Origin: a virus
Taxonomy: Duplodnaviria; Heunggongvirae; Uroviricota; Caudoviricetes
Virus record (IMG/VR): IMGVR_UViG_3300037424_000495
Location: 1-64,000 of that record
DNA length: 64,000 bases
Reading direction: 5' to 3' (one strand)
Part shown: positions 1-64,000 of the stretch, piece by piece
Numbering within the stretch: the stretch's first letter is position 1
Layout: every line of letters begins with the position of its first letter
Program-made: the position numbers and the translations under genes
The notes under the pieces: generated by a model
The model's database searches: none
Seen by the model: only the letters and a program-made list of their open reading frames with translations
Told to the model about the DNA's origin: nothing

Positions 1-8
1 TAGACACT

Positions 9-344
9 GTGCGTGAGGGCAAGCAAGTCCCAATGGATGTGAAATTGGAATGTGTTTACGAACACATAACGCAAGGGACTGCGGAGCCGACCAGCCCGAT
101 GGATGCGCTGAAAGGCATCGGCGGGGCGGTTCATTGGGTAAGTGCATCGAGCGACAAGTGTGAACCGTATGCAATTGACATTATTGTAGTGCATACACCA
201 CCTTGTGGTACGTCGCAGATTGAAACTACGACGTTCCCTGATTTCCGTTCAGATTCGCGAGAAATCAACCTCAAAGATGCTTCAATTTCGGTGAGCGGCA
301 AATGCAAGGCCGTTGAGCCGATTGTCGAGCGATCTAGTAGTTAA
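9..344 (+). CDS. hypothetical protein, possibly 5'-truncated at the window edge (upstream of the tail module)
   Basis: ORF in track; no recognisable motifs; gene order only. Confidence 0.3.
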   Translation: MREGKQVPMDVKLECVYEHITQGTAEPTSPMDALKGIGGAVHWVSASSDKCEPYAIDIIVVHTPPCGTSQIETTTFPDFRSDSREINLKDASISVSGKCKAVEPIVERSSS

Positions 345-473
345 ACGACTCCCCGGCTTTAAAAGTCGGTTTGGCTGGTCTACAAGACTAGTTAATAAGG
401 GCATCGGTGCCGGCGTCAAAACCGGCACCGTTCTTTTCACATTTCTTTTATATTCCATGCGAGGGAATAAATC

Positions 474-1001
474 ATGAAAATTGCTGGCGTTGATCCTAAA
501 ACATTGTGTAACGAGACTATTTTGGTGCTACCCCGTGGCGAGGAGACTATGGTCTTTCGCGCGGCCGGTTTAAAAGACATGGATGAATTTAATACTCTGT
601 GCCCAGTACCAAAGCCACCTGGAAAATTAACGAAAGACGGCTGGGTGGCTAATGACAATGATCCTACATATCAACAGGTAGTTTCTGAGTGGGGACGGAA
701 ACGGCTTGGGTACATGATAACGCGCTCGTTGATTCCGAGTCAGATTGAGTGGGATACGGTGAAATATGAAGACCCCCGTACTTGGTCTAGTTGGGACACT
801 GACTTGAAGAATGGCGGTCTGACGCAAACGGAAGTTAACCGTGTGTTGGGGTTAGTGCTGGAAGCGAATGCACTTGACGAGAGTAAATTGCAGAAGGCCC
901 GCGAGGTTTTTCTTCGTGGTCAGGCTCCCATGCCCTCCGAGTTCTCTGGCCTAGTTTCCGCACAAGCGAATACTCCGTCTGGAGAGCCTGCGAACGCTTA
1001 G
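474..1001 (+). CDS. hypothetical protein; position suggests a tail assembly chaperone
   Basis: ATG preceded by GAGGGA RBS; lies two genes upstream of the tape measure gene. Confidence 0.45.
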   Translation: MKIAGVDPKTLCNETILVLPRGEETMVFRAAGLKDMDEFNTLCPVPKPPGKLTKDGWVANDNDPTYQQVVSEWGRKRLGYMITRSLIPSQIEWDTVKYEDPRTWSSWDTDLKNGGLTQTEVNRVLGLVLEANALDESKLQKAREVFLRGQAPMPSEFSGLVSAQANTPSGEPANA

Positions 1002-1165
1002 GCATCCGGCCTCCCGGCGTCAATGAATCTTGGGATGACTGCGGTCTTGAAACGCAAGCTCTTATTGTCGCTTACGATCAAACTCGAAGCTATGACGAGG
1101 AACGAGCGGGAAGCTCAATGCTTGGGGCAGGGACGCCCCTTGGCGCGGTTAAATCCTAAGTTTCA

Positions 1166-1699
1166 GTGATGACGGAGTCTGACATGCGAGTCAAGTATTC
1201 ATTCCGTAGTCCACGTATAGATGTGGAAGCTTATCGTAAAACATTGGATAAGCAAATGAAAGAAGCGTTAGCACAGGGCCTCATGGCTTGGCTCGATGCG
1301 GTATTAGTGGAAATCCCTGATTGGAGCGGTGCGTCGCGTGCGACATTTATTCAACTCGCTAGTTTGATAGGGCACAATGTGGATGCCGGTGGCGGGGCGG
1401 CTCCGTTTAATCGCGTCGGCGAAGGCATCTCCAACGGACAAGGTGAAATGACTACAGACCAAGCAAAGGGTCTCTATACGTTCACGTATGGAACAACATT
1501 ACCTTGGTTGGTTTGGAATGAATATCACAACGCAAATACTGATCCAGACCCGACTAAGTGGCCATCTCCATCCATACTTCATAAACCTGGTCCGTATCGT
1601 TTCCAGGATAAAGGCGCTAGAGCGTTTCAGAAAATAGCTGACTCTGTGCAACTACCAAAAGTCGCTCCGTTTATTAAATCTTCCCCTGTTCGCTCATAG
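1166..1699 (+). CDS. hypothetical protein immediately upstream of the tape measure gene (likely start ATG ~1184 after GGAG)
   Basis: ORF ends 8 nt before the TMP start; internal ATG with GGAG RBS at 6-nt spacing. Confidence 0.5.
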   Translation: MMTESDMRVKYSFRSPRIDVEAYRKTLDKQMKEALAQGLMAWLDAVLVEIPDWSGASRATFIQLASLIGHNVDAGGGAAPFNRVGEGISNGQGEMTTDQAKGLYTFTYGTTLPWLVWNEYHNANTDPDPTKWPSPSILHKPGPYRFQDKGARAFQKIADSVQLPKVAPFIKSSPVRS

Positions 1700-1707
1700 G
1701 TGTAGAC

Positions 1708-4700
1708 ATGGCTGACGAAGTAATCAATAAACTGGGCTTCAATGTTGATGAAGCGTTGGAGGCTTTGCAGCGCTTGGACACTGCGTTGCAAGGCGCTGGG
1801 TCAGCATTTAGTAAGTTTGGCACGACTCTTGATTCTTTTAATGATCGTGCGTCTGCGGCTTTGGCGACTATGCGAAGTTTAGCTTCCGCAGCTTCTCGTC
1901 TTTCCACGTCAATGCAAAGTGCTCCAGCTTCTACTGGGGCGACTGCTACCACTGCGCCTGCAACTAAACTTTGGTTGCCGTCTGGTGTCGAGTCGTCTGC
2001 GTCACAAGCAGCCCAAGCTATGGCCGCAGTAGGTACGGCTGCTCAGCAAGCTGGTCAGAAGGCAGCGGCGGGCATGAATAATGCTGCCAATGCTACGGCT
2101 GGCGTGAAGAAGCACGCGGATTCTTTAATTGTCAGTTGGAATACAATCGCGCGTGTTGTTATGACGCAAACGATTGTACGCGCGATGTCAATGATTCGAG
2201 ACGCCTTGAAGGACGCCGTTACAACGGCGGAAGATTTTCAAGTTCATTTAGCAGAAATTCGATCCATTGCACCGCGCATCGGTGCTGATTTGGCAAAAGG
2301 TGTCGCCGGTGCCGGTGAGTCATTGAAGTCGTTTCAAATTGAAGTCACAGAGTTTTCTAAAAGAGCTAATCTACCGTTGCCACAAGTTACTGAAGGTTTA
2401 TATCAGACTATATCTGATCAATTCACGTCTGTGACAGACCGCAGCAATGTGATGAATGCCGCGATGAAATTGTCCAAAGTCGGTGTCATGGATTTCCAAG
2501 ATGCTATCACGTTGTTGACGGGGACATTGAATGCTTATGGAAAGGGCAGTGCAGAGGCCGAGTCTTCGGCCGCGAAATTCTTTGAGACAATTCGTTTAGG
2601 GCATGTTCGCGGCAAAGAATTAGCTGACACGATGGGGCAAGCGATTCCAATTGCGGCTGAGTTAGGAGTCGGTCTAGATGAATTGAATGCTGCAATGGTT
2701 ACTATGACTATTGGAGGCATGGATGCACATAAATCAGTTACAGCTTTGCGCGGTGTTATGACAGCTTTTCTTAAGCCTTCTGAGGACATGAAGAAGGTAA
2801 TGAGGGAGATGGGCTTTTCGGACCCGGCGCAGTTGATCGCTGCAAAAGGTTTCGAGGGGGCGTTGAAAGCAATCGCAGAGCAAGCGGATGGTATGGGTTC
2901 GGAGATTGCTAAGTCGGTTCGCAATGTACGTGCTTTAACAGCGGAATTGCGTTTGACGAGCGAGGGCGGCGCACAGCAGTATGAGCAAGCTTTAAAGGCA
3001 ATGCGAACTGCTACGCCCGAGAATCTAGAACAGATTCTCAAAGAGTTCCGATCTACAGACGCCGAACGACTGACTTCACAAATTAACGCGCTTAAAGTGA
3101 ATTTAACGCAAGATTTTGGACAAGCTATCGTTGGCGTTTTGGCCAATATGATGGAAATGATGGGCGGTGCCGACAAAATGGCGTCTGCTATTACAGCTAT
3201 TGCAGCGGCCGCTATTCCGTGTGCGGTTGCGTTGGCTGGTCTCGCAGCCGCGTTCGCACTTGTGCATATTTCACTCGGACCAATTGGTATTGCAATGCTT
3301 GCTTTGACAGCGGGGCTTTCGCTAGCTGTAGGCACATACACTTATGTAACGATGTCTAACATTGCCAATATCCGCCAGGAAGCGGACGCACGACGACAGC
3401 TTACTTTACAAGTCTTACGTGAGGAAGATCAGAAGATTGCTAAGTGGAAGGAAACGGCTGAGGCACAAAATAAGACTCGGTTAAGTAGTCTGCAAACTGA
3501 TCTCGCTAGCTTACGTCGTGATTATTTTCGTGCTATGGATGATCTTAAGGTGAAGAATAATGAAGCCATCAATGGCGCGCGCCAAACGATGGAGTCAATG
3601 ATTCAAGCCCAAGAACGTGTCATAGCAGTTTATCGCAACGCAGCTAATGCAGCGGTGCGGGCAGTTCAAGAGTCACAACAGCGGCAAAAAACTTTGTTGG
3701 CTGACTACGCGGACACACGGTTCAAGTATGCACAGCAAGGATTGGATGCTGAACAGAAAGCTGAGAATTATCGACTTCGTGCGTTACAGCAAGCTCGCGT
3801 CGCTGCGAAAGAATTAGCAAATGCCAAGTCGCCGGACGAAATACAATCTGCGCTAGCAGCTTATCAACGCGCGGAAGCACAGATTCAAGAGGCAGAGAAT
3901 ATCGCAAAAAGTACGAATAATATCGTACTTCAACAAGATGCTGAGCGGGCTGTCTTGACAATAATGTTGCAAAAAGTTGATGCCGAGAAGAAGTTACAAC
4001 AGGTACAAGCAAAACAAGCGGCTGATCTCGCTAAAAAGGCGGCCGCCGAGCAGGCTCGCACGAACGAGATGAAGTCTTTGATGCCACAGATTCTCAAGGA
4101 TCTGCAGGCGTTCGATAAACAAGGGCCAAAGGATGATAAGTCGCTAGCTGAACAGGAAGCTCGCTTGAAGGCAAATGTCGCCCGTTTTGGGCAGTTGTTC
4201 TTAGGTGGGCAAAAGGTTGATATTTCAGATTTATTGTCGTTCGATCAGTTACAGCGCCGTGTGACAGTTGCTTTGGAAGGCGGCGTAGACCAAGTAAAGA
4301 TTAACAAGTTTCTTGCTGATCCCGGTGGTTTTTCTGATTTACGCCAACAGATTAAGGACGGCGTCGGTCCTGTTGAAATCTTCATCAAAGCGGCTGTTAA
4401 ATACGACCCTGCGTTAAAACAAGAACTTAAAGGTATGACTTCGGGCGAAGCGATGGATCACATCGCCAACAAGGCAACGCAGGCTGCTCAACGGACTGTA
4501 GATTTTACTATTGCGGAACAAAATTTAGATGCAGCCGAGAAAGGACTTAAAAATCTAGCCGCGAACGCTGCTAAGTCTTTGCAACAGTGGGCACAAAAGA
4601 CTGGTGATATGGATATAGGTATCACTGACGCCTTTCAACTTCTACTGGCACCAGATTCTCAATGGTCAAAAGGTGTCAAAGCTGCAACTACCGAATTCAA

Positions 4701-5460
4701 GAAGCAGTCTGCTAAATTCACACGAAAAGGTGCGAATGTTACAGATAAAGACTTCAAAGAATTGGAGGATGCTTACACTCGGTATACGGAATTAGTAAAA
4801 CCCTCTGCTGAGTCCAAAGAAGCTTATGAACAGTTTGTTAAGGATGCCAAATCTGTTTTGGAGCAGTCGCAGAAAGTCAAAGCCGCTAAGACGTTAGTCG
4901 ATGGTGCTCGTAGTAATGCGACCGAAGCTGGTCAACGACTTCCCGACATTGAAGCTGCAATGAAGGCTGCGAAAGAAGCTGCCGAGCAGACAAAACAGTC
5001 TACAGACGGGGCGAATCAAGGCGCACAAGTAACTAAGTCTGCACTAGGTGAAGTTGCGTCCTTAGATATGAGTGGATTAACTTCGCAAATCAGTAATGCA
5101 GCCATAGCAATGTGGGATTTAGCATCCGCGTCAATGTCGGTGCAAGCTCCATCTTACGGTGCTACAGCGCGATTCGGCGGAGAAATGCAACGGTACGCAG
5201 ACGGCGGTTCCGTGGGCACGGATGTCATACCGGCATTACTTTCGCCCGGCGAGTTTGTAATGACATCGACGGCAACACGGAAGTTTGCTTCACAGTTGTC
5301 GGCAATGAATGCCGGCATTCAACCTATCTTCCGCAATGAAGGTGGCAGCGTCACCAATATCGGTGATGTTGCGATCAATATCGATGGCAGTAAGAGTCCT
5401 GAATTAACTGGCAGGGCTGTTCATTCTGCCTTGAAAAGATTTACGCGCCGCGGCGCATAA
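1708..5460 (+). CDS. tail length tape measure protein
   Basis: 1250 aa; Ala/Gln-rich coiled-coil N-terminus; hydrophobic segment AIAAAAIPCAVALAGLAAAFALV; long helical repeats; follows two small chaperone-like genes and precedes distal tail genes. Confidence 0.85.
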   Translation: MADEVINKLGFNVDEALEALQRLDTALQGAGSAFSKFGTTLDSFNDRASAALATMRSLASAASRLSTSMQSAPASTGATATTAPATKLWLPSGVESSASQAAQAMAAVGTAAQQAGQKAAAGMNNAANATAGVKKHADSLIVSWNTIARVVMTQTIVRAMSMIRDALKDAVTTAEDFQVHLAEIRSIAPRIGADLAKGVAGAGESLKSFQIEVTEFSKRANLPLPQVTEGLYQTISDQFTSVTDRSNVMNAAMKLSKVGVMDFQDAITLLTGTLNAYGKGSAEAESSAAKFFETIRLGHVRGKELADTMGQAIPIAAELGVGLDELNAAMVTMTIGGMDAHKSVTALRGVMTAFLKPSEDMKKVMREMGFSDPAQLIAAKGFEGALKAIAEQADGMGSEIAKSVRNVRALTAELRLTSEGGAQQYEQALKAMRTATPENLEQILKEFRSTDAERLTSQINALKVNLTQDFGQAIVGVLANMMEMMGGADKMASAITAIAAAAIPCAVALAGLAAAFALVHISLGPIGIAMLALTAGLSLAVGTYTYVTMSNIANIRQEADARRQLTLQVLREEDQKIAKWKETAEAQNKTRLSSLQTDLASLRRDYFRAMDDLKVKNNEAINGARQTMESMIQAQERVIAVYRNAANAAVRAVQESQQRQKTLLADYADTRFKYAQQGLDAEQKAENYRLRALQQARVAAKELANAKSPDEIQSALAAYQRAEAQIQEAENIAKSTNNIVLQQDAERAVLTIMLQKVDAEKKLQQVQAKQAADLAKKAAAEQARTNEMKSLMPQILKDLQAFDKQGPKDDKSLAEQEARLKANVARFGQLFLGGQKVDISDLLSFDQLQRRVTVALEGGVDQVKINKFLADPGGFSDLRQQIKDGVGPVEIFIKAAVKYDPALKQELKGMTSGEAMDHIANKATQAAQRTVDFTIAEQNLDAAEKGLKNLAANAAKSLQQWAQKTGDMDIGITDAFQLLLAPDSQWSKGVKAATTEFKKQSAKFTRKGANVTDKDFKELEDAYTRYTELVKPSAESKEAYEQFVKDAKSVLEQSQKVKAAKTLVDGARSNATEAGQRLPDIEAAMKAAKEAAEQTKQSTDGANQGAQVTKSALGEVASLDMSGLTSQISNAAIAMWDLASASMSVQAPSYGATARFGGEMQRYADGGSVGTDVIPALLSPGEFVMTSTATRKFASQLSAMNAGIQPIFRNEGGSVTNIGDVAINIDGSKSPELTGRAVHSALKRFTRRGA

Positions 5461-5536
5461 GCTCTTTGTCAAATTGGTAGGGTCGTTGCTGACCCATCAT
5501 CTTAATAGTTTTGAAAAATTCAAAAGAGGAACATCA

Positions 5537-6118
5537 ATGAACGACACTATTCAATTTCAACAACGAGCGAATTGTGAGTTGATTCGCCCGATTCCACAAT
5601 CTGCTGACCAACTTCAGTGTCGCGGTCGCTTCCAAGTGGAGCACTGGCGGGATGGAAAACTGATTGGGACGCATAGCATCCGCAATGCTGTCACGAACGA
5701 GGGGAAAAATAAACTCTTGGACGTGATGTTTCACGGTGTGACAGCCATCGGTACTTGGTATGTGCTGCTGGTAGATGGAGCCGGAACGCCGACTTTGGCC
5801 GCAGGCGACACTTACGCACAGATCAACGGTACAAATGGCTGGGACGAGTTTACGACTTATACTGAGTCCACTCGTCAAGAATGGACTGAAGGGGCGGCAG
5901 CGTCGCAATCGATTACGAATGCCAGTCCACTTGTCTTTAATATAAGTGGCTCAGGCAGTGTTTATGGTCTTGGCGTTGTTGGCGGCGGTTCGACTCCGTC
6001 AACAAAGAATGATGCAGCCGGCGGTGGTTCGCTCTGGGCGGCTGCACAGTTTTCGAGTGGCACTGTTTCAGTGCTTAATGGAGACCAATTAAAGGTGACG
6101 TACACCGTCAACGCTTAA
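5537..6118 (+). CDS. tail structural protein (hypothetical)
   Basis: ATG after AAAGAGGA RBS; Gly/Ser-rich C-terminus; sits between TMP and fibre-like genes. Confidence 0.5.
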   Translation: MNDTIQFQQRANCELIRPIPQSADQLQCRGRFQVEHWRDGKLIGTHSIRNAVTNEGKNKLLDVMFHGVTAIGTWYVLLVDGAGTPTLAAGDTYAQINGTNGWDEFTTYTESTRQEWTEGAAASQSITNASPLVFNISGSGSVYGLGVVGGGSTPSTKNDAAGGGSLWAAAQFSSGTVSVLNGDQLKVTYTVNA

Positions 6119-6208
6119 CGTGTACTCCCTCGCCACGGCCGGATCAGGGAGGTAACTTCCTGGTTCGGCCGATTATTTTCTTATACTCAGCGTTTGTGGA
6201 GGTGTGTT

Positions 6209-7255
6209 ATGTTACTCTGGATCGAAGGCTTCGAGACATTTGGCACCGCCGCCGCTCAATGGGCGCAGGTTGCGACAAAATACTACACAGACCCGACGTA
6301 TTATTCAGGCGGCAGTTACTATAAGTTACGTGACGGCCGGTGGGGTGGATACTCATTGGAGTTGTGGGATAATAACATTTACATCACAACGCTTCCGCTT
6401 CCTACAACTGACCCGACAATGGTGGTTGGGTTCAATTTTTATAACACAGTTATTGTTGACGGGAACTACAACGGTCCCAGTGTTGCGTTTTGGGACGACA
6501 CTGCAATGCGATTGGCCGTAATTTTAACTATCACAGGGGAATTATCTGTTTATCGTGGTTCAACATTATTAGGGACGACCACGGGTGCGGGTATATCTGC
6601 CGCTCAATGGCATCATATTGAAATTAAAGTTTATTGCCACGCGACTGCTGGGACAGTTACCATTCGTGTGGATGAGGTTGAAAAGTTAGCCTTAACGAGT
6701 CAAAATACTAGGAACAGCGGTGACGCGCGTTTTAATCGAGTGCGTTTTCGTGGCATTACGAATACCACTAATTCACGCTTTGATGACGTGTATATTCTGG
6801 ACGCGACTAGCACAGTAAATAATAATTTTCTCGGCCGTAAGCGCGTGATAGCAATTTTTCCAAACGCAGCAGGAGATTTGACGCAGTGGACAGCTTCCAC
6901 AGGAACTAATTGGGATTGTGTGGATGAGCAAAATCCTAGTACAACTGACTACGTGCAAGCGGATACGTCTGGTTTAACAGATTTATACAATTTTAGCGCG
7001 GTGTCGGGTATTACAGGTGGCGTGTGTGGTGTCCAGATCAATGTGCTTGCTATCTCGACTCAAGATGGAGCACCGTGGAATGTTTATCTGCCTGTTAAAC
7101 CTCAAAGCGGCAGTGAGAATGATGGGTCAGCAATTCTTGTAGTATCTTCCACACATAAAATTAAATCTCGTTTACTAGAAACGAATCCAACAACAGGTGT
7201 TGCATGGACGACGGCCGATTTGGATAGTGCGCAATTTGGTCTCAAGTTGGTTTAA
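6209..7255 (+). CDS. tail fibre/receptor-binding-like protein, paralog A
   Basis: GGAGG RBS; N-terminus MLLWIEGFETFG and C-terminus AWT..DL..AQFGLKLV shared with the next gene; central region divergent. Confidence 0.6.
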   Translation: MLLWIEGFETFGTAAAQWAQVATKYYTDPTYYSGGSYYKLRDGRWGGYSLELWDNNIYITTLPLPTTDPTMVVGFNFYNTVIVDGNYNGPSVAFWDDTAMRLAVILTITGELSVYRGSTLLGTTTGAGISAAQWHHIEIKVYCHATAGTVTIRVDEVEKLALTSQNTRNSGDARFNRVRFRGITNTTNSRFDDVYILDATSTVNNNFLGRKRVIAIFPNAAGDLTQWTASTGTNWDCVDEQNPSTTDYVQADTSGLTDLYNFSAVSGITGGVCGVQINVLAISTQDGAPWNVYLPVKPQSGSENDGSAILVVSSTHKIKSRLLETNPTTGVAWTTADLDSAQFGLKLV

Positions 7256-7268
7256 GGTGAGGTTGATT

Positions 7269-8288
7269 ATGGCATTGCTTTGGATTGAAGGCTTTGAAGG
7301 TTTTGGAATAACCGTTGATTCGGCCCCGACACCGACGGGAGTCTATGCGCGTAAGTATACTGTGACAACAGAGAGTGGCTTTAGAGTTGTTACGGGCCGA
7401 CATGCTGGTTATGCTTTAAAATTTGTGACTTCGACTTGTATTCTAGCGTCGGGTTCTTTAACGACCGATGCTACAATGGTTGTTGGCTTAGCCTATAAAA
7501 CTGTCAATGGAACCAGTCACGGTCTTTTAGCATTTTACGATGGCGTGACGATGGGGATGAATCTTCGATGGGTTAGTGGTGGCAATCTTGCGGTTTATCG
7601 GGGTGGTACACAATTGGCAGTGACAGCCGGCCTTGGATTACAGGTTAATACTTGGTACTACTTGGAGTTTAAGGTAGTTTGCAACAGTACAACCGGTTCT
7701 TTTGAAGTTCGTGTTGACAGCGTTAATCAGTTATCGGCGACGGGTCAGAATACGAAGGCAGGTAGCCACGATTATCATACTGCTTTTTGGATTCAGAATG
7801 TGGCCGGCGAGAATCCAACGTATGACAATTTATATTGTTTGGACGGCAGTGGTTCGGTCAATGATTTTTTAGGGGTACAACATGTTGCGACGAGTTATCC
7901 TGATGGAGCAGGTGACTCAGCACAGTGGACACCGTCTGCGGGTGCAAATTATGCTACCATCGATGAAGAATCGGCTGACGATGATACAACCTACGTGGAA
8001 ACAGACACGAGTGGATATTTGGATTTATACACCTACGGTGATTTGACTGGAACCGGCGATATCAATGGCGTCCAGATCAATACGCAGGTTCGACGGACGA
8101 ATTCACTGGTGAGCAGAGATTTTTACCAATCTGCTAAGCGTGGAACAACAGAGAGCGATGGATCAGCGGTGACAGCGGCAGAAGATACGTTTACAACTAA
8201 AGTACGTATTATGGAAACTGACCCGACGGGGATAGCTTGGACGCCGACAAATTTTAATGGTACGCAATTTGGTGAAAAACTCGTGTAA
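7269..8288 (+). CDS. tail fibre/receptor-binding-like protein, paralog B
   Basis: AAGGTGAGG RBS; MALLWIEGFEGFG N-terminus and ...AWTPTNFNGTQFGEKLV C-terminus mirror paralog A. Confidence 0.6.
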   Translation: MALLWIEGFEGFGITVDSAPTPTGVYARKYTVTTESGFRVVTGRHAGYALKFVTSTCILASGSLTTDATMVVGLAYKTVNGTSHGLLAFYDGVTMGMNLRWVSGGNLAVYRGGTQLAVTAGLGLQVNTWYYLEFKVVCNSTTGSFEVRVDSVNQLSATGQNTKAGSHDYHTAFWIQNVAGENPTYDNLYCLDGSGSVNDFLGVQHVATSYPDGAGDSAQWTPSAGANYATIDEESADDDTTYVETDTSGYLDLYTYGDLTGTGDINGVQINTQVRRTNSLVSRDFYQSAKRGTTESDGSAVTAAEDTFTTKVRIMETDPTGIAWTPTNFNGTQFGEKLV

Positions 8289-8300
8289 CAAGGTGCAGCG

Positions 8301-10541
8301 ATGGACCCGATTCGCATTACACAGCAGTTAGTGTCGGCCTTGCAAGACCTCGTGACTAATCGCCGTGTGGCACAAGAGTCCGTGGAGATTGCAGGGGATG
8401 CACCGATAGGTGGTAATGCGCGCATATCGCAGCAGGCTATTGAAGTTTTAGCTGATCCTATCGGGATATTTACAGCCAATGTTACAGACTCGCTTTCATT
8501 GAGTCACCAGGCTAGACTGACGACAGTGATTGTGAATGGTGTGCATTCTTTGAGTGTTACACACCAAGCAACGCAGAATCTTGTTCGTGAGGCGTCAGCA
8601 TCTAGCAATATCTCCTTGACAGACATTGCTGAAGGCGGAAGAATTCTTTCGGGCGATGTTACAGATACGTTGACTTTGGCACATGTGGCAACTGTTACGG
8701 CAGTCAAAGTCATAGTTGATACGCTTTCACTGTCTGATTTGGCTTCAGGCGAAATTATCAAGCTAGCCAATCATACGTTGGTTATCACCCATGAAGCGAC
8801 GGTCTCGAATGTATTTGAGCGTTTAGCAGTAGATACTTTGACGCCGGTCGATGAGGCAATTACTGCTTACGCTAAACGACTCAATGCAATCAGCAGTCTA
8901 GAAATTGTTGATGTTGCGTCGGGTGAATGTATAAAACCTATTTCGCATACGTTAACGATATCGCATACGGCTCAATTAGAATTAGTTCGACGTAGCTCGG
9001 ATACAATTTCATTAAATGATACAGCTAGTGTGGTGACAGTTTATGCCCGATCTGTTACAGAAGAGACTGTGTCTTTAGGGCATCAAGCGGCGTTTCTCGG
9101 TGAATTTGGCCGAGTTACGTCAGATACATTGACACTTAATGAATTGGTGGCCGGGGATCATTGTCGCGTTGTTACTAGTGTATTGACATTGGATGACATA
9201 GCAAGTGTCGATCTAGTACGATTAGCATCTGATACTTTAAGTCTATCTCAGACAGTCGAGTCAAATTGGATATTGACACGACGCCGGGCCGAGTTGTTAA
9301 ACGTAACACATTCTGCGATTGCTACACTTGTTCACACGTATGTAGCAGATTCAACCATTGTGTTAACTCAGCAAGCTGTCGTTAGCGTTGCTAAAGTCGT
9401 GGCGGATACGCTAACATTGATGCAAGTTGCGACTGTGGATAACGTCCGACAAGCGTCTGATGAATTAACAATTACACAAGTAGCGAGTGCGTCCAATACT
9501 AGGTTGGCAGCCTACGATGATTTGATTGGTTTGAATCATGTAGCCATAGTGGGTTTTGTTAAACAAGTATCAGCCGCAAGCACCCTAAATATACGCGAGA
9601 AAGCACGCTCAGGAATTGAAATCGGGGTTGCATCAGATCAGCTACAAGAATTGCATTATAATTATGATCCAGTAACGGGTGAGTTGACACCTTATTACAT
9701 TGGATTGCAAGACCGGGCGGATGTAGCTGTAATTCGGTACGCACCTTATCCAGCTATTGACATTGTATCACTGTCTGATAAATCTCTCGGTGTTTTGCTT
9801 CACGCGGACGCAAAGCCAGGTGATGGAAGTGATACATTAAATTTATCGCACACGGCTGTGGGTGAACAGTGGCCCTTTTTCCGGGGCGGTCAACAAGCAG
9901 CTAATAATTTGATTGTGACTCAAACTGCCGACGTATTGTTGGTGCGTTTGGCAAGCCATACGTTAGCTTTAACGCAATCGGCAGTGGTTGCAATTGTTCA
10001 TGCGACTTTACCAATTGTCGATACCCTACAATTTAGACATTCAGTTGGCTTCGTTCTGATTTCAGCAGATGCTACTCATCAATATCATCCGTTTATCGGT
10101 GAAGGCGATGGATTAACACCTTCTGCAAATTGTCCGACGCCGGTGGCGGGTATCGGTGCATGTAGGTTATGTTATCCTGTCAGCCATCCGACTGAGTCTA
10201 TAATTTTACGTAGCCCAGAGTTCAGCAACAGAGATCGGTTGCAGATGAATCGTATTAGCCGCGAGACGCGAGGCGGCACATTGATTGTGTTTGCGGATGC
10301 AATCTGGCCGAAGATTCAGACTTTGGCTCTAACATTCAGTGGTTTAACACGCACGCAAGCACAAGAGTATTTGCTTTTTGTGAAGGAACATCTTGGCCTT
10401 GAAGTTGGTTTTGTAGATTGGGAGGGATTCTATTGGAAAGGAGTAATTATGAATCCGTCGGAGCCGGCAGTCCAGGACAGTAAATCTATTTTCACTGTCA
10501 GTTTTGAGTTTGAATGTGAAACTGCAACTTGGGAGCCGTAG
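8301..10541 (+). CDS. repeat-rich tail protein with ~25 copies of a ~20-aa repeat (xDTLTLxHxAxVxxVxxV)
   Basis: Periodic motifs DSLSLSHQA / DTLTLAHVATV / DTLSLSDLA / HTLVITHEATV seen in the translation; globular C-terminal domain. Confidence 0.6.
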   Translation: MDPIRITQQLVSALQDLVTNRRVAQESVEIAGDAPIGGNARISQQAIEVLADPIGIFTANVTDSLSLSHQARLTTVIVNGVHSLSVTHQATQNLVREASASSNISLTDIAEGGRILSGDVTDTLTLAHVATVTAVKVIVDTLSLSDLASGEIIKLANHTLVITHEATVSNVFERLAVDTLTPVDEAITAYAKRLNAISSLEIVDVASGECIKPISHTLTISHTAQLELVRRSSDTISLNDTASVVTVYARSVTEETVSLGHQAAFLGEFGRVTSDTLTLNELVAGDHCRVVTSVLTLDDIASVDLVRLASDTLSLSQTVESNWILTRRRAELLNVTHSAIATLVHTYVADSTIVLTQQAVVSVAKVVADTLTLMQVATVDNVRQASDELTITQVASASNTRLAAYDDLIGLNHVAIVGFVKQVSAASTLNIREKARSGIEIGVASDQLQELHYNYDPVTGELTPYYIGLQDRADVAVIRYAPYPAIDIVSLSDKSLGVLLHADAKPGDGSDTLNLSHTAVGEQWPFFRGGQQAANNLIVTQTADVLLVRLASHTLALTQSAVVAIVHATLPIVDTLQFRHSVGFVLISADATHQYHPFIGEGDGLTPSANCPTPVAGIGACRLCYPVSHPTESIILRSPEFSNRDRLQMNRISRETRGGTLIVFADAIWPKIQTLALTFSGLTRTQAQEYLLFVKEHLGLEVGFVDWEGFYWKGVIMNPSEPAVQDSKSIFTVSFEFECETATWEP

Positions 10542-10555
10542 CTGGAGGAATAAGC

Positions 10556-10954
10556 ATGTTTATCTTCGAGGCACCTTATCCATTGATTCAGACAACTTCG
10601 TTGTTGCCAAACCCACAGTTCAGTGATCAAGAAATGTTGTTAGACACTGTGACACGGAAGTTGGCAATGGACGGAACACGGTATACTTACGTGAAACGAC
10701 GCAATGGTCGGCGTAAGTTGAAATGGTCTTTTCGTCTTACACGCAATAAAGCATTAGAGATGCGGGAATATCTTCGTGTATATTTTGCGTCAAAAATTCG
10801 CGTGACTGACCATAATGCACGGGTGTGGCTTGGTTATTTTGTGAATAATCCTTTTGAGTTTGAAACGGCTGATCGTGCGGCACCGGCGATTGAACCGTTG
10901 CCGCGTGGTGAGACAGTTAATATCGAAATCGAGTTTGAGGGGGTTGAGCAGTAA
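10556..10954 (+). CDS. tail assembly/minor tail protein (hypothetical)
   Basis: ATG after GGAGGAATAAGC RBS; stop overlaps the start of the large downstream tail gene (ATGA). Confidence 0.5.
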   Translation: MFIFEAPYPLIQTTSLLPNPQFSDQEMLLDTVTRKLAMDGTRYTYVKRRNGRRKLKWSFRLTRNKALEMREYLRVYFASKIRVTDHNARVWLGYFVNNPFEFETADRAAPAIEPLPRGETVNIEIEFEGVEQ

Positions 10955-13900
10955 TGCGCAATATATCTTCCGCTGGCTTGGCGAAACTGGCAACACGAAA
11001 CGGTATCGAACCCATCACCATCGTTGAGGTGGATTGGGTCAATGGGCATACGCGCACTTACGCCGATCGCGCTCTCACTACTGCCCTTAGTGAGATTCCC
11101 GGTAAAATTATCGAAGTCGGTGACATGGATAATGTTATCAATGTGTCTGATAACAATTCATCCCAATCCTTGAATGTAACGCTTGACGATACAGACGGCA
11201 CTATCAAGGCGGTTTTTGACAATCAGGATATTCATAAACGCAGTGCGCGCGTCTATCAGTATTTCGAGGGTCTTGACCTTGCAGACAAGTTTTTACTGTT
11301 CGCAGGCAAGGTAAGTTCACCGATTACATGGAATGAGCGTGACCGTACTGTCAAGTTTACGATTATTTCGCAATTGGAAGACCGGGAAATTGGCTTCAGT
11401 GCTGAAGAGGGGCAATTTCCTTATTTACCGGCGGATTTAGTTGGTAAGCCGTGGCCGATGATTTTTGGCACAGTTCAAGATTCACCTGCCTTACAAGTCA
11501 ATCATGCGGTGCAAGGCACCACGTTGACGGGCGTCGGGATAATTGCCGGGCAAGAATACTACTCTGATTTTCCAATCTATAACAACGGATCAGACCAAGA
11601 TAGCAATCTTGGCGCAGGGCTGGCAAATATCTCAGCCCAGATTAGTGTCTTATGGTGTGCGCACGCTTGTGCCAGTCAGATAGGTGACACTGGCAAAACG
11701 CGCGGATACATGGATCAGATAAATGAGTTAGAGGCTCAGCGCTCAAATATGGTGAATCAAGCCTCATCAAGTCAAGCTTGTGTACAGTGGCAAAGGGCGA
11801 AACAATTGGCCGACGCAAACGCCAAGGGGCTTGGATCAAATCCGATTAAAGTTATTGGCGGTGAAGATTTTCCACAGGATACGCCGATTATCATCGATAT
11901 TAACGGTGCTTGGTTCTGGGGGCATTTTCATGGGCAAGATTTTTATGTCACAAGTAGGTATAGTGAAGACTTAGCTGAGCAAGCTGCGAATGCAAATAAT
12001 GAACAGACCGACGATTGCCCGTATAATTCTGGCGGCGGCGGTGGAAGTATACAAGAGTATGACTATAAGATTGACGCATCTTGTAACTGTTCAGGCGTGG
12101 AAATGGACACGTGTTGGTGCCGGCAGCACGGCTGGATTATTACCACGGGTAGTGGTAGCACAAACAAGAAATCTGATAATCCAATTTTGCAGCAATTCTG
12201 GGCTGATGCTGGCGCTACTGTCAGGATGCACAGCGACGAACCTATTACCTACATAGTTTCAATTGTGCCGGGTACGGTTTTGGCCGTCAAAGCGTATAAA
12301 CAGTTTGACGGTGAGCGCCGATTGATTGCCGTGCCTAATAATCTGTACCGTGTGGAGACTAGAGTTTACGGGTCAATCACGGCGGTTCAAATTGTATTTA
12401 ACAAACCGTTAAGCACAGTCACGGATCAAGGGTGGAGTGACGATATCTACGTCACTTTCCAATCAAGTGTAGGCCCGGATACTGTCAACATTCTCAAGTA
12501 TCTAATTACTAATTACACAGACTTGACATGGGATAACACCAGTTTCGACCATGTTCAAACAAAGTTGACACCGTTCCCGGCAAATTTTCCAATCTTAGAG
12601 CGAAAGAATACGCTGCAAGTTCTGCAAGAGATTGCATTCCAGGCCCGATGTGCTATTTGGCTTGACAACGGCGTGTTTTCTATGAAGTATTTGCCTGAAG
12701 AGCCAACAGCCGATTCGACAATTACCGTGAGCGACTTGGACGCCGATGCTGGCGTGGAAGTCGAATTGACAAGCACGGAAGACCTTGTAACCAAGATGAA
12801 AGTCTCTTGGCGGGTAAGTTGGGCACCCGGGGCGACAGACCGGGATAAAGACAAGTCTGAAAAGACGATGATTTTGCGGCACAATATCACGCGGTACGGG
12901 ACTCAAGAAGAGGAGTTTGATTGGTACATCTATAATCAGCCGGATGTAATCTACAAAGCGGCAACCTTTTGGCTGATTCGGAAATCGAATACATGGAAAC
13001 GAATCAAGTTTAAGACTTTCCTGCAAAAGTTAAACTTGGAGACGTTTGACACGGTAACATTGAATGTTTCCAGTTACGTTGCTAACAGCGATATAAAAGC
13101 GATTGTTGAACAAGCAAATTATAATTCGGCAGATAACACGGTCGATTTTCAATGCTTGGTTCCAGTCCGTGCCGGCGAGATGACACAATATGTGTATTTC
13201 TGGCCGAGTGCTTTGCCACAATCCGTGGCATGGCCGCCCGCAAACGCTGTTGCCAGTAACGACGCCGGCGGCGGTGGAATCGGAATGGGCGCTACCGGTG
13301 ATTTACCGATTGGTGACACGTCTGAAATAGATGGGAGTGATGTTGTATGGGTCGGCGGTCCGAATGTTGTTTTCAGGGCGCGAAGCGATTGGGGAGACCG
13401 GCGGCCGACGGATGTTGGATTCTCTGCCCAGCAAACTATCAATCCAGCTAACTACGCGGAATTGGACGCAAAGCCTAAACCATATCTCAATCTGCGAACC
13501 TATACGGCAGAGCCATCAAAGCCATATATTCCTGCGCCATTGGCAGGGGCTTTCACTATAGATATTGCTAAAACAATTGTTGTTGACTCGGATGAAGACA
13601 ATAATGTACACACACATTTTAAATCTTTTTTCTCACGAATCAATGACAATGGTCGTTTGGTGATGCGGGATGATGCCCGTATTGGTGATGTTGATAAAAC
13701 GAAGGAAGGTAGTGCGGAGGATTTAATCTATGTAACGTCTGCTGGCGTGGTATGCCTCCAAGAAAATACTTATATTGCCAGCCAAGAACATGATACCAGC
13801 CAAGCTTGTTTATCTGATGCGTTAGTTATTGGTGATGCAACAGGCTACTTGTGCTTGGATGCTGACACGTTTATTGCCAATGGCGATGGAGAGGAAAATA

Positions 13901-13968
13901 AATTTGACTTTAAATGGGCGGCTGATTACAGCGTCTACGCTGCAGGGACCGCATTCTTACGAGATTAA
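10954..13968 (+). CDS. large tail tip / host specificity protein (gpJ-like central fibre)
   Basis: 1004 aa; poly-Gly tracts GGGGGS / AGGGGIG; placed at the end of the tail module. Confidence 0.6.
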   Translation: MRNISSAGLAKLATRNGIEPITIVEVDWVNGHTRTYADRALTTALSEIPGKIIEVGDMDNVINVSDNNSSQSLNVTLDDTDGTIKAVFDNQDIHKRSARVYQYFEGLDLADKFLLFAGKVSSPITWNERDRTVKFTIISQLEDREIGFSAEEGQFPYLPADLVGKPWPMIFGTVQDSPALQVNHAVQGTTLTGVGIIAGQEYYSDFPIYNNGSDQDSNLGAGLANISAQISVLWCAHACASQIGDTGKTRGYMDQINELEAQRSNMVNQASSSQACVQWQRAKQLADANAKGLGSNPIKVIGGEDFPQDTPIIIDINGAWFWGHFHGQDFYVTSRYSEDLAEQAANANNEQTDDCPYNSGGGGGSIQEYDYKIDASCNCSGVEMDTCWCRQHGWIITTGSGSTNKKSDNPILQQFWADAGATVRMHSDEPITYIVSIVPGTVLAVKAYKQFDGERRLIAVPNNLYRVETRVYGSITAVQIVFNKPLSTVTDQGWSDDIYVTFQSSVGPDTVNILKYLITNYTDLTWDNTSFDHVQTKLTPFPANFPILERKNTLQVLQEIAFQARCAIWLDNGVFSMKYLPEEPTADSTITVSDLDADAGVEVELTSTEDLVTKMKVSWRVSWAPGATDRDKDKSEKTMILRHNITRYGTQEEEFDWYIYNQPDVIYKAATFWLIRKSNTWKRIKFKTFLQKLNLETFDTVTLNVSSYVANSDIKAIVEQANYNSADNTVDFQCLVPVRAGEMTQYVYFWPSALPQSVAWPPANAVASNDAGGGGIGMGATGDLPIGDTSEIDGSDVVWVGGPNVVFRARSDWGDRRPTDVGFSAQQTINPANYAELDAKPKPYLNLRTYTAEPSKPYIPAPLAGAFTIDIAKTIVVDSDEDNNVHTHFKSFFSRINDNGRLVMRDDARIGDVDKTKEGSAEDLIYVTSAGVVCLQENTYIASQEHDTSQACLSDALVIGDATGYLCLDADTFIANGDGEENKFDFKWAADYSVYAAGTAFLRD

Positions 13969-13989
13969 AAGGGAGGTGTCAAAGAATAT

Positions 13990-14175
13990 ATGGCGAAGAA
14001 TTGGATTCAGGGTGCTATTAAACATCCTGGCAAGTTAACACAACGGGCCAAAGCGGCTGGCATGACTTTAAGCCAGTTTATGGCGATGCCGCACAAGAAT
14101 CCCGAGATTAAACGGGAGATTAACCTTGCTCAGACACTTATGTCCATGAATCATAAACGTGGACGCAGTAAGTAA
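13990..14175 (+). CDS. small hypothetical protein
   Basis: AAAGGGAGG RBS 8 nt upstream of ATG; followed by a terminator. Confidence 0.45.
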   Translation: MAKNWIQGAIKHPGKLTQRAKAAGMTLSQFMAMPHKNPEIKREINLAQTLMSMNHKRGRSK

Positions 14176-14203
14176 ATATCAATAAGTACGACAGTGTAAA
14201 ACA

Positions 14204-14237
14204 AAATGCCCAGGCGGATAACCGCCCGGGCATTTTC
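14204..14237 (+). terminator. rho-independent terminator ending the tail module
   Basis: ATGCCCAGGCGG-ATAA-CCGCCCGGGCAT stem-loop followed by TTTTCATT. Confidence 0.6.
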
Positions 14238-14265
14238 ATTAACTTCATTTATAAAGGAACATCTA

Positions 14266-14841
14266 ATGGAATCCGCTTTTGCTTGGTTAAATCAACTTAT
14301 TGAAGCGTTTTACAAGTTGTTTCCTCGCGTTCTCATTATACGAGCTACACATGGTGGGGTGAAATGGGTGCGTGGTAACAAGATTAAATTACTACCACCT
14401 GGTTGGCATTTATACTGGCCTTTAACAACTGAAGTCGAATTAGTTGTCACGGCGCGACAGACACTCGCTATTCCTGATCAGGTCATGGCGACAAAAGATG
14501 GCAAGACGGTCGTTGTTAAGACATTGGTAGTTTATCGTATCCCTGACCCATTGAAAGCTATAGGCAAAGTAAATTGGGATGTGGATACGACTATCAATGA
14601 CATGACGCAGGCTGCCGTGGCGAAAGTGATTGCTACGCATGTCTACGATGAGGTTATGGCGGGGATTCGAGACGAGACGTTAACGAAGACGTTAACAAGA
14701 GAAGTTCGTCGTGAGTTACGGCAATTCGGTGTACATATCACACGTTGTAAATTAGTAGATTTTGCAGTGTGTAAGGTTTACAAATTACTCACGACGCAGG
14801 CAGACCGTCAAGGTTTATCAACGCATCAATTTTATCAGTAA
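14266..14841 (+). CDS. SPFH/band-7 (prohibitin/HflK-like) domain protein
   Basis: TAAAGGAAC RBS; motif pattern ...VKWVRGNKIKLLPPGWHLYWPL...QTLAIPDQ..TKDGKTVVVKTLVVYRIPDP typical of SPFH domains. Confidence 0.55.
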   Translation: MESAFAWLNQLIEAFYKLFPRVLIIRATHGGVKWVRGNKIKLLPPGWHLYWPLTTEVELVVTARQTLAIPDQVMATKDGKTVVVKTLVVYRIPDPLKAIGKVNWDVDTTINDMTQAAVAKVIATHVYDEVMAGIRDETLTKTLTREVRRELRQFGVHITRCKLVDFAVCKVYKLLTTQADRQGLSTHQFYQ

Positions 14842-15313
14842 TGATCGGCATTGATCCGATGGCACATCCAATGACACATAAGCTACATTTTTCACGGGTA
14901 ATTGGTTTGTTAGCTGGGATACCTGTCAATGGATTTGAGCAGAGACCTTCGATTTTCAATTGACCGTCATCGAGCATCTGTACACGAAATATGCGATAAA
15001 TACATGATGGCCAGATTGGTCGCAATATCCAAGGGACGCTCTCGTCTCTCAAGTATCCTTCGGGTACTTGAGGAGCGGGAGCGTCTTTTTCATATTCTAT
15101 CCGACCGTCTGAATGAATCGTTGGGCGGTAAAGACGAATAATTTCATTCGGCTGGGTATGGTCAACAATATGTTGCATAGTTGCGTATTGTGCAGTGGGT
15201 GGCCCACCAGCGTACACGATAAAGAACACACCTTCAAGAGTCTTGTCGTCAGGACAATTATCACACCCCATGTTTAAGTCTCCCAAGGTTTTCGTGCGAG
15301 GCAACTGTGGCAA
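14789..15313 (-). CDS. hypothetical protein (start possibly internal)
   Basis: ORF in track, Cys-rich; first gene of the minus-strand block. Confidence 0.4.
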   Translation of the reverse strand: MPQLPRTKTLGDLNMGCDNCPDDKTLEGVFFIVYAGGPPTAQYATMQHIVDHTQPNEIIRLYRPTIHSDGRIEYEKDAPAPQVPEGYLRDESVPWILRPIWPSCIYRIFRVQMLDDGQLKIEGLCSNPLTGIPANKPITREKCSLCVIGCAIGSMPIITDKIDALINLDGLPAS

Positions 15314-15645
15314 GTGTCATGGCTGACACGGTCGGCAAAAGACGGTAATTGAGGGTTGTTACACCGCATGATGATGTTGATACAACCGCATTTGGCGATA
15401 CGATAACCTGTTTGAAACCGGAGTTGACACGGTAACCATAGAGGTACAAAGCGGTAAAGATTGTTAGGGTCACGAAGGTAGCCGTTAATGTCGTTGGGCG
15501 GGTCGTCATCTTCCTCTTGTTTGTAGACAATCGCGCCGTTTTCTTCAAAGCGCAGCACGCGGTCACGCAGGGGTTTATGTGGGGGTAGCGTAGCTTCAAT
15601 GCCCGCAAGCGACCAATGTCCAGATGGCAATTCTTTTTCAGGCAT
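15274..15645 (-). CDS. hypothetical protein
   Basis: ORF in track, minus-strand block. Confidence 0.4.
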   Translation of the reverse strand: MPEKELPSGHWSLAGIEATLPPHKPLRDRVLRFEENGAIVYKQEEDDDPPNDINGYLRDPNNLYRFVPLWLPCQLRFQTGYRIAKCGCINIIMRCNNPQLPSFADRVSHDTCHSCLARKPWET

Positions 15646-15654
15646 ATTTAATTC

Positions 15655-16275
15655 CTAGTACATTCGCAGCAATGTGCGATAAGCTTCGGCACCCGCTAGA
15701 CAATCGGCTAAAGCGTCATGTGGATTTGAATTGATGACGCCTAATTTATTGCAAAGGGGTCCGAGACCGACACGCTCGAAGAGAGCGTTTTCACCCCGGG
15801 CAACGGCTCGGTCATTTAGTGTAATTGCGCAGAGCATCGAATCACGTGCGTGTGAGTGGAATACTTGATCCACCATTGCGACCCCAAGCCAAGCTTTCAA
15901 CATTGACGACTCGAAAGCCCAGTTGTGGGCGAGCGGGACAAGACAGCGTTTGAAAGGTAGGTGTAAGTTTTCAAACCATTCAACGAGCCAATCTTTTACC
16001 TTGTCTTGTGTTGGAGCGTGTAGCATCAACTCGGCCATAGGAATCTTGTGTTTTTGCCGTGCTTGTTCAGATTCACGCTCTGGATGCTCTGGTCGAATGT
16101 GTGTGTAGAATGGACGCACACCTTCGTGTGGCTTAAAGTCGGAGTCTAATGGGACCACGGCAATCTGAATAATTTCGTGATACCCTGGTTGGACGCCGGT
16201 TGTTTCAAGGTCGATGGCGGCAAGGAGATTGCCGCGCATTGTAGCGAGACTGGAATACGTTTTGACACTGGACAT
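15655..16275 (-). CDS. DnaQ-like 3'-5' exonuclease (DEDDh)
   Basis: Exo I motif LETTGV, Exo II HNWAFESSML, Exo III HDALADCLAGAEAY (H-x4-D). Confidence 0.7.
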   Translation of the reverse strand: MSSVKTYSSLATMRGNLLAAIDLETTGVQPGYHEIIQIAVVPLDSDFKPHEGVRPFYTHIRPEHPERESEQARQKHKIPMAELMLHAPTQDKVKDWLVEWFENLHLPFKRCLVPLAHNWAFESSMLKAWLGVAMVDQVFHSHARDSMLCAITLNDRAVARGENALFERVGLGPLCNKLGVINSNPHDALADCLAGAEAYRTLLRMY

Positions 16276-16344
16276 GGGAAGATGGTAGTCGGAGTAGTGA
16301 TGAAGGGCGGCCTCCGTGTGGAGACCGCCCGTGAAGTCAAAGGA

Positions 16345-16797
16345 TTAAGCAGCTTTGCGGATTTTCCGTTTGGCGTTTTTTGTGGGTTTGCGAGATAGCT
16401 TACGGGCCATCTTCTTCTTGCTTCTGGGGACTGGCTCGTAGTTCGGCATGTCGTTTAACTCTGCCAGCAATACGCCTCGTTCAATCATCTCTTCGTAATG
16501 GATCAGAGCCATCGCATTGAACATGATAGCAGCCAGATGGTCTTCATCTTTTTTGCCTTGCTGGTATTTCATCAGGTGGCGTTTGAGAGACGCCACGCAC
16601 CGTGAGAAGGGCATTCCTTTCTCCCAGTTGCGTTCAGCGTATTTTCTAGCACCTAAGAGCAGCCAATGACCTTGACGTTCCTCGGCGAACGGTGAAATTA
16701 AATCAGGGCGAGGTTTATCGTCAGCCGTGTCGCGGATAGCTCGGTTCTCACCAAAAGATTGACGTTTACCATTATCAACCATACTGTATTTAGACAT
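16345..16797 (-). CDS. dATP/dGTP diphosphohydrolase N-terminal-domain-like phage protein
   Basis: Pattern ARKYAERNWEKGMPFSRCVASLKRHLMKYQQGKKDEDHLAAIMFNAMAL recalls the phage dATP/dGTP pyrophosphohydrolase domain; recalled from memory, not searched. Confidence 0.45.
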   Translation of the reverse strand: MSKYSMVDNGKRQSFGENRAIRDTADDKPRPDLISPFAEERQGHWLLLGARKYAERNWEKGMPFSRCVASLKRHLMKYQQGKKDEDHLAAIMFNAMALIHYEEMIERGVLLAELNDMPNYEPVPRSKKKMARKLSRKPTKNAKRKIRKAA

Positions 16798-17002
16798 TCT
16801 TTTCTTCCTCTTCAGGGTTCTGAGATGCAGTTTCTATGAGGTCGCCGTCATATTTGTCTGCGAATGCTCGCGGATTTTTCGGGCAGTTATTGGTTGGAAA
16901 TTCACGCACTAGTTCTGCTTGTAGGATCGAGCGTGTGAGATAGCCAGTGGTGCGGTAGACTCGAAGAGTCATGAGTCGGCTCCTTCCCTGTTGATTTTCC
17001 AA
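16790..17002 (-). CDS. small hypothetical protein
   Basis: ORF in track; overlaps neighbouring genes by a few nt. Confidence 0.3.
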   Translation of the reverse strand: MENQQGRSRLMTLRVYRTTGYLTRSILQAELVREFPTNNCPKNPRAFADKYDGDLIETASQNPEEEEKNV

Positions 17003-19695
17003 GCGAGGCCGGATACATAGCGTTTATTACCTGTGCCAACGACGAGTGGGTAGGTTAAAGGCATGTTTCTTTGCACATGGATTTTTGTCCAACTATGTTT
17101 TTCAGCCGGTGCAACTTGTTCATAGAAGCGTATGAAAAAATCTTTGAAGCTAATTTCTTTTGCGTCGGCTATGCGATCACAGTATTCGTCTATAAACACT
17201 TCTAATAAATTACGATTTACGCTTTCGGCTTGTCGTTTACTTTCAGTTGTGACAACCGGAATACGAAGTCGATCCATGACAGGGGGCAGTTCCAAGTGCA
17301 TTAAAGTGTAGAGAAAATGCGGAGCCTCTTTTTCTAATTCAATTTCCATCTTGGATTTAGCAATGATTTGCTCGGACAACAAATCAGGGACGTTAATGAC
17401 AGCAATGCGGGTGTCCCCTGGAAAAATAGGACAATTTTTCCGGCTGTTAGCTGTCTGCACCCAGTGGGTTGAATTTGGTTGTTCATACGCATCGTGTCGC
17501 ATTTTGCGTATCGTGATTGTGCGACCCGTTACCCATGTTTTGATTTTGGCGTGCGCACCCGGTGATTTGGAAATATCTTTTTCTTCAATCGCGCAGATAA
17601 TGGCTCCGGCTAGTTCGCCGTTGAAATCGTTGTTACTTGTTAAAGCGTGGTCAGCTTGAACTACACCTTTAGTGACTAGTATTTTTAGACTTTCAAAGAA
17701 AATACTTTTGCCACAGTTTTCTGTGCCAAATAGAAATAAATATGGTGTAGGCTCAAAAGGACAGCGGAAAGCACATGCCGTCCAAGCTCTTAAGTAATCT
17801 GCACCAGTTCGGATACCAGCACGTTGTGCCCACGCTAAATCTTTTAACGCGGATGTCAATTCAGTGCCGATATGCTCATAGATTTTGTCCCAGTGTGGGT
17901 GATAAGGAACTTCGTCATCACCTAATTCTATAGGTGCAAATCGGAATTGAGCCGCATCTATGTTCCACTGGCGATCACCAGGGTACTCCTCACGAAACGG
18001 CAAATTTACTAGTCGCCAAGACTGCCAGCCTGCACCGCCCATGACGCTTTCTGCGTCCGCTTTGGGTAGACCAAGATTTTGCAACATCATTTTGACTTGT
18101 CCGGCCGGTTGTCGGAGCCAGTCTTTGTTCTGCTTTGTAACCCAGCCAGAATGTTCGAGATTGGCAGACACTAGACAACGAACGACACTGTCATATTTTC
18201 CGATTGTGTCGTCTGCTTCATCATTTTGATCTATCTTCACGTCGAAGATGCGGACCCATTTGCCTGTTTTCTCCAGCCAGCCGGGGAGGGTAACATTATT
18301 CTTCGTGTCTTCTTTTGTTCGTTCAACTTGTGCGATTAACCGACCGTCTTTATGCGATTTAAGTGTGATTTTTCTTTCGTGGACCGTGGTAGGGTCTAAA
18401 TCAAGTTTCTGTCCGATTGCGTCAGCCGCTTTTATCGCATTGTTGATGTCTGTAAAAACGAAGCCACCGCCCTCTTCCTCTATACCCTCGTGCATTTTGC
18501 AGGCCGAGGCTAGCGTGGGGTAACGATTAAAATAGCAGGTAGTCCAGCCATCGTCACTCTGAGTCCAAGTGTCAGCCTCATTGATTCCCGGTGAAAAACG
18601 AAAGACTCGCCACCCGCCATTTGTTAACGGAAAAAGGAAACAATTGGGCGAGCCTTTATCATGCCCCTCAGAAATTGTTTTGAAGATGCCAATAAGATGG
18701 AGTTCTTTACGCGAGGTATCCAGTAGTTGCTGTAATGCGTGTGTGTGTGTTTGGAGTAAGTGATGGTCAGCTATCCACAGTGTTGTGTAACCTGATCGCA
18801 TCAAGGCTTCAATTTGAGCCTTATGGCTGTCGTCCAATGGAATCATTTTTCGGCCAGATGCCAAAGTCTCGAACGGGTCTTGGTCATCTTCGGTAATTTG
18901 GTTGACACGGATTTTATTGCGGCGACCTTTAACAACTTCGATGTGATCTTTCCAATTCAGTGGGAGATCGACCATAGACAACCGCTTACTTGCAGACTTG
19001 ATAATTTCCAAACCGTGATTTTCGGCAGTCATTTTTCGATGCCATATCCACATAACGTGCCCACAGGCGTCGATATGTGAAGCAAAATCGAAGTTAACTT
19101 CCGCAGACATCATTCCCAGAATACATCTGGCTAACGCAGCGTGTTCGGTGTGATTTTCACTTGGGATACCTTCATCATCTAAGTAGACGTACAAATGGAT
19201 ACCGCCGCCGCCGGTTGAGCGGCGCACCTCGACATAGGGCAGCGCACAGGCGGCTTCTTGGACCTTTGTTAATTGTTCGTCGTCAATTCCAATTCCCTTT
19301 GCGTGTCCTGTGATAGAGTCGAAATCATAGGCAAAATGCCGTGAACGACGGGCCTCCCAGTCCCATCCTGTCATGCCAATACCTTCTGCATAAACATCGA
19401 GTGGAAATGATAAGGAATAGTCGTTGAAAGTTGGCTCGGTATCAGCTTTTTTGGGGATGCGGACGTTGAACCATTCGTTAATCCCGTCCGACCAAGTAGA
19501 TTGTTTACCTCCGACTGGTTCGCCATTGTCTGGAGCCACTTTTAATTGGGTCTCCATATTCTTTCCCCAGCGTGCGACGAGATCAGCGTTGGCTGAAGTC
19601 TTTCTTGCATCCAAGAAGCTACGCAGGGCATCAGTGACTTTGGGCATTTGGTGATCTCTCGTCTTACAGAGCGTGTAAACAGTCTGAGGGCGCAT
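16969..19695 (-). CDS. bifunctional primase-polymerase (prim-pol) / SF3 (D5-like) helicase
   Basis: 908 aa; N-terminal GGGGIHLYVYLDDEG prim-pol-like motif; C-terminal Walker A FGTENCGKS and Walker B-like AIEEKD. Confidence 0.7.
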   Translation of the reverse strand: MRPQTVYTLCKTRDHQMPKVTDALRSFLDARKTSANADLVARWGKNMETQLKVAPDNGEPVGGKQSTWSDGINEWFNVRIPKKADTEPTFNDYSLSFPLDVYAEGIGMTGWDWEARRSRHFAYDFDSITGHAKGIGIDDEQLTKVQEAACALPYVEVRRSTGGGGIHLYVYLDDEGIPSENHTEHAALARCILGMMSAEVNFDFASHIDACGHVMWIWHRKMTAENHGLEIIKSASKRLSMVDLPLNWKDHIEVVKGRRNKIRVNQITEDDQDPFETLASGRKMIPLDDSHKAQIEALMRSGYTTLWIADHHLLQTHTHALQQLLDTSRKELHLIGIFKTISEGHDKGSPNCFLFPLTNGGWRVFRFSPGINEADTWTQSDDGWTTCYFNRYPTLASACKMHEGIEEEGGGFVFTDINNAIKAADAIGQKLDLDPTTVHERKITLKSHKDGRLIAQVERTKEDTKNNVTLPGWLEKTGKWVRIFDVKIDQNDEADDTIGKYDSVVRCLVSANLEHSGWVTKQNKDWLRQPAGQVKMMLQNLGLPKADAESVMGGAGWQSWRLVNLPFREEYPGDRQWNIDAAQFRFAPIELGDDEVPYHPHWDKIYEHIGTELTSALKDLAWAQRAGIRTGADYLRAWTACAFRCPFEPTPYLFLFGTENCGKSIFFESLKILVTKGVVQADHALTSNNDFNGELAGAIICAIEEKDISKSPGAHAKIKTWVTGRTITIRKMRHDAYEQPNSTHWVQTANSRKNCPIFPGDTRIAVINVPDLLSEQIIAKSKMEIELEKEAPHFLYTLMHLELPPVMDRLRIPVVTTESKRQAESVNRNLLEVFIDEYCDRIADAKEISFKDFFIRFYEQVAPAEKHSWTKIHVQRNMPLTYPLVVGTGNKRYVSGLAWKINREGADS

Positions 19696-19711
19696 CCCTC
19701 GTGCCAGAATT

Positions 19712-19790
19712 TGCTACCTAGACCTAACGAAAAAAACGTGTATTTGTTCAAAGAATTCTTGAATAAAGACTGGGATTTTTCGTTAGGTCT
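19712..19790. promoter_or_regulatory. divergent intergenic control region with a perfect 19-bp inverted repeat plus an inner EcoRI-centred near-palindrome
   Basis: ACCTAGACCTAACGAAAAA ... TTTTTCGTTAGGTCTAGGT with ~43-nt spacer containing TTCAAAGAATTCTTGAA; lies between the divergently oriented primase and ParB genes. Confidence 0.5.
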
Positions 19791-19819
19791 AGGTGCCAAG
19801 ATAAAAAGCGTGAATACCT

Positions 19820-20731
19820 ATGCAAGATGATACTCGTAACATTCCGCTGGGGCAGATTATTGAGCCGTGGGTGGTTCTACGCTTGGTAAATCGATCCTCA
19901 GTGGAATATATCGAGTTACGTGATTCTTTGGCAGATAAAGGCTTCTTCAATTCAATTTGTGTCCGGCCATCTGCCAAGAAACCGGACAAATATGAAGTTG
20001 TTGACGGTCTCTATCGTTTTACAGCAGCGACCGAGTTGGAATTACCTGTAGTACCGTGCATCGTGAAACATAACCTCACTGATGAGGATGTTTTAGCTGC
20101 ACAGATTCAAGCCAATGTGTTACGGCCGGAGACGACGCCGGTAGAGTATGCACGACAGTTACGAAAGATCATGGACTCAAAGCCGGACACTATGACTCTG
20201 GCTGAATTGAGTGTACGGATTCATAAGAATCCAGAGTGGATCAGCAGTCAACTGTCGCTGTTGAATCTTATCAAGATGGCGCAGAATGCGGTGTCACACG
20301 GTGAAATTCCATTGGCGTCTGCGTATGCGCTCGCTCGTGTGCCAAAGAGTCAACAGCGAGTTTACGTGGACATGGCAAAGATGATGGCTGCGAAAGAATT
20401 CGTTGCTGTCGTGAATACGCATGTCCGAAAGTATCGTGAAAATGTAAAACGTGGTATTTGGTTTGAGTTTCAATCTGAAGTTGAACCAGTGCCGCATCTT
20501 CGCCGTTTGAACGACATTCTCGCGGAGTATCAAAACCACAATTTAGGTGGGCTTACGCTAACGACTGCAAATTGTAAGACACCTGTAGATGCCTGGTATC
20601 TCGCATTGCAGTGGGTTTTACACTTGGACGAGGAGAGCGTCAAAGAACAACGTGAAAAAATCTTGCAACGGCAAAAGACCGCTATTGTAGAGCAAATTGA
20701 AGAGGAGGATGAGCCATGTGACACGTCGTAA
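19820..20731 (+). CDS. ParB-like nuclease/partition domain protein
   Basis: N-terminal ParB/Srx fold pattern ...ICVRP...KYEVVDGLYRFTAATELELPVVPCIV. Confidence 0.6.
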   Translation: MQDDTRNIPLGQIIEPWVVLRLVNRSSVEYIELRDSLADKGFFNSICVRPSAKKPDKYEVVDGLYRFTAATELELPVVPCIVKHNLTDEDVLAAQIQANVLRPETTPVEYARQLRKIMDSKPDTMTLAELSVRIHKNPEWISSQLSLLNLIKMAQNAVSHGEIPLASAYALARVPKSQQRVYVDMAKMMAAKEFVAVVNTHVRKYRENVKRGIWFEFQSEVEPVPHLRRLNDILAEYQNHNLGGLTLTTANCKTPVDAWYLALQWVLHLDEESVKEQREKILQRQKTAIVEQIEEEDEPCDTS

Positions 20732-20816
20732 TACACCAGTGAATTCATGAAACAACAACGTGAAACAACACCATGTAATGTGAAACTTTGAACCCTGAAA
20801 CTTAGAGGTATTTTAA

Positions 20817-21557
20817 ATGTCCGACAACACTGAATTAGCAATCGTCAATCTTGAACAGCTTCCTTCGACTCAAATCGGCAGCGATGACATCTACAATAAA
20901 TTGGCCCAGGGCGGCGACTATCTCGGCCGCTTGCAATTGTACACCAAGGGCAAAGCTGTCAATAAAGCTTTGATTCCTCCCGGCCACTATGGTATCCCCG
21001 AGAGCGAGGAAGAGATCATCGATTTGGGCACAGGTGTCGATTTCATTCCTTTGGCCCGCCGGCCGAAAGCTATCGACATGACTGATAGTGAAGCGTTAGT
21101 GATCTCCTATGATATGGAGTCCGAAGAATTCAAACGCATCGCGGCGAAGTCGGTAGAATCCGAGTCGCATTGTCAATATGGCCCGTCGTTCTTGATTTAT
21201 GAACGGACCACCGGCCGGTTCTTGGAGTTCTTCTGCGGAAACAAGAGCAACCGTATTGAAGCGAAGAAAATCTTCCCATTCTTGGCTCTTTCGCAGGTGG
21301 ATATCGACGCCAAGGCGGCAGCGGGGAATGATGTTGCCGATTTGAAACCACACGGCCCGATCCCTGTCACTTTGAAAGTGAAGTTGGCCGAGAACAGCCG
21401 TGGCTCTTGGCACGTTCCCGTGGTTGTGAAATGCAGCACGCCTTTCCCAAAAGTGCCAACAATGGATGTGATTGTCCGTGAGATGCAGAAGTTTCTCACA
21501 GTGAAAGACAACGGCGTTGAACGTGTGGCCGAAGATAAACCGGCTCGTGCGCGATAA
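20817..21557 (+). CDS. hypothetical protein
   Basis: AGAGGT RBS; no recognised motifs. Confidence 0.5.
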   Translation: MSDNTELAIVNLEQLPSTQIGSDDIYNKLAQGGDYLGRLQLYTKGKAVNKALIPPGHYGIPESEEEIIDLGTGVDFIPLARRPKAIDMTDSEALVISYDMESEEFKRIAAKSVESESHCQYGPSFLIYERTTGRFLEFFCGNKSNRIEAKKIFPFLALSQVDIDAKAAAGNDVADLKPHGPIPVTLKVKLAENSRGSWHVPVVVKCSTPFPKVPTMDVIVREMQKFLTVKDNGVERVAEDKPARAR

Positions 21558-21586
21558 CTCGTCCACCGTGTGTGGAAGGAGTACCG

Positions 21587-21665
21587 ACGCCGTGCCTTAA
21601 GGGACGGCGTCAGACGTATCTTAACCCAGCAGAATCAACCGAAAGGTCTTCTGCTGGGTATTGTA
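21587..21665 (+). terminator. pair of stem-loops after the 20817-21557 gene (terminator candidates)
   Basis: GACGCCGTGCC-TTAAGG-GACGGCGTC and CCCAGCAGAA-(14 nt)-TTCTGCTGGG followed by a T-rich stretch. Confidence 0.4.
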
Positions 21666-21921
21666 CTCCAAATGTTTAATGTGTTGCTGATCTAACTATA
21701 GCAAACTCGTCGGGCCTCTATTGCAAATATGCTCAACGCGACGGGTCTTTTATCCTGTCTGAGACTAGTTTCATAAACTGGCGCAGACAGCGTTATACCG
21801 CTTGGCTCATTGCGACAGTGGTGAGTCTGACTGTAGGAAGCTGATCGTATAGGTGTGCTACAGCCTCAACCATATTTGATTGACAGAAGAGATTAGCAAG
21901 CGGTTTTATTGGAATAAATAA

Positions 21922-22449
21922 ATGAATCCAGATGCAGTGTTAGTTCAAGTACCGTCGATTGATTTTCGCACATTTCTTGGTTTGACGCATAAGGTCTTGG
22001 GCCGCAATTTAGCTGCGGCAGCCGATGCTTCACGCCGAGAACTATCCGATGCGGAGAAGTTTCTTGGTTGCCTTGCATCCATGCGTGATGTGAAGGCTGG
22101 AGTCGGACTACCTCCATATTTATTGTCGCACGTTTCGTTCAGTGCTTTTATTGGCGCGGATGATCGCGACATGCTTGACATTCTTCAATGCTGTGCAGGG
22201 ATGCCGTTTGTCACGGTGGAAACAAATGTTCGTGGTGTTCAGATAGCAGTTGTCACTGGCACATTAGCTCAATGGAAAGATGCAGTCGTGTCTGGTTGTC
22301 GCCGTGAAGTCGAGCCGTCGGTTCGATCTTGTTTTAACAAATTATACGGCTTGTTTATGGCTAACGGTTTGAATGTCTGGATTGATTTTCAGACACGTTC
22401 TACGTCTGATCAAACTTTTCTGCTGCTTGAAGACAAACGTGGGAAGTGA
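21922..22449 (+). CDS. hypothetical protein
   Basis: ORF in track; stop overlaps the MTase start. Confidence 0.45.
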   Translation: MNPDAVLVQVPSIDFRTFLGLTHKVLGRNLAAAADASRRELSDAEKFLGCLASMRDVKAGVGLPPYLLSHVSFSAFIGADDRDMLDILQCCAGMPFVTVETNVRGVQIAVVTGTLAQWKDAVVSGCRREVEPSVRSCFNKLYGLFMANGLNVWIDFQTRSTSDQTFLLLEDKRGK

Positions 22450-24128
22450 TTATGCAACCTTATTATCAAAGCGGTGATGTGACTTTATATTCTGGTGATT
22501 TACGAAATGTATTACCTGCGTTGCCGGAGTGTAGCGTAGATTGTGTTGTAACCGACCCTCCCTACGGCTATTCATTTATGGGTAAGGATTGGGATCACTC
22601 TGTACCGGGGTCGGAGTATTGGAAAGAAGTTTTAAGAGTTTGTAAACCTGGCGCGATATTGTTGGCCTTTGGTGGAACTCGAACATTTCATCGTTTGACT
22701 TGTGCAATTGAAGATGCTGGCTGGGAAATTCGAGATTGTTTGATGTGGTTATATGGTTCGGGTTTCCCCAAGTCACTGGATATTAGCAAAGCCATTGATA
22801 AGGCCGCAGGTGCAAAGCGTGAAGTAGTTGGCAGTAAAGTAGGTTTGCCGGGTTATTCTTTGAAGCATCAAGGAGTCGGCGGTGTCTTGGCCGGCCGGGC
22901 AGATGGTTCGTTAGATAACAGTGAAGGTGAGTGTGCAATTACGGCCCCTGCCACTGATCTTGCGAAACAGTGGCAGGGTTACGGCACGGCTCTTAAGCCT
23001 TCCTGGGAACCCATCATTTTGGCAATGAAACCACTGGATGGCACCTTTGCTAACAATGCCGAGAAACATGGAGTGGCAGGTTTAAATATCGATGCTTGTC
23101 GAATTGCCACAGAAGAGAATTTAAACGGCGGTGCCTACGCTAAAAATGGCAGCAGGTCAAAACTTGTTGATGATAAGCGAGAAGGTGCGGCAGCCGGAAT
23201 GTTTCAGTCTGGAAAAACAGTTGGACAGGAATATGTACAACCGGTAGGACGTTTCCCAGCAAACTTATTGCTTGATGAAGAAGCCGCCAAACAACTTGAT
23301 GAGCAAACAGGCACACTTAAAAGTGGCACAAATTGTACACGAACAAAACCAGGGACAGGTTATCACGGCAACATTGGCAAGGCTGGAGATGTGCAAACTA
23401 CCTACGGCGACTCCGGCGGGGCGAGCAGATTTTATAGGGTTATTTCATGCCAAGACCAAAACCACCACTTAAACAGTGTGAATACTGTGGAAATTGGTTT
23501 CAACCCGCAAAGCGTAGCTGAAGATTCTGTTCTGGCTCTTGCAGTAATCTTGGAGCACCTCGGGGAAACAGTATCAAACGAACCGTTGGCACGTTTTATA
23601 GCCGACATGCGGAATGTATTAAGCGACAGCACAAAGACAGGTACGCAAACGATCCTGAGTTCAGGAGAAAAGTGCGTGCAAGAGTCGAAGCACATGCTCA
23701 TGGAACAGTTAAAACTGGACCCTGTGAATTGTGCGGAAATATCAAAGCAGACAAACATCATTACGACTATTCAAAACCTCTTGTGTACCAGTGGCTTTGT
23801 CGATCTTGTCATGTCAAGCAACATATTAAAGTCTTGGGCAGTTGGGGAAGTGGTTTGTCCCAAAAATAGATTTAAGTATTGTGCAAAAGCATCAAAGAAA
23901 GAACGTGGTGACGGCAACGATCATTCGACTGTTAAACCGCTTTCTCTTATGGAATATCTCTTAACACTTTGCTCAACACCGACGGGAGGTGTGGTATTAG
24001 ACCCCTTTGCGGGCAGCGGCACTACTCTTGTGGCCGCGAAGCGGCTGGGCCGCACATGTATCGGCGTGGAATTATTGGAACACAACTGTGAGATTGCAAA
24101 ATCACGAATCTCCCAAATACAACTCTAA
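22446..24128 (+). CDS. DNA N6-adenine/N4-cytosine methyltransferase (beta class) carrying a ~440-nt insertion
   Basis: Motif IV VVTDPPYG near the N-terminus; C-terminal HSTVKP...VVLDPFAGSGTTLVAAKRLGRTCIGVEL (motif I). The conserved SRFFY..CAKASKKER region is split (GASRFY ... KYCAKASKKERG) by an insert that encodes an HNH gene in another frame. Confidence 0.8.
   Translation: MIMQPYYQSGDVTLYSGDLRNVLPALPECSVDCVVTDPPYGYSFMGKDWDHSVPGSEYWKEVLRVCKPGAILLAFGGTRTFHRLTCAIEDAGWEIRDCLMWLYGSGFPKSLDISKAIDKAAGAKREVVGSKVGLPGYSLKHQGVGGVLAGRADGSLDNSEGECAITAPATDLAKQWQGYGTALKPSWEPIILAMKPLDGTFANNAEKHGVAGLNIDACRIATEENLNGGAYAKNGSRSKLVDDKREGAAAGMFQSGKTVGQEYVQPVGRFPANLLLDEEAAKQLDEQTGTLKSGTNCTRTKPGTGYHGNIGKAGDVQTTYGDSGGASRFYRVISCQDQNHHLNSVNTVEIGFNPQSVAEDSVLALAVILEHLGETVSNEPLARFIADMRNVLSDSTKTGTQTILSSGEKCVQESKHMLMEQLKLDPVNCAEISKQTNIITTIQNLLCTSGFVDLVMSSNILKSWAVGEVVCPKNRFKYCAKASKKERGDGNDHSTVKPLSLMEYLLTLCSTPTGGVVLDPFAGSGTTLVAAKRLGRTCIGVELLEHNCEIAKSRISQIQL
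23447..23869 (+). CDS. HNH homing-endonuclease-like gene nested in the +2 frame of the MTase ORF, interrupted by one in-frame TGA
   Basis: Translation MPRPKPPLKQCEYCGNWFQPAKRS-(TGA)-RFCSGSCS...CELCGNIKADKHHYDYSKPLVYQWLCRSCHVKQH has a canonical HNH motif plus an N-terminal zinc-finger; the MTase frame stays open across it. Confidence 0.5.
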
Positions 24129-24203
24129 AAACAATCGTAAGGATTGATCTAACTTTAGAGAACTAGAGATCAATCCGGCTTTAAGCCGTTTACACGAGGT
24201 CTG

Positions 24204-26243
24204 TTGATGCCTATCGAGCATGTCAAATTCACAGTGCGCACGTCCAGTGGGACGTTGATTCGCAAGCCCTTGATCCTAGAGTCCGTAGGTGGACGTATTT
24301 ATTTCTGGGACGAGGCGATGAAAAAATCGCCGTGGGGATTCAAGGATGAAATAAAGAGCATGTCTGGCTCGCACTTCCACGGCTACGATGATGAAGGCCA
24401 GTACGCCAAGAAGATGGTTTGGTCCGTGGACGAGTGTCAGCGCAATCGTTTTCAGCTTGGCTTTCTTATGGGAGAGGATGTCTATGCGTGGTTTGACCGA
24501 CCGTTCATTCGGCATCAGTATCGCCCGCTCTATCGCAACGGTGTCCCACAAGACTACATGCCGCATCAAGCAGACTTGTCCGACGGCGGGTTGACGTATC
24601 ACTATCAGATATTCGGTGCCGAGATGGGCGTTGGTAAGACGCTTGCTGCCCAGATGGTTATGGAGATGGCCGGTAAACCGTTGTGGTGGTGGGCAGGGCC
24701 AAAGACCAGTATCCCCAACATTAAACGTGAATTGAAATTGTGGGGCTTTCCATCTAACGATATTCATGTTGAATTCTTCACCTATGAAGGTTTAGTTCGT
24801 GTCATGGATGAGTGGGATGGGACACAGCCATTGCCTTATGGTTTTGTTGCTGATGAATCGAGTCGGTGCAAAAATCACACGTCACAACGCTCTCGTGCCT
24901 GCCAGAAACTTGCGGATTTGATCCGTACAACTTATGGCTTGGAAAATGGCTACGTGCTTGAAATGTCCGGCACGCCATCGCCTAAAACGCCGGTGGATTG
25001 GTGGAGCCAGTGTGAAATCGCGTGGCCCGGTTTTCTTAAAGAAGGCAGTCCGAAAGCGTTGGAAGAACGCTTAGCTTTCATGGTTGAGCAGCAATACGAC
25101 GCCGGCCCTTTCAAGAAGCGAATTGGTTGGCGTGATGATGAACATAAGTGTGAAGTATGCGGTGAGCTTCGTGACGAGGGGCCACACGCAATGGATACTT
25201 GTGACGACCCCGAGGACTATCACCCGTTTAAGGCCAGCAAGAATGAAGTTGGCTATCTCTACGAGCGGTTGAAGGGTTTGGTGATTGTAAAGCATAAGAA
25301 GGATTGTTTGAAACTGCCGGATAAACGCTACCGGAGAATTATTTGCAAACCAACGCCTAGTATTATGCGTGTTGCACAGGCTATCAGTAACGCAGCACCC
25401 AATGCCGTGACGGGGATGACACTTTTACGGGAATTGAGCGACGGTTTTCAATACCGCGATATCCAAGAGGGTGTGACAAAATGCACCCATTGTAAAGATG
25501 GCACGGTAGAAGAGTGGTCGGACCCAGACAACCCGGATAAAACATACTCAGCAATCGAAATGCTGGACCCGAATGTTGTATCAAAACTCGTCAAGCAAAT
25601 TGTCCCGTGCCCTGCTTGTGGTGGGAGTCAAGAAGTTCCAAAAATTGTTCGCGTGACTCGTGAAATCCCGTGTCCAAAAGAAGCAGCTTTGAAGATGTTG
25701 CTGGAAGAAAATGAGGAAACCGGTCGCATTGTGATTTTTGCAGGTTTCACTGGCTCCGTGGATCGAGTCGTTAAATTGTGTCTGCGTGAAAAGTGGAATG
25801 TAGTACGGTGTGATCAAGGTAACTTTCAAGTTTTTGCAGCGACGAGCGACGGTCCTGATGGTTGTCTAGTGACAAATGAAGAGCCATTGGATTATTGGGC
25901 TAATTTGGCGGATCACTCTAAAGTTGCGTTTGTCGCAAATCCTGAGTCAGGCGGCATGTCTTTGACTCTTGTTGAAGCCCGTATGGCAGTCTATTGGTCA
26001 AATTCTTGGAAGCCTGAGTATCGCGTACAGTCTGAAGATCGCATCCACCGTAAAGGCATGGACCTGAATCTTGGTTGCACCATTGTTGACTTGATTCACT
26101 TACCGAGTGATTCGCGCGTTCTTAATGTACTCCATGAGGATCGTCGTCTGGAATTGATGTCGATGGGTGAAATTATGGGGGACGTGAATTGGGATGACGC
26201 CAACGAAGAAGGCGGGATATTAGTCGAGGAGGCTGTGTCGTGA
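24204..26243 (+). CDS. SF2-family helicase with zinc-ribbon insertions
   Basis: Walker A GAEMGVGKT, DExx-like VADESS, helicase C-terminal motif QSEDRIHRKG, several CxxC pairs (CEVCGE, CTHCKDG, CPACGG). Confidence 0.65.
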   Translation: MMPIEHVKFTVRTSSGTLIRKPLILESVGGRIYFWDEAMKKSPWGFKDEIKSMSGSHFHGYDDEGQYAKKMVWSVDECQRNRFQLGFLMGEDVYAWFDRPFIRHQYRPLYRNGVPQDYMPHQADLSDGGLTYHYQIFGAEMGVGKTLAAQMVMEMAGKPLWWWAGPKTSIPNIKRELKLWGFPSNDIHVEFFTYEGLVRVMDEWDGTQPLPYGFVADESSRCKNHTSQRSRACQKLADLIRTTYGLENGYVLEMSGTPSPKTPVDWWSQCEIAWPGFLKEGSPKALEERLAFMVEQQYDAGPFKKRIGWRDDEHKCEVCGELRDEGPHAMDTCDDPEDYHPFKASKNEVGYLYERLKGLVIVKHKKDCLKLPDKRYRRIICKPTPSIMRVAQAISNAAPNAVTGMTLLRELSDGFQYRDIQEGVTKCTHCKDGTVEEWSDPDNPDKTYSAIEMLDPNVVSKLVKQIVPCPACGGSQEVPKIVRVTREIPCPKEAALKMLLEENEETGRIVIFAGFTGSVDRVVKLCLREKWNVVRCDQGNFQVFAATSDGPDGCLVTNEEPLDYWANLADHSKVAFVANPESGGMSLTLVEARMAVYWSNSWKPEYRVQSEDRIHRKGMDLNLGCTIVDLIHLPSDSRVLNVLHEDRRLELMSMGEIMGDVNWDDANEEGGILVEEAVS

Positions 26244-26518
26244 GAATTCATGTTGTGCTTTATAAGGGGCAATGGAAACGGTCAGCGACAGCGTCCCATC
26301 TTCGCGAGCAATTACAACGAGTATTTGGAGATGATTTATGCAATGTCGAGTTTCCTACACCGGATGACACTGATGTAGCTGTAGACGCGATGGTTCGCGT
26401 CTACACAGATAAAAACACAATTCGTGATTTACTTTGTGACAAGTTATTTGAAGCGTTACTACGCCGCATGGAGCCAGAATACGAAAGCATGTTGGAAGTG
26501 GAAGTGCTGGATATGTAG
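26240..26518 (+). CDS. small hypothetical protein
   Basis: Start overlaps the helicase stop (GTGA). Confidence 0.4.
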   Translation: MRIHVVLYKGQWKRSATASHLREQLQRVFGDDLCNVEFPTPDDTDVAVDAMVRVYTDKNTIRDLLCDKLFEALLRRMEPEYESMLEVEVLDM

Positions 26519-26571
26519 CTGAATATGCAACTGGCTGTTACATCTATACACCCCATTTGGAGTCTGCATCA

Positions 26572-27537
26572 ATGAAGTATCTATTAGCTGTGTGTATTGT
26601 CGCGATGTCGTTTGGTGCCTTATTGGCCGCCGAACCTATTACATCTATCCCGGATTATTTACAGGAAATCAGCGTGACTGTTAAAGCTGGCAACTCACAA
26701 GGTTCCGGCACAATTGTTACGCGCAAAGTGGGTGATGATACAGTCTCTTTTATATGGACTGCGGGCCACGTTGTCAATGACTTACGTGTCGTTCGCTCGA
26801 TTATTACTGACACTGGCAACACTCGTGTATTGACTGAATTTAAAGACGCTGAAATTGTTCAAGAATTTCGACAACAGGACGGCCGGCGTGTCGGTGAAAT
26901 CAAGTTGGACGCGAAGATTATTAAGTTTTCGGACGCAGACTACGGTGAAGATTTGGCTTTGCTTATGGTCCGCCGCTTGAATGCGTATCCACTTTCAACG
27001 TCCGCCAAGTTCATAACCGAGCGGCGCTATGTTCCAGCAATCGGCGTCGAATTGAGTCATTGCGGCAGTTTGCTTGGACAATTTGGTGCCAATAGTTATA
27101 CCACAGGTGTTTTGTCGCAGGTCGGGCGCACGTTGGCTATGAAGGGAGCGAATGTCAAGGTCTTTGACCAGGTGACAGCGGTTGCTTTTCCCGGTAGTTC
27201 AGGCGGTGGTATGTATTTGAAGGAGAATGGTGAGTACATCGGAATGTTGACGCAAGGTGTCCAGAAGCTTCAAGGCTTCAATTTTATTGTACCTATACGG
27301 CGCATACATGCTTTCGCGGCTGACGCTAAGATTGAATGGGCTATTGATCCGAATGCGACGATGCCTACATTGAAAGAGATTGATAAAATCCCCGTAGAAG
27401 ATCGAGGCATTCTTCCTGGCGACAAAGCAGCTTTAAATGATAGTTCGCCGTGTGAAGTTCAAGATTATCTCGAACAACTCCGCTACTGGGTACGTGCTCG
27501 TACTGATAGTTTCTTTAAGCGGTCAAAACCTGGTTGA
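26572..27537 (+). CDS. secreted trypsin-like (S1 family) serine peptidase
   Basis: Signal peptide MKYLLAVCIVAMSFGALLAAEP; catalytic-triad contexts TAGHVV (His), DLALLMV (Asp), GSSGGGMY (Ser). Confidence 0.6.
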   Translation: MKYLLAVCIVAMSFGALLAAEPITSIPDYLQEISVTVKAGNSQGSGTIVTRKVGDDTVSFIWTAGHVVNDLRVVRSIITDTGNTRVLTEFKDAEIVQEFRQQDGRRVGEIKLDAKIIKFSDADYGEDLALLMVRRLNAYPLSTSAKFITERRYVPAIGVELSHCGSLLGQFGANSYTTGVLSQVGRTLAMKGANVKVFDQVTAVAFPGSSGGGMYLKENGEYIGMLTQGVQKLQGFNFIVPIRRIHAFAADAKIEWAIDPNATMPTLKEIDKIPVEDRGILPGDKAALNDSSPCEVQDYLEQLRYWVRARTDSFFKRSKPG

Positions 27538-27548
27538 CCATCTGTGTC

Positions 27549-27590
27549 AAACGGCCTCGGGCAGCAGGCCGTTTGGCGTTCTTTTATTGA
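27549..27590 (+). terminator. rho-independent terminator
   Basis: AAACGGCCT-CGGGCAGC-AGGCCGTTT hairpin followed by GGCGTTCTTTT. Confidence 0.6.
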
Positions 27591-27707
27591 CACTGACGCT
27601 GATATCAACTGGCTGAAGAAGTGCATTTTATTGCGCATTTAGGCCACTTCCCAGGCATTGAATCCGTAAAATCAGGCAAAAGCGCATTATAGTAGTGCGG
27701 AGACATC

Positions 27708-29024
27708 ATGAAGTTAAAAAAAGAAATAGTGTCGAGTATTAAGCAAGCTATAGTGGACGGTGTTAAACAGTCTGAGATTGCGAATAAATTTCAGATAAGC
27801 CGATCTACAATTTCGGACATAGCGACTGGGCGGGTTCATAAGGACGTTGAATGGCCGAATAATATGCCACCGGCTCCCAAACGGGCGGGCGGGCAACATA
27901 AGCCTGTTCCAGATTATGACCCCACGGATAAGCGAATCTTGGAGTTGGAAGCTGAGGTTGTTCATCTGACTGATGAACGAAATCGAGAACGCCAACGAGT
28001 TAAAGCAAGTGCTAAGATTACGGGACTGTTTAAGGCTGTCACAGCGGAACTTGATCAACGCATCAAACCGTTTGACGCATTGCCTCAAGCCTTTGAACCC
28101 CGGTGTAAGGCACAGATTGTTGAACATTGTGTGATGCACATGTCGGATGGACATCATGACCAGGTTGTTCGGCCAGAGGAAGTTGGTGGGCTGGAAAATT
28201 ATAATTTCCCCATTTCCTGCAGTCGCGCTGAGCGGTATGTCAATACAGTTTTGGAATGGACACAAGATACTTTGACGCCGAAGTTTTACTTCCCTGTTCT
28301 TTGGGTGTTGGCTTATGGCGATTTTACAAGCGGTGAAATTCATAAGGCTTGTGAACGATCCTATTACCGCAACCAATTCCGAAACTGTTTGGCTATTGGA
28401 CAACTACATGCGTTGATGTACCGCGACTTAGCGGCACACTTCGAGCAAGTGAATGTTTTGTATCTTGCAGGTAATCACGGGCGACGCACGCCCAAGAAAG
28501 ATTATCTTGGTGCCAACGACAACTGGGACTTCTTATGTGGTGAAATTTCCCGTCTTTATTGCCGGGGGCTTGCAAATGTTAATTTTACCATCCCTGATGC
28601 GTGGAGTGCCAATGTTAATATCAACGGCGTAGGCTTCAACGTCTCACATGGCGACGATGTGAAGGGGAACATGGGTATTCCGTGGTACGCTATGACACGC
28701 CGACAAAAAGGCTTAATTGCTCTCGGTGCAGCAGCCGGTGCGCAGCGTTGCAGATATTTTTGTGTGGGGCATCATCACGCCGCAAGTATCTTGTCCGATG
28801 TAGACGGTGAATTGTTGGTTAACGGCAGTTGGATTGGAACTGATCCGTTTGCGTACAACGCCTTGTCTGGTTATCGGGAACCGTCGCAATGGTTACACGG
28901 TGTCAATCCTAAGCACGGTATTACGTGGCGGATGAATGTTAAGTTGCGGCATGAGGCAGAGAAACATGGACCGCAACGATACGTGATTGATGGCGGGCGT
29001 GATGTTGGTCCCTTAATACTGTAA
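27708..29024 (+). CDS. HTH DNA-binding domain fused to a calcineurin-like metallophosphoesterase domain
   Basis: N-terminal QSEIANKFQISRSTISDIATG HTH; phosphoesterase motifs SDGHHD, AYGDFTSGE, LAGNHG, VGHHHAA. Confidence 0.5.
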   Translation: MKLKKEIVSSIKQAIVDGVKQSEIANKFQISRSTISDIATGRVHKDVEWPNNMPPAPKRAGGQHKPVPDYDPTDKRILELEAEVVHLTDERNRERQRVKASAKITGLFKAVTAELDQRIKPFDALPQAFEPRCKAQIVEHCVMHMSDGHHDQVVRPEEVGGLENYNFPISCSRAERYVNTVLEWTQDTLTPKFYFPVLWVLAYGDFTSGEIHKACERSYYRNQFRNCLAIGQLHALMYRDLAAHFEQVNVLYLAGNHGRRTPKKDYLGANDNWDFLCGEISRLYCRGLANVNFTIPDAWSANVNINGVGFNVSHGDDVKGNMGIPWYAMTRRQKGLIALGAAAGAQRCRYFCVGHHHAASILSDVDGELLVNGSWIGTDPFAYNALSGYREPSQWLHGVNPKHGITWRMNVKLRHEAEKHGPQRYVIDGGRDVGPLIL

Positions 29025-29040
29025 CTTAAACGAGGTAACT

Positions 29041-29340
29041 ATGTCGAAAGTCAATGTTCAAGCGGCTGTCGCTATGTGCGGAGCCGCTGTCATCGGGGGT
29101 GTTGTCTTATTCTTAGCCGCCCTTTTAACTCGCGGTCTTGTAATCACATTACTGTGGAGTTGGTTTATGGTCCCAGTATTTGGCCTACCAGCCTTGGGGA
29201 TCGCGTCAGCACTCGGTTTAACACTTGTACTCAATTACTTACTTGACCCGGGTAAGAAGGGAAATCAAACTCTCGTGGAAATCTTTACCACTGCCGGCGG
29301 CGTCTTGGTGATTGGCTATGTGATTCATCTTTTTATGTAA
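29041..29340 (+). CDS. small membrane protein (three predicted TM segments), holin-like
   Basis: 99 aa, hydrophobic stretches VIGGVVLFLAALL, LLWSWFMVPVFGLPALGIASALGLTLVL, GGVLVIGYVIHLF. Confidence 0.4.
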   Translation: MSKVNVQAAVAMCGAAVIGGVVLFLAALLTRGLVITLLWSWFMVPVFGLPALGIASALGLTLVLNYLLDPGKKGNQTLVEIFTTAGGVLVIGYVIHLFM

Positions 29341-29359
29341 AGGAACTACAGTGGCTTGC

Positions 29360-29436
29360 ACGGGTAAAGGCGGTAAAGGTGGTAAGGGCAGTAAAAGCGG
29401 TCGCAAGGGCGGCAGTAAAAGCGGCTGCAAGGGAAA
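29360..29436 (+). repeat. imperfect 9-nt tandem repeat (GGTAAAGGC-like) able to encode a Gly/Lys-rich peptide
   Basis: GGTAAAGGCGGTAAAGGTGGTAAGGGCAGTAAAAGCGGTCGCAAGGGCGGCAGTAAAAGCGGC; GTG at ~29351 after AAGGAAC would give MACTGKGGKGGKGSKSGRKGGSKSGCKGK. Confidence 0.4.
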
Positions 29437-29456
29437 ATAATTTATACGAGGCACCA

Positions 29457-29657
29457 ATGACTACTTGCACTATTGAACATTGGCGGGATGGTGAGTGCCT
29501 AGAGACCTGGGCGGTTACGGAAGACATGATTCAGAAAAATGGCGACAAAGCACGCATTGTTTTCCCTGCTGGGCACATTGAATTGGCAAGTTTTGATGAA
29601 CTGCATTTTTGTCTGGCAGCCGGAATAAATGTTTTGGAGGAGGTACAGGACCGTTGA
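29457..29657 (+). CDS. small hypothetical protein
   Basis: ATG with weak RBS; the track ORF 29379-29657 likely starts here. Confidence 0.35.
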   Translation: MTTCTIEHWRDGECLETWAVTEDMIQKNGDKARIVFPAGHIELASFDELHFCLAAGINVLEEVQDR

Positions 29658-29915
29658 GTAGAGCACTTTTCATCGGCGGGCCTATTGATGGGCAGGAGCG
29701 TGTGCTACGTGACGCTGTATCCGTAATAAGTATAGCCTCGCACCATCAGTCTGATAAGGTCAGACTCTTTAACCCTCAGCCTGTTCCACCACCTGAGCCA
29801 ACATACGAAGTAATTGACTATCATCTATTATTTGCCTTTGGCTCACCAGAGATATTTATTTATTCAATTTGGGATATTACTCCGACACTGTTACATTTGT
29901 GGAAGAATTATAAAC

Positions 29916-30251
29916 ATGCCAACTCTGCCTGATTTTTATAATTTTATACGTGTTCATGCTAATCAAGATTGGGCCGGGGATCAAATTGATTTCCGAATAG
30001 CTCACCTTCAAACAGGTCGCAAACTAGCGGTTTGTCAACCGCTGGAGTTTATCGAGATTCCTGAAGGATCGCGGGTAGCACCGGCTTTCAGTCTAAATCG
30101 TGTGGAGGCGCAACGCCTTATGGATCAGTTATGGGACTGCGGATTACGACCGACGCAGGGGAAGGGCAGTGTTGGGCAGTTAGAAGCAACTGAGCGTCAT
30201 TTAGCTGACGTGCGGATGCTTGTTTCTAACAAGTTGGGAGTGAAATTGTAA
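29916..30251 (+). CDS. hypothetical protein
   Basis: Internal ATG of track ORF 29814-30251. Confidence 0.35.
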   Translation: MPTLPDFYNFIRVHANQDWAGDQIDFRIAHLQTGRKLAVCQPLEFIEIPEGSRVAPAFSLNRVEAQRLMDQLWDCGLRPTQGKGSVGQLEATERHLADVRMLVSNKLGVKL

Positions 30252-30278
30252 AACATTTTATAGTAAAGAGCGGCTTAT

Positions 30279-30392
30279 ATGCTTGATTTATTATTTCCGC
30301 AATCAGATGACCGTGGTGACGAGTGGGATGAGGAAGATGACTTCCTTGAAGAAGCCGACGATTTAATGTATGAGGCGGCAGATGAAGTTTGA
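30279..30392 (+). CDS. small highly acidic protein (37 aa)
   Basis: MLDLLFPQSDDRGDEWDEEDDFLEEADDLMYEAADEV; below the ORF-track cutoff; lies in an otherwise ORF-poor stretch. Confidence 0.3.
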   Translation: MLDLLFPQSDDRGDEWDEEDDFLEEADDLMYEAADEV

Positions 30393-30685
30393 TTCTGTGG
30401 CAGTAGTAGCGTGTAATACGCCTTATGCAATACCCGAATCCCTGTATGGTTAAGACATCGCATAAAGAATGTAGTGGACCAAAGAAACGAAAATACAGAG
30501 TAAAAGCTAGGTGAACAAAGAAGTATTTTCGTCCCGCAAGGGAGTGGCTGAGCACAGACTCACGGCCACAAAATCCTAGCGGATGGAAGACGCATCGCAT
30601 CGGTCTCAAATCTACGAAGAGGGTGAAAGTTCCAGTCGGTTCTATTCCGACCTGCCACAGACTTATATCAATTGAGGAATATCTA

Positions 30686-30895
30686 ATGAATAGTTTTATG
30701 CCTAATCCTCTTGGTTACCCTGTTTCACGCGACTGGGAAGAAATTGATTGCAATGCAGCCGCTTGCATAAACAACCGCGAGGGTAAGTGTCTTGTGCCTT
30801 CATTGGCGAAGATCAATGTCGCGGGACGTTGTGATGGGTATACACCTAAAATTGTAGATGATTTAATCAGGCAATATAAGGAGCAGTCAACTTGA
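30686..30895 (+). CDS. small Cys-rich hypothetical protein
   Basis: GAGGAA RBS; Cys-containing motifs CNAAACINNREGKC...GRCDGY. Confidence 0.45.
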   Translation: MNSFMPNPLGYPVSRDWEEIDCNAAACINNREGKCLVPSLAKINVAGRCDGYTPKIVDDLIRQYKEQST

Positions 30896-31686
30896 AAACA
30901 TTTGCAATTAGTGATTTGCATTGTGGTGACGGAGGTCCGCGTGACAACTTCGCTTGCGGCAACCATGAGAAGGATTTGCTTTCTTTCTTGGACATGGTCG
31001 AGGACGAAGGGGGCAAACTAGTCGTTGGTGGTGACTTATTTGAGTTGTGGCAAAGCAACATAAGTAAAGTCATCACTAAGCGAATTTGTCTTTTGGATCG
31101 GCTGGCGGCGATGGGTGCAATCTATGTCCTGGGGAATCATGATGCCGATCTTCGTTACTTCAAAAACTACGGCCGGCAATGGTTGAATCATCCGTTCTTT
31201 CGCACAATGTGTGATGAATACTTGCTGAATGTCAACGATACATTATTTTATTTCATTCACGGACATCAAGCAGACGCATATTGTGCGGGCGACACACCCG
31301 GCCTCGGACGCATCACTGCTATATACTCGGGACTTGCTGAGGATAAAAACGGTAGCCCGATGTTAGACAAGTATCGAACGGTTGAAGACAAGGTAGTTGG
31401 TCGCCTTGAAAAGCTGGTTAGCTTGTGGAATAGATTTCGGGGTAAACCAGATCGTTTCACAGAAATCAATCGTGCGTTACGGTATCAAGTGGCTAAATAT
31501 GCAGCACATGCAGTAATCTGCGGACACACACATTTTCCCGGCCAGTACGGTGGTTGGTTGTATAACACTGGGACATGGGCGGAACGAACTAATAGTTTCG
31601 TTCGCATTGATGACGACGGTTCAATCAATGTTTTTGATTGGGCCAATGGACGCGCGACTTTGAATCATACTACGTTGCCAATGTAA
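30892..31686 (+). CDS. calcineurin-like metallophosphoesterase
   Basis: Motifs DLHCGDGG, GGDLFELW, LGNHDAD, FIHGHQ, ICGHTHFP. Confidence 0.7.
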   Translation: MKTFAISDLHCGDGGPRDNFACGNHEKDLLSFLDMVEDEGGKLVVGGDLFELWQSNISKVITKRICLLDRLAAMGAIYVLGNHDADLRYFKNYGRQWLNHPFFRTMCDEYLLNVNDTLFYFIHGHQADAYCAGDTPGLGRITAIYSGLAEDKNGSPMLDKYRTVEDKVVGRLEKLVSLWNRFRGKPDRFTEINRALRYQVAKYAAHAVICGHTHFPGQYGGWLYNTGTWAERTNSFVRIDDDGSINVFDWANGRATLNHTTLPM

Positions 31687-31691
31687 TTGTA

Positions 31692-32534
31692 ATGGTAATG
31701 AATCTTGAACCAATTCCACAATACTCCGCGTACCCGTTGCCGGTAAGCAGCGTTTATTATGACTCGGATTTTAATTGCCGGGCTGAGTTCACGATGCAAT
31801 CGGTTAAGGATTTAGCGGACAGTGTCGCGGAGAATGGTCTTCAGTTTCCTCTTGTCGTGCAACCCTGGAAAAAGCAGTCTGGTTATAGCTATCGTCTACT
31901 CGCAGGTCACAGACGGTTCAAGGCGTTGACAGTCTTTTTACATTGGGACACCGTGCCGAGTATCATTCGTAAAAGACTCACTGACCATCAAGCCCGTTTA
32001 ATAAATGTTACCGAGAATCTGGAACGCAAGGATTTGAATATCTGGGAAGAGGCGCGTGCTTTGGAACGACTCTACCCTAAAGGCGTGACGTTGCGACAGG
32101 CGTCGAAGGAACTGAAACAATCAACAGATTGGGTGTTTGTTCGTTTACGGTTGCTGCGTATGCCGCCTGAAGTGCAACAGAAAGCAGCGGCCGGTTTATT
32201 GTCTCAAACAAATTTAAACGCGATAGCGGGTTTAAAAAAACCGGAAGATCAAATTCTAGCCGCCGGTAAGATTGCTGCAGCGAGAATTGCTGGGAAAGGG
32301 AAGCGGCTCCCAGGCGTCGAAAGAGTGTTTAAACGCCGCACCGCCACGGTGCGTTCTAAGGAAGAAATCAATCGGATGGTTGAACGAATGTTGTCAGCCG
32401 GCATCGATGGATTGGCTCCACGGGTTGGGGTGTGGTGTGCTGGCAACATATCAGATGAAGATTTATGGGCAGACGTTGAAAGTGCTCCAAAATTTCATCC
32501 GCCTATTGATCCAACTGTAGAGGAAGAAACATGA
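31692..32534 (+). CDS. ParB-like nuclease domain protein (second copy)
   Basis: YRLLAGHRRFKALTV ParB N-terminal motif. Confidence 0.6.
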   Translation: MVMNLEPIPQYSAYPLPVSSVYYDSDFNCRAEFTMQSVKDLADSVAENGLQFPLVVQPWKKQSGYSYRLLAGHRRFKALTVFLHWDTVPSIIRKRLTDHQARLINVTENLERKDLNIWEEARALERLYPKGVTLRQASKELKQSTDWVFVRLRLLRMPPEVQQKAAAGLLSQTNLNAIAGLKKPEDQILAAGKIAAARIAGKGKRLPGVERVFKRRTATVRSKEEINRMVERMLSAGIDGLAPRVGVWCAGNISDEDLWADVESAPKFHPPIDPTVEEET

Positions 32535-32917
32535 GCGAGGATTATAACGCTAATTCGGAACCAACTCCGACTGATCCGGCTACTCTGCCACTTTACATCA
32601 ATCCAAAGATGCTTAAAAGGGGCACAGCGTTGATTTTGGCGGGTGAGTCAGATATTTATGAGTTGACTCTACTTTATCCTGAGCATGGCATCGCTGAGAT
32701 TACGTCGAACTTGCCGCCGCTGCGTGCAGTTACAGTGGGTCAGTTTCTCTTTAGCGTGCGCTGGGATCAACCGGGTGTACGTCGCAATGTTATTCAGCAA
32801 GGCTGGGCACTGATGTTGCGTTTTCGTAATGGCGAATATCAGACACAACCTATTTTGACGGCGAGTGTTCACGGTCAATGTGAAGACGGTAGCCGTTGGT
32901 CTTATGACGTATTCTAA
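32531..32917 (+). CDS. hypothetical protein
   Basis: ORF in track; overlapping stop/start with flanking genes. Confidence 0.45.
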   Translation: MSEDYNANSEPTPTDPATLPLYINPKMLKRGTALILAGESDIYELTLLYPEHGIAEITSNLPPLRAVTVGQFLFSVRWDQPGVRRNVIQQGWALMLRFRNGEYQTQPILTASVHGQCEDGSRWSYDVF

Positions 32918-32929
32918 TCGCGAGGTCGT

Positions 32930-35578
32930 ATGAGTCTTTATCCTCCAAAATTATATTTAGATACAGAGACCTGCGGGCTGCATAGCATGATGGTACTTTT
33001 GCAGTACGCTTTGGAAGACGGTGACATTGTCTTACATGACGTGTGGTTACGACCTGTTAAAGAAACCTTATCGCTTATTGAATGGATTTGTAAGCATACT
33101 GTTGTCGGTTTCAATCTTGCATTTGACTGGTTTCATATCTGTAAAATCTACACTGTTTTCAGTTTGTGTGATCCCGATTGGATTCCTATCGAACACATAG
33201 ACGAAATCGCTTTATTGGAGCCAAAGGGACAAGATGGGCCGTGTATAAAACCGGCTGCTTCTCTTGATTTGATGCTCCACTCTCGAAAAGGCCCCTTTCA
33301 ATCACTCATGGCGCGGGACGACATTCGCATTAAGCGGGTGCCGACCGCGTTGGCCTATGCGCTGGCTGAAGAATTGGAAAGCCGAGTGCATTTGGACGAC
33401 ATCTATTTTGCCAAGTCAGCGGACCCGGATGCACCTCGGTGGCAAGTTTTTGACCGCAAGGATAGATGGGGCGACATTGATACTGACTTTAAAGATGTTG
33501 TTCTTCGTTTCAATCCTGCCGGCGGTTTGAAATTTTTAGCTGAGCATGTTCTGGGTTATAAGCCTAAATTTCATTTCAAGGATGTTGAACCTCCTACGTC
33601 TTGGCGGCCATACGAATTGGGTTATGCACCTACGGCTTTAGCTGTGTCCACACCTGAAAAGAATTGGGAAGTCTGGGGCGTCAAAAAGGGGAAGCCAAAG
33701 TTTCTAGATGAAGCCACCAGTGATCTCAGTGCTGATATGGTTGATGACCATGATGATGACCGCATTACGAAAGTTGATCCTGAGTCTAAATTATTGGGTG
33801 TAGCGTGGCCAGCCGTAATTCGCAAGCATGTTGAACACTGGGCAAATTCCCAAAATGCACGGGAATACGCCAATGATGATATTGTCTACACGCGGGGGTT
33901 GGATAAGCATTTCGGCAGCCCGGAGCCGAACGATGATGACTCCGTTTTGGCGTGCATGGTGCCGGCTGTACGTTGGCACGGCTTCAAGATTGACCGTGAA
34001 GGCGTCATAGAATTATTACGCAAAGCCTATAAAGTAGTTCTCGACAGTCCAGTTAACATCAATAAACCAGGTGACGTTCGTGCTTATGTGACAGCGGCAA
34101 TGGACGATGTTGAGGCGGTCATTCTGGAAGAATCGACAAAGAAAAGCAATCTGGAAGCGATTCTCGATTGGGAAATTCTTGCTGATGAACCATGTAGTAA
34201 GTGTCACGGCAACGATCCGAAATGTGCGCGTTGCGGTGGTACAGGCATCTTGAAGGTAGGTAAACATCCGGCAGCCCTTCGTGCGAAGGAAATTCTCAAT
34301 GTGAAGTTCGCTGCGAAAGAGGTAGAGTTATACAACAAATTGCTTATGGCGGGTAAGTTTCACGCCAGTTTTGTTGTGATTGGTGCATTGTCCTCGCGTA
34401 TGTCCGGGGCTGATGGCTTGAATCCCCAGGGCATCAAGCACACAAAAGAAGTTCGTTGCATGTTCCCGTTGGCGTGGGAAGGGACAGTTCTGTGTGGAGG
34501 TGACTTCGATTCGTTTGAGGTTACGTTAGCGGACGCTGTTTACAACGATCCGGCCTTGCGACGTGAGTTATTGAGTAAAGTACCGTGCCATAAATGCGGT
34601 TTGACTGGGTGGCAGGCGTGCAAGAAATGCTCGAAGAAGCATAAGCGTCCACATCCTGACTGCCCGGAATGCGGTAAAGGACAACTCGGCCCGTGCGAAG
34701 AGTGTGAGGGGACAACTTGGACCCGCAAGAAAATCCATGCTTTATTCGGGACTGCTTTGTCCGGTTTGACATACAACGAGGTCATGGCTTCGTCTGGCAC
34801 TGACGCCGATTGGTATGATAAGGGTAAACGCGGTGTATTCGCCATGATTTATGGTGGCGATTGGAATACTTTGGTTCAAAAGTTAGGCGTTACACCCGAA
34901 CGTGCTAAAGCGGCTTACGATAAATTCTGCTCTGATTATCCTGGCGTGTTCAAGGCGCGGCAAAAGACGTTTAATGCGTTCTGCTCAATGAAGCAACCGG
35001 CTGGCCTTGGTTCTGCCGTCGTCTGGGAAGACCCTGTAGACTATGCAATTACGTTCTTAGGATTTAAGCGGTACTTTACGCTTGAAAACAAGATTTGCAA
35101 GGCATTGTTTGATTTAGCCCGCAACATTCCCAAACATTGGAAAGCTTGCAAGGTTAAAGTCGTTCGGCGCGATCGTGTTCAAACAGCCGGCGGGGCGGTT
35201 GCGTCCGCTCTTTACGGGGCAGCGTTTCAGATGCAAGCGGCAAACATGCGTGCGGCAGCGAACCATGAAATTCAATCGCCCGGTGCTCAAATTACAAAGC
35301 GTGTACAACGTCGAGTTTGGGACTTGCAACCAGTCGGTATCCATCCGTTACAAATTGCCATTCTCAATGTCCACGATGAACTTATGACTGTAGCCGCTCC
35401 GCTTCTTGTTACAAGCATCACGGAGGTGGTTCGTGAATCCGTGGAATCATTCCGACCGCAAGTGCCACTGATCGGCATGACATGGTTCGAGGGGATGGAT
35501 AACTGGGCTGAGAAGAAGGGGGGAGCAACGCCGGTAAGGATTCGCTCGAAAGAAATGGAAATGGCAGTTTCAATATAA
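32930..35578 (+). CDS. family A DNA polymerase with N-terminal 3'-5' exonuclease domain and zinc-finger insertions
   Basis: Exo I YLDTETCGL; Pol A motif B KRGVFAMIYGG and motif C NVHDELM; Cys clusters CSKCHGNDPKCARCGGTG and CHKCGLTGWQACKKC...CPECGKGQLGPCEEC. Confidence 0.75.
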   Translation: MSLYPPKLYLDTETCGLHSMMVLLQYALEDGDIVLHDVWLRPVKETLSLIEWICKHTVVGFNLAFDWFHICKIYTVFSLCDPDWIPIEHIDEIALLEPKGQDGPCIKPAASLDLMLHSRKGPFQSLMARDDIRIKRVPTALAYALAEELESRVHLDDIYFAKSADPDAPRWQVFDRKDRWGDIDTDFKDVVLRFNPAGGLKFLAEHVLGYKPKFHFKDVEPPTSWRPYELGYAPTALAVSTPEKNWEVWGVKKGKPKFLDEATSDLSADMVDDHDDDRITKVDPESKLLGVAWPAVIRKHVEHWANSQNAREYANDDIVYTRGLDKHFGSPEPNDDDSVLACMVPAVRWHGFKIDREGVIELLRKAYKVVLDSPVNINKPGDVRAYVTAAMDDVEAVILEESTKKSNLEAILDWEILADEPCSKCHGNDPKCARCGGTGILKVGKHPAALRAKEILNVKFAAKEVELYNKLLMAGKFHASFVVIGALSSRMSGADGLNPQGIKHTKEVRCMFPLAWEGTVLCGGDFDSFEVTLADAVYNDPALRRELLSKVPCHKCGLTGWQACKKCSKKHKRPHPDCPECGKGQLGPCEECEGTTWTRKKIHALFGTALSGLTYNEVMASSGTDADWYDKGKRGVFAMIYGGDWNTLVQKLGVTPERAKAAYDKFCSDYPGVFKARQKTFNAFCSMKQPAGLGSAVVWEDPVDYAITFLGFKRYFTLENKICKALFDLARNIPKHWKACKVKVVRRDRVQTAGGAVASALYGAAFQMQAANMRAAANHEIQSPGAQITKRVQRRVWDLQPVGIHPLQIAILNVHDELMTVAAPLLVTSITEVVRESVESFRPQVPLIGMTWFEGMDNWAEKKGGATPVRIRSKEMEMAVSI

Positions 35579-35583
35579 GCTAA

Positions 35584-35610
35584 TCGAGAGGAAATCGAGA
35601 GGAAATCGAG
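35584..35610 (+). repeat. tandem 12-nt repeat overlapping the RBS of the next gene
   Basis: CGAGAGGAAATCGAGAGGAAATCGAG immediately upstream of ATG 35611. Confidence 0.5.
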
Positions 35611-36000
35611 ATGGGAAACTGGAATATCACTATACAAGGGATTGGTAGTCACGGTAACGGTAAACCTGAAATCGACGCTGATTTATTGGCTGTGGATTTT
35701 GTGAATTATCTACAGTCAAGGGGCCAAATAATAGAATCGGCTAGTTTTACCTGTGGTGGAAAAGTCGATTTGATTGAAAAGAGTGGGCGTGTGAAAATAC
35801 TGGTCAACGGCGTTTCTTATAAATCTCTACATACAGTGTCTTATGAAGAGGTAAAGAAACTAGCAGGATTCATTGCCCCAGTCGTTACTATAACATTCCG
35901 AAAAGCAAAGTTTGAAAACGCAGGGATTCTTGGACTGGGGCAATCTATCAAAGTCATCGATGGAACAATCTTTGACGTGGCTGATACAAGTAATGTTTAA
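35611..36000 (+). CDS. hypothetical protein
   Basis: ORF in track with GAGG-containing RBS. Confidence 0.5.
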   Translation: MGNWNITIQGIGSHGNGKPEIDADLLAVDFVNYLQSRGQIIESASFTCGGKVDLIEKSGRVKILVNGVSYKSLHTVSYEEVKKLAGFIAPVVTITFRKAKFENAGILGLGQSIKVIDGTIFDVADTSNV

Positions 36001-36017
36001 TTACTGCGTCAACAGCA

Positions 36018-36986
36018 GTGTCAACTATGGTAAGCAACAATGTGGATATACATACCCTCAGCCTGTGCTCCGGCGGTGCCGGACTCGATCTTGGACTTGA
36101 ATTGGCTCTCGGAGCAGTTCGCACAGTCTGTTGGGTGGAGTGGGAAGCCTTCGCCATCGAGTACCTGGCGTCGGCGATGCAAGCGGGTTGCTTGGCTCAA
36201 GCGCCTATTTGGACGAATTTGCGAACCTTCGACGGCCGCCCGTGGCGTGGCGTCGTGGATTGCATCACTGCAGGGTATCCTTGCCAACCGTTCAGTTTGG
36301 CCGGTAAGCGTCGTGGACAAGCTGACCCAAGACATCTATGGCCACATGTCTGTAGAGTCATTGAAGAAGTTGAACCAACACTCGTATTTCTCGAAAACGT
36401 GCCCGGCCATCTCACCCTTGGATTCGATGAGGTCGCCCGAGACCTTGAAAGTTTGGATTACAAAGTTGCGGCGGGTCTCTTTACAGCGGAGGAAGTTGGC
36501 GCAAGCCACAAACGAGAACGATTGTTTACCCTTGGCGTGGCCATCACCTCGCACAATTACTGGAGGAGCAGAATCGGCTCAACGGAAGAAAGAATTGGGC
36601 AGGTTGAATGCGGGCGGCGGGGATTTGCAGGCGGCAGTAATCAATTGGCCGACGCCCACGGCGCGAGATTGGAAGGACGGAGCGTGCGAGAATGCAAATG
36701 TCCCGGACAATGGATTATTGGGTCGAGTAGTAGTGCGACAGCACACACACACACACACAACTATTCCCACCAAGACCCAATGAACTCGATAAATGGTCTC
36801 AAGTGCTCAAAGAAAACCCGTGCCTCAGCCCCGCGATTGAATCCGGTGTTTGTGGACTGGTTGATGGGTTGGCCCGAACTGAATGGCTTCGACTTCTCGG
36901 CAACGGAGTGGTCCCGTTACAAGCAGCGTATGCGTTCTGCTCTTTGTGGGCTTCTATCCGAGGTGAGTAATGGGAAAGATTCGTAA
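36018..36986 (+). CDS. DNA (cytosine-5)-methyltransferase, frame-disrupted; candidate phase-variable gene or pseudogene
   Basis: Frame 0 has motif I LSLCSGGAGLDLG, motif IV GYPCQPFSLAG, motif VI FLENV, motif VIII HKRERLFTLGV. TRD-like WPSPRTITGG / NWPTPTARDWKDG repeats are in frame +1 (track ORF 36040-36783). Motif IX FVDWLMGWP is back in frame 0, and an LLGNGVVPLQAAYAF motif X-like stretch is in frame +2. Confidence 0.55.
   Translation: MSTMVSNNVDIHTLSLCSGGAGLDLGLELALGAVRTVCWVEWEAFAIEYLASAMQAGCLAQAPIWTNLRTFDGRPWRGVVDCITAGYPCQPFSLAGKRRGQADPRHLWPHVCRVIEEVEPTLVFLENVPGHLTLGFDEVARDLESLDYKVAAGLFTAEEVGASHKRERLFTLGVAITSHNYWRSRIGSTEERIGQVECGRRGFAGGSNQLADAHGARLEGRSVRECKCPGQWIIGSSSSATAHTHTHNYSHQDPMNSINGLKCSKKTRASAPRLNPVFVDWLMGWPELNGFDFSATEWSRYKQRMRSALCGLLSEVSNGKDS
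36742..36757 (+). repeat. (CA)8 dinucleotide microsatellite inside the C5-MTase gene at a frame junction
   Basis: GCACACACACACACACAACT, read as HTHTH / HTHTHT in the two frames. Confidence 0.8.
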
Positions 36987-37013
36987 ACCGCGCCTTGCGA
37001 AGGTGGTAGGCTG

Positions 37014-37421
37014 ATGGCAAGAATCAAACGACCAAAACACGGCCCCGAGTGGTTCATTCAAAGAGACTTGATCGCCCTTCTCAAGGCCCGTGGGTGGCAT
37101 GTCGAACGGACGCATGGCAATTTGTATCAGACAGGTTTCCCTGACTTGTATGTAATGCACAAGAAATGGGGAACTCGGTGGATCGACTGCAAACAACCAA
37201 AATACTATTCGTTTACGAAGGCTCAGAGGATCAAATGGCCACTGTGGGAGGCGATGGGCACTCCAATCTGGATTCTTACTGCTGCGACTCAGGAAGAGTA
37301 TGACAAGTTGATGGGGCCTCCGAACTGGCGAGATTACGTGAAGGATAGTTGGAAGATTCCAACTCAAGATGAGATCGACAAACTACTTGATGAGATAGAT
37401 GCCGGCGACGACTTCTTATAA
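37014..37421 (+). CDS. VRR-NUC domain nuclease
   Basis: Pattern EWFIQRDLIALLKARGWHVERTH...GFPDLYVMHKK...WIDCKQ matches the VRR-NUC PD-(D/E)xK layout. Confidence 0.65.
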   Translation: MARIKRPKHGPEWFIQRDLIALLKARGWHVERTHGNLYQTGFPDLYVMHKKWGTRWIDCKQPKYYSFTKAQRIKWPLWEAMGTPIWILTAATQEEYDKLMGPPNWRDYVKDSWKIPTQDEIDKLLDEIDAGDDFL

Positions 37422-37911
37422 CAAGAATCCAGACCATTACCGCGCTAAGTCGCGGGAGTATTATGCTGCGCATCGTAAAGAACGATTGGCTTATGCCAGA
37501 CGCTATCAGAAAGCCAACAAGAAACTTTTACGTGAGAAAAGCCGTGTTTACCGTGAAGCCAATCGTGACATAATAAATGCGAAACAGCGTGCTTATCGAG
37601 AGAGCAATCTTGAAAAGCGGCGTGCGTATTCACGCGAATACGGGCGTGCCCATCCACGGCGGGCACGTAATTATGGGTTGTGGTATCGACACGGGCTGTC
37701 CGTAGCTGATTATCGTGCCTTGCTTAAGAGGCAGAAACATTGTTGTGCCGTGTGCGGAAAGAAACCTCGCAAATATGTGGTTGATCATGACCATAAGACT
37801 GGGAAGATTCGTGGTCTGCTGTGTAGCTTTTGCAATTCGCTGCTGGGATTTGCAAAGGATAACCGCAGTGTCTTGAAAGCAGCCATCCACTATTTAAGCA
37901 AAACTGGCTGA
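37399..37911 (+). CDS. HNH endonuclease, recombination endonuclease VII-like
   Basis: CAVCGKKPRKYVVDHDHKTGKIRGLLCSFCNSLLG signature; basic N-terminus with repeats. Confidence 0.75.
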   Translation: MPATTSYNKNPDHYRAKSREYYAAHRKERLAYARRYQKANKKLLREKSRVYREANRDIINAKQRAYRESNLEKRRAYSREYGRAHPRRARNYGLWYRHGLSVADYRALLKRQKHCCAVCGKKPRKYVVDHDHKTGKIRGLLCSFCNSLLGFAKDNRSVLKAAIHYLSKTG

Positions 37912-37963
37912 GTACCCGTCTCCAACTTGCTATCAAGCGCTAACCGGCTAGGAGTCTGCGCCC

Positions 37964-38455
37964 ATGCTATTTCAACAACGTCCCGAACCGTGGATGTGTA
38001 TGCCATTAGCGTTCGCAATGGCATTGGACATGCCTGTTGCTGAATTGCTTGCGGAGATCGGCCACGATGGCGGCAAGATTTTATTTCCCAATCTGCCGGC
38101 TGAAGCCTGTCGTCAAGGATTTCATATCCAAGAATTTATTCATGTAGCTATGCAACGTGGATTCGCTGTGACGCCGGTTGAATTGTATCCCGTTTTAATG
38201 GCAGCCGATGGGCGACAGACTCACACAATTCTTTATCCAGATAGCAACTGGAAGCGTTTTACAGACCACCTTGCTACTAGTCGGGGCGTGATTGACGGAA
38301 TTGGTCGTCGTTTCGGTCACATGGTCGCCTATGACCACGGCCACATCTTTGATCCTAGAGGCTATGAGTATGCCTACTCGCGCATCGCGTGTGAGGCACA
38401 CCATTTTTACAGCCGTTGTCTTTGGCGTATTGACGCAGTAGGAGTAAATCAATGA
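37964..38455 (+). CDS. hypothetical protein
   Basis: ORF in track. Confidence 0.45.
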   Translation: MLFQQRPEPWMCMPLAFAMALDMPVAELLAEIGHDGGKILFPNLPAEACRQGFHIQEFIHVAMQRGFAVTPVELYPVLMAADGRQTHTILYPDSNWKRFTDHLATSRGVIDGIGRRFGHMVAYDHGHIFDPRGYEYAYSRIACEAHHFYSRCLWRIDAVGVNQ

Positions 38456-39162
38456 ATCAATATAGCAATTCGCAACTAATTGCGGAGATGAAGCAAAATG
38501 ACTCCCTCAATCGAGAAGACAATGACACATTGTTTGAATTGGTTAAGGCCGGCGATACTGCTGCTCGCGAACGAATGATTACAGGCAACATGTATCTTGT
38601 TGTAGATAAGGTTGATTGTTTTCTTCGACGCCATCCACATGCTACACATCTGCGAGATGACTTGACTAGCGCAGGTTTCATCGGACTTCTACAGGCCGTT
38701 AACGCGATTAGTGGCGGCAATGTCGCGAAAACAAATATTACTGGGTATCTTGCCGTGGGGATTGGTCGTGAAATGAGTGAGTTGATGGATCAAGAAAATG
38801 TAATCTTTATAAGTGCCGGCCAGCGTCGCTATGCACGCGAGCACGGTTACGAGTTAGAAATTCCAAAGGTGCAAACATTGCCCTCTGATAAAGATAAACA
38901 TTACGATCCGAATGACGACGGACAATTAGCTGACAATGAAACTTTGCCGGTCGGCAGTGATTTTGGTTACTATCCATTCGGAGCGACAGAAGTGCGTGAT
39001 TTACTAGACGCCTGCTGTCAAACACATGAAGAACGTGAATTTATGTGGTTGCGTGAGGCAGGTTACACGTTTAAAGAGATTTCGGGAAAATTAAAGATGC
39101 CTGTGGCATCTGTCCACGCAATTAAAACACGACTCTATCAAAGATTCTTGCGAAAATCTTAA
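38452..39162 (+). CDS. sigma-70 family (ECF-like) RNA polymerase sigma factor
   Basis: Region 2-like NMYLVVDKVDCFLRRHP and C-terminal region 4 HTH YTFKEISGKLKMPVASVHAIKTRLYQRF. Confidence 0.55.
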   Translation: MNQYSNSQLIAEMKQNDSLNREDNDTLFELVKAGDTAARERMITGNMYLVVDKVDCFLRRHPHATHLRDDLTSAGFIGLLQAVNAISGGNVAKTNITGYLAVGIGREMSELMDQENVIFISAGQRRYAREHGYELEIPKVQTLPSDKDKHYDPNDDGQLADNETLPVGSDFGYYPFGATEVRDLLDACCQTHEEREFMWLREAGYTFKEISGKLKMPVASVHAIKTRLYQRFLRKS

Positions 39163-39241
39163 ATTAGCACTCCAATAATATTCCCTTCCAGTGATTCAAC
39201 TTTAGAAAACAAAGTATGCAATCATTCACTGGATGTAACAA

Positions 39242-40396
39242 ATGGCAAAATCCCTAAAACGTGAATTCCTACAACTGGCGGATCATTATAAGACGGACAA
39301 ATCAAACGTCGCCGGTTGGTTCATATCTGAAAAATTGGACGGCACACGTTGTTTTTGGGACGGTGGAGTGAGTCGGGGAGTCCCCACTGAAGAGGTGCCG
39401 TGGGCATCGATCATTGACCCAAAAACTGGTAAGCGTAAGGCTAAGATCAAACCAGTGGCCACCGGCTTGTGGAGTCGCTATGGGAATCCGATTATCGCAC
39501 CTGACGAATTCCTAAATCTATTGCCGTGTTGTCCTTTGGATGGTGAGTTGTGGGCCGGACGTGGAAATTTTCAGCTTTGTCGGAGTATCTGTGGCGGCGA
39601 TACGCCTGATCCACGCTTCATGGAGCATATTGTTTACGCTGTCTACAGCAGCCCGCCATTGGCATCGATTTTTGCTACTGGCGAAATTGCCAATGCCAAT
39701 ATGGTTTGTTCAATTGATTACATCGCATGTGAGCATTGGCTCAATCAACGACTCAGTGCAAAATCCGAGAAAAATGCCGCCGTACCTGTCCCACGTCATT
39801 GTTTGCGTGACGATTATCGCTATCTGCCGCCAGATAGACCCTTCTCGGAAGAAGTGCGTTTCTTAGCTGAAAATCTTGACAACGGTCCTGAATCAAAGTG
39901 TTACCTACATCAGCAAACCAAACTGATTGACATCCCCGAGGAAGCTGCTGGTCAAGTGGAAGCCTTTTTACAAAAGGTTTTGGATCGCGGCGGCGAAGGG
40001 GTTGTAATTCGCAATCCAGACGCATTGTGGACTCCGAAGCGACATAAGGGCATCCTCAAATATAAGCCATATCAGGACTGTGAAGTCTCTGTCACTGGGT
40101 TTACTTCCGGCCGTGAGACTGATAAAGGCAGCAAGCATCTTGGTCGCATCGGCGCATTGATAACCGACTACAAAGGAAAGCGCCTCGAAATATCTGGACT
40201 AACAGATATCGAACGTGAATTTGCATCTGGGGAAATGGGCGTCTTTGCATCTGCGAATCCCGGCGTGGACATGCCAACTTGGTTTCAAGGTCGGCGTTTT
40301 AAAACCGGCGATACCATAAGCATTCTCTTCAGAGAATTAAGCGACGATGGTATCCCGAAAGAGGCAAGGTATTTTCGTCAGCGAGACGTGGAGTAA
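39242..40396 (+). CDS. ATP-dependent DNA ligase
   Basis: Motif I SEKLDGTRCFW (KxDG), motif IV GEGVVIRNP, motif V LKYKPY. Confidence 0.75.
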   Translation: MAKSLKREFLQLADHYKTDKSNVAGWFISEKLDGTRCFWDGGVSRGVPTEEVPWASIIDPKTGKRKAKIKPVATGLWSRYGNPIIAPDEFLNLLPCCPLDGELWAGRGNFQLCRSICGGDTPDPRFMEHIVYAVYSSPPLASIFATGEIANANMVCSIDYIACEHWLNQRLSAKSEKNAAVPVPRHCLRDDYRYLPPDRPFSEEVRFLAENLDNGPESKCYLHQQTKLIDIPEEAAGQVEAFLQKVLDRGGEGVVIRNPDALWTPKRHKGILKYKPYQDCEVSVTGFTSGRETDKGSKHLGRIGALITDYKGKRLEISGLTDIEREFASGEMGVFASANPGVDMPTWFQGRRFKTGDTISILFRELSDDGIPKEARYFRQRDVE

Positions 40397-40399
40397 ACC

Positions 40400-40588
40400 A
40401 TGAGATTCGGTAAACCAACCCGCCGCCCTAGTGACGGTGAAGAACGTATCTTCCGGCATTTTCTTTGGCTACCAGTAACTATTGGCGGTGAAACACGTTG
40501 GCTAGAGACGGCTGATATCAATTATCGTTATGAACGCAGTGGCTACGTTGGCGATGAGTGGGTGCCAATACGTTTTATCAATCACTAG
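40400..40588 (+). CDS. small hypothetical protein
   Basis: ORF in track. Confidence 0.3.
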   Translation: MRFGKPTRRPSDGEERIFRHFLWLPVTIGGETRWLETADINYRYERSGYVGDEWVPIRFINH

Positions 40589-40596
40589 GAATTAAC

Positions 40597-40872
40597 ATGC
40601 GAATACTGATATCAAAGATTCAACGCTGGTTGCGTTTATTCCGCCGTCGAAGTAATATGACATTGACCATCCCGCTAGCGGATAGATGGCTGGCTCAAGC
40701 CATTCTCAATTGTCTTTATTGTTGGCACAGGCAGCATGGCCCCGGGGTGTGGATTGTAACCAAAGAAGACATTGATCAATTAGAAGAAATGACTCGTTGG
40801 CTCTACGCTCAACATGAGGACACTCGTCGATTTGCGTTCTGGCAGCGTTATCGAATTAAATACCGGCAATAA
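40597..40872 (+). CDS. hypothetical protein
   Basis: Internal ATG of track ORF 40558-40872. Confidence 0.4.
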   Translation: MRILISKIQRWLRLFRRRSNMTLTIPLADRWLAQAILNCLYCWHRQHGPGVWIVTKEDIDQLEEMTRWLYAQHEDTRRFAFWQRYRIKYRQ

Positions 40873-40896
40873 CTAAACCACAAAGGAAACTAACTT

Positions 40897-41490
40897 ATGC
40901 GAACCTTGCTGTGTACCGCGATTATTGTTTTACTTTTTACAAGTATATCATGCGAATCACCCAAGAACGATCTTGTATGTCCGCCAGGACCACATTATCA
41001 GGCACCCGAGACGCCTCGATTGATGCTCTTGGATGAATTCCTCAAAATAAAAACTCGCTGCTTTCGCACAGGAGGTAGCGACAGTGTATTAAATACAATC
41101 GCCGAAGAAGGGGCAACTCTGCAAGCCATTGCACAACAATGTAGTCATGCAGGTTGGGATGCCAGACTGACGAAACTTGCTACAGCATACCCAGGCTGGG
41201 TGTTTCGCGAAGTTGTTTGTGACGCTGTAAGCGGGTTGTGTCATTTCGACTCCGCTAAAGATATTGCCACGAGTCTGCAGACTAACACTTCTAATTGGTC
41301 CGTTTTGAATGCCTCATGTGACGCCTGGGGACTGACGATGGTGAAAGGCAAGAATGATACCTACTACGCCTGCATCATCCTGGGTTACAAAAACAACAAT
41401 TTCAATGACAGGTACACGCCTGCAGAGGTGCCTAATCTTATCGACCAATATCGGCAAAACTATTGGCCGCATGGGGTGCCTAAACACTAA
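40897..41490 (+). CDS. putative lipoprotein
   Basis: Signal peptide MRTLLCTAIIVLLFTSISC with lipobox-like ISC. Confidence 0.5.
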   Translation: MRTLLCTAIIVLLFTSISCESPKNDLVCPPGPHYQAPETPRLMLLDEFLKIKTRCFRTGGSDSVLNTIAEEGATLQAIAQQCSHAGWDARLTKLATAYPGWVFREVVCDAVSGLCHFDSAKDIATSLQTNTSNWSVLNASCDAWGLTMVKGKNDTYYACIILGYKNNNFNDRYTPAEVPNLIDQYRQNYWPHGVPKH

Positions 41491-41492
41491 TA

Positions 41493-42404
41493 ATGTCCTC
41501 AACTATTTCAAGTCTGACTAATCGCGGACTAATAAGTCCACCGACATGGCTGCCTGATAACATCGTCTTCGAGGGTGTGCAAGGAAGCAATGCCTACGGT
41601 GTGGCAGTTGACACGTCCGACTTTGATATTATTGGCTTCTGTATTCCGCCGAAAGATTTGATCTTCCCGCATCTTGCAGGCGAGATTGAAGGTTTTGGAC
41701 GCCAAAAGAAACGCTTTGTCTGCTACCAGAAGCACCATGTTCGCGACCAGCAAGCACAGAATGGAGCCGGGCGTGAATATGATTTCAACGTCTACAACAT
41801 TGTCCACTATTTTAATCTGGCAATGCAGAATAATCCAAATATGCTAGCCAGCTTGTTTCTACCGGCCGATTGCATTCTTTTCACAACTCGAATCGGTGAG
41901 ATGATTCGCGACAAGAGGCATATCTTCTTACATAAAGGTGCATGGCACCGTTTCAAAGGCTATGCCTACAGTCAATTGTCTGAAATGGGTAAGAAACCCG
42001 ACTCTGGTAGCAAGCGGGAAGCCCTGGTGCAAAAGTTCGGTTTCGACGTAAAATTTGCGTATCATCTTGTCCGCTTAATGTTCGAGATAGAACAAATCTT
42101 AACTACCGGCGACCTCGATCTGCGAAGAAACGCAGAAGAACTAAAAGCGATTCGTCGTGGTGAGATACCCGAATCAGAGATTCGGAACTTTTTCGCCGAT
42201 AAAGAAAAGTTTCTCGAAGGTTTGTACGAGAAATCAAATCTGCCTTGGGGACCGCGTGAGGCAGAGATCAAGCAATTGCTCTTGGACTGTTTGGAAGAAC
42301 ATTATGGCAGCCTTGAAGATTGTGTCGTGACCGAAGCTGATCCGTTAAGAGCATTGCGTGAGATTGCGTCCATTGTCGATGACAACCGGCATCTGTTGAG
42401 GTAA
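41493..42404 (+). CDS. Pol-beta superfamily nucleotidyltransferase (RlaP/YcgL-like)
   Basis: GSNAYGVAVDTSDFDIIGF (GS..G......SDxD) nucleotidyltransferase motif. Confidence 0.55.
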   Translation: MSSTISSLTNRGLISPPTWLPDNIVFEGVQGSNAYGVAVDTSDFDIIGFCIPPKDLIFPHLAGEIEGFGRQKKRFVCYQKHHVRDQQAQNGAGREYDFNVYNIVHYFNLAMQNNPNMLASLFLPADCILFTTRIGEMIRDKRHIFLHKGAWHRFKGYAYSQLSEMGKKPDSGSKREALVQKFGFDVKFAYHLVRLMFEIEQILTTGDLDLRRNAEELKAIRRGEIPESEIRNFFADKEKFLEGLYEKSNLPWGPREAEIKQLLLDCLEEHYGSLEDCVVTEADPLRALREIASIVDDNRHLLR

Positions 42405-42407
42405 GGA

Positions 42408-42824
42408 ATGGCGCAGAGATTCAGGATTGGTTTGGGTCGAAACGACGATGAGACTTTCACGTTCGACGTAGTTCTCTACAAGAATCATCGTCAACTTCAA
42501 CGGTCTTATCGTCATTGTGCCAAGCAGGATCGCGGTGCCGAACCGAAGCGGACACGTATCGGTGCGTTCACCACTGAGTATTACTGGTCAAAGCATTCGC
42601 AAGAAATTGGGTCCATTCGATTTTCGACAGAACATCTGACTGAGAAGTTTATTGTCCACGAATCTACACACGCAGCATTGCATCTTGCCAGGTACATGGA
42701 CAAATATGCCGGTGGATTCAGGAGTAAACGTGCCCGCGAGGAGTTGGTGGCGATAGCCACGGATGTGATCTACATCGAGATTTGTCAGCACGTAAGAAAA
42801 CGAAAACTGAAGATAGGGCGGTGA
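42408..42824 (+). CDS. hypothetical protein
   Basis: ORF in track, immediately downstream of the NTase. Confidence 0.45.
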   Translation: MAQRFRIGLGRNDDETFTFDVVLYKNHRQLQRSYRHCAKQDRGAEPKRTRIGAFTTEYYWSKHSQEIGSIRFSTEHLTEKFIVHESTHAALHLARYMDKYAGGFRSKRAREELVAIATDVIYIEICQHVRKRKLKIGR

Positions 42825-42825
42825 A

Positions 42826-42996
42826 ATGATTATGACCGACTACACCAATGAAACATCAGAGCAATTGTTAACTGAATTAGTGCGCCTACGGCAAGAGATT
42901 CGATTGTGTCAAAGGCCAGTTGACCAGAAATGCAAGGACGCAGAGGTAATTTATGGCGTTTTGATGCAACGTGGTATCGATCCTGATTCACACTGA
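42826..42996 (+). CDS. small hypothetical protein (56 aa)
   Basis: MIMTDYTNETSEQLLTELVRLRQEIRLCQRP...; below the ORF-track cutoff; preferred over the antisense track ORF 42830-43204. Confidence 0.35.
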   Translation: MIMTDYTNETSEQLLTELVRLRQEIRLCQRPVDQKCKDAEVIYGVLMQRGIDPDSH

Positions 42997-42997
42997 A

Positions 42998-43531
42998 ATG
43001 ACTCGATCTACCCTCATCTATGAAGCGGAATTGTTTGCGCGTGAAGCACATGCGAGGCAGGTTCGTAAATACACGGGGATGCCATATATCGTCCACCCGA
43101 TGAACGTGGCCAAAATCGTGTCCGAAGTCACCGACGATCCAGTCACAATTGCCGTGGCATGGTTGCACGATACCGTGGAAGACACGAGTGTCACATTCGC
43201 CCAAATCGGAACACTGTTTGGCCGGGAAGTCGCTGACTTAGTGGCAGACGTGACGAACATCACGAAGAAGACAGACGGCAACCGCGCGTTTCGTAAGGCA
43301 TTGGAGCGGACCCATCTGGCGATGGCAGCCCCGAAAGCGAAAACTGTCAAGTTGGCGGACATGTTGGACAACATTCCCAGCACAGTGCAGTACGATCCAG
43401 GCTTCGCAGTTACTTACGTGGACGAGAAACGCCGGCTGCTGGGCTACCTACGCGCAGGCAATCGCACGCTTTGGGATCGTGCAGTGCGACTCATCGAACA
43501 GAGCACTGAACTTTTGAGGAGGAAGACATGA
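42998..43531 (+). CDS. HD-domain (p)ppGpp hydrolase, small alarmone hydrolase SpoT/Mesh1-like
   Basis: HARQVRKYTGMPYIVHP...AVAWLHDTVEDT...FGREVADLVADVT matches the RelA/SpoT HD hydrolase signature. Confidence 0.7.
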   Translation: MTRSTLIYEAELFAREAHARQVRKYTGMPYIVHPMNVAKIVSEVTDDPVTIAVAWLHDTVEDTSVTFAQIGTLFGREVADLVADVTNITKKTDGNRAFRKALERTHLAMAAPKAKTVKLADMLDNIPSTVQYDPGFAVTYVDEKRRLLGYLRAGNRTLWDRAVRLIEQSTELLRRKT

Positions 43532-43708
43532 ATTTAACCCGCGAGAAACTACTGGAATTGATTCGACGTTGGAATTATGCGAGTGAGGTAGATCACCGTA
43601 TCAAAGAATTGAATCAATACGGTAGTGCTGCCAGTGGCTCCCAACAGGTAATCGACGCCGCACTCGACGATGTGCTTGAAATTCTTAACGAAAGGCCAGT
43701 GCAATGAC
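43529..43708 (+). CDS. small hypothetical protein (59 aa)
   Basis: GAGGAGG RBS; ATGA overlap with the upstream stop. Confidence 0.4.
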
Positions 43709-43717
43709 TATTTCAAG

Positions 43718-44092
43718 TCACTCCCGGCGCTTCGCGAGTATAGGGACACCTTCGGAGAGAAGCCGGTCTAATTCCGTCCGGGGTATTTTCCAGCGACCAC
43801 TTGAATCCTTGACACCTTTGATATCGCCCTGAATGCACAGTTGGCGGATAGTCCAAGCAGACCGACTAAGATAAACGCCGGCTGCGGCTGCATTCAAGTA
43901 GACAGCCCTCGGTTTAGGCACATCACTTACATGCGAGAGGATTGTGTCATTTAACTGTTCAACATGTTTAATATGTTGCATCTGTTCAAGAAGAACATTG
44001 TTAAAAGTGTCATAAACAGTGTCACGCACAGTGTCACGAATAATTTGTCTTAATAAATCGTCAATAGTTTGTGTAGTCATATTAGCCTCCAT
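43718..44092 (-). CDS. excisionase/AlpA-like HTH DNA-binding protein
   Basis: RAVYLNAAAAGVYLSRSAWTIRQLCIQGDIKGVKDSSGRWKIPRTELDRLL helix-turn-helix (Xis family); the lone minus-strand gene in a + strand block. Confidence 0.6.
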   Translation of the reverse strand: MEANMTTQTIDDLLRQIIRDTVRDTVYDTFNNVLLEQMQHIKHVEQLNDTILSHVSDVPKPRAVYLNAAAAGVYLSRSAWTIRQLCIQGDIKGVKDSSGRWKIPRTELDRLLSEGVPILAKRRE

Positions 44093-44163
44093 GTCATTTA
44101 TTGTAATCGCTTCCTAAATTCTGTAAAGCTAAATTCTGAGAGCGTTTAAACGCGCTGCATAAC

Positions 44164-44892
44164 ATGACAAAAAGAAATCCAAAACAAGACGGCAGTAATT
44201 TATTCGATTGTATACCGCAGATCGGCCCCTGTCCAATCGGCTGCAACGCTTGCTTCTACAACCGGCCCGGTGCATTCTATCTCCCAATCGATCAACCCAG
44301 CATCCCAACGTCTGAGGAAGTAGGTGATGGAATTGTGCGAATGAATTGCGGCAACGATAGCAATAATCAACGCGATCTTGTAATTGAGACTGCTAAGCAA
44401 TACAAGCACGCTTTCTTCAACACCAGTATTCCACGTTTTGACTTTCCTGGCCCTGTCGTTTGGACCGCAAATCCTTGTGAGGAGCAATATGTGCGCATCC
44501 CGCCTGCATTGCAATGCGAGATTCCCAGCAACTTGATGTTTATTCGTTTGCGAGTATCAAGCACAAATCTTTTTCGCATTAAGTTGGCTGCCGAATGGTT
44601 CAACGCAAAACAAGTGCCAGTTGTCTTAACATTCATGGCTTATTATGAGACGGAGCCAATGGTGCCAACTGACGTACTCACCGCTGTCGGTGGACCGTGC
44701 TACGAATGGAAAGTACGTCACATCAATTCATATTTCTGTCCTACCCCTGCGTTCATTCGGTATGTCATGAGTCTCTTTAAAGGCAACCGCCTTGTATCAT
44801 ACTGTGGCAGCCTCGAAGGATCATACTGCCGACTGTGTCTAAACTGCGAAACATATTACCACCAGGCAGTTAAACGAATGAAGGGCGAGTAA
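44164..44892 (+). CDS. hypothetical protein
   Basis: ORF in track. Confidence 0.45.
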   Translation: MTKRNPKQDGSNLFDCIPQIGPCPIGCNACFYNRPGAFYLPIDQPSIPTSEEVGDGIVRMNCGNDSNNQRDLVIETAKQYKHAFFNTSIPRFDFPGPVVWTANPCEEQYVRIPPALQCEIPSNLMFIRLRVSSTNLFRIKLAAEWFNAKQVPVVLTFMAYYETEPMVPTDVLTAVGGPCYEWKVRHINSYFCPTPAFIRYVMSLFKGNRLVSYCGSLEGSYCRLCLNCETYYHQAVKRMKGE

Positions 44893-45413
44893 TGCGGCGA
44901 ATCAATATCTTCGGCGGTCCTGGTGTCGGTAAATCAACACTGGCCGCTCAAATCTTTGGACATTTGCGTCAACAAGGTCAATCAGCCGAATTGGTTCAAG
45001 AATGGTTTAAAACTTGGGCCTATGCCGGCCATCAAGCTAAATCATTTGATTACGTCTATGCTTTTGCCAACCAATTACATGCCGAGGACCAATTGCTGCA
45101 AGCAGGCGTCAAGATAATTATTTCTGACAGTCCGATGTACTTGCAGTGCATTTATGCGTATCGCCATAAATTGCCGTTTGCAGGTGAACTTTTGCAAATC
45201 GCAAAAAGGTTTGAAGCAACCTATCCCTCTATCAATTTTGTTATCGACCGGCCTCAATTTCAAGTCTACGAACAAGCAGGTCGCTATGAAACTCTTGACC
45301 AAGCGATAGAAATGGACCGTTTCATTGTGCAATTATTGGATGACTTTTGGGCCATTCCGTTTAAACGTGTTCGACCAGGTGACTTAAATGCAATACTCAA
45401 GGAGCTTGTATAA
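44892..45413 (+). CDS. P-loop nucleoside/nucleotide kinase-like protein
   Basis: Walker A INIFGGPGVGKSTLA close to the N-terminus; ~170 aa size typical of dNMP kinases. Confidence 0.55.
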   Translation: MRRINIFGGPGVGKSTLAAQIFGHLRQQGQSAELVQEWFKTWAYAGHQAKSFDYVYAFANQLHAEDQLLQAGVKIIISDSPMYLQCIYAYRHKLPFAGELLQIAKRFEATYPSINFVIDRPQFQVYEQAGRYETLDQAIEMDRFIVQLLDDFWAIPFKRVRPGDLNAILKELV

Positions 45414-45415
45414 AC

Positions 45416-46120
45416 ATGTATAAATATCTTTTGATTCTCTGTTTGGTATTTATTGGCTGCCAAGAGCCAGCGAAACCTAAGTCGCCACAGCCCGATCCAC
45501 TGCGAACCTTGCAGACAGATATACGACACATTGCGCACGTCCGCCCGAGCGGTAGTGCCGCAAATCAGCAAGTGGCCAATTATCTTGCTCGCGAGTTGCA
45601 AAAATCCGGCTTCCAAGTTACACGTCAACCTTTTAATAAAGGTACGAACATTGTCGGTATTCGCCGTGGATCTTCAGCCCGGACTATCATTATTGGCAGC
45701 CATTATGATAGCGTGAACTGTCCAGGAGCCGACGATAACGCTTCCGGTTGTGCTGTAAATCTACTTGTTGCTCGGCAGCTTATAAAGCAGAAACTCAATC
45801 ACACATTGACTATTATCTTCTTTGACGCTGAAGAAATTGGACTTGTTGGATCAAATTACTACGCCAAGTCGATGACAGCAAAATGCGACTTGATGATTAA
45901 CCTCGACATGGTAGGCAATCTTCATGTCTCAAGTACACCGGACGCCATATTCAACGACCTCTACCGTAAATATCCGTGGGCACGCAACATTTCTTTTAGA
46001 ACCGGCGACGCTCCAAGCGACCACACACACCGTTCAATGCGAAAGGCATTCCCGTCGTCTGGGTCTTTACTGGCACACATCCTCGTTACCATGAATCAAC
46101 AGATGTGCCTTCAAGTTTAA
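45416..46120 (+). CDS. M28-family zinc aminopeptidase lipoprotein
   Basis: Lipobox LVFIGC; M28 motifs IIGSHYDS, GADDNASG, FFDAEEIGLVGS, NLDMVG. Confidence 0.7.
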   Translation: MYKYLLILCLVFIGCQEPAKPKSPQPDPLRTLQTDIRHIAHVRPSGSAANQQVANYLARELQKSGFQVTRQPFNKGTNIVGIRRGSSARTIIIGSHYDSVNCPGADDNASGCAVNLLVARQLIKQKLNHTLTIIFFDAEEIGLVGSNYYAKSMTAKCDLMINLDMVGNLHVSSTPDAIFNDLYRKYPWARNISFRTGDAPSDHTHRSMRKAFPSSGSLLAHILVTMNQQMCLQV

Positions 46121-46237
46121 ACTACAGCGGAATGATTCTAATTTCGCAGTATGTTTGCGACATTGCACGCAGCTTCGATAAACAAATAAATACTACCTTC
46201 CTCAACTCTCTTCAGCCTTTAACCAACGAGGTATTCA

Positions 46238-46384
46238 ATGGGCGGAATAGTAACACTGATAATTAGCCTGCTTGCAGGAGCCATTGTCATCACCATGACT
46301 TGCGAGGCTCCAGTAGCCATTGTAACTGTCTGTGGTGTAGTGATAGTGGCTGCAATCATCGCCAAAGCCAAAGGTACGATATGA
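46238..46384 (+). CDS. small hydrophobic membrane peptide (48 aa)
   Basis: MGGIVTLIISLLAGAIVITMTCEAPVAIVTVCGVVIVAAIIAKAKGTI; below the track cutoff; ATGA overlap with the next gene. Confidence 0.35.
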   Translation: MGGIVTLIISLLAGAIVITMTCEAPVAIVTVCGVVIVAAIIAKAKGTI

Positions 46385-47418
46385 GCGACACGATTTGGAC
46401 GCCGTTACAAGCCGATATAGTCACCCCGAAATGGTGCGACGGCACAGCTTTTTATTATCCCACTCAATCTAAACCTTTATCGCTAACAGCGTACAATCAA
46501 ATAGTTCAAATTAGAAATGCAATTGTTCCCAATGCACTCAGGGACGAATGGCTACTGGATAAAGCGCTTACATGTACCGAAATTAAAACATTCAAGGAAG
46601 CCATTAACGAGCATCAATTTAATTATCCTTGGACAATCACGCCCGGCAGCGAGAAGTATTTTCACGCCGACGACATCAATGAACTACGTCGTTTGGCGAC
46701 TTACCCGAATACTTTAAAACAAATTGTTACCAATGAGTCCGCAATCCTTGATGAGTGGTGCATCGAGTATGTAACTAGCGGTATGCAGATATTGGCAGAA
46801 TGTGCTGGCAGTAGTTCAGAAGGTTGGCAATCATTTGTCGGCACCAAAGTAGCAGATGAAAACACTTCACATCGTTTTTGGATTTGGACTCAATACCCTG
46901 AGTATCATGATTGGTTAGGGGCCAGTGTTGGAATCATTGGACTCGACGGACGCATCAAAGCACCGATTGGTGGATCGGCCACCGAAGCAGGCGATTGGCA
47001 GTCTGGCCCGCAGTCTGGACAACATGATAACGCCAACTGGTGGCTAATTCAATTGGTCCAAGATATCCATAGTCCACTCAATGAAGTAGCCACAGTAACG
47101 AAGCCTCTAAAAGGTTTGATTTTCGGACAAGAAGAACACTATACCACCACCACTGAAATATACTATGAAAATTGTGTCCCGGCTACCGGCGACACGCAGG
47201 GCACCGTAGACAAAGTAACTAGATACACATGGTCAAGTAACTGTAACTATTGGGTATCGACGTATGTGCAACATCTAACTCATTGGCACACAAGTTGTGA
47301 CTGGTACAACAGTCACGTAACTTACACTTCAACAGGCACGTCACCAGCAGAATTTGATCTAATTGAAATCGGTGAAAGTTTCTTTCATACGTGGGAATTC
47401 TATATGGATCAACTTTAA
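46381..47418 (+). CDS. hypothetical protein
   Basis: ATG MSDTIW...; the track ORF begins further upstream at a non-ATG codon. Confidence 0.5.
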   Translation: MSDTIWTPLQADIVTPKWCDGTAFYYPTQSKPLSLTAYNQIVQIRNAIVPNALRDEWLLDKALTCTEIKTFKEAINEHQFNYPWTITPGSEKYFHADDINELRRLATYPNTLKQIVTNESAILDEWCIEYVTSGMQILAECAGSSSEGWQSFVGTKVADENTSHRFWIWTQYPEYHDWLGASVGIIGLDGRIKAPIGGSATEAGDWQSGPQSGQHDNANWWLIQLVQDIHSPLNEVATVTKPLKGLIFGQEEHYTTTTEIYYENCVPATGDTQGTVDKVTRYTWSSNCNYWVSTYVQHLTHWHTSCDWYNSHVTYTSTGTSPAEFDLIEIGESFFHTWEFYMDQL

Positions 47419-47923
47419 TATGACTACGCCAACTGTCTTAGATGTAATACACCCGTTTCAAGATATCTCGACGCAACTAGCACATTTAAAGATCGAAAGT
47501 GTTGATTTAGGTGATTGGCCTTCCTGTCTCTGGCGACTTTTTGAAATTAAATCAAATCAAACTGTCAATCCTGTCTGCGGGCACAAAAATAAGTATGGCA
47601 CACTAAATAACTCTCTTTGTCAAAACTGCAGGTCTCGACGGCCATTGATTGGCCCCATTGTAGAGGGGCCAATTATAAAAGGGCCGGGTGACCTCCTACA
47701 TGACGCTATTACTACCGTCTTCGGTGAAGAAGCCAGAAAAAGTTGCCACTGTAACAAACACATTGCACAGATGAATCGATGGGGTGCCTCTGGTTGCCGG
47801 GAACACATTGAAGAAATCGTACAGTGGCTTTATGACGAAGCACTCCGACGTGGCTGGAAAGCAGTGCAACTACCTTTATCCAGAATCTTTATAAAACAAT
47901 TTATCCTTGACGCAATCGCATAA
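47418..47923 (+). CDS. hypothetical Cys-containing protein
   Basis: Internal ATG MTTPTVLDV... of track ORF 47363-47923. Confidence 0.4.
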
Positions 47924-48020
47924 GTTGTACAGACAACTCTAATTTTAACTGACTCTGTTGATCTAACTTTAGAGTCAGAAATCTTGTCAACAACCGTCAA
48001 CTGTCTCGAACCCTGCACCC

Positions 48021-48668
48021 ATGTCAGAAGTCACAATCACCGTTGAACGTATTGAGGCCATTAAACCGCATCCAAATGCGGACAAAATGGAAATTGCCGA
48101 AGTAGCCGGCACTCAAACCCTTGTTGGCAAAGACCAATTTAAGGTTGGTGATTTAGCAGTCTATTTTCCACCTGACATTTTAATCCCCGGAGAAGTCTCC
48201 GAGGCTCTAGGTGTCGCAAAATATCTCAAGACCGCTCTCTATGGCGGCTTGCGTGTGCCTTGTCGCGTGGCGGCTTGCCGACTACGTGGCGTGCCGAGCT
48301 ATGGCTTTGCTCAACCGTTGACGGTTTTGGGAACTGTTGATCTACGCCAGATTCATGTCGGCAAAGATGTAACTGAAACCTTTCGTGGCCTCAAGTACGA
48401 GCCAGTGGTTAAGGTTCAGCGTGGGCACGGTGGCGGCACAGGTGAAGTCTGGGGTGGCTTGGCTCCCGAACCAATTAACTTCCACCGTTACACTGACATT
48501 CAGCATTACCGCAAATACAGGCATTTGCTTGCGACAGAGACGCCAGTGCGCATAACCGAAAAAGTACACGGTTGCCTAATGTTCCAGGAACGTATCACAA
48601 TGGTAGACGGGTCCAAGAAAAAGATTGGACACACGTCCGCATTGGTGATTTTGTTCTTGGGGTTGTGA
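48021..48668 (+). CDS. RNA ligase N-terminal segment: tRNA-binding (Myf/EMAP-like) domain, motif I lysine, start of intein
   Basis: IKPHPNADKMEIAEV...VGDLAVYFPPD tRNA-binding fold; EKVHG (ligase motif I) followed by intein block A CLMFQERITMVDGSKKKI; ORF stops shortly after an A5 run. Confidence 0.6.
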   Translation: MSEVTITVERIEAIKPHPNADKMEIAEVAGTQTLVGKDQFKVGDLAVYFPPDILIPGEVSEALGVAKYLKTALYGGLRVPCRVAACRLRGVPSYGFAQPLTVLGTVDLRQIHVGKDVTETFRGLKYEPVVKVQRGHGGGTGEVWGGLAPEPINFHRYTDIQHYRKYRHLLATETPVRITEKVHGCLMFQERITMVDGSKKKIGHTSALVILFLGL

Positions 48669-49639
48669 ATGGACAAGTCGTTCCGAGCCAAGTATTAAAC
48701 GTCTTTAATAACGGTCGCAGCGACCGCTGGCTCAAGGTGACATTCACACGGCGACTTGCGGGTCGGGGCGGCAACAATGTTGGCACAATACATTGCACAC
48801 CGAATCACTGCTTCTGGACGCCGGATAAAAATGACTACACACCAGCCAGTGAGTTGCGTGTTGGAAATCTCGTCAATTTACTTCGCTCTGACACCGATCT
48901 AACCCCAGTCCAGCACGCTATCTTGCCACCGACCGCAACACATTACAAGCCGCTTCTAGTCTCGCAGCGTGTTGTCGCTATTGAAGAATACATTGCTCCA
49001 CGAGCAAACCGCTATGACATTGAAACCGAAACACATAATTACTTCGCTAATGGTGTTTTGACTCACAATTCTAATTCGCGCGTGGGGCTTCTGAAAGTTG
49101 ATGGCGAATGGCAATTTGTTGCCGGCTCCCATAAGACTGCCCGCAAGCAGATTGATCCTGAAGGGCGAGAATCCGTGTACTGGTCTCCACTTCAGGATTT
49201 TAATGTGTTGCGGATGCTTACCGATATGTGCAATGAAGCCAACGATATTATTCTATTCGGTGAGTTATACGGTCCTGGAGTTCAAGACTTAGACTATGGG
49301 ATTCCTGCCGGTGACATTGGTTGGCGGATGTTTGATATCACTGCGAATGGAGAATACTTGGACTGGGGTCTCATTGCATTCTTATCCATGCACTACGATG
49401 TGCCCACTGTTCCGCTGCTTTATTCAGGTCCATTCAAACGGGAGTTGATCGACGAATTGACTTGTGGCCCGACGACTGTCGTCTCGGGGACCGAGATCAA
49501 ATCCAAATTCAAAGGTCGTGAAGGGATCGTCATTACACCATTGGTAGAAGAGACATGCAGCATTGGCCGTCTAATTCTAAAGTCTGTCAGCGCGGATTAT
49601 TTAGACAGGAAGGGAGCAGAAGACAATGGTGACATCTAA
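48572..49639 (+). CDS. remainder of the mini-intein plus the RNA ligase nucleotidyltransferase domain (Rnl2-like), in the -1 frame relative to the upstream segment
   Basis: Intein block B TPNHCFWT and C-terminal YDIETETHNYFANGVLTHN|S; extein motifs ILFGELYG (III), GWRMFDI (IV), KGREGIVIT (V), LILKSVSADY (VI). Confidence 0.6.
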   Translation: MPNVPGTYHNGRRVQEKDWTHVRIGDFVLGVVNGQVVPSQVLNVFNNGRSDRWLKVTFTRRLAGRGGNNVGTIHCTPNHCFWTPDKNDYTPASELRVGNLVNLLRSDTDLTPVQHAILPPTATHYKPLLVSQRVVAIEEYIAPRANRYDIETETHNYFANGVLTHNSNSRVGLLKVDGEWQFVAGSHKTARKQIDPEGRESVYWSPLQDFNVLRMLTDMCNEANDIILFGELYGPGVQDLDYGIPAGDIGWRMFDITANGEYLDWGLIAFLSMHYDVPTVPLLYSGPFKRELIDELTCGPTTVVSGTEIKSKFKGREGIVITPLVEETCSIGRLILKSVSADYLDRKGAEDNGDI

Positions 49640-50510
49640 CACGTGCTTAACATCTGACGATCAATTGTTCACAAAAAATCGAAGCCGTGAAGCTCCATCT
49701 TTTGCAAATATCAATCTTCTCGGCCGATGTAATGTAGACTGTTATTTCTGCCTGGGAAAAGATATCCCAGACTTGCTTGCGCCTCATAACCAATTGACAA
49801 CACACTTTTTGCAGTGGAATAATTGGCTGGATTTCCTGATAACGTGCCAGCAACACAACATTCGTAAGCTGTATGTCACCGGCCAGAACACCGACAGTTT
49901 ACAGTATCGGTATCTTGCAGAATTGATTAACTATTTGCACAGGTATGGCTTCCAAGTCGGACTGCGAACAAATGGCTACTTGGCATTGAAGCAAATGGCG
50001 GCCATAAACCAATGCGACTTATCGGTTGGCTACTCAATTCATACGCTCAAGCCAGATATAAACTTTCAGTTGATGAAACACCGCCGGCTACCAGAATGGC
50101 AAACTATTTTGGAAAAGACAAAGCGGCCACGAGTACAAATTGTTGTTACAAGACACAATGCTTCCGAAGTATTTGACATTATTAAATGGCTGTCACAATT
50201 TCCACATCTACGTTATGTACAAGTGCGGCGTGTCAGCAGCGACACTCGGCGTGAGGAATTAGCGCCCGACGCATTGGCTTATGATACGTTACTCTCGCAG
50301 GTACAGGATTTGTATCCACGAGAAAGTGTTCTATGGGGCACAGCAAGCATTTATCGAATACATGGGCTGCCAGTATGCTTCTGGCAAACAACAGCCACAA
50401 GTATCAACAGTTTCAACTACTTTACAGACGGCACTATCAGCCGTGAGTATTTTATTGTTGAAGGCTATAAGAAAGCCTTGCAAGGAGCCAAGTGTGACAC
50501 CAAAGTCTAA
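49626..50510 (+). CDS. radical SAM enzyme
   Basis: CNVDCYFC (CxxxCxxC) cluster-binding motif near the N-terminus. Confidence 0.65.
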   Translation: MVTSNTCLTSDDQLFTKNRSREAPSFANINLLGRCNVDCYFCLGKDIPDLLAPHNQLTTHFLQWNNWLDFLITCQQHNIRKLYVTGQNTDSLQYRYLAELINYLHRYGFQVGLRTNGYLALKQMAAINQCDLSVGYSIHTLKPDINFQLMKHRRLPEWQTILEKTKRPRVQIVVTRHNASEVFDIIKWLSQFPHLRYVQVRRVSSDTRREELAPDALAYDTLLSQVQDLYPRESVLWGTASIYRIHGLPVCFWQTTATSINSFNYFTDGTISREYFIVEGYKKALQGAKCDTKV

Positions 50511-50985
50511 AGAAATCATACTATTATCCTTACGTGGCTTACTTATAGCCCAATGTCTTTTCCTTTTACTACCATACAGTATCGGCTGGTGGTATGACCA
50601 TACTGGACCACACGCTTCCGAACAACTTTGGCTTAATAAAGCTATTACGCATTGCAAACAGATGCGAGCAGCGTGCGTCGATCCCGATCTCTGCGATATC
50701 CTTGACTACACCATTCAACGCTATCACCGCATCGGCGGCTTTGATGTAGCTGTTATGCCTTGCTTCACTCCCGATGATAGCGACGGTGGTTACGTGATTG
50801 GTATAAATATGCCAACATGCCCGGGAATGTGTATTGACCCAAAAGTTTTAAATTACCCAATTGAAATAGGCGCGATGGTTGTAGTTCATGAGGCCATGCA
50901 CGATTACCGGCCGTGGTGGGGCCACAATCACATCAATGAACGTGAACGCAAACTCTATGACCTTTCCTACAGTGTAAGGAGATAA
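50493..50985 (+). CDS. secreted/membrane HExxH zinc-metallopeptidase-like protein
   Basis: GTG after AGGAG; signal-like LLSLRGLLIAQCLFLLLPYS; HEAMHDY motif. Confidence 0.4.
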
Positions 50986-50987
50986 CG

Positions 50988-51665
50988 ATGGATTATACTC
51001 GCGAACAAATTTTAAGCGTCTTGGACATTGCGGTTCTACGACCGGCTGCACCCTTATTAGAAATTCAAGAGGCTGCTATTGAAGTAGAGCGGCAGAACAT
51101 GGCTTCCGTATGCGTCACCTCAGCTAACGTGGCGTTTGCCCGGCGGTTCACAAAACGAGTTTGTGCTGTCGTTGGTTTTCCACACGGCAACACGTTACCG
51201 CAAATCAAAGCCGTTGAAGCACAGAATGCGATCAAAGATGGGGCGGTAGAAATTGATTTTGTTCTTAATTACGGACATTTTCTGTCCGGCGATATCCGAA
51301 CTGTCGAAGAAGAATTGCAATTATTGTCACAGACACGTGCGGAAGTATACGGATGCAAATTAAAAGCGATTCTTGAAACATGCTACTACCATCCTTCACA
51401 AATCGCAACAATCAGTGAGCTTTGCATCAGCTATGGCATGGACTTTATAAAAACATCGACAGGCTTCGGTCTGGAGACGGCTATTTATGCTAGTCTACCT
51501 GACGCACTTCAAGTAATCCTTAACACAATCAAAAAGTGTAATAGCCGCACGAAGGTTAAAGCCAGCGGCGGTATTCGATCTTACGCAGATGCGTGTAAAT
51601 ATCTGGATATGGGCTGTACACGTTTAGGCGTCAGCTATCAAAACTATGAGAATTTGCTGCCATGA
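50988..51665 (+). CDS. deoxyribose-phosphate aldolase (DeoC/DERA family)
   Basis: VVGFPHG, Schiff-base lysine context IKTSTGF, KASGGIR. Confidence 0.75.
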   Translation: MDYTREQILSVLDIAVLRPAAPLLEIQEAAIEVERQNMASVCVTSANVAFARRFTKRVCAVVGFPHGNTLPQIKAVEAQNAIKDGAVEIDFVLNYGHFLSGDIRTVEEELQLLSQTRAEVYGCKLKAILETCYYHPSQIATISELCISYGMDFIKTSTGFGLETAIYASLPDALQVILNTIKKCNSRTKVKASGGIRSYADACKYLDMGCTRLGVSYQNYENLLP

Positions 51666-51889
51666 AAATACCTGCTGGTTACATCGTGGAGAAACGCCTA
51701 CGAAACATCTTAGGCGAACCGCATGAAGAAACGATTCTCACGCACCCTTGTGGTTCCTACATCGCCTGGTGTGTTCAAATCCAAGCTGATGGCACACCGT
51801 CCCACAAGAGACTGAAATCTATGAAAATAGAAGTCTCAAAAATAATAGACCAACACATTGCGTACTTTAATTTAAACCGCGCGGCATAA
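51662..51889 (+). CDS. small hypothetical protein
   Basis: ORF in track. Confidence 0.35.
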   Translation: MKIPAGYIVEKRLRNILGEPHEETILTHPCGSYIAWCVQIQADGTPSHKRLKSMKIEVSKIIDQHIAYFNLNRAA

Positions 51890-51891
51890 CA

Positions 51892-52476
51892 ATGACTAAA
51901 CATAAAATGAATCGTTTAGCTTTCAACCGATGCTACTTATGCGGTCCTATGGACCGTGTTCCAGACGGTGGAATCGGTTGGCGTCAAAAGCTTATCCACG
52001 ATCTGAAAGACTTAAAAATCAATTGGCTCAATCCATGCTGTAAACCTATTGACATAGGTGTCGAAGATTTGGAGAGCCGCGCGGCACGGAATTACGCCAA
52101 GCAAATGGGCGATTTTGGCTATGTGCAAACCCAAATGCAACAAATTTGTCCGGTTGACTTGCGGATGGTCGATATAAGCGATCTCTTAATCGTCAATCTC
52201 GATCTAGCTGTCCATGCGACAGGGTCGTATGAGGAACTTTTCCGCGCTAATAACCTTGGTAAACCGATTTTAGTGCGAATCGAGCAAGGAATTGAACATA
52301 CGCCGGATTGGCTCTTGGGTCGCCTCCCTCTCGAAATGCTTTTTTCTACTTGGGACCAAGTTAAAACCTATGTGCGGCATATTGCACACGATCCAGTTAT
52401 TGACCGACTGAATCGATGGTTCTTTTTCAATTACACCGGTGAATATCCACACAAAAAGAAAAACAGCAAGCATTAG
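51892..52476 (+). CDS. nucleoside 2-deoxyribosyltransferase-like (NDT/DNPH1-type) protein
   Basis: CYLCGPM near the N-terminus and DLLIVNLDLAVHATGSYEELFRANNLGKPIL resemble the NDT family YLAGP / D..GT.fE.G signatures. Confidence 0.55.
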   Translation: MTKHKMNRLAFNRCYLCGPMDRVPDGGIGWRQKLIHDLKDLKINWLNPCCKPIDIGVEDLESRAARNYAKQMGDFGYVQTQMQQICPVDLRMVDISDLLIVNLDLAVHATGSYEELFRANNLGKPILVRIEQGIEHTPDWLLGRLPLEMLFSTWDQVKTYVRHIAHDPVIDRLNRWFFFNYTGEYPHKKKNSKH

Positions 52477-52485
52477 AGTTCAACT

Positions 52486-52708
52486 AATGAAACCTGATTC
52501 AAGCACACCAAAACGATCATTCTTGAAAGCCTTATCCTGGGAAACTTTCTCGAATCTTATCTGCTTCGTACTTGCCATTGCTATGTTTGGCAACATTGGC
52601 GGATGCGTAGCATTCACTATTCTTGCATTCATTGTGAAACTGATTCTTTATTATTGGCATGAACGTATTTGGCACCAAATCCCTTTCGGAAAGAACATAC
52701 GTGAATAA
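52486..52708 (+). CDS. small membrane protein
   Basis: Two hydrophobic helices FSNLICFVLAIAMFGNIGG / AFTILAFIVKLILYYW. Confidence 0.4.
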
Positions 52709-52862
52709 AACAGCAAAGACACTTCTTGAAATTGGTTGCGGTTTGGCACTCACCGGCGGTGCGGGTTTTGCATGGAATGCTTGGCAAATTAACGGATGGT
52801 TAGCCTGTTTTATTGCTCTTACAGGTCTCACGTTAATAACACATCCTTTTACAGTTGACTAA
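52659..52862 (+). CDS. small membrane protein
   Basis: Hydrophobic TLLEIGCGLALTGGAGF / WLACFIALTGLTLI. Confidence 0.35.
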   Translation: MNVFGTKSLSERTYVNKTAKTLLEIGCGLALTGGAGFAWNAWQINGWLACFIALTGLTLITHPFTVD

Positions 52863-52981
52863 CGATCCTCACGGGAGCCGGGGAGGTTGTCCAGCGAATC
52901 CGGGCTGGCGGTAAGGTTGGAGCATCAAGATTACTGGTCCGGCAGTAAGACTGACGCAGTACCCGGCTCTAGGAAGTAATT

Positions 52982-53236
52982 ATGCGTAAGACATGCAGAC
53001 AATGCAATAAACCCGTAGCCTTTGAAGGCTGTGCCAGGTGTGAAAATTGCTACGAAGTCGAAAGACGCCTTGAAGAATACCTCAGCCATCCGCGTGGTTT
53101 AGAGTTCGTATGTAATCTTTTAAAAACACAAGAAATTCAACGCAATCTCGAAGCGTTTGAACGCGGAGACTTTAAACCACTTTCGCAAGTGATCGAAGAC
53201 CTGCGGATTAAAATCAAAGAGGCTGAACATGGTTAA
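52982..53236 (+). CDS. small zinc-finger protein
   Basis: CRQCNKP...CARCENC; AGGAAG RBS. Confidence 0.4.
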   Translation: MRKTCRQCNKPVAFEGCARCENCYEVERRLEEYLSHPRGLEFVCNLLKTQEIQRNLEAFERGDFKPLSQVIEDLRIKIKEAEHG

Positions 53237-53852
53237 TTGGGAAGAAGCACAAAAACACGAAGCAGAATACTGGCAAAATTGCCTTGGTATGAGAGCCTGG
53301 GGTGAATTCTGCAAGCAGGAAATGTACGCCCGTGAAATGGGCCTATGGGATGCCTATGGCAACGGCCTAGGTGAATTACAGATGCAGGGCAAATCTGTCC
53401 TCGATGTCGGCGGCGGTCCTGTATCCATGACTCTTCGCTGTCTGGACGCTTCCCGATTGCTCGTAGTTGATCCGTGTGAGTGGCCGTCGTCAGTTTTACG
53501 GCGTTACCATAATTACGGTATTCAATTCGTCCGGCAACCGTGTGAAGACTTAGATAAGATATTTCTTGAACCAGCAACATGCTATGACGAAGTATGGATT
53601 TACAACGTACTTCAACACGTTCAAGACCCTGTCAAAGTCATGCAAAATGCAATTGCGCGTGTTGCTCCCGGCGGCGTTCTTCGTGTCTTCGAGTGGTGCT
53701 ATATACCGGCGGACGCTTGCCATCCACACGTTCTGACTCCCGAGGGATTGCTTACCTGGCTGACTGGTACACGCATCTTGCAAGTACGAATTCCACGTCT
53801 CAAAGAATTTTGGTCTGACGCAACCGCATTCTGTGGTGTTTTCGGGCGTTAG
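53229..53852 (+). CDS. class I SAM-dependent methyltransferase
   Basis: Motif I VLDVGGGPVSMTL. Confidence 0.6.
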   Translation: MVNWEEAQKHEAEYWQNCLGMRAWGEFCKQEMYAREMGLWDAYGNGLGELQMQGKSVLDVGGGPVSMTLRCLDASRLLVVDPCEWPSSVLRRYHNYGIQFVRQPCEDLDKIFLEPATCYDEVWIYNVLQHVQDPVKVMQNAIARVAPGGVLRVFEWCYIPADACHPHVLTPEGLLTWLTGTRILQVRIPRLKEFWSDATAFCGVFGR

Positions 53853-53944
53853 ACTCCAATCATAATTCGCAATACTGATCTAACTGTATGGACGAATCTG
53901 GTCCTACCGGTGTTAACGGCATCCAACCTCAGAAGAAAGCTACT

Positions 53945-54220
53945 ATGCCAACCTTTCGACGCGAAAAAGTTCCTCGCCGCAACGAGCGTTGCCCTTGTGG
54001 CAGCGGCAAAAAAGCCAAACGCTGTTGTTTAGCAAAAATTAAAATGCTCGCCACATTACCACCACGTGTTCGGAAGCAACTTGTAGTCGCCAAAGTGCTT
54101 CGCCGCCCGGTCGGAGAAACCCCGCCCGTACCAAAGAATCTTTTGAATCTTACTGACGGCAAAATCATCACATCAGATGGCGTCGAAATTCCTATTCAAA
54201 GTGCGGAGATCACAATCTAA
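53945..54220 (+). CDS. SEC-C motif (SecA C-terminal zinc-binding) domain protein
   Basis: ERCPCGSGKKAKRCC. Confidence 0.6.
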   Translation: MPTFRREKVPRRNERCPCGSGKKAKRCCLAKIKMLATLPPRVRKQLVVAKVLRRPVGETPPVPKNLLNLTDGKIITSDGVEIPIQSAEITI

Positions 54221-54222
54221 CC

Positions 54223-55224
54223 ATGCGTAAACCTAAATCTCTTAGCTACTCAGCACTTACACTATGGGAAACAGATCGAGACGAATTTTATATTCGCTAT
54301 CTTTCGGATCGCGCCGCTCCACGCCCTCCGCAAGAGAAGCCAATGGCAGTTGGATCGGCTTTTGACGCCTATGTTAAAGCTAATCTCCACGCTGCTTTGT
54401 TTGGAGCCGGCTCGAACCCGCAATTCGAGTTTAAAACCATCTTTGAGGCCCAAGTCGAGAAACAATGCCGTGATTTCGCCTTGGAAGCTGGCAAAGTAGT
54501 CTATGACGCATACAAATTGACCGGTGCTTACGATGATTTGTTGAAACTTTTACAGCAGTCCATTGAGCCACCACGCTTTGAGTTCACTGTCACCGGCAAC
54601 ATTGGCGGTGCGCCTTTCCTCGGCAAGCCGGATTGCCGTTTCGTCCTCGACTTGGGACAAGGACGTATTTCATGTATCTTCGATTTCAAAGTTCACGGCT
54701 ATTGCGGCAAATACAATACATCCCCGTCTAAAGGTTACATGGTTTGTTTAGACGGATTCAAAGCGGCCAAACCAAGCAAGAGTCACGGTAAAGAACACGC
54801 GATGTTCTTACCCTATGACTTCCGTGGCTTTACCATCAATTCCGGCTACATGGAATTTTGCAACAGTGAATACGCCGATCAACTTTGTCTCTATGGCTGG
54901 TTACTAGGCGAAAAACCAGGCGATGAAAATGTAGTATGCGGCATTGAAGAAATGTGCGCTAAATTCATGGGTGCAGATGTGCCCCCAACATTCCGATACG
55001 CACGCCATCGAGGACGTGTCAAAGCCGACTACCAACTTGCTTTGGAAGCCCGTGTTAAGAAATGCTGGGATGCAATCACAGACGGGTACATCTTCTCCGA
55101 CTTGTCTCCCGAAGATAGTCAAGCCCGTTGTGAAGTGCTTGATCAAATGGCCGTTACTCTTATGCCAGATGGCTCAGCTTTAGACAAATGGTTTTCAGAA
55201 GTCACGAAACCGTCGAGGTTTTAA
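54223..55224 (+). CDS. PD-(D/E)xK nuclease superfamily-like protein (Cas4/RecB-like exonuclease fold)
   Basis: N-terminal LSYSALTLWETDRDEFYIRYL and CIFDFKVHGYCGK (D...D.K) pattern; weak. Confidence 0.4.
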   Translation: MRKPKSLSYSALTLWETDRDEFYIRYLSDRAAPRPPQEKPMAVGSAFDAYVKANLHAALFGAGSNPQFEFKTIFEAQVEKQCRDFALEAGKVVYDAYKLTGAYDDLLKLLQQSIEPPRFEFTVTGNIGGAPFLGKPDCRFVLDLGQGRISCIFDFKVHGYCGKYNTSPSKGYMVCLDGFKAAKPSKSHGKEHAMFLPYDFRGFTINSGYMEFCNSEYADQLCLYGWLLGEKPGDENVVCGIEEMCAKFMGADVPPTFRYARHRGRVKADYQLALEARVKKCWDAITDGYIFSDLSPEDSQARCEVLDQMAVTLMPDGSALDKWFSEVTKPSRF

Positions 55225-55433
55225 TGTTAATTTTAAGCTTGGTTATTGTATTCTTGTGGGTGCTTGGCTCAATGTTGACGCTCAAAATGGACGCCATGTT
55301 TGGTGACACCGCAACAGACTGGAGCCAATGGTGGCTCTCCTTAATCGCCTGGGTGCCCATCGGCATACTTATGTTAACTACAAAACATAAAGCCAGATTT
55401 CGTTACCACCCTGATGACGAGTTTTACTACTGA
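55188..55433 (+). CDS. small membrane protein
   Basis: Two TM helices. Confidence 0.35.
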   Translation: MVFRSHETVEVLMLILSLVIVFLWVLGSMLTLKMDAMFGDTATDWSQWWLSLIAWVPIGILMLTTKHKARFRYHPDDEFYY

Positions 55434-55447
55434 AATGAGACAATAAG

Positions 55448-55684
55448 ATGAATCAAGTAATTGGCGTCTGTTCAATATGCGGCGGAAATGTTGTTTTTCC
55501 AAATATGATGGTGAATGCAGTGCCTTATTGTGAACGCTGCGGCGCACGATCTCGCCAACCGGTTATCCCAATGCAGAAGCCTATCAAACCCACTTGGCCG
55601 ACAGAACGCCCGACACGACCTTTCTTATATGAATACCACTGCGGCGATGTTGCACCGTTCCACACCGGCTGGATTAACTGCTAA
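55448..55684 (+). CDS. small zinc-ribbon protein
   Basis: CSICGGN ... CERCGA. Confidence 0.4.
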   Translation: MNQVIGVCSICGGNVVFPNMMVNAVPYCERCGARSRQPVIPMQKPIKPTWPTERPTRPFLYEYHCGDVAPFHTGWINC

Positions 55685-56146
55685 GGATGATTCGATGCCT
55701 ATTCCTGTACAACTATTAGATCGTATCCGATCTACATCGTTCGATAACCATAAAATCGCCGACACCTTGGAAAAAATAGCTGTCATCGCAGACGCAAGAA
55801 ATCTTAATGAGTGTGCTGTCAACATTGAATTTGACCGTGCAACAGATGCAATACACGCCGGCGATTTAATTCCAATGGTAACACTTTCCTTAGCACGAAG
55901 AGTCTGAATAAAGGTTTAAAATGACCGTAAAAGAACTTAAAGACGTGCTCCAAAACCTTGATGACAATTTAAATGTCCATATTCAAGACGATCCTCAAGA
56001 CGTTCACACGAAGTTAGTAACAACTGTAAAACTCTATAAACACGATGACAGTGTCCTATACCAGCAGGATAAGAGACCAGTCGCCTCGGTAATAAACCGA
56101 CTGCTGTTGTCGTAGTCATAGACACTCACATTGGAGAGGCTAGAGT

Positions 56147-56389
56147 ATGTCAGCCTTGGCAGTAATCGCTTTTGCGTTTGTCTGTGGTTTCGCAATGGAC
56201 CTTGTTTGGACCCTTTGCGTAAACGCCGTCACATGCAAGAAGCCTGTAACTGCCGCCAATTTGAGCGCCATCCTTTATATCTGCACCGTCGTCTCAACAG
56301 TCTTAATCATTGAAAAATGTTTTATCGCCGTCGCCGCCTACATCGTCGGCGGTTGGCTTGGTACTTACCTTGTTGTGCGTTGGAGATAA
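56147..56389 (+). CDS. small membrane protein
   Basis: Hydrophobic throughout (AVIAFAFVCGFAMDLVW...). Confidence 0.35.
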   Translation: MSALAVIAFAFVCGFAMDLVWTLCVNAVTCKKPVTAANLSAILYICTVVSTVLIIEKCFIAVAAYIVGGWLGTYLVVRWR

Positions 56390-56705
56390 AAGTTCATGCA
56401 CAGCCTAAGTCATATTGGCAAGCAAACCGGTACAGTGATGATCGACAATAGAAAACTATCTATCATCGGCTGGAGCTATTCAGATGCCGACTCCAAGCCG
56501 CTTTCTGTGGCCTACAAACATCGACTTTATTCACCTACAACCATTGAATTTAATTTTATTTTCCCTGCATTTTGCTGGTGGAAACCTTGGACGTGGTTTA
56601 ATAGTCAACGAAAACAGTGGCAAAAATATCTCCGTATAAGTCAAAGATACCGCCCACTATAACCCTGTTAAATCAATTTGCTATGAAACGCTTCCTCTCT
56701 TATGT

Positions 56706-56745
56706 CGCCGTGTTTTATCTCGGTGTTTTATCTCGGTGCCATCTT
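56706..56745 (+). repeat. tandem direct repeat 2 x GTGTTTTATCTCGGT in an intergenic region
   Basis: GCCGTGTTTTATCTCGGTGTTTTATCTCGGTGCC. Confidence 0.6.
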
Positions 56746-57219
56746 CTCTTTAAGATTCAGTTGTCATTGATTTGATGAAATACCGTGCATTAAATCTTGG
56801 CATCTTGCAGATGGGGATCGGTCCAGGATTGTTGTGGTTCCGAGTCTTCAACAAAGGGTTTCGCATAAAAGACCTGCAACAATCTCCGCTACTATTCTCT
56901 GAGCGGAATAGATTGGTGTTCGCTGTAACAATTTTCCAGTATCACATAAGACCGTTGTTATGAGTAGTAAAGTCATACGAATTTTAATCTATCAAGGCAA
57001 GCATGGAGACGAGTATTGGATCGCGGACACAGACGCGCAAGTGGATTGTGCTTGTCGTAAATTGTTTAAACGATTTGATGAGGATGGTTGTTACGAAGAT
57101 GATGAACCAGCCTTAAAAGAGGCTCGTGAAGGTGACATTCAAGCCATCAGGCACTTACTCACAAAACATCGCGGCTTTGAGTACGAGAAATGGAGCATCG
57201 TCATTGCGGTTGATCCACT

Positions 57220-57918
57220 ATGCGAATAATATCATCCTTTAAAGACTATTACGACTGTGTGCAGTCGCAGGGGCAAGATCAATCTTTGCTGTATCTGCGT
57301 GAGCCAAAAGAAGTTGTACTAGAAGGACGGCAGACACCTTTCCAATTTACGACTATCCTTCAGCGATGGGGTAATGATATCATTTACGGTTGTAACGTGA
57401 TTGGTTTCTGCGGTCGCGTTATACCCGTTCTCAGTTTGTGTCATCCGCAAGATTCTAGCATCAAGCCAGTATTTGCCTACACGCTGGCCGAAGTTGATTC
57501 CTTCGTCGAGGCACATTTCAAGAAGGCCCGGATAGAACGCTACTACGCCGCCAAGCGTAAAAGCTATTGGAGCGAGTTATGGCGGTATACGTCACACAGG
57601 ACAATTGACGAATTCTTCCAAGAAGCCGCGCGTCACGCTGGCGACTTTGAGCATCTGTTTCAAAATAATCGCAGCCCAATCTTCACCTACCGCGAGTGTC
57701 GGGCAGGTCACATTCTCACATTCAACGGCTGCTTGAAGGAGTTCCAATTCTTCAAGTTAGTGGACCCGTACACAGCATTTCAAGAGATTCAAATGTATCT
57801 GGGCGGCATGGCGTTTCCAAATAAACCTATGCCACAAATTGATGACAAGACAATGGCGGAAGCCAAAGGATTTAACAAATGGAGTTTCCGTAAAGAATCT
57901 AAACAATCGCATAAATGA
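57220..57918 (+). CDS. hypothetical protein
   Basis: ORF in track. Confidence 0.45.
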   Translation: MRIISSFKDYYDCVQSQGQDQSLLYLREPKEVVLEGRQTPFQFTTILQRWGNDIIYGCNVIGFCGRVIPVLSLCHPQDSSIKPVFAYTLAEVDSFVEAHFKKARIERYYAAKRKSYWSELWRYTSHRTIDEFFQEAARHAGDFEHLFQNNRSPIFTYRECRAGHILTFNGCLKEFQFFKLVDPYTAFQEIQMYLGGMAFPNKPMPQIDDKTMAEAKGFNKWSFRKESKQSHK

Positions 57919-57926
57919 ACGCCTAA

Positions 57927-58853
57927 ATGATGACACACCAATTGATTAACGCCGACTGTCTCGAATACCTGCAAGAATCCAATGATACTTGGGCTACTAT
58001 CGTCGCAGACCCACCTGATAATATCGGGTTGCGTTATAATCAATACAAAGACAAACTACCCGACGATGATTATATTGCACAACTTGATGAATGGCTGTCA
58101 CTCTTCATCAAACGTGCCTCAACAGTCTGGTTTTCATTTAACGCTCGCTGGACGATTCCAATGGGCGATATCGTGTCGTGCATTCAAAACGCCAACCCGA
58201 CATTAGAAGTCAAGCCCTGCGTGCAGACATTCACATTCGGGCAGCATTGTCACTCCGACCTTGGCAACAACCACCGACCACTTTGGCGCTTACAATGGCC
58301 GAATGCTTCATTGTTCCCTGACGCCATACGTGTGCCCTCTTGGCGGCAAGAAAATGGGGATAAGCGGGCTGATCCACGGGGAAGAGTGCCGGGGGACGTA
58401 GCCTCATTTGAACAATATGAACCTGCTGTACTAAGTCTCCGCATTGAAGATGTCATTCGCATTGTTCAGTCTAAAGATACGAATGCGGCACTCACTAAGC
58501 GATACGGTGTTTCAGACGCCGCTATAGATTGCATCCGCAACGGTCAACTCGCGCTAAGCGACTTATTTGATTACCCCCGTGTAACCGGAAATAGCAAACA
58601 ACGTCGCAATTGGCACCCGACACAGTTAAATGAGGGACTTGTCGAGCGATGTATCAAACTCACAACACCAGCTACCAGCACGGTTCTCGACCCATTCGGC
58701 GGCACTGGAACCACACTTAGAGTGTGTAAACGTCTTGGAATTCCCTGTTCCTTGATTGAATTGGACCCTAGTTATTGTGCCAAGATCGCAGAAGAGCATT
58801 GCATGGTGCAAACCGATGCCATCACTTGGAAGTTAAGCCATGGCGAAGGATGA
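57927..58853 (+). CDS. DNA methyltransferase-like protein (beta-class order) with atypical DPPD in place of DPPY
   Basis: IVADPPDNIG (motif IV position) then C-terminal VLDPFGGTGTTLRVCKRLGIPCSLIEL (motif I). Confidence 0.55.
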   Translation: MMTHQLINADCLEYLQESNDTWATIVADPPDNIGLRYNQYKDKLPDDDYIAQLDEWLSLFIKRASTVWFSFNARWTIPMGDIVSCIQNANPTLEVKPCVQTFTFGQHCHSDLGNNHRPLWRLQWPNASLFPDAIRVPSWRQENGDKRADPRGRVPGDVASFEQYEPAVLSLRIEDVIRIVQSKDTNAALTKRYGVSDAAIDCIRNGQLALSDLFDYPRVTGNSKQRRNWHPTQLNEGLVERCIKLTTPATSTVLDPFGGTGTTLRVCKRLGIPCSLIELDPSYCAKIAEEHCMVQTDAITWKLSHGEG

Positions 58854-58930
58854 AATCTACCGGCGAATTGAAAGCGCAACAAAACTGGTCCAAAGCTGGC
58901 CAGCTTGGAAACAAAATATCTTAATTCAAA

Positions 58931-59311
58931 GTGCGCAGCCGACCGTTAAAATACCGCGAATCCCTGTGGACAATAAACAAGAAAACGATTGATCCCGCTA
59001 TGCAATGTACACGTTGTGACGGTACGGGCTTTCTCAACCTGGAACAGGTTGATGGCGACATTCTCGCTAAATTCACAGAAACAGGCGACCATCAAATTAT
59101 TCTCGATTGGATCGACGAAATGGCCATCAAAGCCATGCGAGCGGGTGGAAGTTGCACATGCTCGATCCATCCTCAGTGGGTGCCTTGTTCCTACTGCGAA
59201 GTCCTGCACGATGTTCAAATCTGCAATTGCTGCAGCGACGGTGAAACATGGTATGGCACACCGGGTGAACATGATTGGAACAATTCTAACGATCCTAAAG
59301 GCTGCCGCTAA
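58931..59311 (+). CDS. Cys-rich zinc-binding hypothetical protein
   Basis: CTRCDGTG ... CSIHPQWVPCSYCEVLHDVQICNCCSDG. Confidence 0.4.
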   Translation: MRSRPLKYRESLWTINKKTIDPAMQCTRCDGTGFLNLEQVDGDILAKFTETGDHQIILDWIDEMAIKAMRAGGSCTCSIHPQWVPCSYCEVLHDVQICNCCSDGETWYGTPGEHDWNNSNDPKGCR

Positions 59312-60105
59312 TGCTCACTATTAAAATTGAACTCCATTCAGCCGTGACAGGTGAGGTTAAAACCGTTGCAACCGGCAAATCGTCAATACCGGCACCGGTA
59401 CACATGCCCAAGGGAACTACGTAATCGTTCTCCGTGATGCCGCCGGCCGCGAATGGAAACGTGGCACCGTGGAAAAATTTCCACGAACGCGCCTTCTTGC
59501 GTGGGATTTGCTGTATCGGGCACTAGCTTGCATGGTCGGAAGTCGAAATCCAACTCCAAAACTTCCATGCCGCGTTGATTCAACTTTAGGAGAGGAGAGC
59601 AACACCCTTAACACACCGTGAGGTCGAATCATGTACGCACAACTACCGTGTTTAAAAGAGATTTTGAAACGTAATGACATTCATCCAAAGTTCCACGATG
59701 AATTTCGCGCTCTTGTGGAAGACGGCATTCGCCCCGGCAAGGAACTACGAACCCGTCTTGATTGTGTCACCAACTATAAAGCCGCCTTGGATGAAGCACT
59801 GGTGGAATTGTCCAAGGGGCTTGACGATCAATTTCCACCGTCTGCTTTCGAGTCTTTGGATTTCGAGTCTTTGGATTTAGAGGAATTCACCCAATGAACA
59901 AACCTGTCGATTTTCTCGGGCATGAAATTACCCCCGGCTGTCTTTGCGTCTATCCGTGGCGACGTGGCAGTAGTATGGGAATGAACAAATTGAATGTGAC
60001 ACAAGTCACCGACTCCTATATCACCGGCTACAGCCCCACGGGCCGGCTTATAAAAGTCTCCAACCTGAAAAATGTTGTGGTAGTCCCTTCGGAGACTATC
60101 TAACT

Positions 60106-60312
60106 ATGCCGAATTACGATCTGCAATGCAGCGCGTGTGGTACATACTCCGAAGAATTCCAGGCAATGAATTTGCCTCAGCCCACGCGCTGCGAGAAATG
60201 TGGGAAGAAAAAAGTACGCAGGGTAATTTTAAAACCCGTCGCAACCTACAATTCTTACTCGCCAATGCACCCGCGTAAGAAACGTGGTACGGGTATCGGA
60301 CGTAAGAATTAG
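60106..60312 (+). CDS. FmdB-family zinc-ribbon protein
   Basis: MPNYDLQCSACGTYSEEF...RCEKCG. Confidence 0.5.
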   Translation: MPNYDLQCSACGTYSEEFQAMNLPQPTRCEKCGKKKVRRVILKPVATYNSYSPMHPRKKRGTGIGRKN

Positions 60313-60326
60313 CGGAGTAGGAATCG

Positions 60327-61106
60327 ATGGAATTCACGCGAAAAAAGAAACGTGGTCAAAACCGTCGAGTCCAAAGAATGTGGCTCTCCGTCGAAGGCTA
60401 CAGAATTGTTTGGCGCAAGGAGGTCTGCGGTATACCAGTCCCCGCCCGCTTTCAGGCTACTGTTCGCATCATGCTTCCTGAAAGCAAGCAAATGTGGGAC
60501 TTCACAGAGCGCCGTCTTTTCAAGACACTCGCAAAAGCGCAGGAATCCTGCGAACGTCATCACCGACTTTGGCTGCAAGCATGTGACGCTACAGGCGTGC
60601 GAAGTTTATTAAAAATCTTCGGCAAACTGCCCTTTGGAATTCCACTTTGGGTGCGAAAGAAACTTAACCGCACAGTTTATGAAATCCTTTCACAACCGCG
60701 TAGTGCCAAATACCTGGAGGAAGAGGAAAGGGAAGAGGAAGAAAACAAATGCTTGAGCGACCATACAAAAACCTTGAAGACTTCCGTCGAAAGCATTTCT
60801 TCTGGCGTCCCAACGCTGCAAACGACCCAATCAAATGGCCTTGTCTGCTCTGCAACAGCCGAGGATGGGATTACGATCCCGACGACCCGCCGGACCCCAT
60901 CGAAGGCAACAAAATGCGAAGACACCTCGCATGTCCCGCCTGTGAAAAAAGTGGGTGCGGTCCCCGTGAAGCGGTCGTCAAAGCGTACCGTGAAGCAATC
61001 ACGGCGTGGAAAAGAAGAAAAGACGAACACAACCAACTTGTCAAAATCCGCAAAACGGCCCTTAAAAAGCTCTCGAAAGAAGAAATCACCGCCCTCCGCT
61101 TGCTAG
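60327..61106 (+). CDS. hypothetical protein with low-complexity Lys/Ser-rich C-terminus (true end uncertain)
   Basis: Track ORF; the second half overlaps a better-looking ORF in another frame. Confidence 0.3.
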   Translation: MEFTRKKKRGQNRRVQRMWLSVEGYRIVWRKEVCGIPVPARFQATVRIMLPESKQMWDFTERRLFKTLAKAQESCERHHRLWLQACDATGVRSLLKIFGKLPFGIPLWVRKKLNRTVYEILSQPRSAKYLEEEEREEEENKCLSDHTKTLKTSVESISSGVPTLQTTQSNGLVCSATAEDGITIPTTRRTPSKATKCEDTSHVPPVKKVGAVPVKRSSKRTVKQSRRGKEEKTNTTNLSKSAKRPLKSSRKKKSPPSAC

Positions 61107-61114
61107 GAGTCTGA
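60749..61114 (+). CDS. zinc-finger hypothetical protein
   Basis: GGAAGAGGAAGAAAAC RBS then ATG; CLLCNS...CPACEKSGC. Confidence 0.45.
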   Translation: MLERPYKNLEDFRRKHFFWRPNAANDPIKWPCLLCNSRGWDYDPDDPPDPIEGNKMRRHLACPACEKSGCGPREAVVKAYREAITAWKRRKDEHNQLVKIRKTALKKLSKEEITALRLLGV

Positions 61115-61456
61115 TGTGCGAACGTGTTACTACGAAATAAAGGTTCAAGACTCCGACAACTTATTCATTGGCGGCAATGACACAACACAACTGTTGCAGC
61201 GCGATCGAACTTATTATCTGGCGACCAATCTCGGGATTGTTTTAAAAATCGCATTCCGAAATGAAACATGGCGTATTAAGCAAGTGGCCGGACCACCTGC
61301 TCGCCGCGATAAAGCACCGGACGGTGGTTGGTCAGACTGTGTTTACCACCCAGATAAAGTAACTGCCTATGTATTCGGTGTCGGGCATGGATACACCAAA
61401 CCCGATATTGCTATACGCACGATCCCTGGTTATCTCGTCCCTAGAATATAACAATC

Positions 61457-61987
61457 ATGTCTGAATTCTGCCCACGTTGTGCGTCACCGCTTGAAACGAC
61501 TTCAGATCCTAGCCGTCTATGTGATGTCTGCGGTTGGTTCGGCGACGCAATTGAAGCACTCGATAAGCCTCCCAAACCTGATGCCGTCAACCCTGTCTTA
61601 GCGGCCGCTCAATGTCTTGAACTATACCGTGAAGTATGTCGTAAAGAACTAATTGCAGAAATGATTTACGACGCCGGCAACGCCACGGAAGCCGAATTAC
61701 GCCATATTCACAACACCCGCCGAAACGCCGTCAATTCAATAATTGAACTCTTTGCTGCGTTTCAAAAACCTTCTACCCTGCCAAACCCGCCAAAGTACCG
61801 CATTCCGCGAGCATCTAACGGCCTCGTTCCTTGGCCAAATGAGTGGGCTGACCGCCACTTCAACGCCTGCAAGGAACCATGTGACATGCTGATCGGGCCA
61901 TGCGCCTGTGGTGCATGGCACACTGAGTCTGAACCTTGGGTCCAAGCTTTGTTGACAAAATACAACGCAGAAATTGTTGATGAATAA
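61457..61987 (+). CDS. hypothetical protein with N-terminal zinc ribbon
   Basis: CPRCASP...CDVCGW. Confidence 0.4.
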   Translation: MSEFCPRCASPLETTSDPSRLCDVCGWFGDAIEALDKPPKPDAVNPVLAAAQCLELYREVCRKELIAEMIYDAGNATEAELRHIHNTRRNAVNSIIELFAAFQKPSTLPNPPKYRIPRASNGLVPWPNEWADRHFNACKEPCDMLIGPCACGAWHTESEPWVQALLTKYNAEIVDE

Positions 61988-62045
61988 CTCCAATTTCTCC
62001 GTAGCCTGTTGATTCAACTGTAGAAGCAAAAGACACCAAAGATTC

Positions 62046-62981
62046 ATGAAGGTTCTACGAATGCGAAGAAAATTGTGCCCACACTGTGAAGAATTGCTTA
62101 AAACCGATGGTTGCGGTAACGCATCTTGCAACGGTTGTGGTTGGTCTGGCGACTTGCGTGACGGTTTAAAAGAGCCGAGTCTGCCAGCAGCACCTAAAAT
62201 GCCGTATGTCAGTATTGACATCGAAACGACTGGCTTAGACCCAGATACTTGCCAGATACTTGAATTCGGAGCCATTATTGATGACTGGAAGACTCCTATC
62301 AACAAGTTGCCTGTCTTCCGGCGTGTACTACTTTATGAAAAAGTGTCTGGCAGCCCGTTTGCAATGGCGTTAAATGCTAGTTTGCTCAAATTTATTGCAA
62401 ATGCACCAAACTCACTGCAATTACAATGTCTGGAAGGTGCAGTTTCAACATGGCTTGATCAATGTAGCAAACAAGATAAGCAACATGGCCAACAGATTAC
62501 TGCACTGCTACGTTCCCGTTTTCCGGACGCTAGAATACTTTGGTGGACGATCCCTGACAGACTGTTCGCAATTGAATCAATTGCGCAATATCCAAACATT
62601 CTCCGATTAGCGGCGAATCCGCCTGGAATAAGCTGTTCTTGCAAACCTGAACTCTTAGGCCCTCTATTCCAAAAGTGGCTTATAGCACATGGTTTGAATC
62701 CGTATGACGTGCAAGTGGCAGGTAAGAATTTTGCCGGTTTTGACGCACAGTTTCTTTGGAAACATCCAAATTTCAAATGTGTCAAATTTCGGCACCGTGT
62801 AATCGATCCGGCAATCCTCTATTGGCGACCGCTCGAAGACGACCGCTTACCGGACAGCAAAACTTGTTCACAACGATCAGGTGGAGACGGCCACGTTGCT
62901 CACACAGCCGTGGACGATGCCCTAGCAGTTGTGTGGCAAGTACGCAAAGGAGTCAAGCGCGTCATCGAATTGGGATTTTAA
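62046..62981 (+). CDS. DnaQ/RNase T-like DEDDh 3'-5' exonuclease with N-terminal zinc ribbon
   Basis: CPHCEELL...CNGCGW; Exo I SIDIETTGLD; Exo III HTAVDDALAV. Confidence 0.7.
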   Translation: MKVLRMRRKLCPHCEELLKTDGCGNASCNGCGWSGDLRDGLKEPSLPAAPKMPYVSIDIETTGLDPDTCQILEFGAIIDDWKTPINKLPVFRRVLLYEKVSGSPFAMALNASLLKFIANAPNSLQLQCLEGAVSTWLDQCSKQDKQHGQQITALLRSRFPDARILWWTIPDRLFAIESIAQYPNILRLAANPPGISCSCKPELLGPLFQKWLIAHGLNPYDVQVAGKNFAGFDAQFLWKHPNFKCVKFRHRVIDPAILYWRPLEDDRLPDSKTCSQRSGGDGHVAHTAVDDALAVVWQVRKGVKRVIELGF

Positions 62982-63017
62982 ATTATCAACAATGAAAGGT
63001 TTGAAAGGTACGAATCA

Positions 63018-63329
63018 ATGAGCCAACTTTATGTACAAGCGATCCAACAACTTTTAGGCAATACTCGCTCAACTGACTTTACCACGTTAGTGAGTCAACT
63101 CAATGAATTGCGTAACACTTTGAAGAACAAAACCACAACATTGATGCAAGCCACCACCACCCCGGAAATGGTGATTAAATATGCACCTCGGCTTCAAGAA
63201 CTTGCAGATGAAGACGCCACAGTCCTTACAGTCCTGAACGAGCTAAGCAAACTTATCGATGCGACAGCCGAAAGAAGCTCCCGCATTTTGAAGAAGCTTA
63301 CCAAGAAACTCCCTAAGTCGAATACTTAA
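63018..63329 (+). CDS. hypothetical protein
   Basis: ORF in track. Confidence 0.4.
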   Translation: MSQLYVQAIQQLLGNTRSTDFTTLVSQLNELRNTLKNKTTTLMQATTTPEMVIKYAPRLQELADEDATVLTVLNELSKLIDATAERSSRILKKLTKKLPKSNT

Positions 63330-63406
63330 ATATGCGGCGGGCCGAAGAGAATGGGTTATCTGGTTAAGGTTTACCCCACTCTCACTAACTTGCCCGCCCA
63401 TTTATG

Positions 63407-63530
63407 AACACTGTAGCTCAGTTGGTAGAGCGCTAAAACCGCTTGCCACCACTAGCCTGAAAGGGCCGAATGGTTAAGCGTTATCCATTTCTAACGGAGA
63501 GGTCGCAGGTTCAAGTCCTGCCAGTGTTCA
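63407..63530 (+). ncRNA. tRNA-like RNA 1 (Y-RNA-like tRNA mimic candidate) with ~50-nt insertion in place of a normal anticodon arm
   Basis: 7-bp acceptor-like stem AACACTG/CAGTGTT; D-arm TAGCTCAGTTGGTAGAGC; T-arm GCAGGTTCAAGTCCTGC; ~67 nt between D- and T-arms where a tRNA has ~22. Confidence 0.55.
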
Positions 63531-63535
63531 CTATG

Positions 63536-63666
63536 TACGTCGTAGCTCAGTCTGGTAGAGCAAAAGTTAGTATGCCGCTGTCCGCTCTTTTACCCGGCAA
63601 CGGGTCGATAGGCCAGCGTTATCATTGGGAACTTTAGGTCGCAGGTTCAAATCCTGCCGACGTGCC
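63536..63666 (+). ncRNA. tRNA-like RNA 2 (Y-RNA-like tRNA mimic candidate) with ~56-nt structured insertion in the anticodon loop
   Basis: Acceptor-like stem TACGTCG/CGACGTG; D-arm TAGCTCAGTCTGGTAGAGC; anticodon-stem-like AAAGT/ACTTT enclosing a 63-nt loop with a CCCG-GCAA-CGGG hairpin; T-arm GCAGGTTCAAATCCTGC. Confidence 0.55.
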
Positions 63667-63701
63667 TTAATTTTGGGTCGAATTTTAACCCGGAGACTAC
63701 T

Positions 63702-64000
63702 ATGAATTACGCCCAGCATGTTTCATCCCGCGTTACACCGCAATCAGAGCCGATCCCTGGAAAGCCCCAAGTGGCAAACAACGGTGGCGGCTACAGTTTC
63801 ACTCTTGATTGCTGGGGCCAACTTCAACGCTTCTTAATCCTTGGCTCTGAAGGCGGCACATATTATGTGTCCGAACATAAGCTAACTATCGATAACGCCA
63901 ACTGCGTATTGGCGTGCGGCAATGCTGACTCGACCCGTGCTGTTGAGTTGATTGTATCTGTGAGTCAAGCTGGTCGAGCGCCGAAGAATGACCCTGCCAT
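63702..64000 (+). CDS. rsr: Ro60/TROVE-domain protein (Rsr-like), 3'-truncated by the window end
   Basis: [34 protein letters not shown]...[12 protein letters not shown] closely parallels the Ro60 N-terminus ([22 protein letters not shown]...EGRAAKQEPTLFALA, recalled from memory). Confidence 0.8.
   Translation, partial: [99 protein letters not shown]

Follow-up and report, generated by a model that had tools for sequence, protein, structure and literature searches.

A DeoC aldolase and an NDT-superfamily protein as a candidate minimal deo shunt in an uncultured phage

Which of the genes for nucleotide- and deoxyribose-related enzymes clustered in a phage genome belong together, and do they serve to modify its DNA or to reshape its nucleotide pool? 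This question is raised by the window, i.e. the whole stretch of 64,000 nucleotides that was analysed, which originates from an uncultured phage whose host is probably a member of the Planctomycetota. The original prediction assembled five of its genes into a possible DNA-modification or precursor-salvage pathway. All five are real and carried by the + strand:

44892..45413, +, AAA_28 P-loop NTPase/kinase, 173 aa (Pfam AAA_28, 48.4 bits; phrog_2107)
49665..50510, +, CxxxCxxC radical SAM enzyme, 281 aa from a TTG start (the ATG ORF begins at 49626); accessory
50988..51665, +, DeoC, deoxyribose-5-phosphate aldolase (DERA), 225 aa; core gene 1 (NCBIfam TIGR00126, PDB 1j2w)
51892..52476, +, NDT-superfamily protein, 194 aa (homologues begin at Met 51907); core gene 2
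53229..53852, +, class I SAM-dependent methyltransferase of small-molecule/RNA type, 207 aa; accessory (Methyltransf_23/11/12, phrog_3603)

The five-gene cluster is rejected as a unit. The functional unit consists of the DeoC and NDT-like genes, often accompanied by a gene for a small membrane protein of the DUF2061 family. The accessory genes, which encode the radical SAM enzyme, the methyltransferase, the AAA_28 protein and a Cys-rich protein of 242 aa, belong to a variable island.

The DeoC and NDT-like proteins and their pairing

DeoC reaches 155.5 bits against the NCBIfam equivalog TIGR00126 (cutoff 117.3) and matches the DERA of PDB entry 1j2w (E 2e-30) with its catalytic Lys/Asp motifs aligned, DfV, lKaILET, FiKTSTGF and vKAsGGIR being retained. 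As the catalytic motifs are also preserved in 23/23 intact phage DeoC sequences from related loci, the window protein is, by equivalog score and motifs, a bona fide DERA.

The fold of the NDT-like protein is that of NDT, DNPH1 and MilB, although sequence identity is only 13–22% across its top NDT-family matches. Its family displays conserved residues compatible with an active site, namely the Tyr of YxxG and the invariant Glu residues of GTxEE. Several members pass the Pfam NDT thresholds; the window protein itself scores below them. Its closest known counterparts are DNPH1 and DmtZ, a phage enzyme (2026); fold, motifs and neighbours lead to the prediction of a 2'-deoxynucleoside 5'-monophosphate N-glycosidase, including its likely substrate and base specificity. 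From DNPH1/Rcl (a 2'-deoxynucleoside 5'-monophosphate N-glycosidase) and MilB/BlsM (CMP/hmCMP N-glycosidases), the phage family also differs by being longer (~180–200 aa), viral and DeoC-paired and by its additional invariant basic residues (R22, R31, K51, K70, R91 and K124).

Three small genes flank or separate the pair:

50617..50985, +, small HExxH protein just 5' of DeoC (VVHEAMH, motif read from the translation)
51662..51889, +, 75-aa ORF between DeoC and the NDT-like gene, no family match
52487..52708, +, DUF2061 small membrane protein (Pfam PF09834, 36.4 bits)

The HExxH protein has no match in the Pfam scan; in about 20 related loci, a homologue precedes DeoC. The 75-aa ORF gave no match in Pfam, PHROG and NCBIfam scans; a weak homologue (33% identity) occupies the same position in L131, and most related loci lack it. 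The DUF2061 gene lies downstream of the NDT-like gene in 23/80 viral loci and also follows it in L131-133, L135, L136, L138 and L139; P0240 is an apparent NDT-DUF2061 read-through.

Among 93 NDT-like loci, DeoC is the only one of the clustered genes that accompanies the NDT-like gene; the cluster is not a single conserved pathway. In 32 of these 93 loci, a same-strand DeoC gene lies no more than 300 bp upstream of the NDT-like gene; the count rises to 34 for a distance of 3 kb. A stricter same-strand count retained 30 DeoC-NDT pairs (26 related loci and the window), 17 of them with gaps ≤10 bp; clustering at 90% identity sorts the pairs into 22 groups, whose NDT proteins share as little as 50% identity. 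In most related loci, the two genes typically show a 4-nt stop/start overlap.

Most DeoC-linked loci share a DNA ligase, a 333-aa protein and an N6 methyltransferase with the window. They thus come largely from related phages, and inherited synteny could explain some of the adjacency. At the extreme, the two genes would be mere neighbours kept by common descent in one phage lineage, with no functional coupling. This seems improbable, as the adjacency outlasts the loss of the other shared genes (L038, L043 and L044 keep the pair and share no other window gene), extends down to 50% NDT identity and usually involves overlapping genes. Furthermore, the predicted product of the NDT-like protein, 2-deoxyribose-5-phosphate (dR5P), is the substrate of DeoC. 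About 49 more distant NDT-like loci have rIIA/rIIB-like neighbours and no DeoC, so a phage DeoC is not required by the hydrolase.

Other neighbours belong to purine metabolism. In L037, L134, L067 and L137, the NDT-like gene is closely followed by a GMP reductase gene (NF003470, 437–501 bits; cutoff 397); L037 and L134 have an XPRT/HGPRT-like PRTase gene between the two, which gives L037 the order DeoC-NDT-PRT-GuaC. Such neighbours, together with the tight and often overlapping DeoC-NDT pairing, point to ordinary purine deoxynucleotide metabolism, and the conserved Tyr and Glu residues form a motif typical of NDT/DNPH1. It is thus unlikely that the NDT-like protein is a counter-defence enzyme directed against a nucleotide immune signal or a toxic nucleotide, or a TIR-like enzyme acting on NAD or ADPR, with DeoC incidental or only removing the product.

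The accessory genes and DNA hypermodification

An RNA-repair block and an orphan gene lie upstream of the radical SAM gene:

41493..42404, +, RlaP nucleotidyltransferase, RNA repair (Pfam PF10127, 60.3 bits)
42971..43531, +, small alarmone hydrolase, HD_4, RelA/SpoT/Mesh1-type (Pfam HD_4, 66.2 bits)
44164..44892, +, Cys-rich orphan protein, 242 aa, with an N-terminal CPIGCNAC motif and a C-terminal Cys cluster
48021..49639, +, PHA02142-type RNA ligase, intein-interrupted and split over two frames (Pfam PHA02142, RNA_ligase, Intein_splicing)

The P-loop gene sits in this block, with RlaP (whose role is described in PMC7824862), the alarmone hydrolase and the RNA ligase. Its product matches phrog_2107, named 'thymidylate kinase' in PHROG (3e-13), and a PDB search retrieved no relative; in L001, a 279-aa homologue overlaps the start of the radical SAM gene. 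The RNA ligase gene, directly upstream of the radical SAM gene in the window, has its frame break in an A5 run (48617-48621), and its homologues are single ORFs in L001 and L131. The 242-aa protein has no match in Pfam, PHROG and NCBIfam scans and 677 homologues at E≤0.001; the 120 listed have no Pfam domain, and all source names given are 'hypothetical protein'. Profile comparison revealed no similarity to radical SAM enzymes except the Cys motif.

The radical SAM enzyme is a member of a large, uncharacterised family whose core resembles MoaA and viperin. The only invariant cysteines of this family are the three of CxxxCxxC, none corresponding to auxiliary clusters, and its distinct invariant motifs are TGQNTD and NYFTDGT, features that separate it from MoaA, viperin and GDGT-MAS. 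NCBIfam scores fall far under the cutoffs for MoaA (35 vs 284) and viperin (26.5 vs 180). Assignment to QueE, viperin, NrdG or MoaA was rejected, family searches giving no such class; HMM classification thus fits none of the subtypes suggested earlier (QueE-like, viperin-like or anaerobic RNR activase). The methyltransferase (Methyltransf_23, 33.5 bits; phrog_3603, 4e-31) has only a weak best PDB match, the tRNA methyltransferase CmoM (E 0.006). Of the four DNA methyltransferases announced for this phage, the window contains three confirmed ones (at 22446, 36018 and 57927); a fourth was not identified there.

The suggestion of hypermodification arose because known modification clusters, such as the phage thymidine-hypermodification and Dpd/7-deazaguanine clusters, can hold radical SAM enzymes and P-loop kinases. 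Accordingly, the radical SAM enzyme, the NDT-like protein, DeoC and the methyltransferase would form a single pathway modifying a nucleotide precursor or the phage DNA. Indeed, DeoC-NDT is preceded, at a distance of 0–2.7 kb, by a radical SAM gene encoding ~280–290 aa in the window, L001-type phages, L038, L043 and L044; the gene of the last three is a paralogue that is only distantly related (hhalign probability 86%, E 5.5e-6). Moreover, MoaA and viperin, the nearest structural relatives of the enzyme, act on nucleoside triphosphates, and an IMPDH/GuaC-family gene comes after the radical SAM gene in L114. The recurrence of two distantly related radical SAM families beside DeoC-NDT in two lineages leaves room for a three-enzyme pathway.

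The distribution of these genes nevertheless makes the hypermodification pathway rather unlikely. The radical SAM and methyltransferase genes are missing from L131, the closest relative, whose gene order is otherwise the same. The window-type radical SAM family co-occurs with the NDT-like gene in 1/80 viral loci, DeoC/NDT occurs in only one of 36 radical-SAM-anchored loci, and an HMM search located a ~290-aa radical SAM paralogue at a distance of up to 3 kb from the NDT-like gene in only 3/93 loci, most DeoC-NDT loci having no such gene. The usual neighbours of this family elsewhere are RNA-repair genes. The methyltransferase is present in just 3/80 NDT loci, and DeoC is a catabolic enzyme that acts on free dR5P and does not modify DNA. 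Furthermore, Pfam scans of 36 of the longer ORFs of the window and precomputed Pfam assignments for L145, its 10-kb downstream extension, revealed no dUMP/dCMP hydroxymethylase, DpdA/TGT, QueC/D, glycosyltransferase, PurZ or aGPT-Pplase-type gene. The genes defining the Dpd, 7-deazaguanine and thymidine-hypermodification clusters (5-hmdU synthase/5-HMUDK, aGPT-Pplase, DpdA/TGT, FolE/QueD/QueC/QueE) were thus looked for and not found in the scanned window ORFs, nor did ~74 kb yield any PurZ/DatZ/DpoZ homologue or other hallmark gene of DNA hypermodification. Both the radical SAM gene and the methyltransferase gene are read as optional add-ons, outside any DNA-modification pathway.

The radical SAM neighbour suggests another role for the pair, the disposal of 5'-deoxyadenosine, an inhibitory radical SAM by-product, as in the DHAP shunt. 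The known route of 5-deoxyribose salvage likewise uses a nucleosidase and an aldolase, the adjacency occurs in two lineages, and L038, L043 and L044 also carry a NifU Fe-S scaffold gene. Such a role is extremely unlikely: DeoC is a dR5P-aldolase equivalog and 5-deoxyribose is not 5-phosphorylatable, the conserved NDT/DNPH1 Tyr selects 2'-deoxy substrates, and the radical SAM gene is not nearby in most DeoC-NDT loci.

DmtZ and the Z-genome phages

A more specific DNA-related hypothesis stems from one further window gene:

16345..16797, -, DUF5664/PF18909 protein, dATP/dGTP diphosphohydrolase-like, 150 aa (Pfam PF18909, 71.4 bits)

Such an activity is reported for members of this family in PMC12884076, and the window protein could, by analogy, supply purine dNMPs. 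With the NDT-like protein and DeoC, it would convert dATP into dAMP and then into adenine and dR5P, excluding dATP from a 2-aminoadenine (Z) or other purine-substituted genome, as DUF5664/DutZ and DmtZ do. [quoted passage not shown] A Z genome is nonetheless very unlikely. Searches with PurZ, DatZ and DpoZ of phiVC8 (tblastn, E≤10) returned nothing credible in the window, L145 or any related locus, and no scanned ORF matches Adenylsucc_synt. The HD_4 protein was rejected as a DatZ, its PDB matches being Lmo0812, the RelA hydrolase domain and MESH1 (E 1e-15 to 1e-18). Phages with canonical genomes also carry DUF5664 proteins. Finally, a tblastn search of 50,697 phage records with the NDT-like protein gave a single weak match, to an uncultured 595-kb phage record, and therefore no detectable similarity to any Ghobes/Wayne DmtZ in that collection.

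DmtZ remains an instructive relative: like the window protein, it is a phage-encoded NDT-superfamily enzyme with the same catalytic Tyr and Glu logic, and it reshapes the nucleotide pool, as is proposed for the NDT-like protein. According to PMC12884076, DNPH1 and DmtZ convert dNMP, dAMP for DmtZ, into base and dR5P, in an in vitro assay coupled to DeoC. The window phage differs in having no PurZ0 or DutZ partner; DeoC is the partner here, and PRTase and GMP reductase elsewhere; the parts of the DmtZ paper that were read mention no DeoC partner for it.

A putative two-enzyme deo shunt

The best reading of the DeoC/NDT pair is nucleotide salvage or pool rebalancing rather than DNA hypermodification; the earlier idea of precursor salvage is thus supported, but among the clustered genes only for this conserved, often translationally coupled pair, with its predicted hand-over of dR5P. 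Most likely, the two proteins act in turn on deoxynucleotides, releasing the free base and a sugar phosphate and then degrading the sugar. A minimal deo shunt, whose substrates, flux direction and physiological role are deduced from fold, motifs and neighbours, is given a probability of roughly 55%. The NDT-like protein, as a DNPH1/DmtZ-type N-glycosidase, would hydrolyse a dNMP, probably a purine one, into free base and dR5P, and DeoC would cleave dR5P into glyceraldehyde-3-phosphate and acetaldehyde. As in the bacterial deo operon (deoC-deoA-deoB-deoD), deoxyribose would end at DeoC and free bases would be released; unlike in this operon, a single dNMP hydrolase would replace the phosphorylase and phosphopentomutase steps, DeoA, DeoB and DeoD being absent here.

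That a phage should destroy dNMPs is counter-intuitive, which is a point against such a shunt.

The dNMPs drained by the shunt would be chosen ones, originating for example from host DNA or from a phage DUF5664-type dATP/dGTP diphosphohydrolase. The sugar carbon would enter glycolysis and the base would be left for salvage, by steps that some lineages may encode themselves through a purine PRTase and a GMP reductase. If this holds true, the phage would rebalance the nucleotide pool.

The DeoC and NDT-like gene pair

The genes named in the original prediction (radical SAM, DeoC, NDT-like, methyltransferase and P-loop genes) exist at their predicted coordinates, as confirmed by Pfam, NCBIfam and PHROG matches. 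Almost all plausible genes at 44.1-55.2 kb lie on the + strand, with short spacing; those that matter here are the following:

44164-44892 (+): 242-aa Cys-rich orphan protein, upstream of AAA_28
44892-45413 (+): AAA_28 P-loop protein
49626/49665-50510 (+): radical SAM enzyme, motif CNVDCYFC; PF04055, 30.3 bits
50988-51665 (+): deoxyribose-phosphate aldolase, DeoC; NCBIfam TIGR00126, PDB 1j2w
51892-52476 (+): NDT-like protein; PF05014, 19.9 bits (weak)
53229-53852 (+): class I SAM methyltransferase; Methyltransf_23, 33.5 bits; phrog_3603, 4e-31

That these genes form a single unit, as had also been proposed, is not borne out by their distribution. Among the 80 IMG/VR loci of a collection of 93 anchored on the NDT-like gene (the other 13 being genome loci), tblastn detects DeoC in 28, DUF2061 in 23, the 242-aa protein in 21, AAA_28 in 5, the methyltransferase in 3 and a radical SAM gene of the window type in only 1. 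The last two genes are also missing from the closest relative, the Thermoguttaceae MAG contig L131, where the order is RlaP, 242-aa protein, AAA_28, RNA ligase, HExxH protein, DeoC, 75-aa ORF, NDT, DUF2061, SEC-C protein and 333-aa protein.

The association of DeoC with the NDT-like gene is, by HMM search, a close one: of the 93 loci, 32 have DeoC at most 300 bp from the NDT-like gene and 34 at most 3 kb from it. In each of the 30 pairs counted, DeoC is upstream of the NDT-like gene on the same strand, and in 17 of them the gap does not exceed 10 bp, the stop and start codons mostly overlapping by 4 nt. Clustering of the pairs at 90% identity gives 22 clusters, with NDT identity as low as 50% between them, and three loci (L038, L043 and L044) retain the pair without any other window gene. 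DeoC is lacking in some 49 NDT-like loci of more distant relationship, whose neighbours are rIIA/rIIB-like. A small conserved protein with a metalloprotease-like HExxH motif is encoded directly 5' of DeoC (50617-50985, +) and occupies the same position in about 20 related loci.

The identity of DeoC is clear. Its whole-protein score (155.5 bits) exceeds the curated equivalog cutoff of TIGR00126 (117.3), and it aligns with the Thermus DERA 1j2w (E 2e-30), including the catalytic Asp/Lys motifs. The motifs of class I DERA, with the Schiff-base Lys and the Asp/Lys relay, are all present (DxV, LKxILET, FxKTSTGF and VKAxGGIR), and they are likewise intact in the 23 phage DeoC homologues with intact sequence. 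The tblastn matches of DeoC in INPHARED are short unannotated 'phage' records, which may be host-derived, two Salmonella genome records in which the matching gene is annotated deoC, and huge uncultured phages.

The window NDT-like protein scores below the Pfam thresholds (19.9 vs 28.8 bits for PF05014; 18.4 vs 30 for PF15891), two members of its family, P0375 (30.8) and P0500 (31.2), exceed the NDT thresholds, and the protein has the flavodoxin-like NDT fold. The family is strongly conserved and unannotated; at E<=1e-3 it is represented by 1,201 of the 1.84 billion clusters at 50% identity. In the PDB, neither the single sequence nor the profile found a match. In the alignment, an N-terminal YLCGAMDR motif is conserved and a GTYEE motif is invariant; Y15 is kept in 90% or more of the sequences, and D89, D94, D97, E114 and E115 are invariant (26 sequences). 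Judging from these motifs, the YLCGAMDR, Asp and GTYEE residues would correspond to the Tyr/Asp/Glu residues that serve catalysis in NDT, DNPH1 and DmtZ, and the invariant basic residues R22, R31, K51, K70, R91 and K124 appear compatible with a phosphorylated substrate. A search for fusions covered 1.84 billion representative proteins; of its ten longest candidates, which were scanned, three carry HNH/AP2 homing-endonuclease extensions and the others no informative extra domain.

Predicted breakdown of dNMPs

The pair is predicted to carry out a two-enzyme breakdown of dNMPs serving salvage or pool rebalancing, a reading to which we give slightly better than even odds (about 0.55). The NDT-like protein would hydrolyse a dNMP to the free base and 2-deoxyribose-5-phosphate (dR5P), and DeoC would then cleave dR5P into glyceraldehyde-3-phosphate and acetaldehyde. 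The base would be salvaged by a host or phage phosphoribosyltransferase (PRTase), and by GMP reductase where it is encoded. The observations comprise the identities of the genes, the fold, the residues that are conserved and the retained adjacency; the substrates, the flux direction and the role are predicted from them.

The neighbours of the NDT-like gene in other lineages, in phage or MAG loci, bear on the fate of the base. Locus L037 (7361-10238) carries a full array of DeoC, NDT-like, PRTase and GMP reductase genes, L134 (6001-7975) carries NDT-PRT-GuaC, and L067 (3933-5871) and L137 (6001-7805) carry NDT-GuaC. The GMP reductase of L037 scores 437 bits on NF003470 (cutoff 397), and the PRTase has weak top matches to XPRT/HGPRT models. 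These neighbours point to purine metabolism, possibly that of guanine, and to recycling of the base that is set free.

A precedent for the first step is DmtZ, a phage NDT-family enzyme shown to hydrolyse dAMP to adenine and dR5P, in an assay coupled via E. coli DeoC; for DUF5664 proteins, the same paper reports hydrolysis of dATP and dGTP to monophosphates (PMC12884076, 2026). The window encodes one such protein, whose gene adjoins those of an RNase_T-like exonuclease and the primase-helicase:

16345-16797 (-): DUF5664/PF18909 protein, dATP/dGTP diphosphohydrolase type; 71 bits

The possibility of a Z-genome was therefore examined. The phiVC8 proteins PurZ, DatZ and DpoZ gave nothing credible by tblastn (E<=10) in the window, in the 10-kb extension just downstream (L145) or in the related loci, and the ORFs scanned had no Pfam match to Adenylsucc_synt or dUTPase. 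A Z-genome is rejected, on the phiVC8 searches, for the ~74 kb examined of the 129-kb contig. Over the same ~74 kb, the window phage differs from DmtZ phages, whose genomes carry PurZ0 and DutZ, in that this combination was not found. The HD protein at 42971 was also considered as a DatZ and rejected because it is a RelA/SpoT/Mesh1-type alarmone hydrolase.

The NDT-like protein itself gave, by tblastn against 50,697 phage records (INPHARED), a single weak match to an uncultured 595-kb phage record. It thus has no detectable similarity to any Gordonia/Arthrobacter phage sequence, and therefore none to any Ghobes/Wayne DmtZ among those records, which rules out its membership of the DmtZ clade. 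By analogy, it probably functions like DmtZ or DNPH1 although it lies outside this clade.

The radical SAM enzyme, RNA repair and other neighbours

The radical SAM enzyme belongs to its superfamily by its CxxxCxxC motif, its fold and a score above the PF04055 threshold (29.5 bits); the start of the public gene call, P0001, is the TTG at 49665. It has 767 homologues at E<=0.001, the best 120 of which share 50-67% identity with it (P0001, which is identical, excepted), and no tblastn match in INPHARED. None of the subtypes listed in the original prediction (QueE-like, viperin-like or RNR activase) fits, all NCBIfam scores being far under their cutoffs: 26.5 bits vs 180 for viperin/pVip (NF038283) and 20 vs 131 for NrdG (TIGR02495), whose partner NrdD was not found in the ORFs scanned. 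For QueE, a family-level score accompanied by FolE, QueD and QueC was not found. The radical SAM profile matches MoaA in the PDB (E 1e-7), with 35 bits on the MoaA model TIGR02666 vs a cutoff of 284; the C-terminal Cys triad of the auxiliary [4Fe-4S] cluster of MoaA was not found, the only invariant Cys in 29 sequences being the three of the radical SAM cluster. These sub-cutoff scores and the three invariant Cys place the enzyme outside the listed subtypes.

For the family, 36 loci were collected, and its neighbours differ between loci. The radical SAM gene abuts an RNA ligase gene in the window, in L096 (with RlaP and PTH2 nearby) and in L111, and is close to one in L001. Its neighbour is PTH2 in L122 and presumably, from a near-identical radical SAM pair, in L124; it is an alarmone hydrolase gene in L107 and an IMPDH/GuaC-family gene in L114. 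In the window, the RNA ligase (48021-49639) is co-located with RlaP, AAA_28 (44892) and a Metallophos protein (30892), in keeping with the known phage RNA-repair module of an ATP-grasp-type RNA ligase, RlaP and end-healing enzymes (PMC7824862). Genes of this kind are:

14206: second SPFH protein
30892: Metallophos protein
41493: RlaP, RNA-repair gene
L145:12246-15532, just past the 3' end of the window: TROVE/Ro60+vWA protein and 447-aa Band_7 protein

A facultative link of the radical SAM enzyme with DeoC-NDT may exist. It is entertained because, unexpectedly, a distant radical SAM relative of ~290 aa is encoded directly 5' of DeoC-NDT in L038, L043 and L044 (hhalign: probability 86%, E 5.5e-6, 231 columns). 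In this second phage lineage, a gene for a NifU-like Fe-S scaffold lies near the paralogue (L038:5845-7357, L043:3528-6897, L044:4564-6478). The association of radical SAM with RNA repair is found in more lineages than that with DeoC-NDT. That the trio, which recurs in two phage lineages with radical SAM enzymes of two distantly related families, forms a previously unknown three-enzyme pathway is improbable in our estimate. In such a pathway, a MoaA/viperin-like radical SAM enzyme could act on a guanine (deoxy)nucleotide, and the NDT-like N-glycosidase and DeoC could dismantle or recycle the product. If this were true, the trio would be a new phage means of rewriting the purine deoxynucleotide pool, for example by making IMP/AMP precursors out of dGMP that is in surplus from a GC-rich host of the Planctomycetota, or, alternatively, by supplying an unseen non-canonical purine system.

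Several other features of these neighbourhoods were observed. A large RNA-repair/tRNA-conflict repertoire spans 41493-49639 (RlaP, HD_4 alarmone hydrolase, P-loop protein and RNA ligase) and continues in L145. The PHA02142-type RNA ligase (48021-49639, +) carries an intein immediately after its KVHG motif and is split over two frames at an A5 run (48617-48621), where one additional A would restore a continuous ORF; in L001 and L131 the homologous gene is one undivided ORF without intein. An M28-family peptidase gene (45416-46120, +), absent from most relatives, lies between AAA_28 and the RNA ligase, and the N-terminus of its product resembles a lipoprotein signal (MYKYLLILCLVFIGC). In L122, an island (2977-9918) encoding a radical SAM paralogue, NAPRTase, an A2-type radical SAM protein, PTH2, UDP-glucose dehydrogenase, a PF15891 protein (a second kind of NDT-like protein) and a Macro domain looks like an NAD/tRNA counter-defence island.

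The window methyltransferase is of the small-molecule/RNA type, with weak top matches to CmoM, CmoB and UbiG, and is sporadic; homology with the methyltransferase encoded beside the radical SAM gene of L114 was considered and rejected. The 242-aa protein has an invariant CPxGCxxC motif, a C-terminal CxxxxxxxCxxCxxC cluster and, at E<=0.001, 677 homologues from metagenomes. None of the 120 listed carries a Pfam domain, and all source names given for them read 'hypothetical protein'. The PDB gave no match to it, by single sequence or by profile, and a role as a second radical SAM enzyme was considered and dropped, since hhalign aligned the Cys motif only (probability 0.7%). Its gene, adjoining that of DNA ligase, is conserved throughout this phage lineage.

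Phage host and significance of the pair

The window comes from an uncultured tailed phage, with genes for a tape-measure protein, PolA, a primase-helicase, Endo VII and a DNA ligase, and for DNA methyltransferases, of which three are confirmed. Its 44-56 kb region gave no megablast match among deposited phages (INPHARED). Downstream of the window, the contig was extended by the 10 kb of L145; a 5.8-kb fragment was the only other sequence recovered. Promoter and terminator sites at 43.5-55.5 kb are no more numerous than in shuffled sequence. The replication region also encodes two ParB_N/HTH_ParB proteins and one weak, sub-threshold Multiubiquitin-domain protein (19820-20731, 31638-32534 and 35611-36000, +).

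The closest cellular relatives of the NDT-like gene lie on Planctomycetota MAG contigs (Thermoguttaceae, Planctomycetia and Planctomycetaceae), two of which, L136 (481 kb, Thermoguttaceae) and L141 (1.07 Mb, Planctomycetaceae), are very long. These two share a block of genes for DNA ligase, the 242-aa protein, DeoC, NDT, a SEC-C protein, a 333-aa protein and an N6 methyltransferase, partly fragmented in L141. The position of this block suggests integrated prophages, possibly decaying, and points to the host. Because of these relatives, the window phage is tentatively suggested to be temperate and to infect Planctomycetota. To our knowledge, only few phages of this phylum are described; an uncultured phage group is thereby tied to it.

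The pairing of DeoC with the NDT-like gene is a new form of the known manipulation of nucleotide pools by phages; literature searches combining DeoC, phage and deoxyribosyltransferase, also with radical SAM/MoaA-like terms, found nothing relevant in the library searched. The analysis also brings to notice two large families without assigned function, that of the radical SAM enzyme and that of the 242-aa Cys-rich protein. Phages are commonly viewed as hoarding deoxynucleotides. If the proposed reading is true, phages would possess a conserved route that destroys dNMPs, made up of an NDT-family N-glycosidase and a DERA, to which a purine PRTase and GMP reductase are sometimes added. Such a route would count as a distinct strategy of nucleotide-pool control, and the recently described DmtZ chemistry would reach beyond Z-genome phages.

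What the first reader, a model, noticed from the sequence alone, without database searches (positions are those of the whole stretch)
63407..64000. Two tandem tRNA-like RNAs with expanded anticodon domains directly upstream of a Ro60/TROVE gene: candidate phage Y-RNA module
Two adjacent ~125-130-nt elements have near-canonical acceptor stems, D-arms (TAGCTCAGTTGGTAGAGC) and T-arms (GGTTCAAGTCCTGC, tRNA-Lys-like). Between the D- and T-arms they carry ~67 and ~79 nt of structured sequence where a tRNA has ~22. The next gene encodes a Ro60/TROVE protein. Bacterial Ro60 orthologues (Rsr) bind Y RNAs that are encoded next to rsr, and the YrlA class of bacterial Y RNAs mimics tRNA. The topology here differs from YrlA as I recall it: the termini form the acceptor stem and the extra domain sits in the anticodon position. 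That may be a distinct Y-RNA architecture, or tRNAs carrying unusually small introns. A phage carrying its own Ro60 plus tRNA-mimic RNAs points to manipulation of host RNA surveillance or decay.
Basis: partly seen in the sequence, partly recalled or inferred. Interest (0 to 1): 0.9.

Follow-up and report, generated by a model that had tools for sequence, protein, structure and literature searches.

The report
tRNA-shaped Y RNAs beside phage Ro60
Just upstream of a phage Ro60 gene lie three small RNA genes, two of which are complete tRNA frames carrying a Ro60-binding "Y RNA" helix where the anticodon arm should be; this is an apparently undescribed, unpermuted relative of the bacterial YrlA tRNA mimics, and it turns out to be common next to Ro60 genes in both phages and bacteria.

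Summary
Window 63407-63529 and 63536-63665 (+) are two tRNA frames. Each has a 7-bp acceptor stem formed by its own ends, canonical D and T arms, and a 73- or 79-nt segment between those arms. The next ORF (63702 onward) is the N-terminus of Ro60.

The inserts are not introns. Each is a Ro60-binding Y-RNA helix (lower stem, bulged C, G.U/A-U, asymmetric loop, upper stem, UUAUC) capped by a GNRA tetraloop. The circular order of parts matches YrlA, but the ends lie in the acceptor stem, not in the Ro60-binding stem.

The architecture recurs, with covariation in every helix:
- 29 elements in 22 of 80 viral Ro60 loci.
- 60-70 elements in 36 or more of 80 bacterial Ro60 loci.

Some copies encode CCA after the discriminator. 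Most phage copies have a G-1:C73 pair.

Eight of the ten cultured phages I sampled carry closed-acceptor YrlAs; none has this form. I found no description of it in Rfam or in the papers I could read.

Phage Ro60 with Y RNAs is already known. The verdict is a new variant of a known kind. Binding and processing are inferred, not shown.

The parts
63336..63398 (+). Mini-Y RNA: a canonical Y hairpin. Lower stem GGCGGGC/GCCCGCC, bulged C, GA/UU, internal loop, upper stem GAGAAUGGG/CCCACUCUC, then UUAUC. It carries no tRNA-like module.
   Evidence: Rfam Y_RNA 23.9 bits and nematode sbRNA ceN72-3 33.9 bits, both below gathering score. It is a member of a family of about 80 or more such hairpins in 49 of 80 viral Ro60 loci. 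In a 16-sequence alignment, 11 of 14 pairs show compensatory changes.
63407..63529 (+). Element 1, type A tRNA-topology Y RNA.
- Acceptor 63407-63413 / 63522-63528, with G-1 (63406) : C73 (63529).
- D arm 63416-63431.
- Linker GCUAAAAC 63432-63439.
- Y helix 63440-63480.
- UUAUC 63481-63485.
- Weak anticodon-like hairpin 63483-63499 (loop UUUCUAA).
- Variable loop AGGUC 63500-63504.
- T arm 63505-63521.
   Evidence: Sequence. MFE folds. Model R1, 102.8 bits. Covariation of the core on a MAFFT alignment and of the Y helix.
63440..63480 (+). Ro60-binding-type helix of element 1, in permuted strand order.
- Upper stem CGCUUG(CC)ACCA / UGGUUAAGCG.
- Lower stem GCCU/GGGC.
- GAAA cap 63459-63462.
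- Bulged C 63467.
- Motif GCCGAAUG 63465-63472, which fits GNCGAAN0-1G.
   Evidence: Direct reading. MFE. Motif definition from PMC4201824. Helices 3 and 4.
63536..63665 (+). Element 2, type B tRNA-topology Y RNA.
- Acceptor 63536-63542 / 63658-63664, with G-1 (63535) : C73 (63665).
- D arm 63545-63561.
- Anticodon-type stem AAAGU/ACUUU 63563-63567 / 63631-63635.
- Loop remnants UU and UGGGA.
- Y helix 63576-63618.
- UUAUC 63619-63623.
- Variable loop 63636-63640.
- T arm 63641-63657.
   Evidence: Rfam tRNA 46.4 bits with a 62-nt insertion. MFE. Structure counted on an unfitted 10-sequence alignment: 90.9% of cells paired against 32-48% with partners slid, and 23 pairs with changes on both sides.
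63576..63618 (+). Ro60-binding-type helix of element 2.
- Upper stem CGCUG/CAGCG.
- Lower stem ACCCG/CGGGU.
- GCAA cap 63597-63600.
- C 63606, opposite a U.
- Then G.U and A-U pairs.
- The motif GUCGAU departs from GNCGAA at its last base.
   Evidence: Direct reading. MFE. Upper stem 5 of 5 pairs compensatory. The U.G pair next to the bulge is invariant in 10 of 10 sequences.
63666..63701 (+). Spacer and Ro60 5' UTR, with GGAG 63692-63695 seven nt before the ATG, and a small predicted hairpin containing GGGUCGAA.
   Evidence: Sequence. Whole-region fold. No promoter-like or terminator-like site between 63000 and 63900.
63702..64000 (+). Ro60/TROVE gene, first 99 codons; it is cut by the end of the window.

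Best explanation
The locus is a phage Ro60 operon leader that encodes three Y RNAs on the Ro60 strand: one minimal Y hairpin and two YrlA-like tRNA mimics in native, unpermuted tRNA topology.

Anatomy (shown). In each mimic the RNA's own 5' and 3' ends form a 7-bp acceptor stem, extended by a G-1:C73 pair. The D and T arms and the tertiary-contact nucleotides are those of a class I tRNA: U8, A14, G15:C48, G18G19, UUCRA. The anticodon arm is replaced or extended by the conserved Y-RNA helix, closed by a GNRA tetraloop. Going round the molecule, the order of parts is the same as in YrlA: Y 5' strand, small hairpin or loop, variable loop, T arm, acceptor, D arm, Y 3' strand. Only the break point differs.

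Mechanism (inferred).
1. The RNAs are co-transcribed with Ro60. Spacers are 8, 6 and 36 nt, and no promoter or terminator lies between them.
2. Host RNase P cuts 5' of each tRNA frame. That cut also makes the 3' end of the mini-Y.
3. The 3' ends are trimmed and receive CCA.
4. Phage Ro60 binds the bulged helix of each RNA.
5. The L-shaped tRNA domain, now with a free acceptor end, acts as the tether to a tRNA-binding effector. The mini-Y, which has no effector module, acts as a gate.

By analogy with RYPER complexes, the RNP would redirect host RNA decay or quality control during infection.
For: Structure:
- tRNA core: 13 of 16 pairs compensatory on a MAFFT alignment of 13 type A elements.
- Type B: acceptor, D and T helices 100% paired, anticodon-type stem 92%, Y upper stem 90%, Y lower stem 87%, on an unfitted alignment.
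- 72 bacterial matches (70 of them over 100 nt), none in the seed: 93.7% of cells paired against 36-53% with partners slid. Acceptor 99.2%; Y upper stem 8 of 8 pairs compensatory.
- The Y-helix features match the published Ro60-binding motif GNCGAAN0-1G.
- The whole 376-nt region folds, in both MFE and centroid, into mini-Y plus two separate cloverleaf-like domains.

Association with Ro60:
- All 29 viral and 55 of 60 bacterial elements lie on the Ro60 strand.
- The order mini-Y, type A, type B, Ro60 is syntenic with contig L074; L070 has the same A-B pair with its mini-Ys after B.

tRNA-type ends:
- CCA is encoded immediately after N73 in 8 of 61 viral and 7 of 70 bacterial elements, against 1 in 64 expected by chance.
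- All three copies in cultured Desulfonema magnum 4be13 encode it.

Precedent:
- M. smegmatis YrlA, which has a 7-bp acceptor stem, is cut by RNase P and CCA-tailed in vivo. It is bound by Rsr and processed from one precursor together with YrlB.
- Thermus phage Ro60 binds phage-encoded Y RNAs and forms complexes with host PNPase.
Against: - There are no expression, end-mapping or binding data for any member.
- Ro60 is truncated in the window.
- Element 2's motif is GUCGAU rather than GNCGAA, and its C faces a U rather than being a clean bulge. In element 1 the G next to the bulged C faces an A rather than the usual U.
- Single-sequence fold z-scores are weak (-1.4 and -1.7).
- The window elements do not encode CCA.
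- The lower stems are only 4-5 bp plus a tetraloop, shorter than in canonical Y RNAs, so Ro60 affinity is untested.
- The effector is unknown, as it is for YrlA.
- The alignments used were fitted to the model.
Confidence: 0.75

Rival explanations
1. They are real tRNA genes interrupted by short introns. The Y-like insert is excised and a decoding tRNA results, for example tRNA-Pro(UGG) from element 2.
For: With its intron option, ARAGORN calls element 2 a 75-nt tRNA-Pro(UGG) with a 56-nt intron between U33 and U34, leaving a perfect loop UU|UGGGA. It calls element 1 a forced tRNA-Leu. Type B elements keep NGG, G37 and A38, and often Y1:G72, which are tRNA-Pro traits. Type A hairpin loops keep U33 (25 of 34) and R37 (28 of 34).
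Against: - Across 131 long elements ARAGORN gives 46 different anticodons.
- Orthologues disagree: element 2 is Pro UGG, L070B is Leu CAG, L074B is Phe AAA; type A orthologues have UCU, GUU and GAU.
- Insert sites differ between the types (26/27 against 33/34).
- At 50-56 nt the inserts are far too small for group I introns. By eye I see no bulge-helix-bulge at the junctions.
- The insert itself is the most constrained part, a covarying Y helix found only beside Ro60.
- Type A anticodon stems are only 3-4 bp.
Confidence: 0.04
2. They are ordinary, permuted YrlA RNAs read in the wrong register. The real RNA would run from the Y 5' strand of element 1, through its T arm, a closed acceptor hairpin formed across the 6-nt spacer, and the D arm of element 2, to element 2's Y 3' strand.
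For: The Rfam YrlA model matches 63501-63561 (31 bits). The 3' acceptor strand of element 1 can pair with the 5' acceptor strand of element 2 at 5 of 7 positions, and at 6 of 7 in L070 and L074. The mirror artefact is real: my model hits across two tandem classic YrlAs in Gordonia phage Cashline.
Against: - The score is less than half the gathering score of 69.
- The YrlA authors themselves discarded T-arm/D-arm hits across tandem tRNAs.
- Each element's own acceptor stem pairs at 7 of 7 and covaries (99-100% paired).
- 5 of 7 cross-pairs is no more than chance (null P = 0.47).
- The lower Y stems are closed by 4-nt GNRA loops, so there is no room for termini there.
- This reading leaves orphan halves at 63407-63459 and 63596-63665.
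- The MFE of the whole region chooses the tRNA register.
- CCA is encoded after the acceptor in relatives.
Confidence: 0.04
3. The tRNA frames are mainly processing punctuation. They serve as RNase P / RNase Z signals that release the mini-Y and the Ro60 mRNA, as mascRNA-type tRNA-like elements do, and have no role of their own.
For: Spacers between neighbouring RNAs are tight (3-10 nt) in the window, L070 and L074. No internal promoters or terminators were found. tRNA-like elements are known to define the ends of neighbouring RNAs (introduction of 10.1101/312249).
Against: Punctuation does not require a conserved, covarying Ro60-type helix inside each frame. Nor does it require the conserved elbow nucleotides, G-1:C73 or an encoded CCA. 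Many loci have a single element with no neighbouring mini-Y. This role is compatible with the main explanation rather than exclusive of it.
Confidence: 0.1
4. They are decoys or sensors for tRNA-targeting factors, such as host anticodon nucleases or tRNA-repair and tRNA-modification enzymes. Ro60 would serve as scaffold or protector.
For: Type A hairpins keep an anticodon-loop signature (Y32, U33, R37, A38) with free triplets. In Salmonella, rsr and its Y RNAs sit in an RNA-repair operon induced by damaged tRNAs (PMC7790460, listed; the rest is general knowledge).
Against: No RNA-repair or nuclease gene is linked to Ro60 in the window, L074 or L001. The triplets are not conserved. This is entirely inferential.
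Confidence: 0.07

Closest known systems
YrlA (Rfam RF02553), the tRNA-mimicking bacterial and phage Y RNAs (Chen et al. 2014, PMC4201824; structure in bioRxiv 10.1101/312249)
   Same: It is encoded beside Ro60/rsr. It has a Ro60-binding helix with the GNCGAA motif followed by GUUAYC, D and T arms with tRNA tertiary nucleotides, and the same circular order of modules. Even the GCUAA(A)AC linker after the D arm is shared with classic YrlAs of Gordonia phage Cashline.
   Different: YrlA has its 5' and 3' ends in the Ro60-binding stem and a closed acceptor hairpin, and it 'lacks a free CCA end'. Here the ends form an open 7-8-bp acceptor stem, the Ro60 helix is capped by a tetraloop, and some relatives encode CCA. 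The elements score 31 bits against a gathering score of 69, and only across the junction between them.
[quoted passage not shown]
   Same: It is a Ro60-bound tRNA mimic with an open 7-bp acceptor stem and a CCA tail, processed from a precursor that also holds a second Y RNA.
   Different: That RNA becomes two pieces (82 + 65 nt) held together by pairing. The elements here would reach the same shape as one covalent chain, straight from the gene order.
Dimeric-tRNA origin model for YrlA (Sim and Wolin 2018, as quoted in 10.1101/312249)
   Same: The model derives YrlA from two adjacent tRNAs: the T arm of the first, the D arm of the second, and the acceptor hairpin from the spacer. The window holds exactly such a tandem pair, 6 nt apart. 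In the wider set, neighbouring elements have cross-pairable acceptor strands more often than chance (15 of 25 at 6 or more of 7, against 21%).
   Different: The model starts from ordinary tRNAs, and the Ro60 stem arises from left-over arms. Here each tRNA already carries a complete Y helix. The direction of evolution is not established.
Canonical Y RNAs and nematode sbRNAs (RF00019, RF01656); Thermus phage phiLo Yrl1/Yrl2 (PMC12135203)
   Same: The mini-Y at 63336-63398 has the lower stem, bulged C, CGAA, upper stem and UUAUC, and lies upstream of a phage Ro60.
   Different: It is only 63 nt, falls below Rfam gathering scores, and has no effector loop. The two larger elements carry the same helix in inverted strand order.
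Circularly permuted RNA genes (permuted tRNA genes of red algae; two-piece tmRNA)
   Same: One RNA fold is encoded in two gene orders in different lineages.
   Different: In those cases the permuted form is the exception. Here the known form (YrlA) is the permuted one, and this is the tRNA-order form.
Viral tRNA-like structures and tRNA-His
   Same: A non-decoding tRNA mimic with a free acceptor end, and a G-1:C73 eighth pair as in tRNA-His.
   Different: There is no evidence of aminoacylation, no GUG anticodon, and the setting is a DNA phage rather than an RNA-virus 3' end.

Membership tests
YrlA (RF02553) | Encoded within a few kb of a Ro60/rsr gene | tested here: met
   Element 2 ends 36 nt before the Ro60 start codon, on the same strand.
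YrlA (RF02553) | Ro60-binding helix with GNCGAAN0-1G and a bulged C | tested here: met
   Element 1 has GCCGAAUG with bulged C 63467. Element 2 has GUCGAU with C 63606 opposite a U, which is a partial fit. The helix covaries.
YrlA (RF02553) | tRNA-like D and T arms with conserved tertiary nucleotides | tested here: met
   U8, A14, G15:C48, G18G19 and UUCAA are all present. D and T helices are 98-100% paired.
YrlA (RF02553) | Termini in the Ro60-binding stem, and a closed acceptor-like hairpin between the T and D arms | tested here: not met
   The acceptor stem is open and formed by the element's own ends. The Ro60 helix is capped by GAAA or GCAA.
YrlA (RF02553) | Reaches the Rfam gathering score | tested here: not met
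   31 bits against 69, model positions 27-81 only, spanning two elements.
YrlA (RF02553) | Bound by Ro60 in vivo | not testable with these tools
   This needs RIP or EMSA.
tRNA (RF00005) | Cloverleaf core with a 7-bp acceptor stem, D arm and T arm | tested here: met
   Element 2 scores 46.4 bits against a gathering score of 29. Core covariation is shown.
tRNA (RF00005) | 5-bp anticodon stem closing a 7-nt loop with a conserved anticodon | tested here: not met
   Element 2 has 62 nt where the model expects 6. Element 1 has only a 3-bp hairpin after a 50-nt insert. ARAGORN at default finds nothing. Triplets differ between orthologues.
tRNA (RF00005) | Aminoacylation and decoding | not testable with these tools
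   This needs charging assays.
Intron-containing tRNA (group I or bulge-helix-bulge type) | An intron of a known class at a fixed site, whose removal gives a conserved tRNA | tested here: not met
   The inserts are 50-56 nt, sit at two different sites, and reconstitute 46 different anticodons. I judged the absence of a bulge-helix-bulge by eye only.
Canonical Y RNA (RF00019), for the mini-Y at 63336-63398 | Terminal stem with bulged C, conserved upper stem, and the gathering score | tested here: inconclusive
   All helix features are present and the family covaries. The scores of 23.9 bits (against 38) and 33.9 bits (against 38) are below cut-off.

The most novel reading that the evidence does not exclude
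These RNAs are an undescribed and widespread class: YrlA-type Y RNAs in native tRNA topology with a free, CCA-bearing acceptor end. They would let Ro60 be tethered to machinery that needs a tRNA 3' end: the CCA-adding enzyme, an aminoacyl-tRNA synthetase (the G-1:C73 pair points to HisRS), EF-Tu or the ribosome. They would also represent the state from which the permuted YrlA arose, through tandem pairs like the one in this window.
Probability: 0.3. Interest if true: 0.85.

Novelty: new variant of a known kind. Interest (0 to 1): 0.65.

Why it matters
YrlA RNAs are established tRNA mimics, but their effector is unknown. Their defining oddity is a closed acceptor stem with no CCA end.

A sister form with true tRNA ends changes which partners are conceivable and makes several questions directly testable:
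- Is the tRNA domain recognised through its 3' end?
- Is it charged?
- Did Y RNAs really evolve from tRNA dimers?

It may also fill a gap. The 2014 survey found few YrlAs in cyanobacteria and deltaproteobacteria. Several lineages of that kind (Myxococcota, Desulfonema), and also Chloroflexota and Armatimonadota, carry the unpermuted form here.

For phage biology it adds a compact, portable three-RNA plus Ro60 module. Cultured Desulfonema magnum 4be13 offers a handle for experiments.

Tried and rejected
- **DNA search of cultured phages.** A search with 63300-64000 found no match.
- **Cultured phages with Ro60.** I sampled ten: Cashline, Sixama, Sparky, LinStu, FuzzBuster, GMA2, Pumpernickel, MindFlayer, SparkleGoddess and Atu_ph07. 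Eight carry closed-acceptor YrlAs and none has the unpermuted form; Pumpernickel and Atu_ph07 show no Y motif near Ro60. My apparent 'permuted' hits there were artefacts of tandem classic YrlAs or loose 6-of-7 matches.
- **Rfam YrlA hit.** I treated the hit across the junction as an artefact.
- **Mid-helix pair in type B.** The GC/GG pair proposed by the MFE is not conserved (26% paired) and was dropped.
- **Cross-pairing of the two window acceptors.** At 5 of 7 it is no better than chance, although neighbours in other loci exceed chance.
- **Promoter and terminator scan.** Nothing above shuffled expectation, and nothing inside the RNA cluster.
- **Linked genes.** No RNA-repair or tRNA-related genes lie beside Ro60 in the window, L074 or L001.
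- **In-silico deletion of the module.** ARAGORN then calls a tRNA for almost any deletion, so the test is too permissive to place the insertion site.
- **Loose Y-motif regex.** It is non-specific in coding sequence.
- **Single-sequence fold z-scores.** Uninformative.
- **Reviews.** The Sim/Wolin 2018 and 2020 reviews and Boccitto/Wolin 2019 are not held, so an earlier mention of this form cannot be excluded.
- **MAFFT alone.** It mis-registered the type A Y helix. The Y-helix counts for type A therefore come from model-fitted alignments.
Full report
**What is in the sequence**

On the + strand, after an ORF that ends at 63329, the window holds the following:
- a 63-nt hairpin at 63336-63398;
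- 8 nt of spacer;
- a 123-nt element at 63407-63529 (element 1);
- 6 nt of spacer;
- a 130-nt element at 63536-63665 (element 2);
- 36 nt containing a GGAG;
- an ATG at 63702 that opens an ORF running off the window.

Both elements have a perfect 7-bp acceptor stem formed by their own ends: AACACUG/CAGUGUU and UACGUCG/CGACGUG. Each has U8-A9, a D arm (GCUC-AGUUGGUA-GAGC, and the same with one extra loop base), a 5-nt variable loop AGGUC, and a T arm (GCAGG-UUCAAGU/UUCAAAU-CCUGC). All the tRNA tertiary-contact nucleotides are present: A14, G15:C48, G18G19, U54U55C56, A58. Between the D and T arms lie 73 and 79 nt, where a tRNA has 23.

ARAGORN at default settings finds no tRNA in the 64 kb. Rfam's tRNA model accepts element 2 (46.4 bits, gathering score 29) only by skipping 62 nt in the anticodon loop, and it gives only a partial hit on element 1.

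The window is a tailed-phage genome. It encodes a tape measure protein, primase, helicase, DNA polymerase, ligase and methyltransferases. The R1 model (below) finds no other tRNA-like sequence in it.

**The downstream gene is Ro60**

The 99 available residues fall just below Pfam's TROVE cut-off (18.5 bits against 23). They are 46-68% identical to the N-termini of 13 viral proteins. The closest full-length one (549 aa) carries TROVE and vWA_Ro60 domains (E 3.7e-49 and 8.7e-61). Sequence-database relatives are named 60 kDa SS-A/Ro ribonucleoprotein or TROVE-domain protein.

**What the inserts are**

Read from the tetraloop outwards, each insert is a Y-RNA helix.

Element 1 reads: 5'-CGCUUG(CC)ACCA-C-UA-GCCU-[GAAA]-GGGC-C-GA-A-UGGU-UAAGCG-UUAUC.

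Element 2 reads: 5'-CGCUG-...-UU-U-ACCCG-[GCAA]-CGGGU-C-GA-...-CAGCG-UUAUC.

These have the parts of the hairpin at 63336-63398: GGCGGGC-C-GA-A-GAGAAUGGG-UUAUC ... CCCACUCUC-ACUAAC-UU-GCCCGCC. That hairpin is a textbook Y RNA stem. Rfam Y_RNA and the nematode sbRNA family both align to it end to end, though below their gathering scores.

The parts in common are a lower stem, a bulged C, a G.U and an A-U pair, an asymmetric internal loop, an upper stem and UUAUC. Two positions depart from the canonical pattern: in element 1 the G.U position is a G facing an A, and in element 2 the C faces a U. In the two large elements the strand that is 3' in a normal Y RNA comes first. The helix end that normally carries the RNA termini is closed by a GNRA tetraloop. 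Element 1 fits the published Ro60-binding motif GNCGAAN0-1G (GCCGAAUG). Element 2 departs at one base (GUCGAU).

**Relation to YrlA**

In YrlA the order is Ro60-stem 5' strand, V region, T arm, closed acceptor-like hairpin, D arm, Ro60-stem 3' strand. [quoted passage not shown] The elements here have the same circular order, with the break in the acceptor stem instead. They are the unpermuted counterpart.

Sequence-level homology is visible. Classic YrlAs of Gordonia phage Cashline have the same GCUAAC linker after the D arm, and the same GGUUACC-plus-small-hairpin before the T arm, as element 1.

The Rfam YrlA hit at 63501-63561 (31 bits against 69) joins the T arm of element 1 to the D arm of element 2. 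That is the tandem-tRNA false positive which Chen et al. explicitly filtered out.

**Is the tRNA register the right one?**

I found the mirror artefact. In Cashline, two tandem classic YrlAs make my model report a 'permuted' element with a broken acceptor stem. For the window, the tRNA register is supported by six lines of evidence:
- The own-end acceptor stems pair at 7 of 7.
- The 4-nt tetraloops sit on 4-5-bp lower stems, which leaves no room for termini.
- The alternative register would leave two orphan halves.
- The cross-pairing it requires (5 of 7) is at chance level.
- The MFE and centroid of the whole 376-nt region fold into three separate domains, with 9-bp and 8-bp acceptor stems.
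- In relatives, CCA is encoded exactly after the discriminator.

**Comparative evidence**

A Ro60 profile finds 369 viral contigs and more than 565 bacterial genome loci. I read 80 of each.

A strict pattern search required a 7-of-7 acceptor stem, U8, a D arm with GG, a 5-of-5 T stem and a Y motif in the insert. It finds 29 elements in 22 of the viral loci, all on the Ro60 strand and none on the opposite strand. It finds 60 elements in 36 of the bacterial loci, 55 of them on the Ro60 strand. The bacterial loci come from Chloroflexota, Armatimonadota, Myxococcota and others.

A covariance model (R1) built from 13 viral type A elements finds 70 long matches at E <= 1e-9 in the bacterial loci.

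Covariation:
- On a plain MAFFT alignment, 13 of 16 core pairs show compensatory changes.
- For type B on an unfitted alignment, 90.9% of cells pair, against 32-48% with partners slid. 23 pairs have changes on both sides. These include 4 of 5 pairs in the anticodon-type stem and 5 of 5 in the Y upper stem.
- On the bacterial, non-seed, model-fitted alignment, 93.7% of cells pair, against 36-53% slid. The acceptor is 99.2% paired, and the Y upper stem has 8 of 8 pairs compensatory.

**Two subtypes**

- *Type A* (element 1). The Y helix sits between nt 26 and a short hairpin. That hairpin's 7-nt loop keeps the anticodon-loop signature: U33 in 25 of 34, R37 in 28 of 34, A38 in 23 of 34. The triplet itself is unconstrained.
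- *Type B* (element 2). A 5-bp anticodon stem is kept and the module sits inside the loop.

The pair A then B, preceded or followed by mini-Ys, is syntenic in the window, L070 and L074.

In the same 80 viral loci, the pattern search flags 22 closed-acceptor YrlA candidates in 17 loci; by eye about 15 in 13 loci are convincing. Five loci have both forms.

**Not introns**

With its intron option, ARAGORN turns element 2 into a perfect tRNA-Pro(UGG) plus a 56-nt 'intron' between U33 and U34. Together with Y1:G72, NGG and G37 in type B, this suggests descent from a tRNA-Pro.

Over 131 long elements, however, the same procedure yields 46 different anticodons. It disagrees between orthologues: Pro UGG, Leu CAG and Phe AAA for the three type B orthologues, and UCU, GUU and GAU for type A. 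The insertion site differs between the types. The inserts are too short for group I introns. The insert is itself the conserved functional-looking part.

**Ends**

The acceptor stem is extended by exactly one G-1:C73 pair in both window elements. The same holds in 21 of 29 viral elements, against 2 of 28 ordinary tRNAs in the same loci (Fisher p = 4e-7). In bacteria it is 20 of 60 against 10 of 131 (p = 2e-5). These counts ignore relatedness between sequences.

This pair is the hallmark of tRNA-His, in which RNase P retains G-1 (general knowledge). Whether it means histidine identity or merely an 8-bp stem is open.

CCA follows N73 in 13% of viral and 10% of bacterial elements, against 1.6% expected by chance. 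It does so in all three copies in Desulfonema magnum.

**Mechanism**

Shown: the architecture, its conservation, its covariation and its linkage to Ro60.

Inferred: co-transcription with Ro60; RNase P and 3'-end/CCA maturation; Ro60 binding to the bulged helix; and use of the tRNA domain as the effector tether, with the mini-Y as a gate. M. smegmatis YrlA provides the precedent for the maturation steps. Phage Ro60/Y RNA/PNPase complexes have been shown for a Thermus phage.

No RNA-repair genes accompany the module here.

**Evolution**

The published model derives YrlA from a dimeric tRNA transcript. Tandem unpermuted elements are what that model needs.

Neighbouring elements share cross-pairable acceptor strands more often than chance: 15 of 25 at 6 or more of 7, against 21% (p = 2e-5). 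The window pair itself does not stand out. In one locus, three neighbours have identical acceptor stems.

Duplication followed by trimming could convert either form into the other. The direction is not resolved.

**Novelty and limits**

Phage Ro60 with tRNA-mimic Y RNAs is known. The open-acceptor, tetraloop-capped form matches no Rfam 15 family. It appears in none of the papers I could search or read.

I rate it a new variant of a known kind, with interest 0.65. The finding is solid as anatomy and distribution, and untested as biochemistry.

Noticed in passing
window 63336-63398 (+): A 63-nt canonical mini-Y RNA hairpin lies 8 nt upstream of element 1. About 80 or more such hairpins occur in 49 of 80 viral Ro60 loci.
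   Followed up: yes
window 63406:63529 and 63535:63665; loci L001-L183: A G-1:C73 eighth acceptor pair, the tRNA-His hallmark, is strongly enriched in the chimeras: 21 of 29 viral against 2 of 28 plain tRNAs. Whether it signals histidine identity, RNase P site choice or only helix stability is unknown.
   Followed up: partly
window 63670-63700 (+): The Ro60 5' UTR contains GGGUCGAA inside a small predicted hairpin just before the GGAG. It could be a remnant Y half-site or an autoregulatory Ro60 site. I did not check conservation.
   Followed up: no
L169 5123-5565; L168; L129; L157; L179: Neighbouring chimeras in one genome often have identical or cross-pairable acceptor stems although their inserts differ. 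In L169, three neighbours all have GCAGACG/CGUCUGC. This could reflect concerted evolution, an alternative inter-element fold, or a genome-specific partner.
   Followed up: partly
L115 1093-1619 (Desulfonema magnum 4be13, NZ_CP061800.1): This cultured bacterium has three chimeras upstream of rsr, each with an encoded N73-CCA. A U replaces the usually bulged C (GGGCUGAAG).
   Followed up: partly
L094 2170-2450 (Gordonia phage Cashline, MW534378.1) and L097 2560-2930 (Mycobacterium phage LinStu): Tandem classic YrlA genes lie upstream of the 'Ro-like RNA binding protein' gene. Cashline has two clear closed-acceptor YrlAs; LinStu was read by eye only. None is annotated in the records. In LinStu, one overlaps a predicted small CDS (gp230).
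   Followed up: partly
L002 4735-4861 and 4883-4987: Two further tRNA-frame elements with 60-80-nt inserts but no Y motif lie just downstream of a viral Ro60 gene. Both have the acceptor CCGUGGU, and their T loops are UGCAAAU and UUUGAAU.
   Followed up: no
L008 2093-2188: A 96-nt tRNA (Rfam 58 bits) has a long extra arm and a loop CCCUAAA, which may hold a CUA anticodon. It lies beside an array of at least five Y RNAs, and ARAGORN does not call it.
   Followed up: no
window 63624-63630; type B elements in L028, L037, L041, L070, L074: The 3' half of the type B 'anticodon loop' is conserved as NGGGA (NGG, G37, A38), and position 1:72 is often Y:G. Both are tRNA-Pro traits and suggest type B descends from a tRNA-Pro.
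   Followed up: partly
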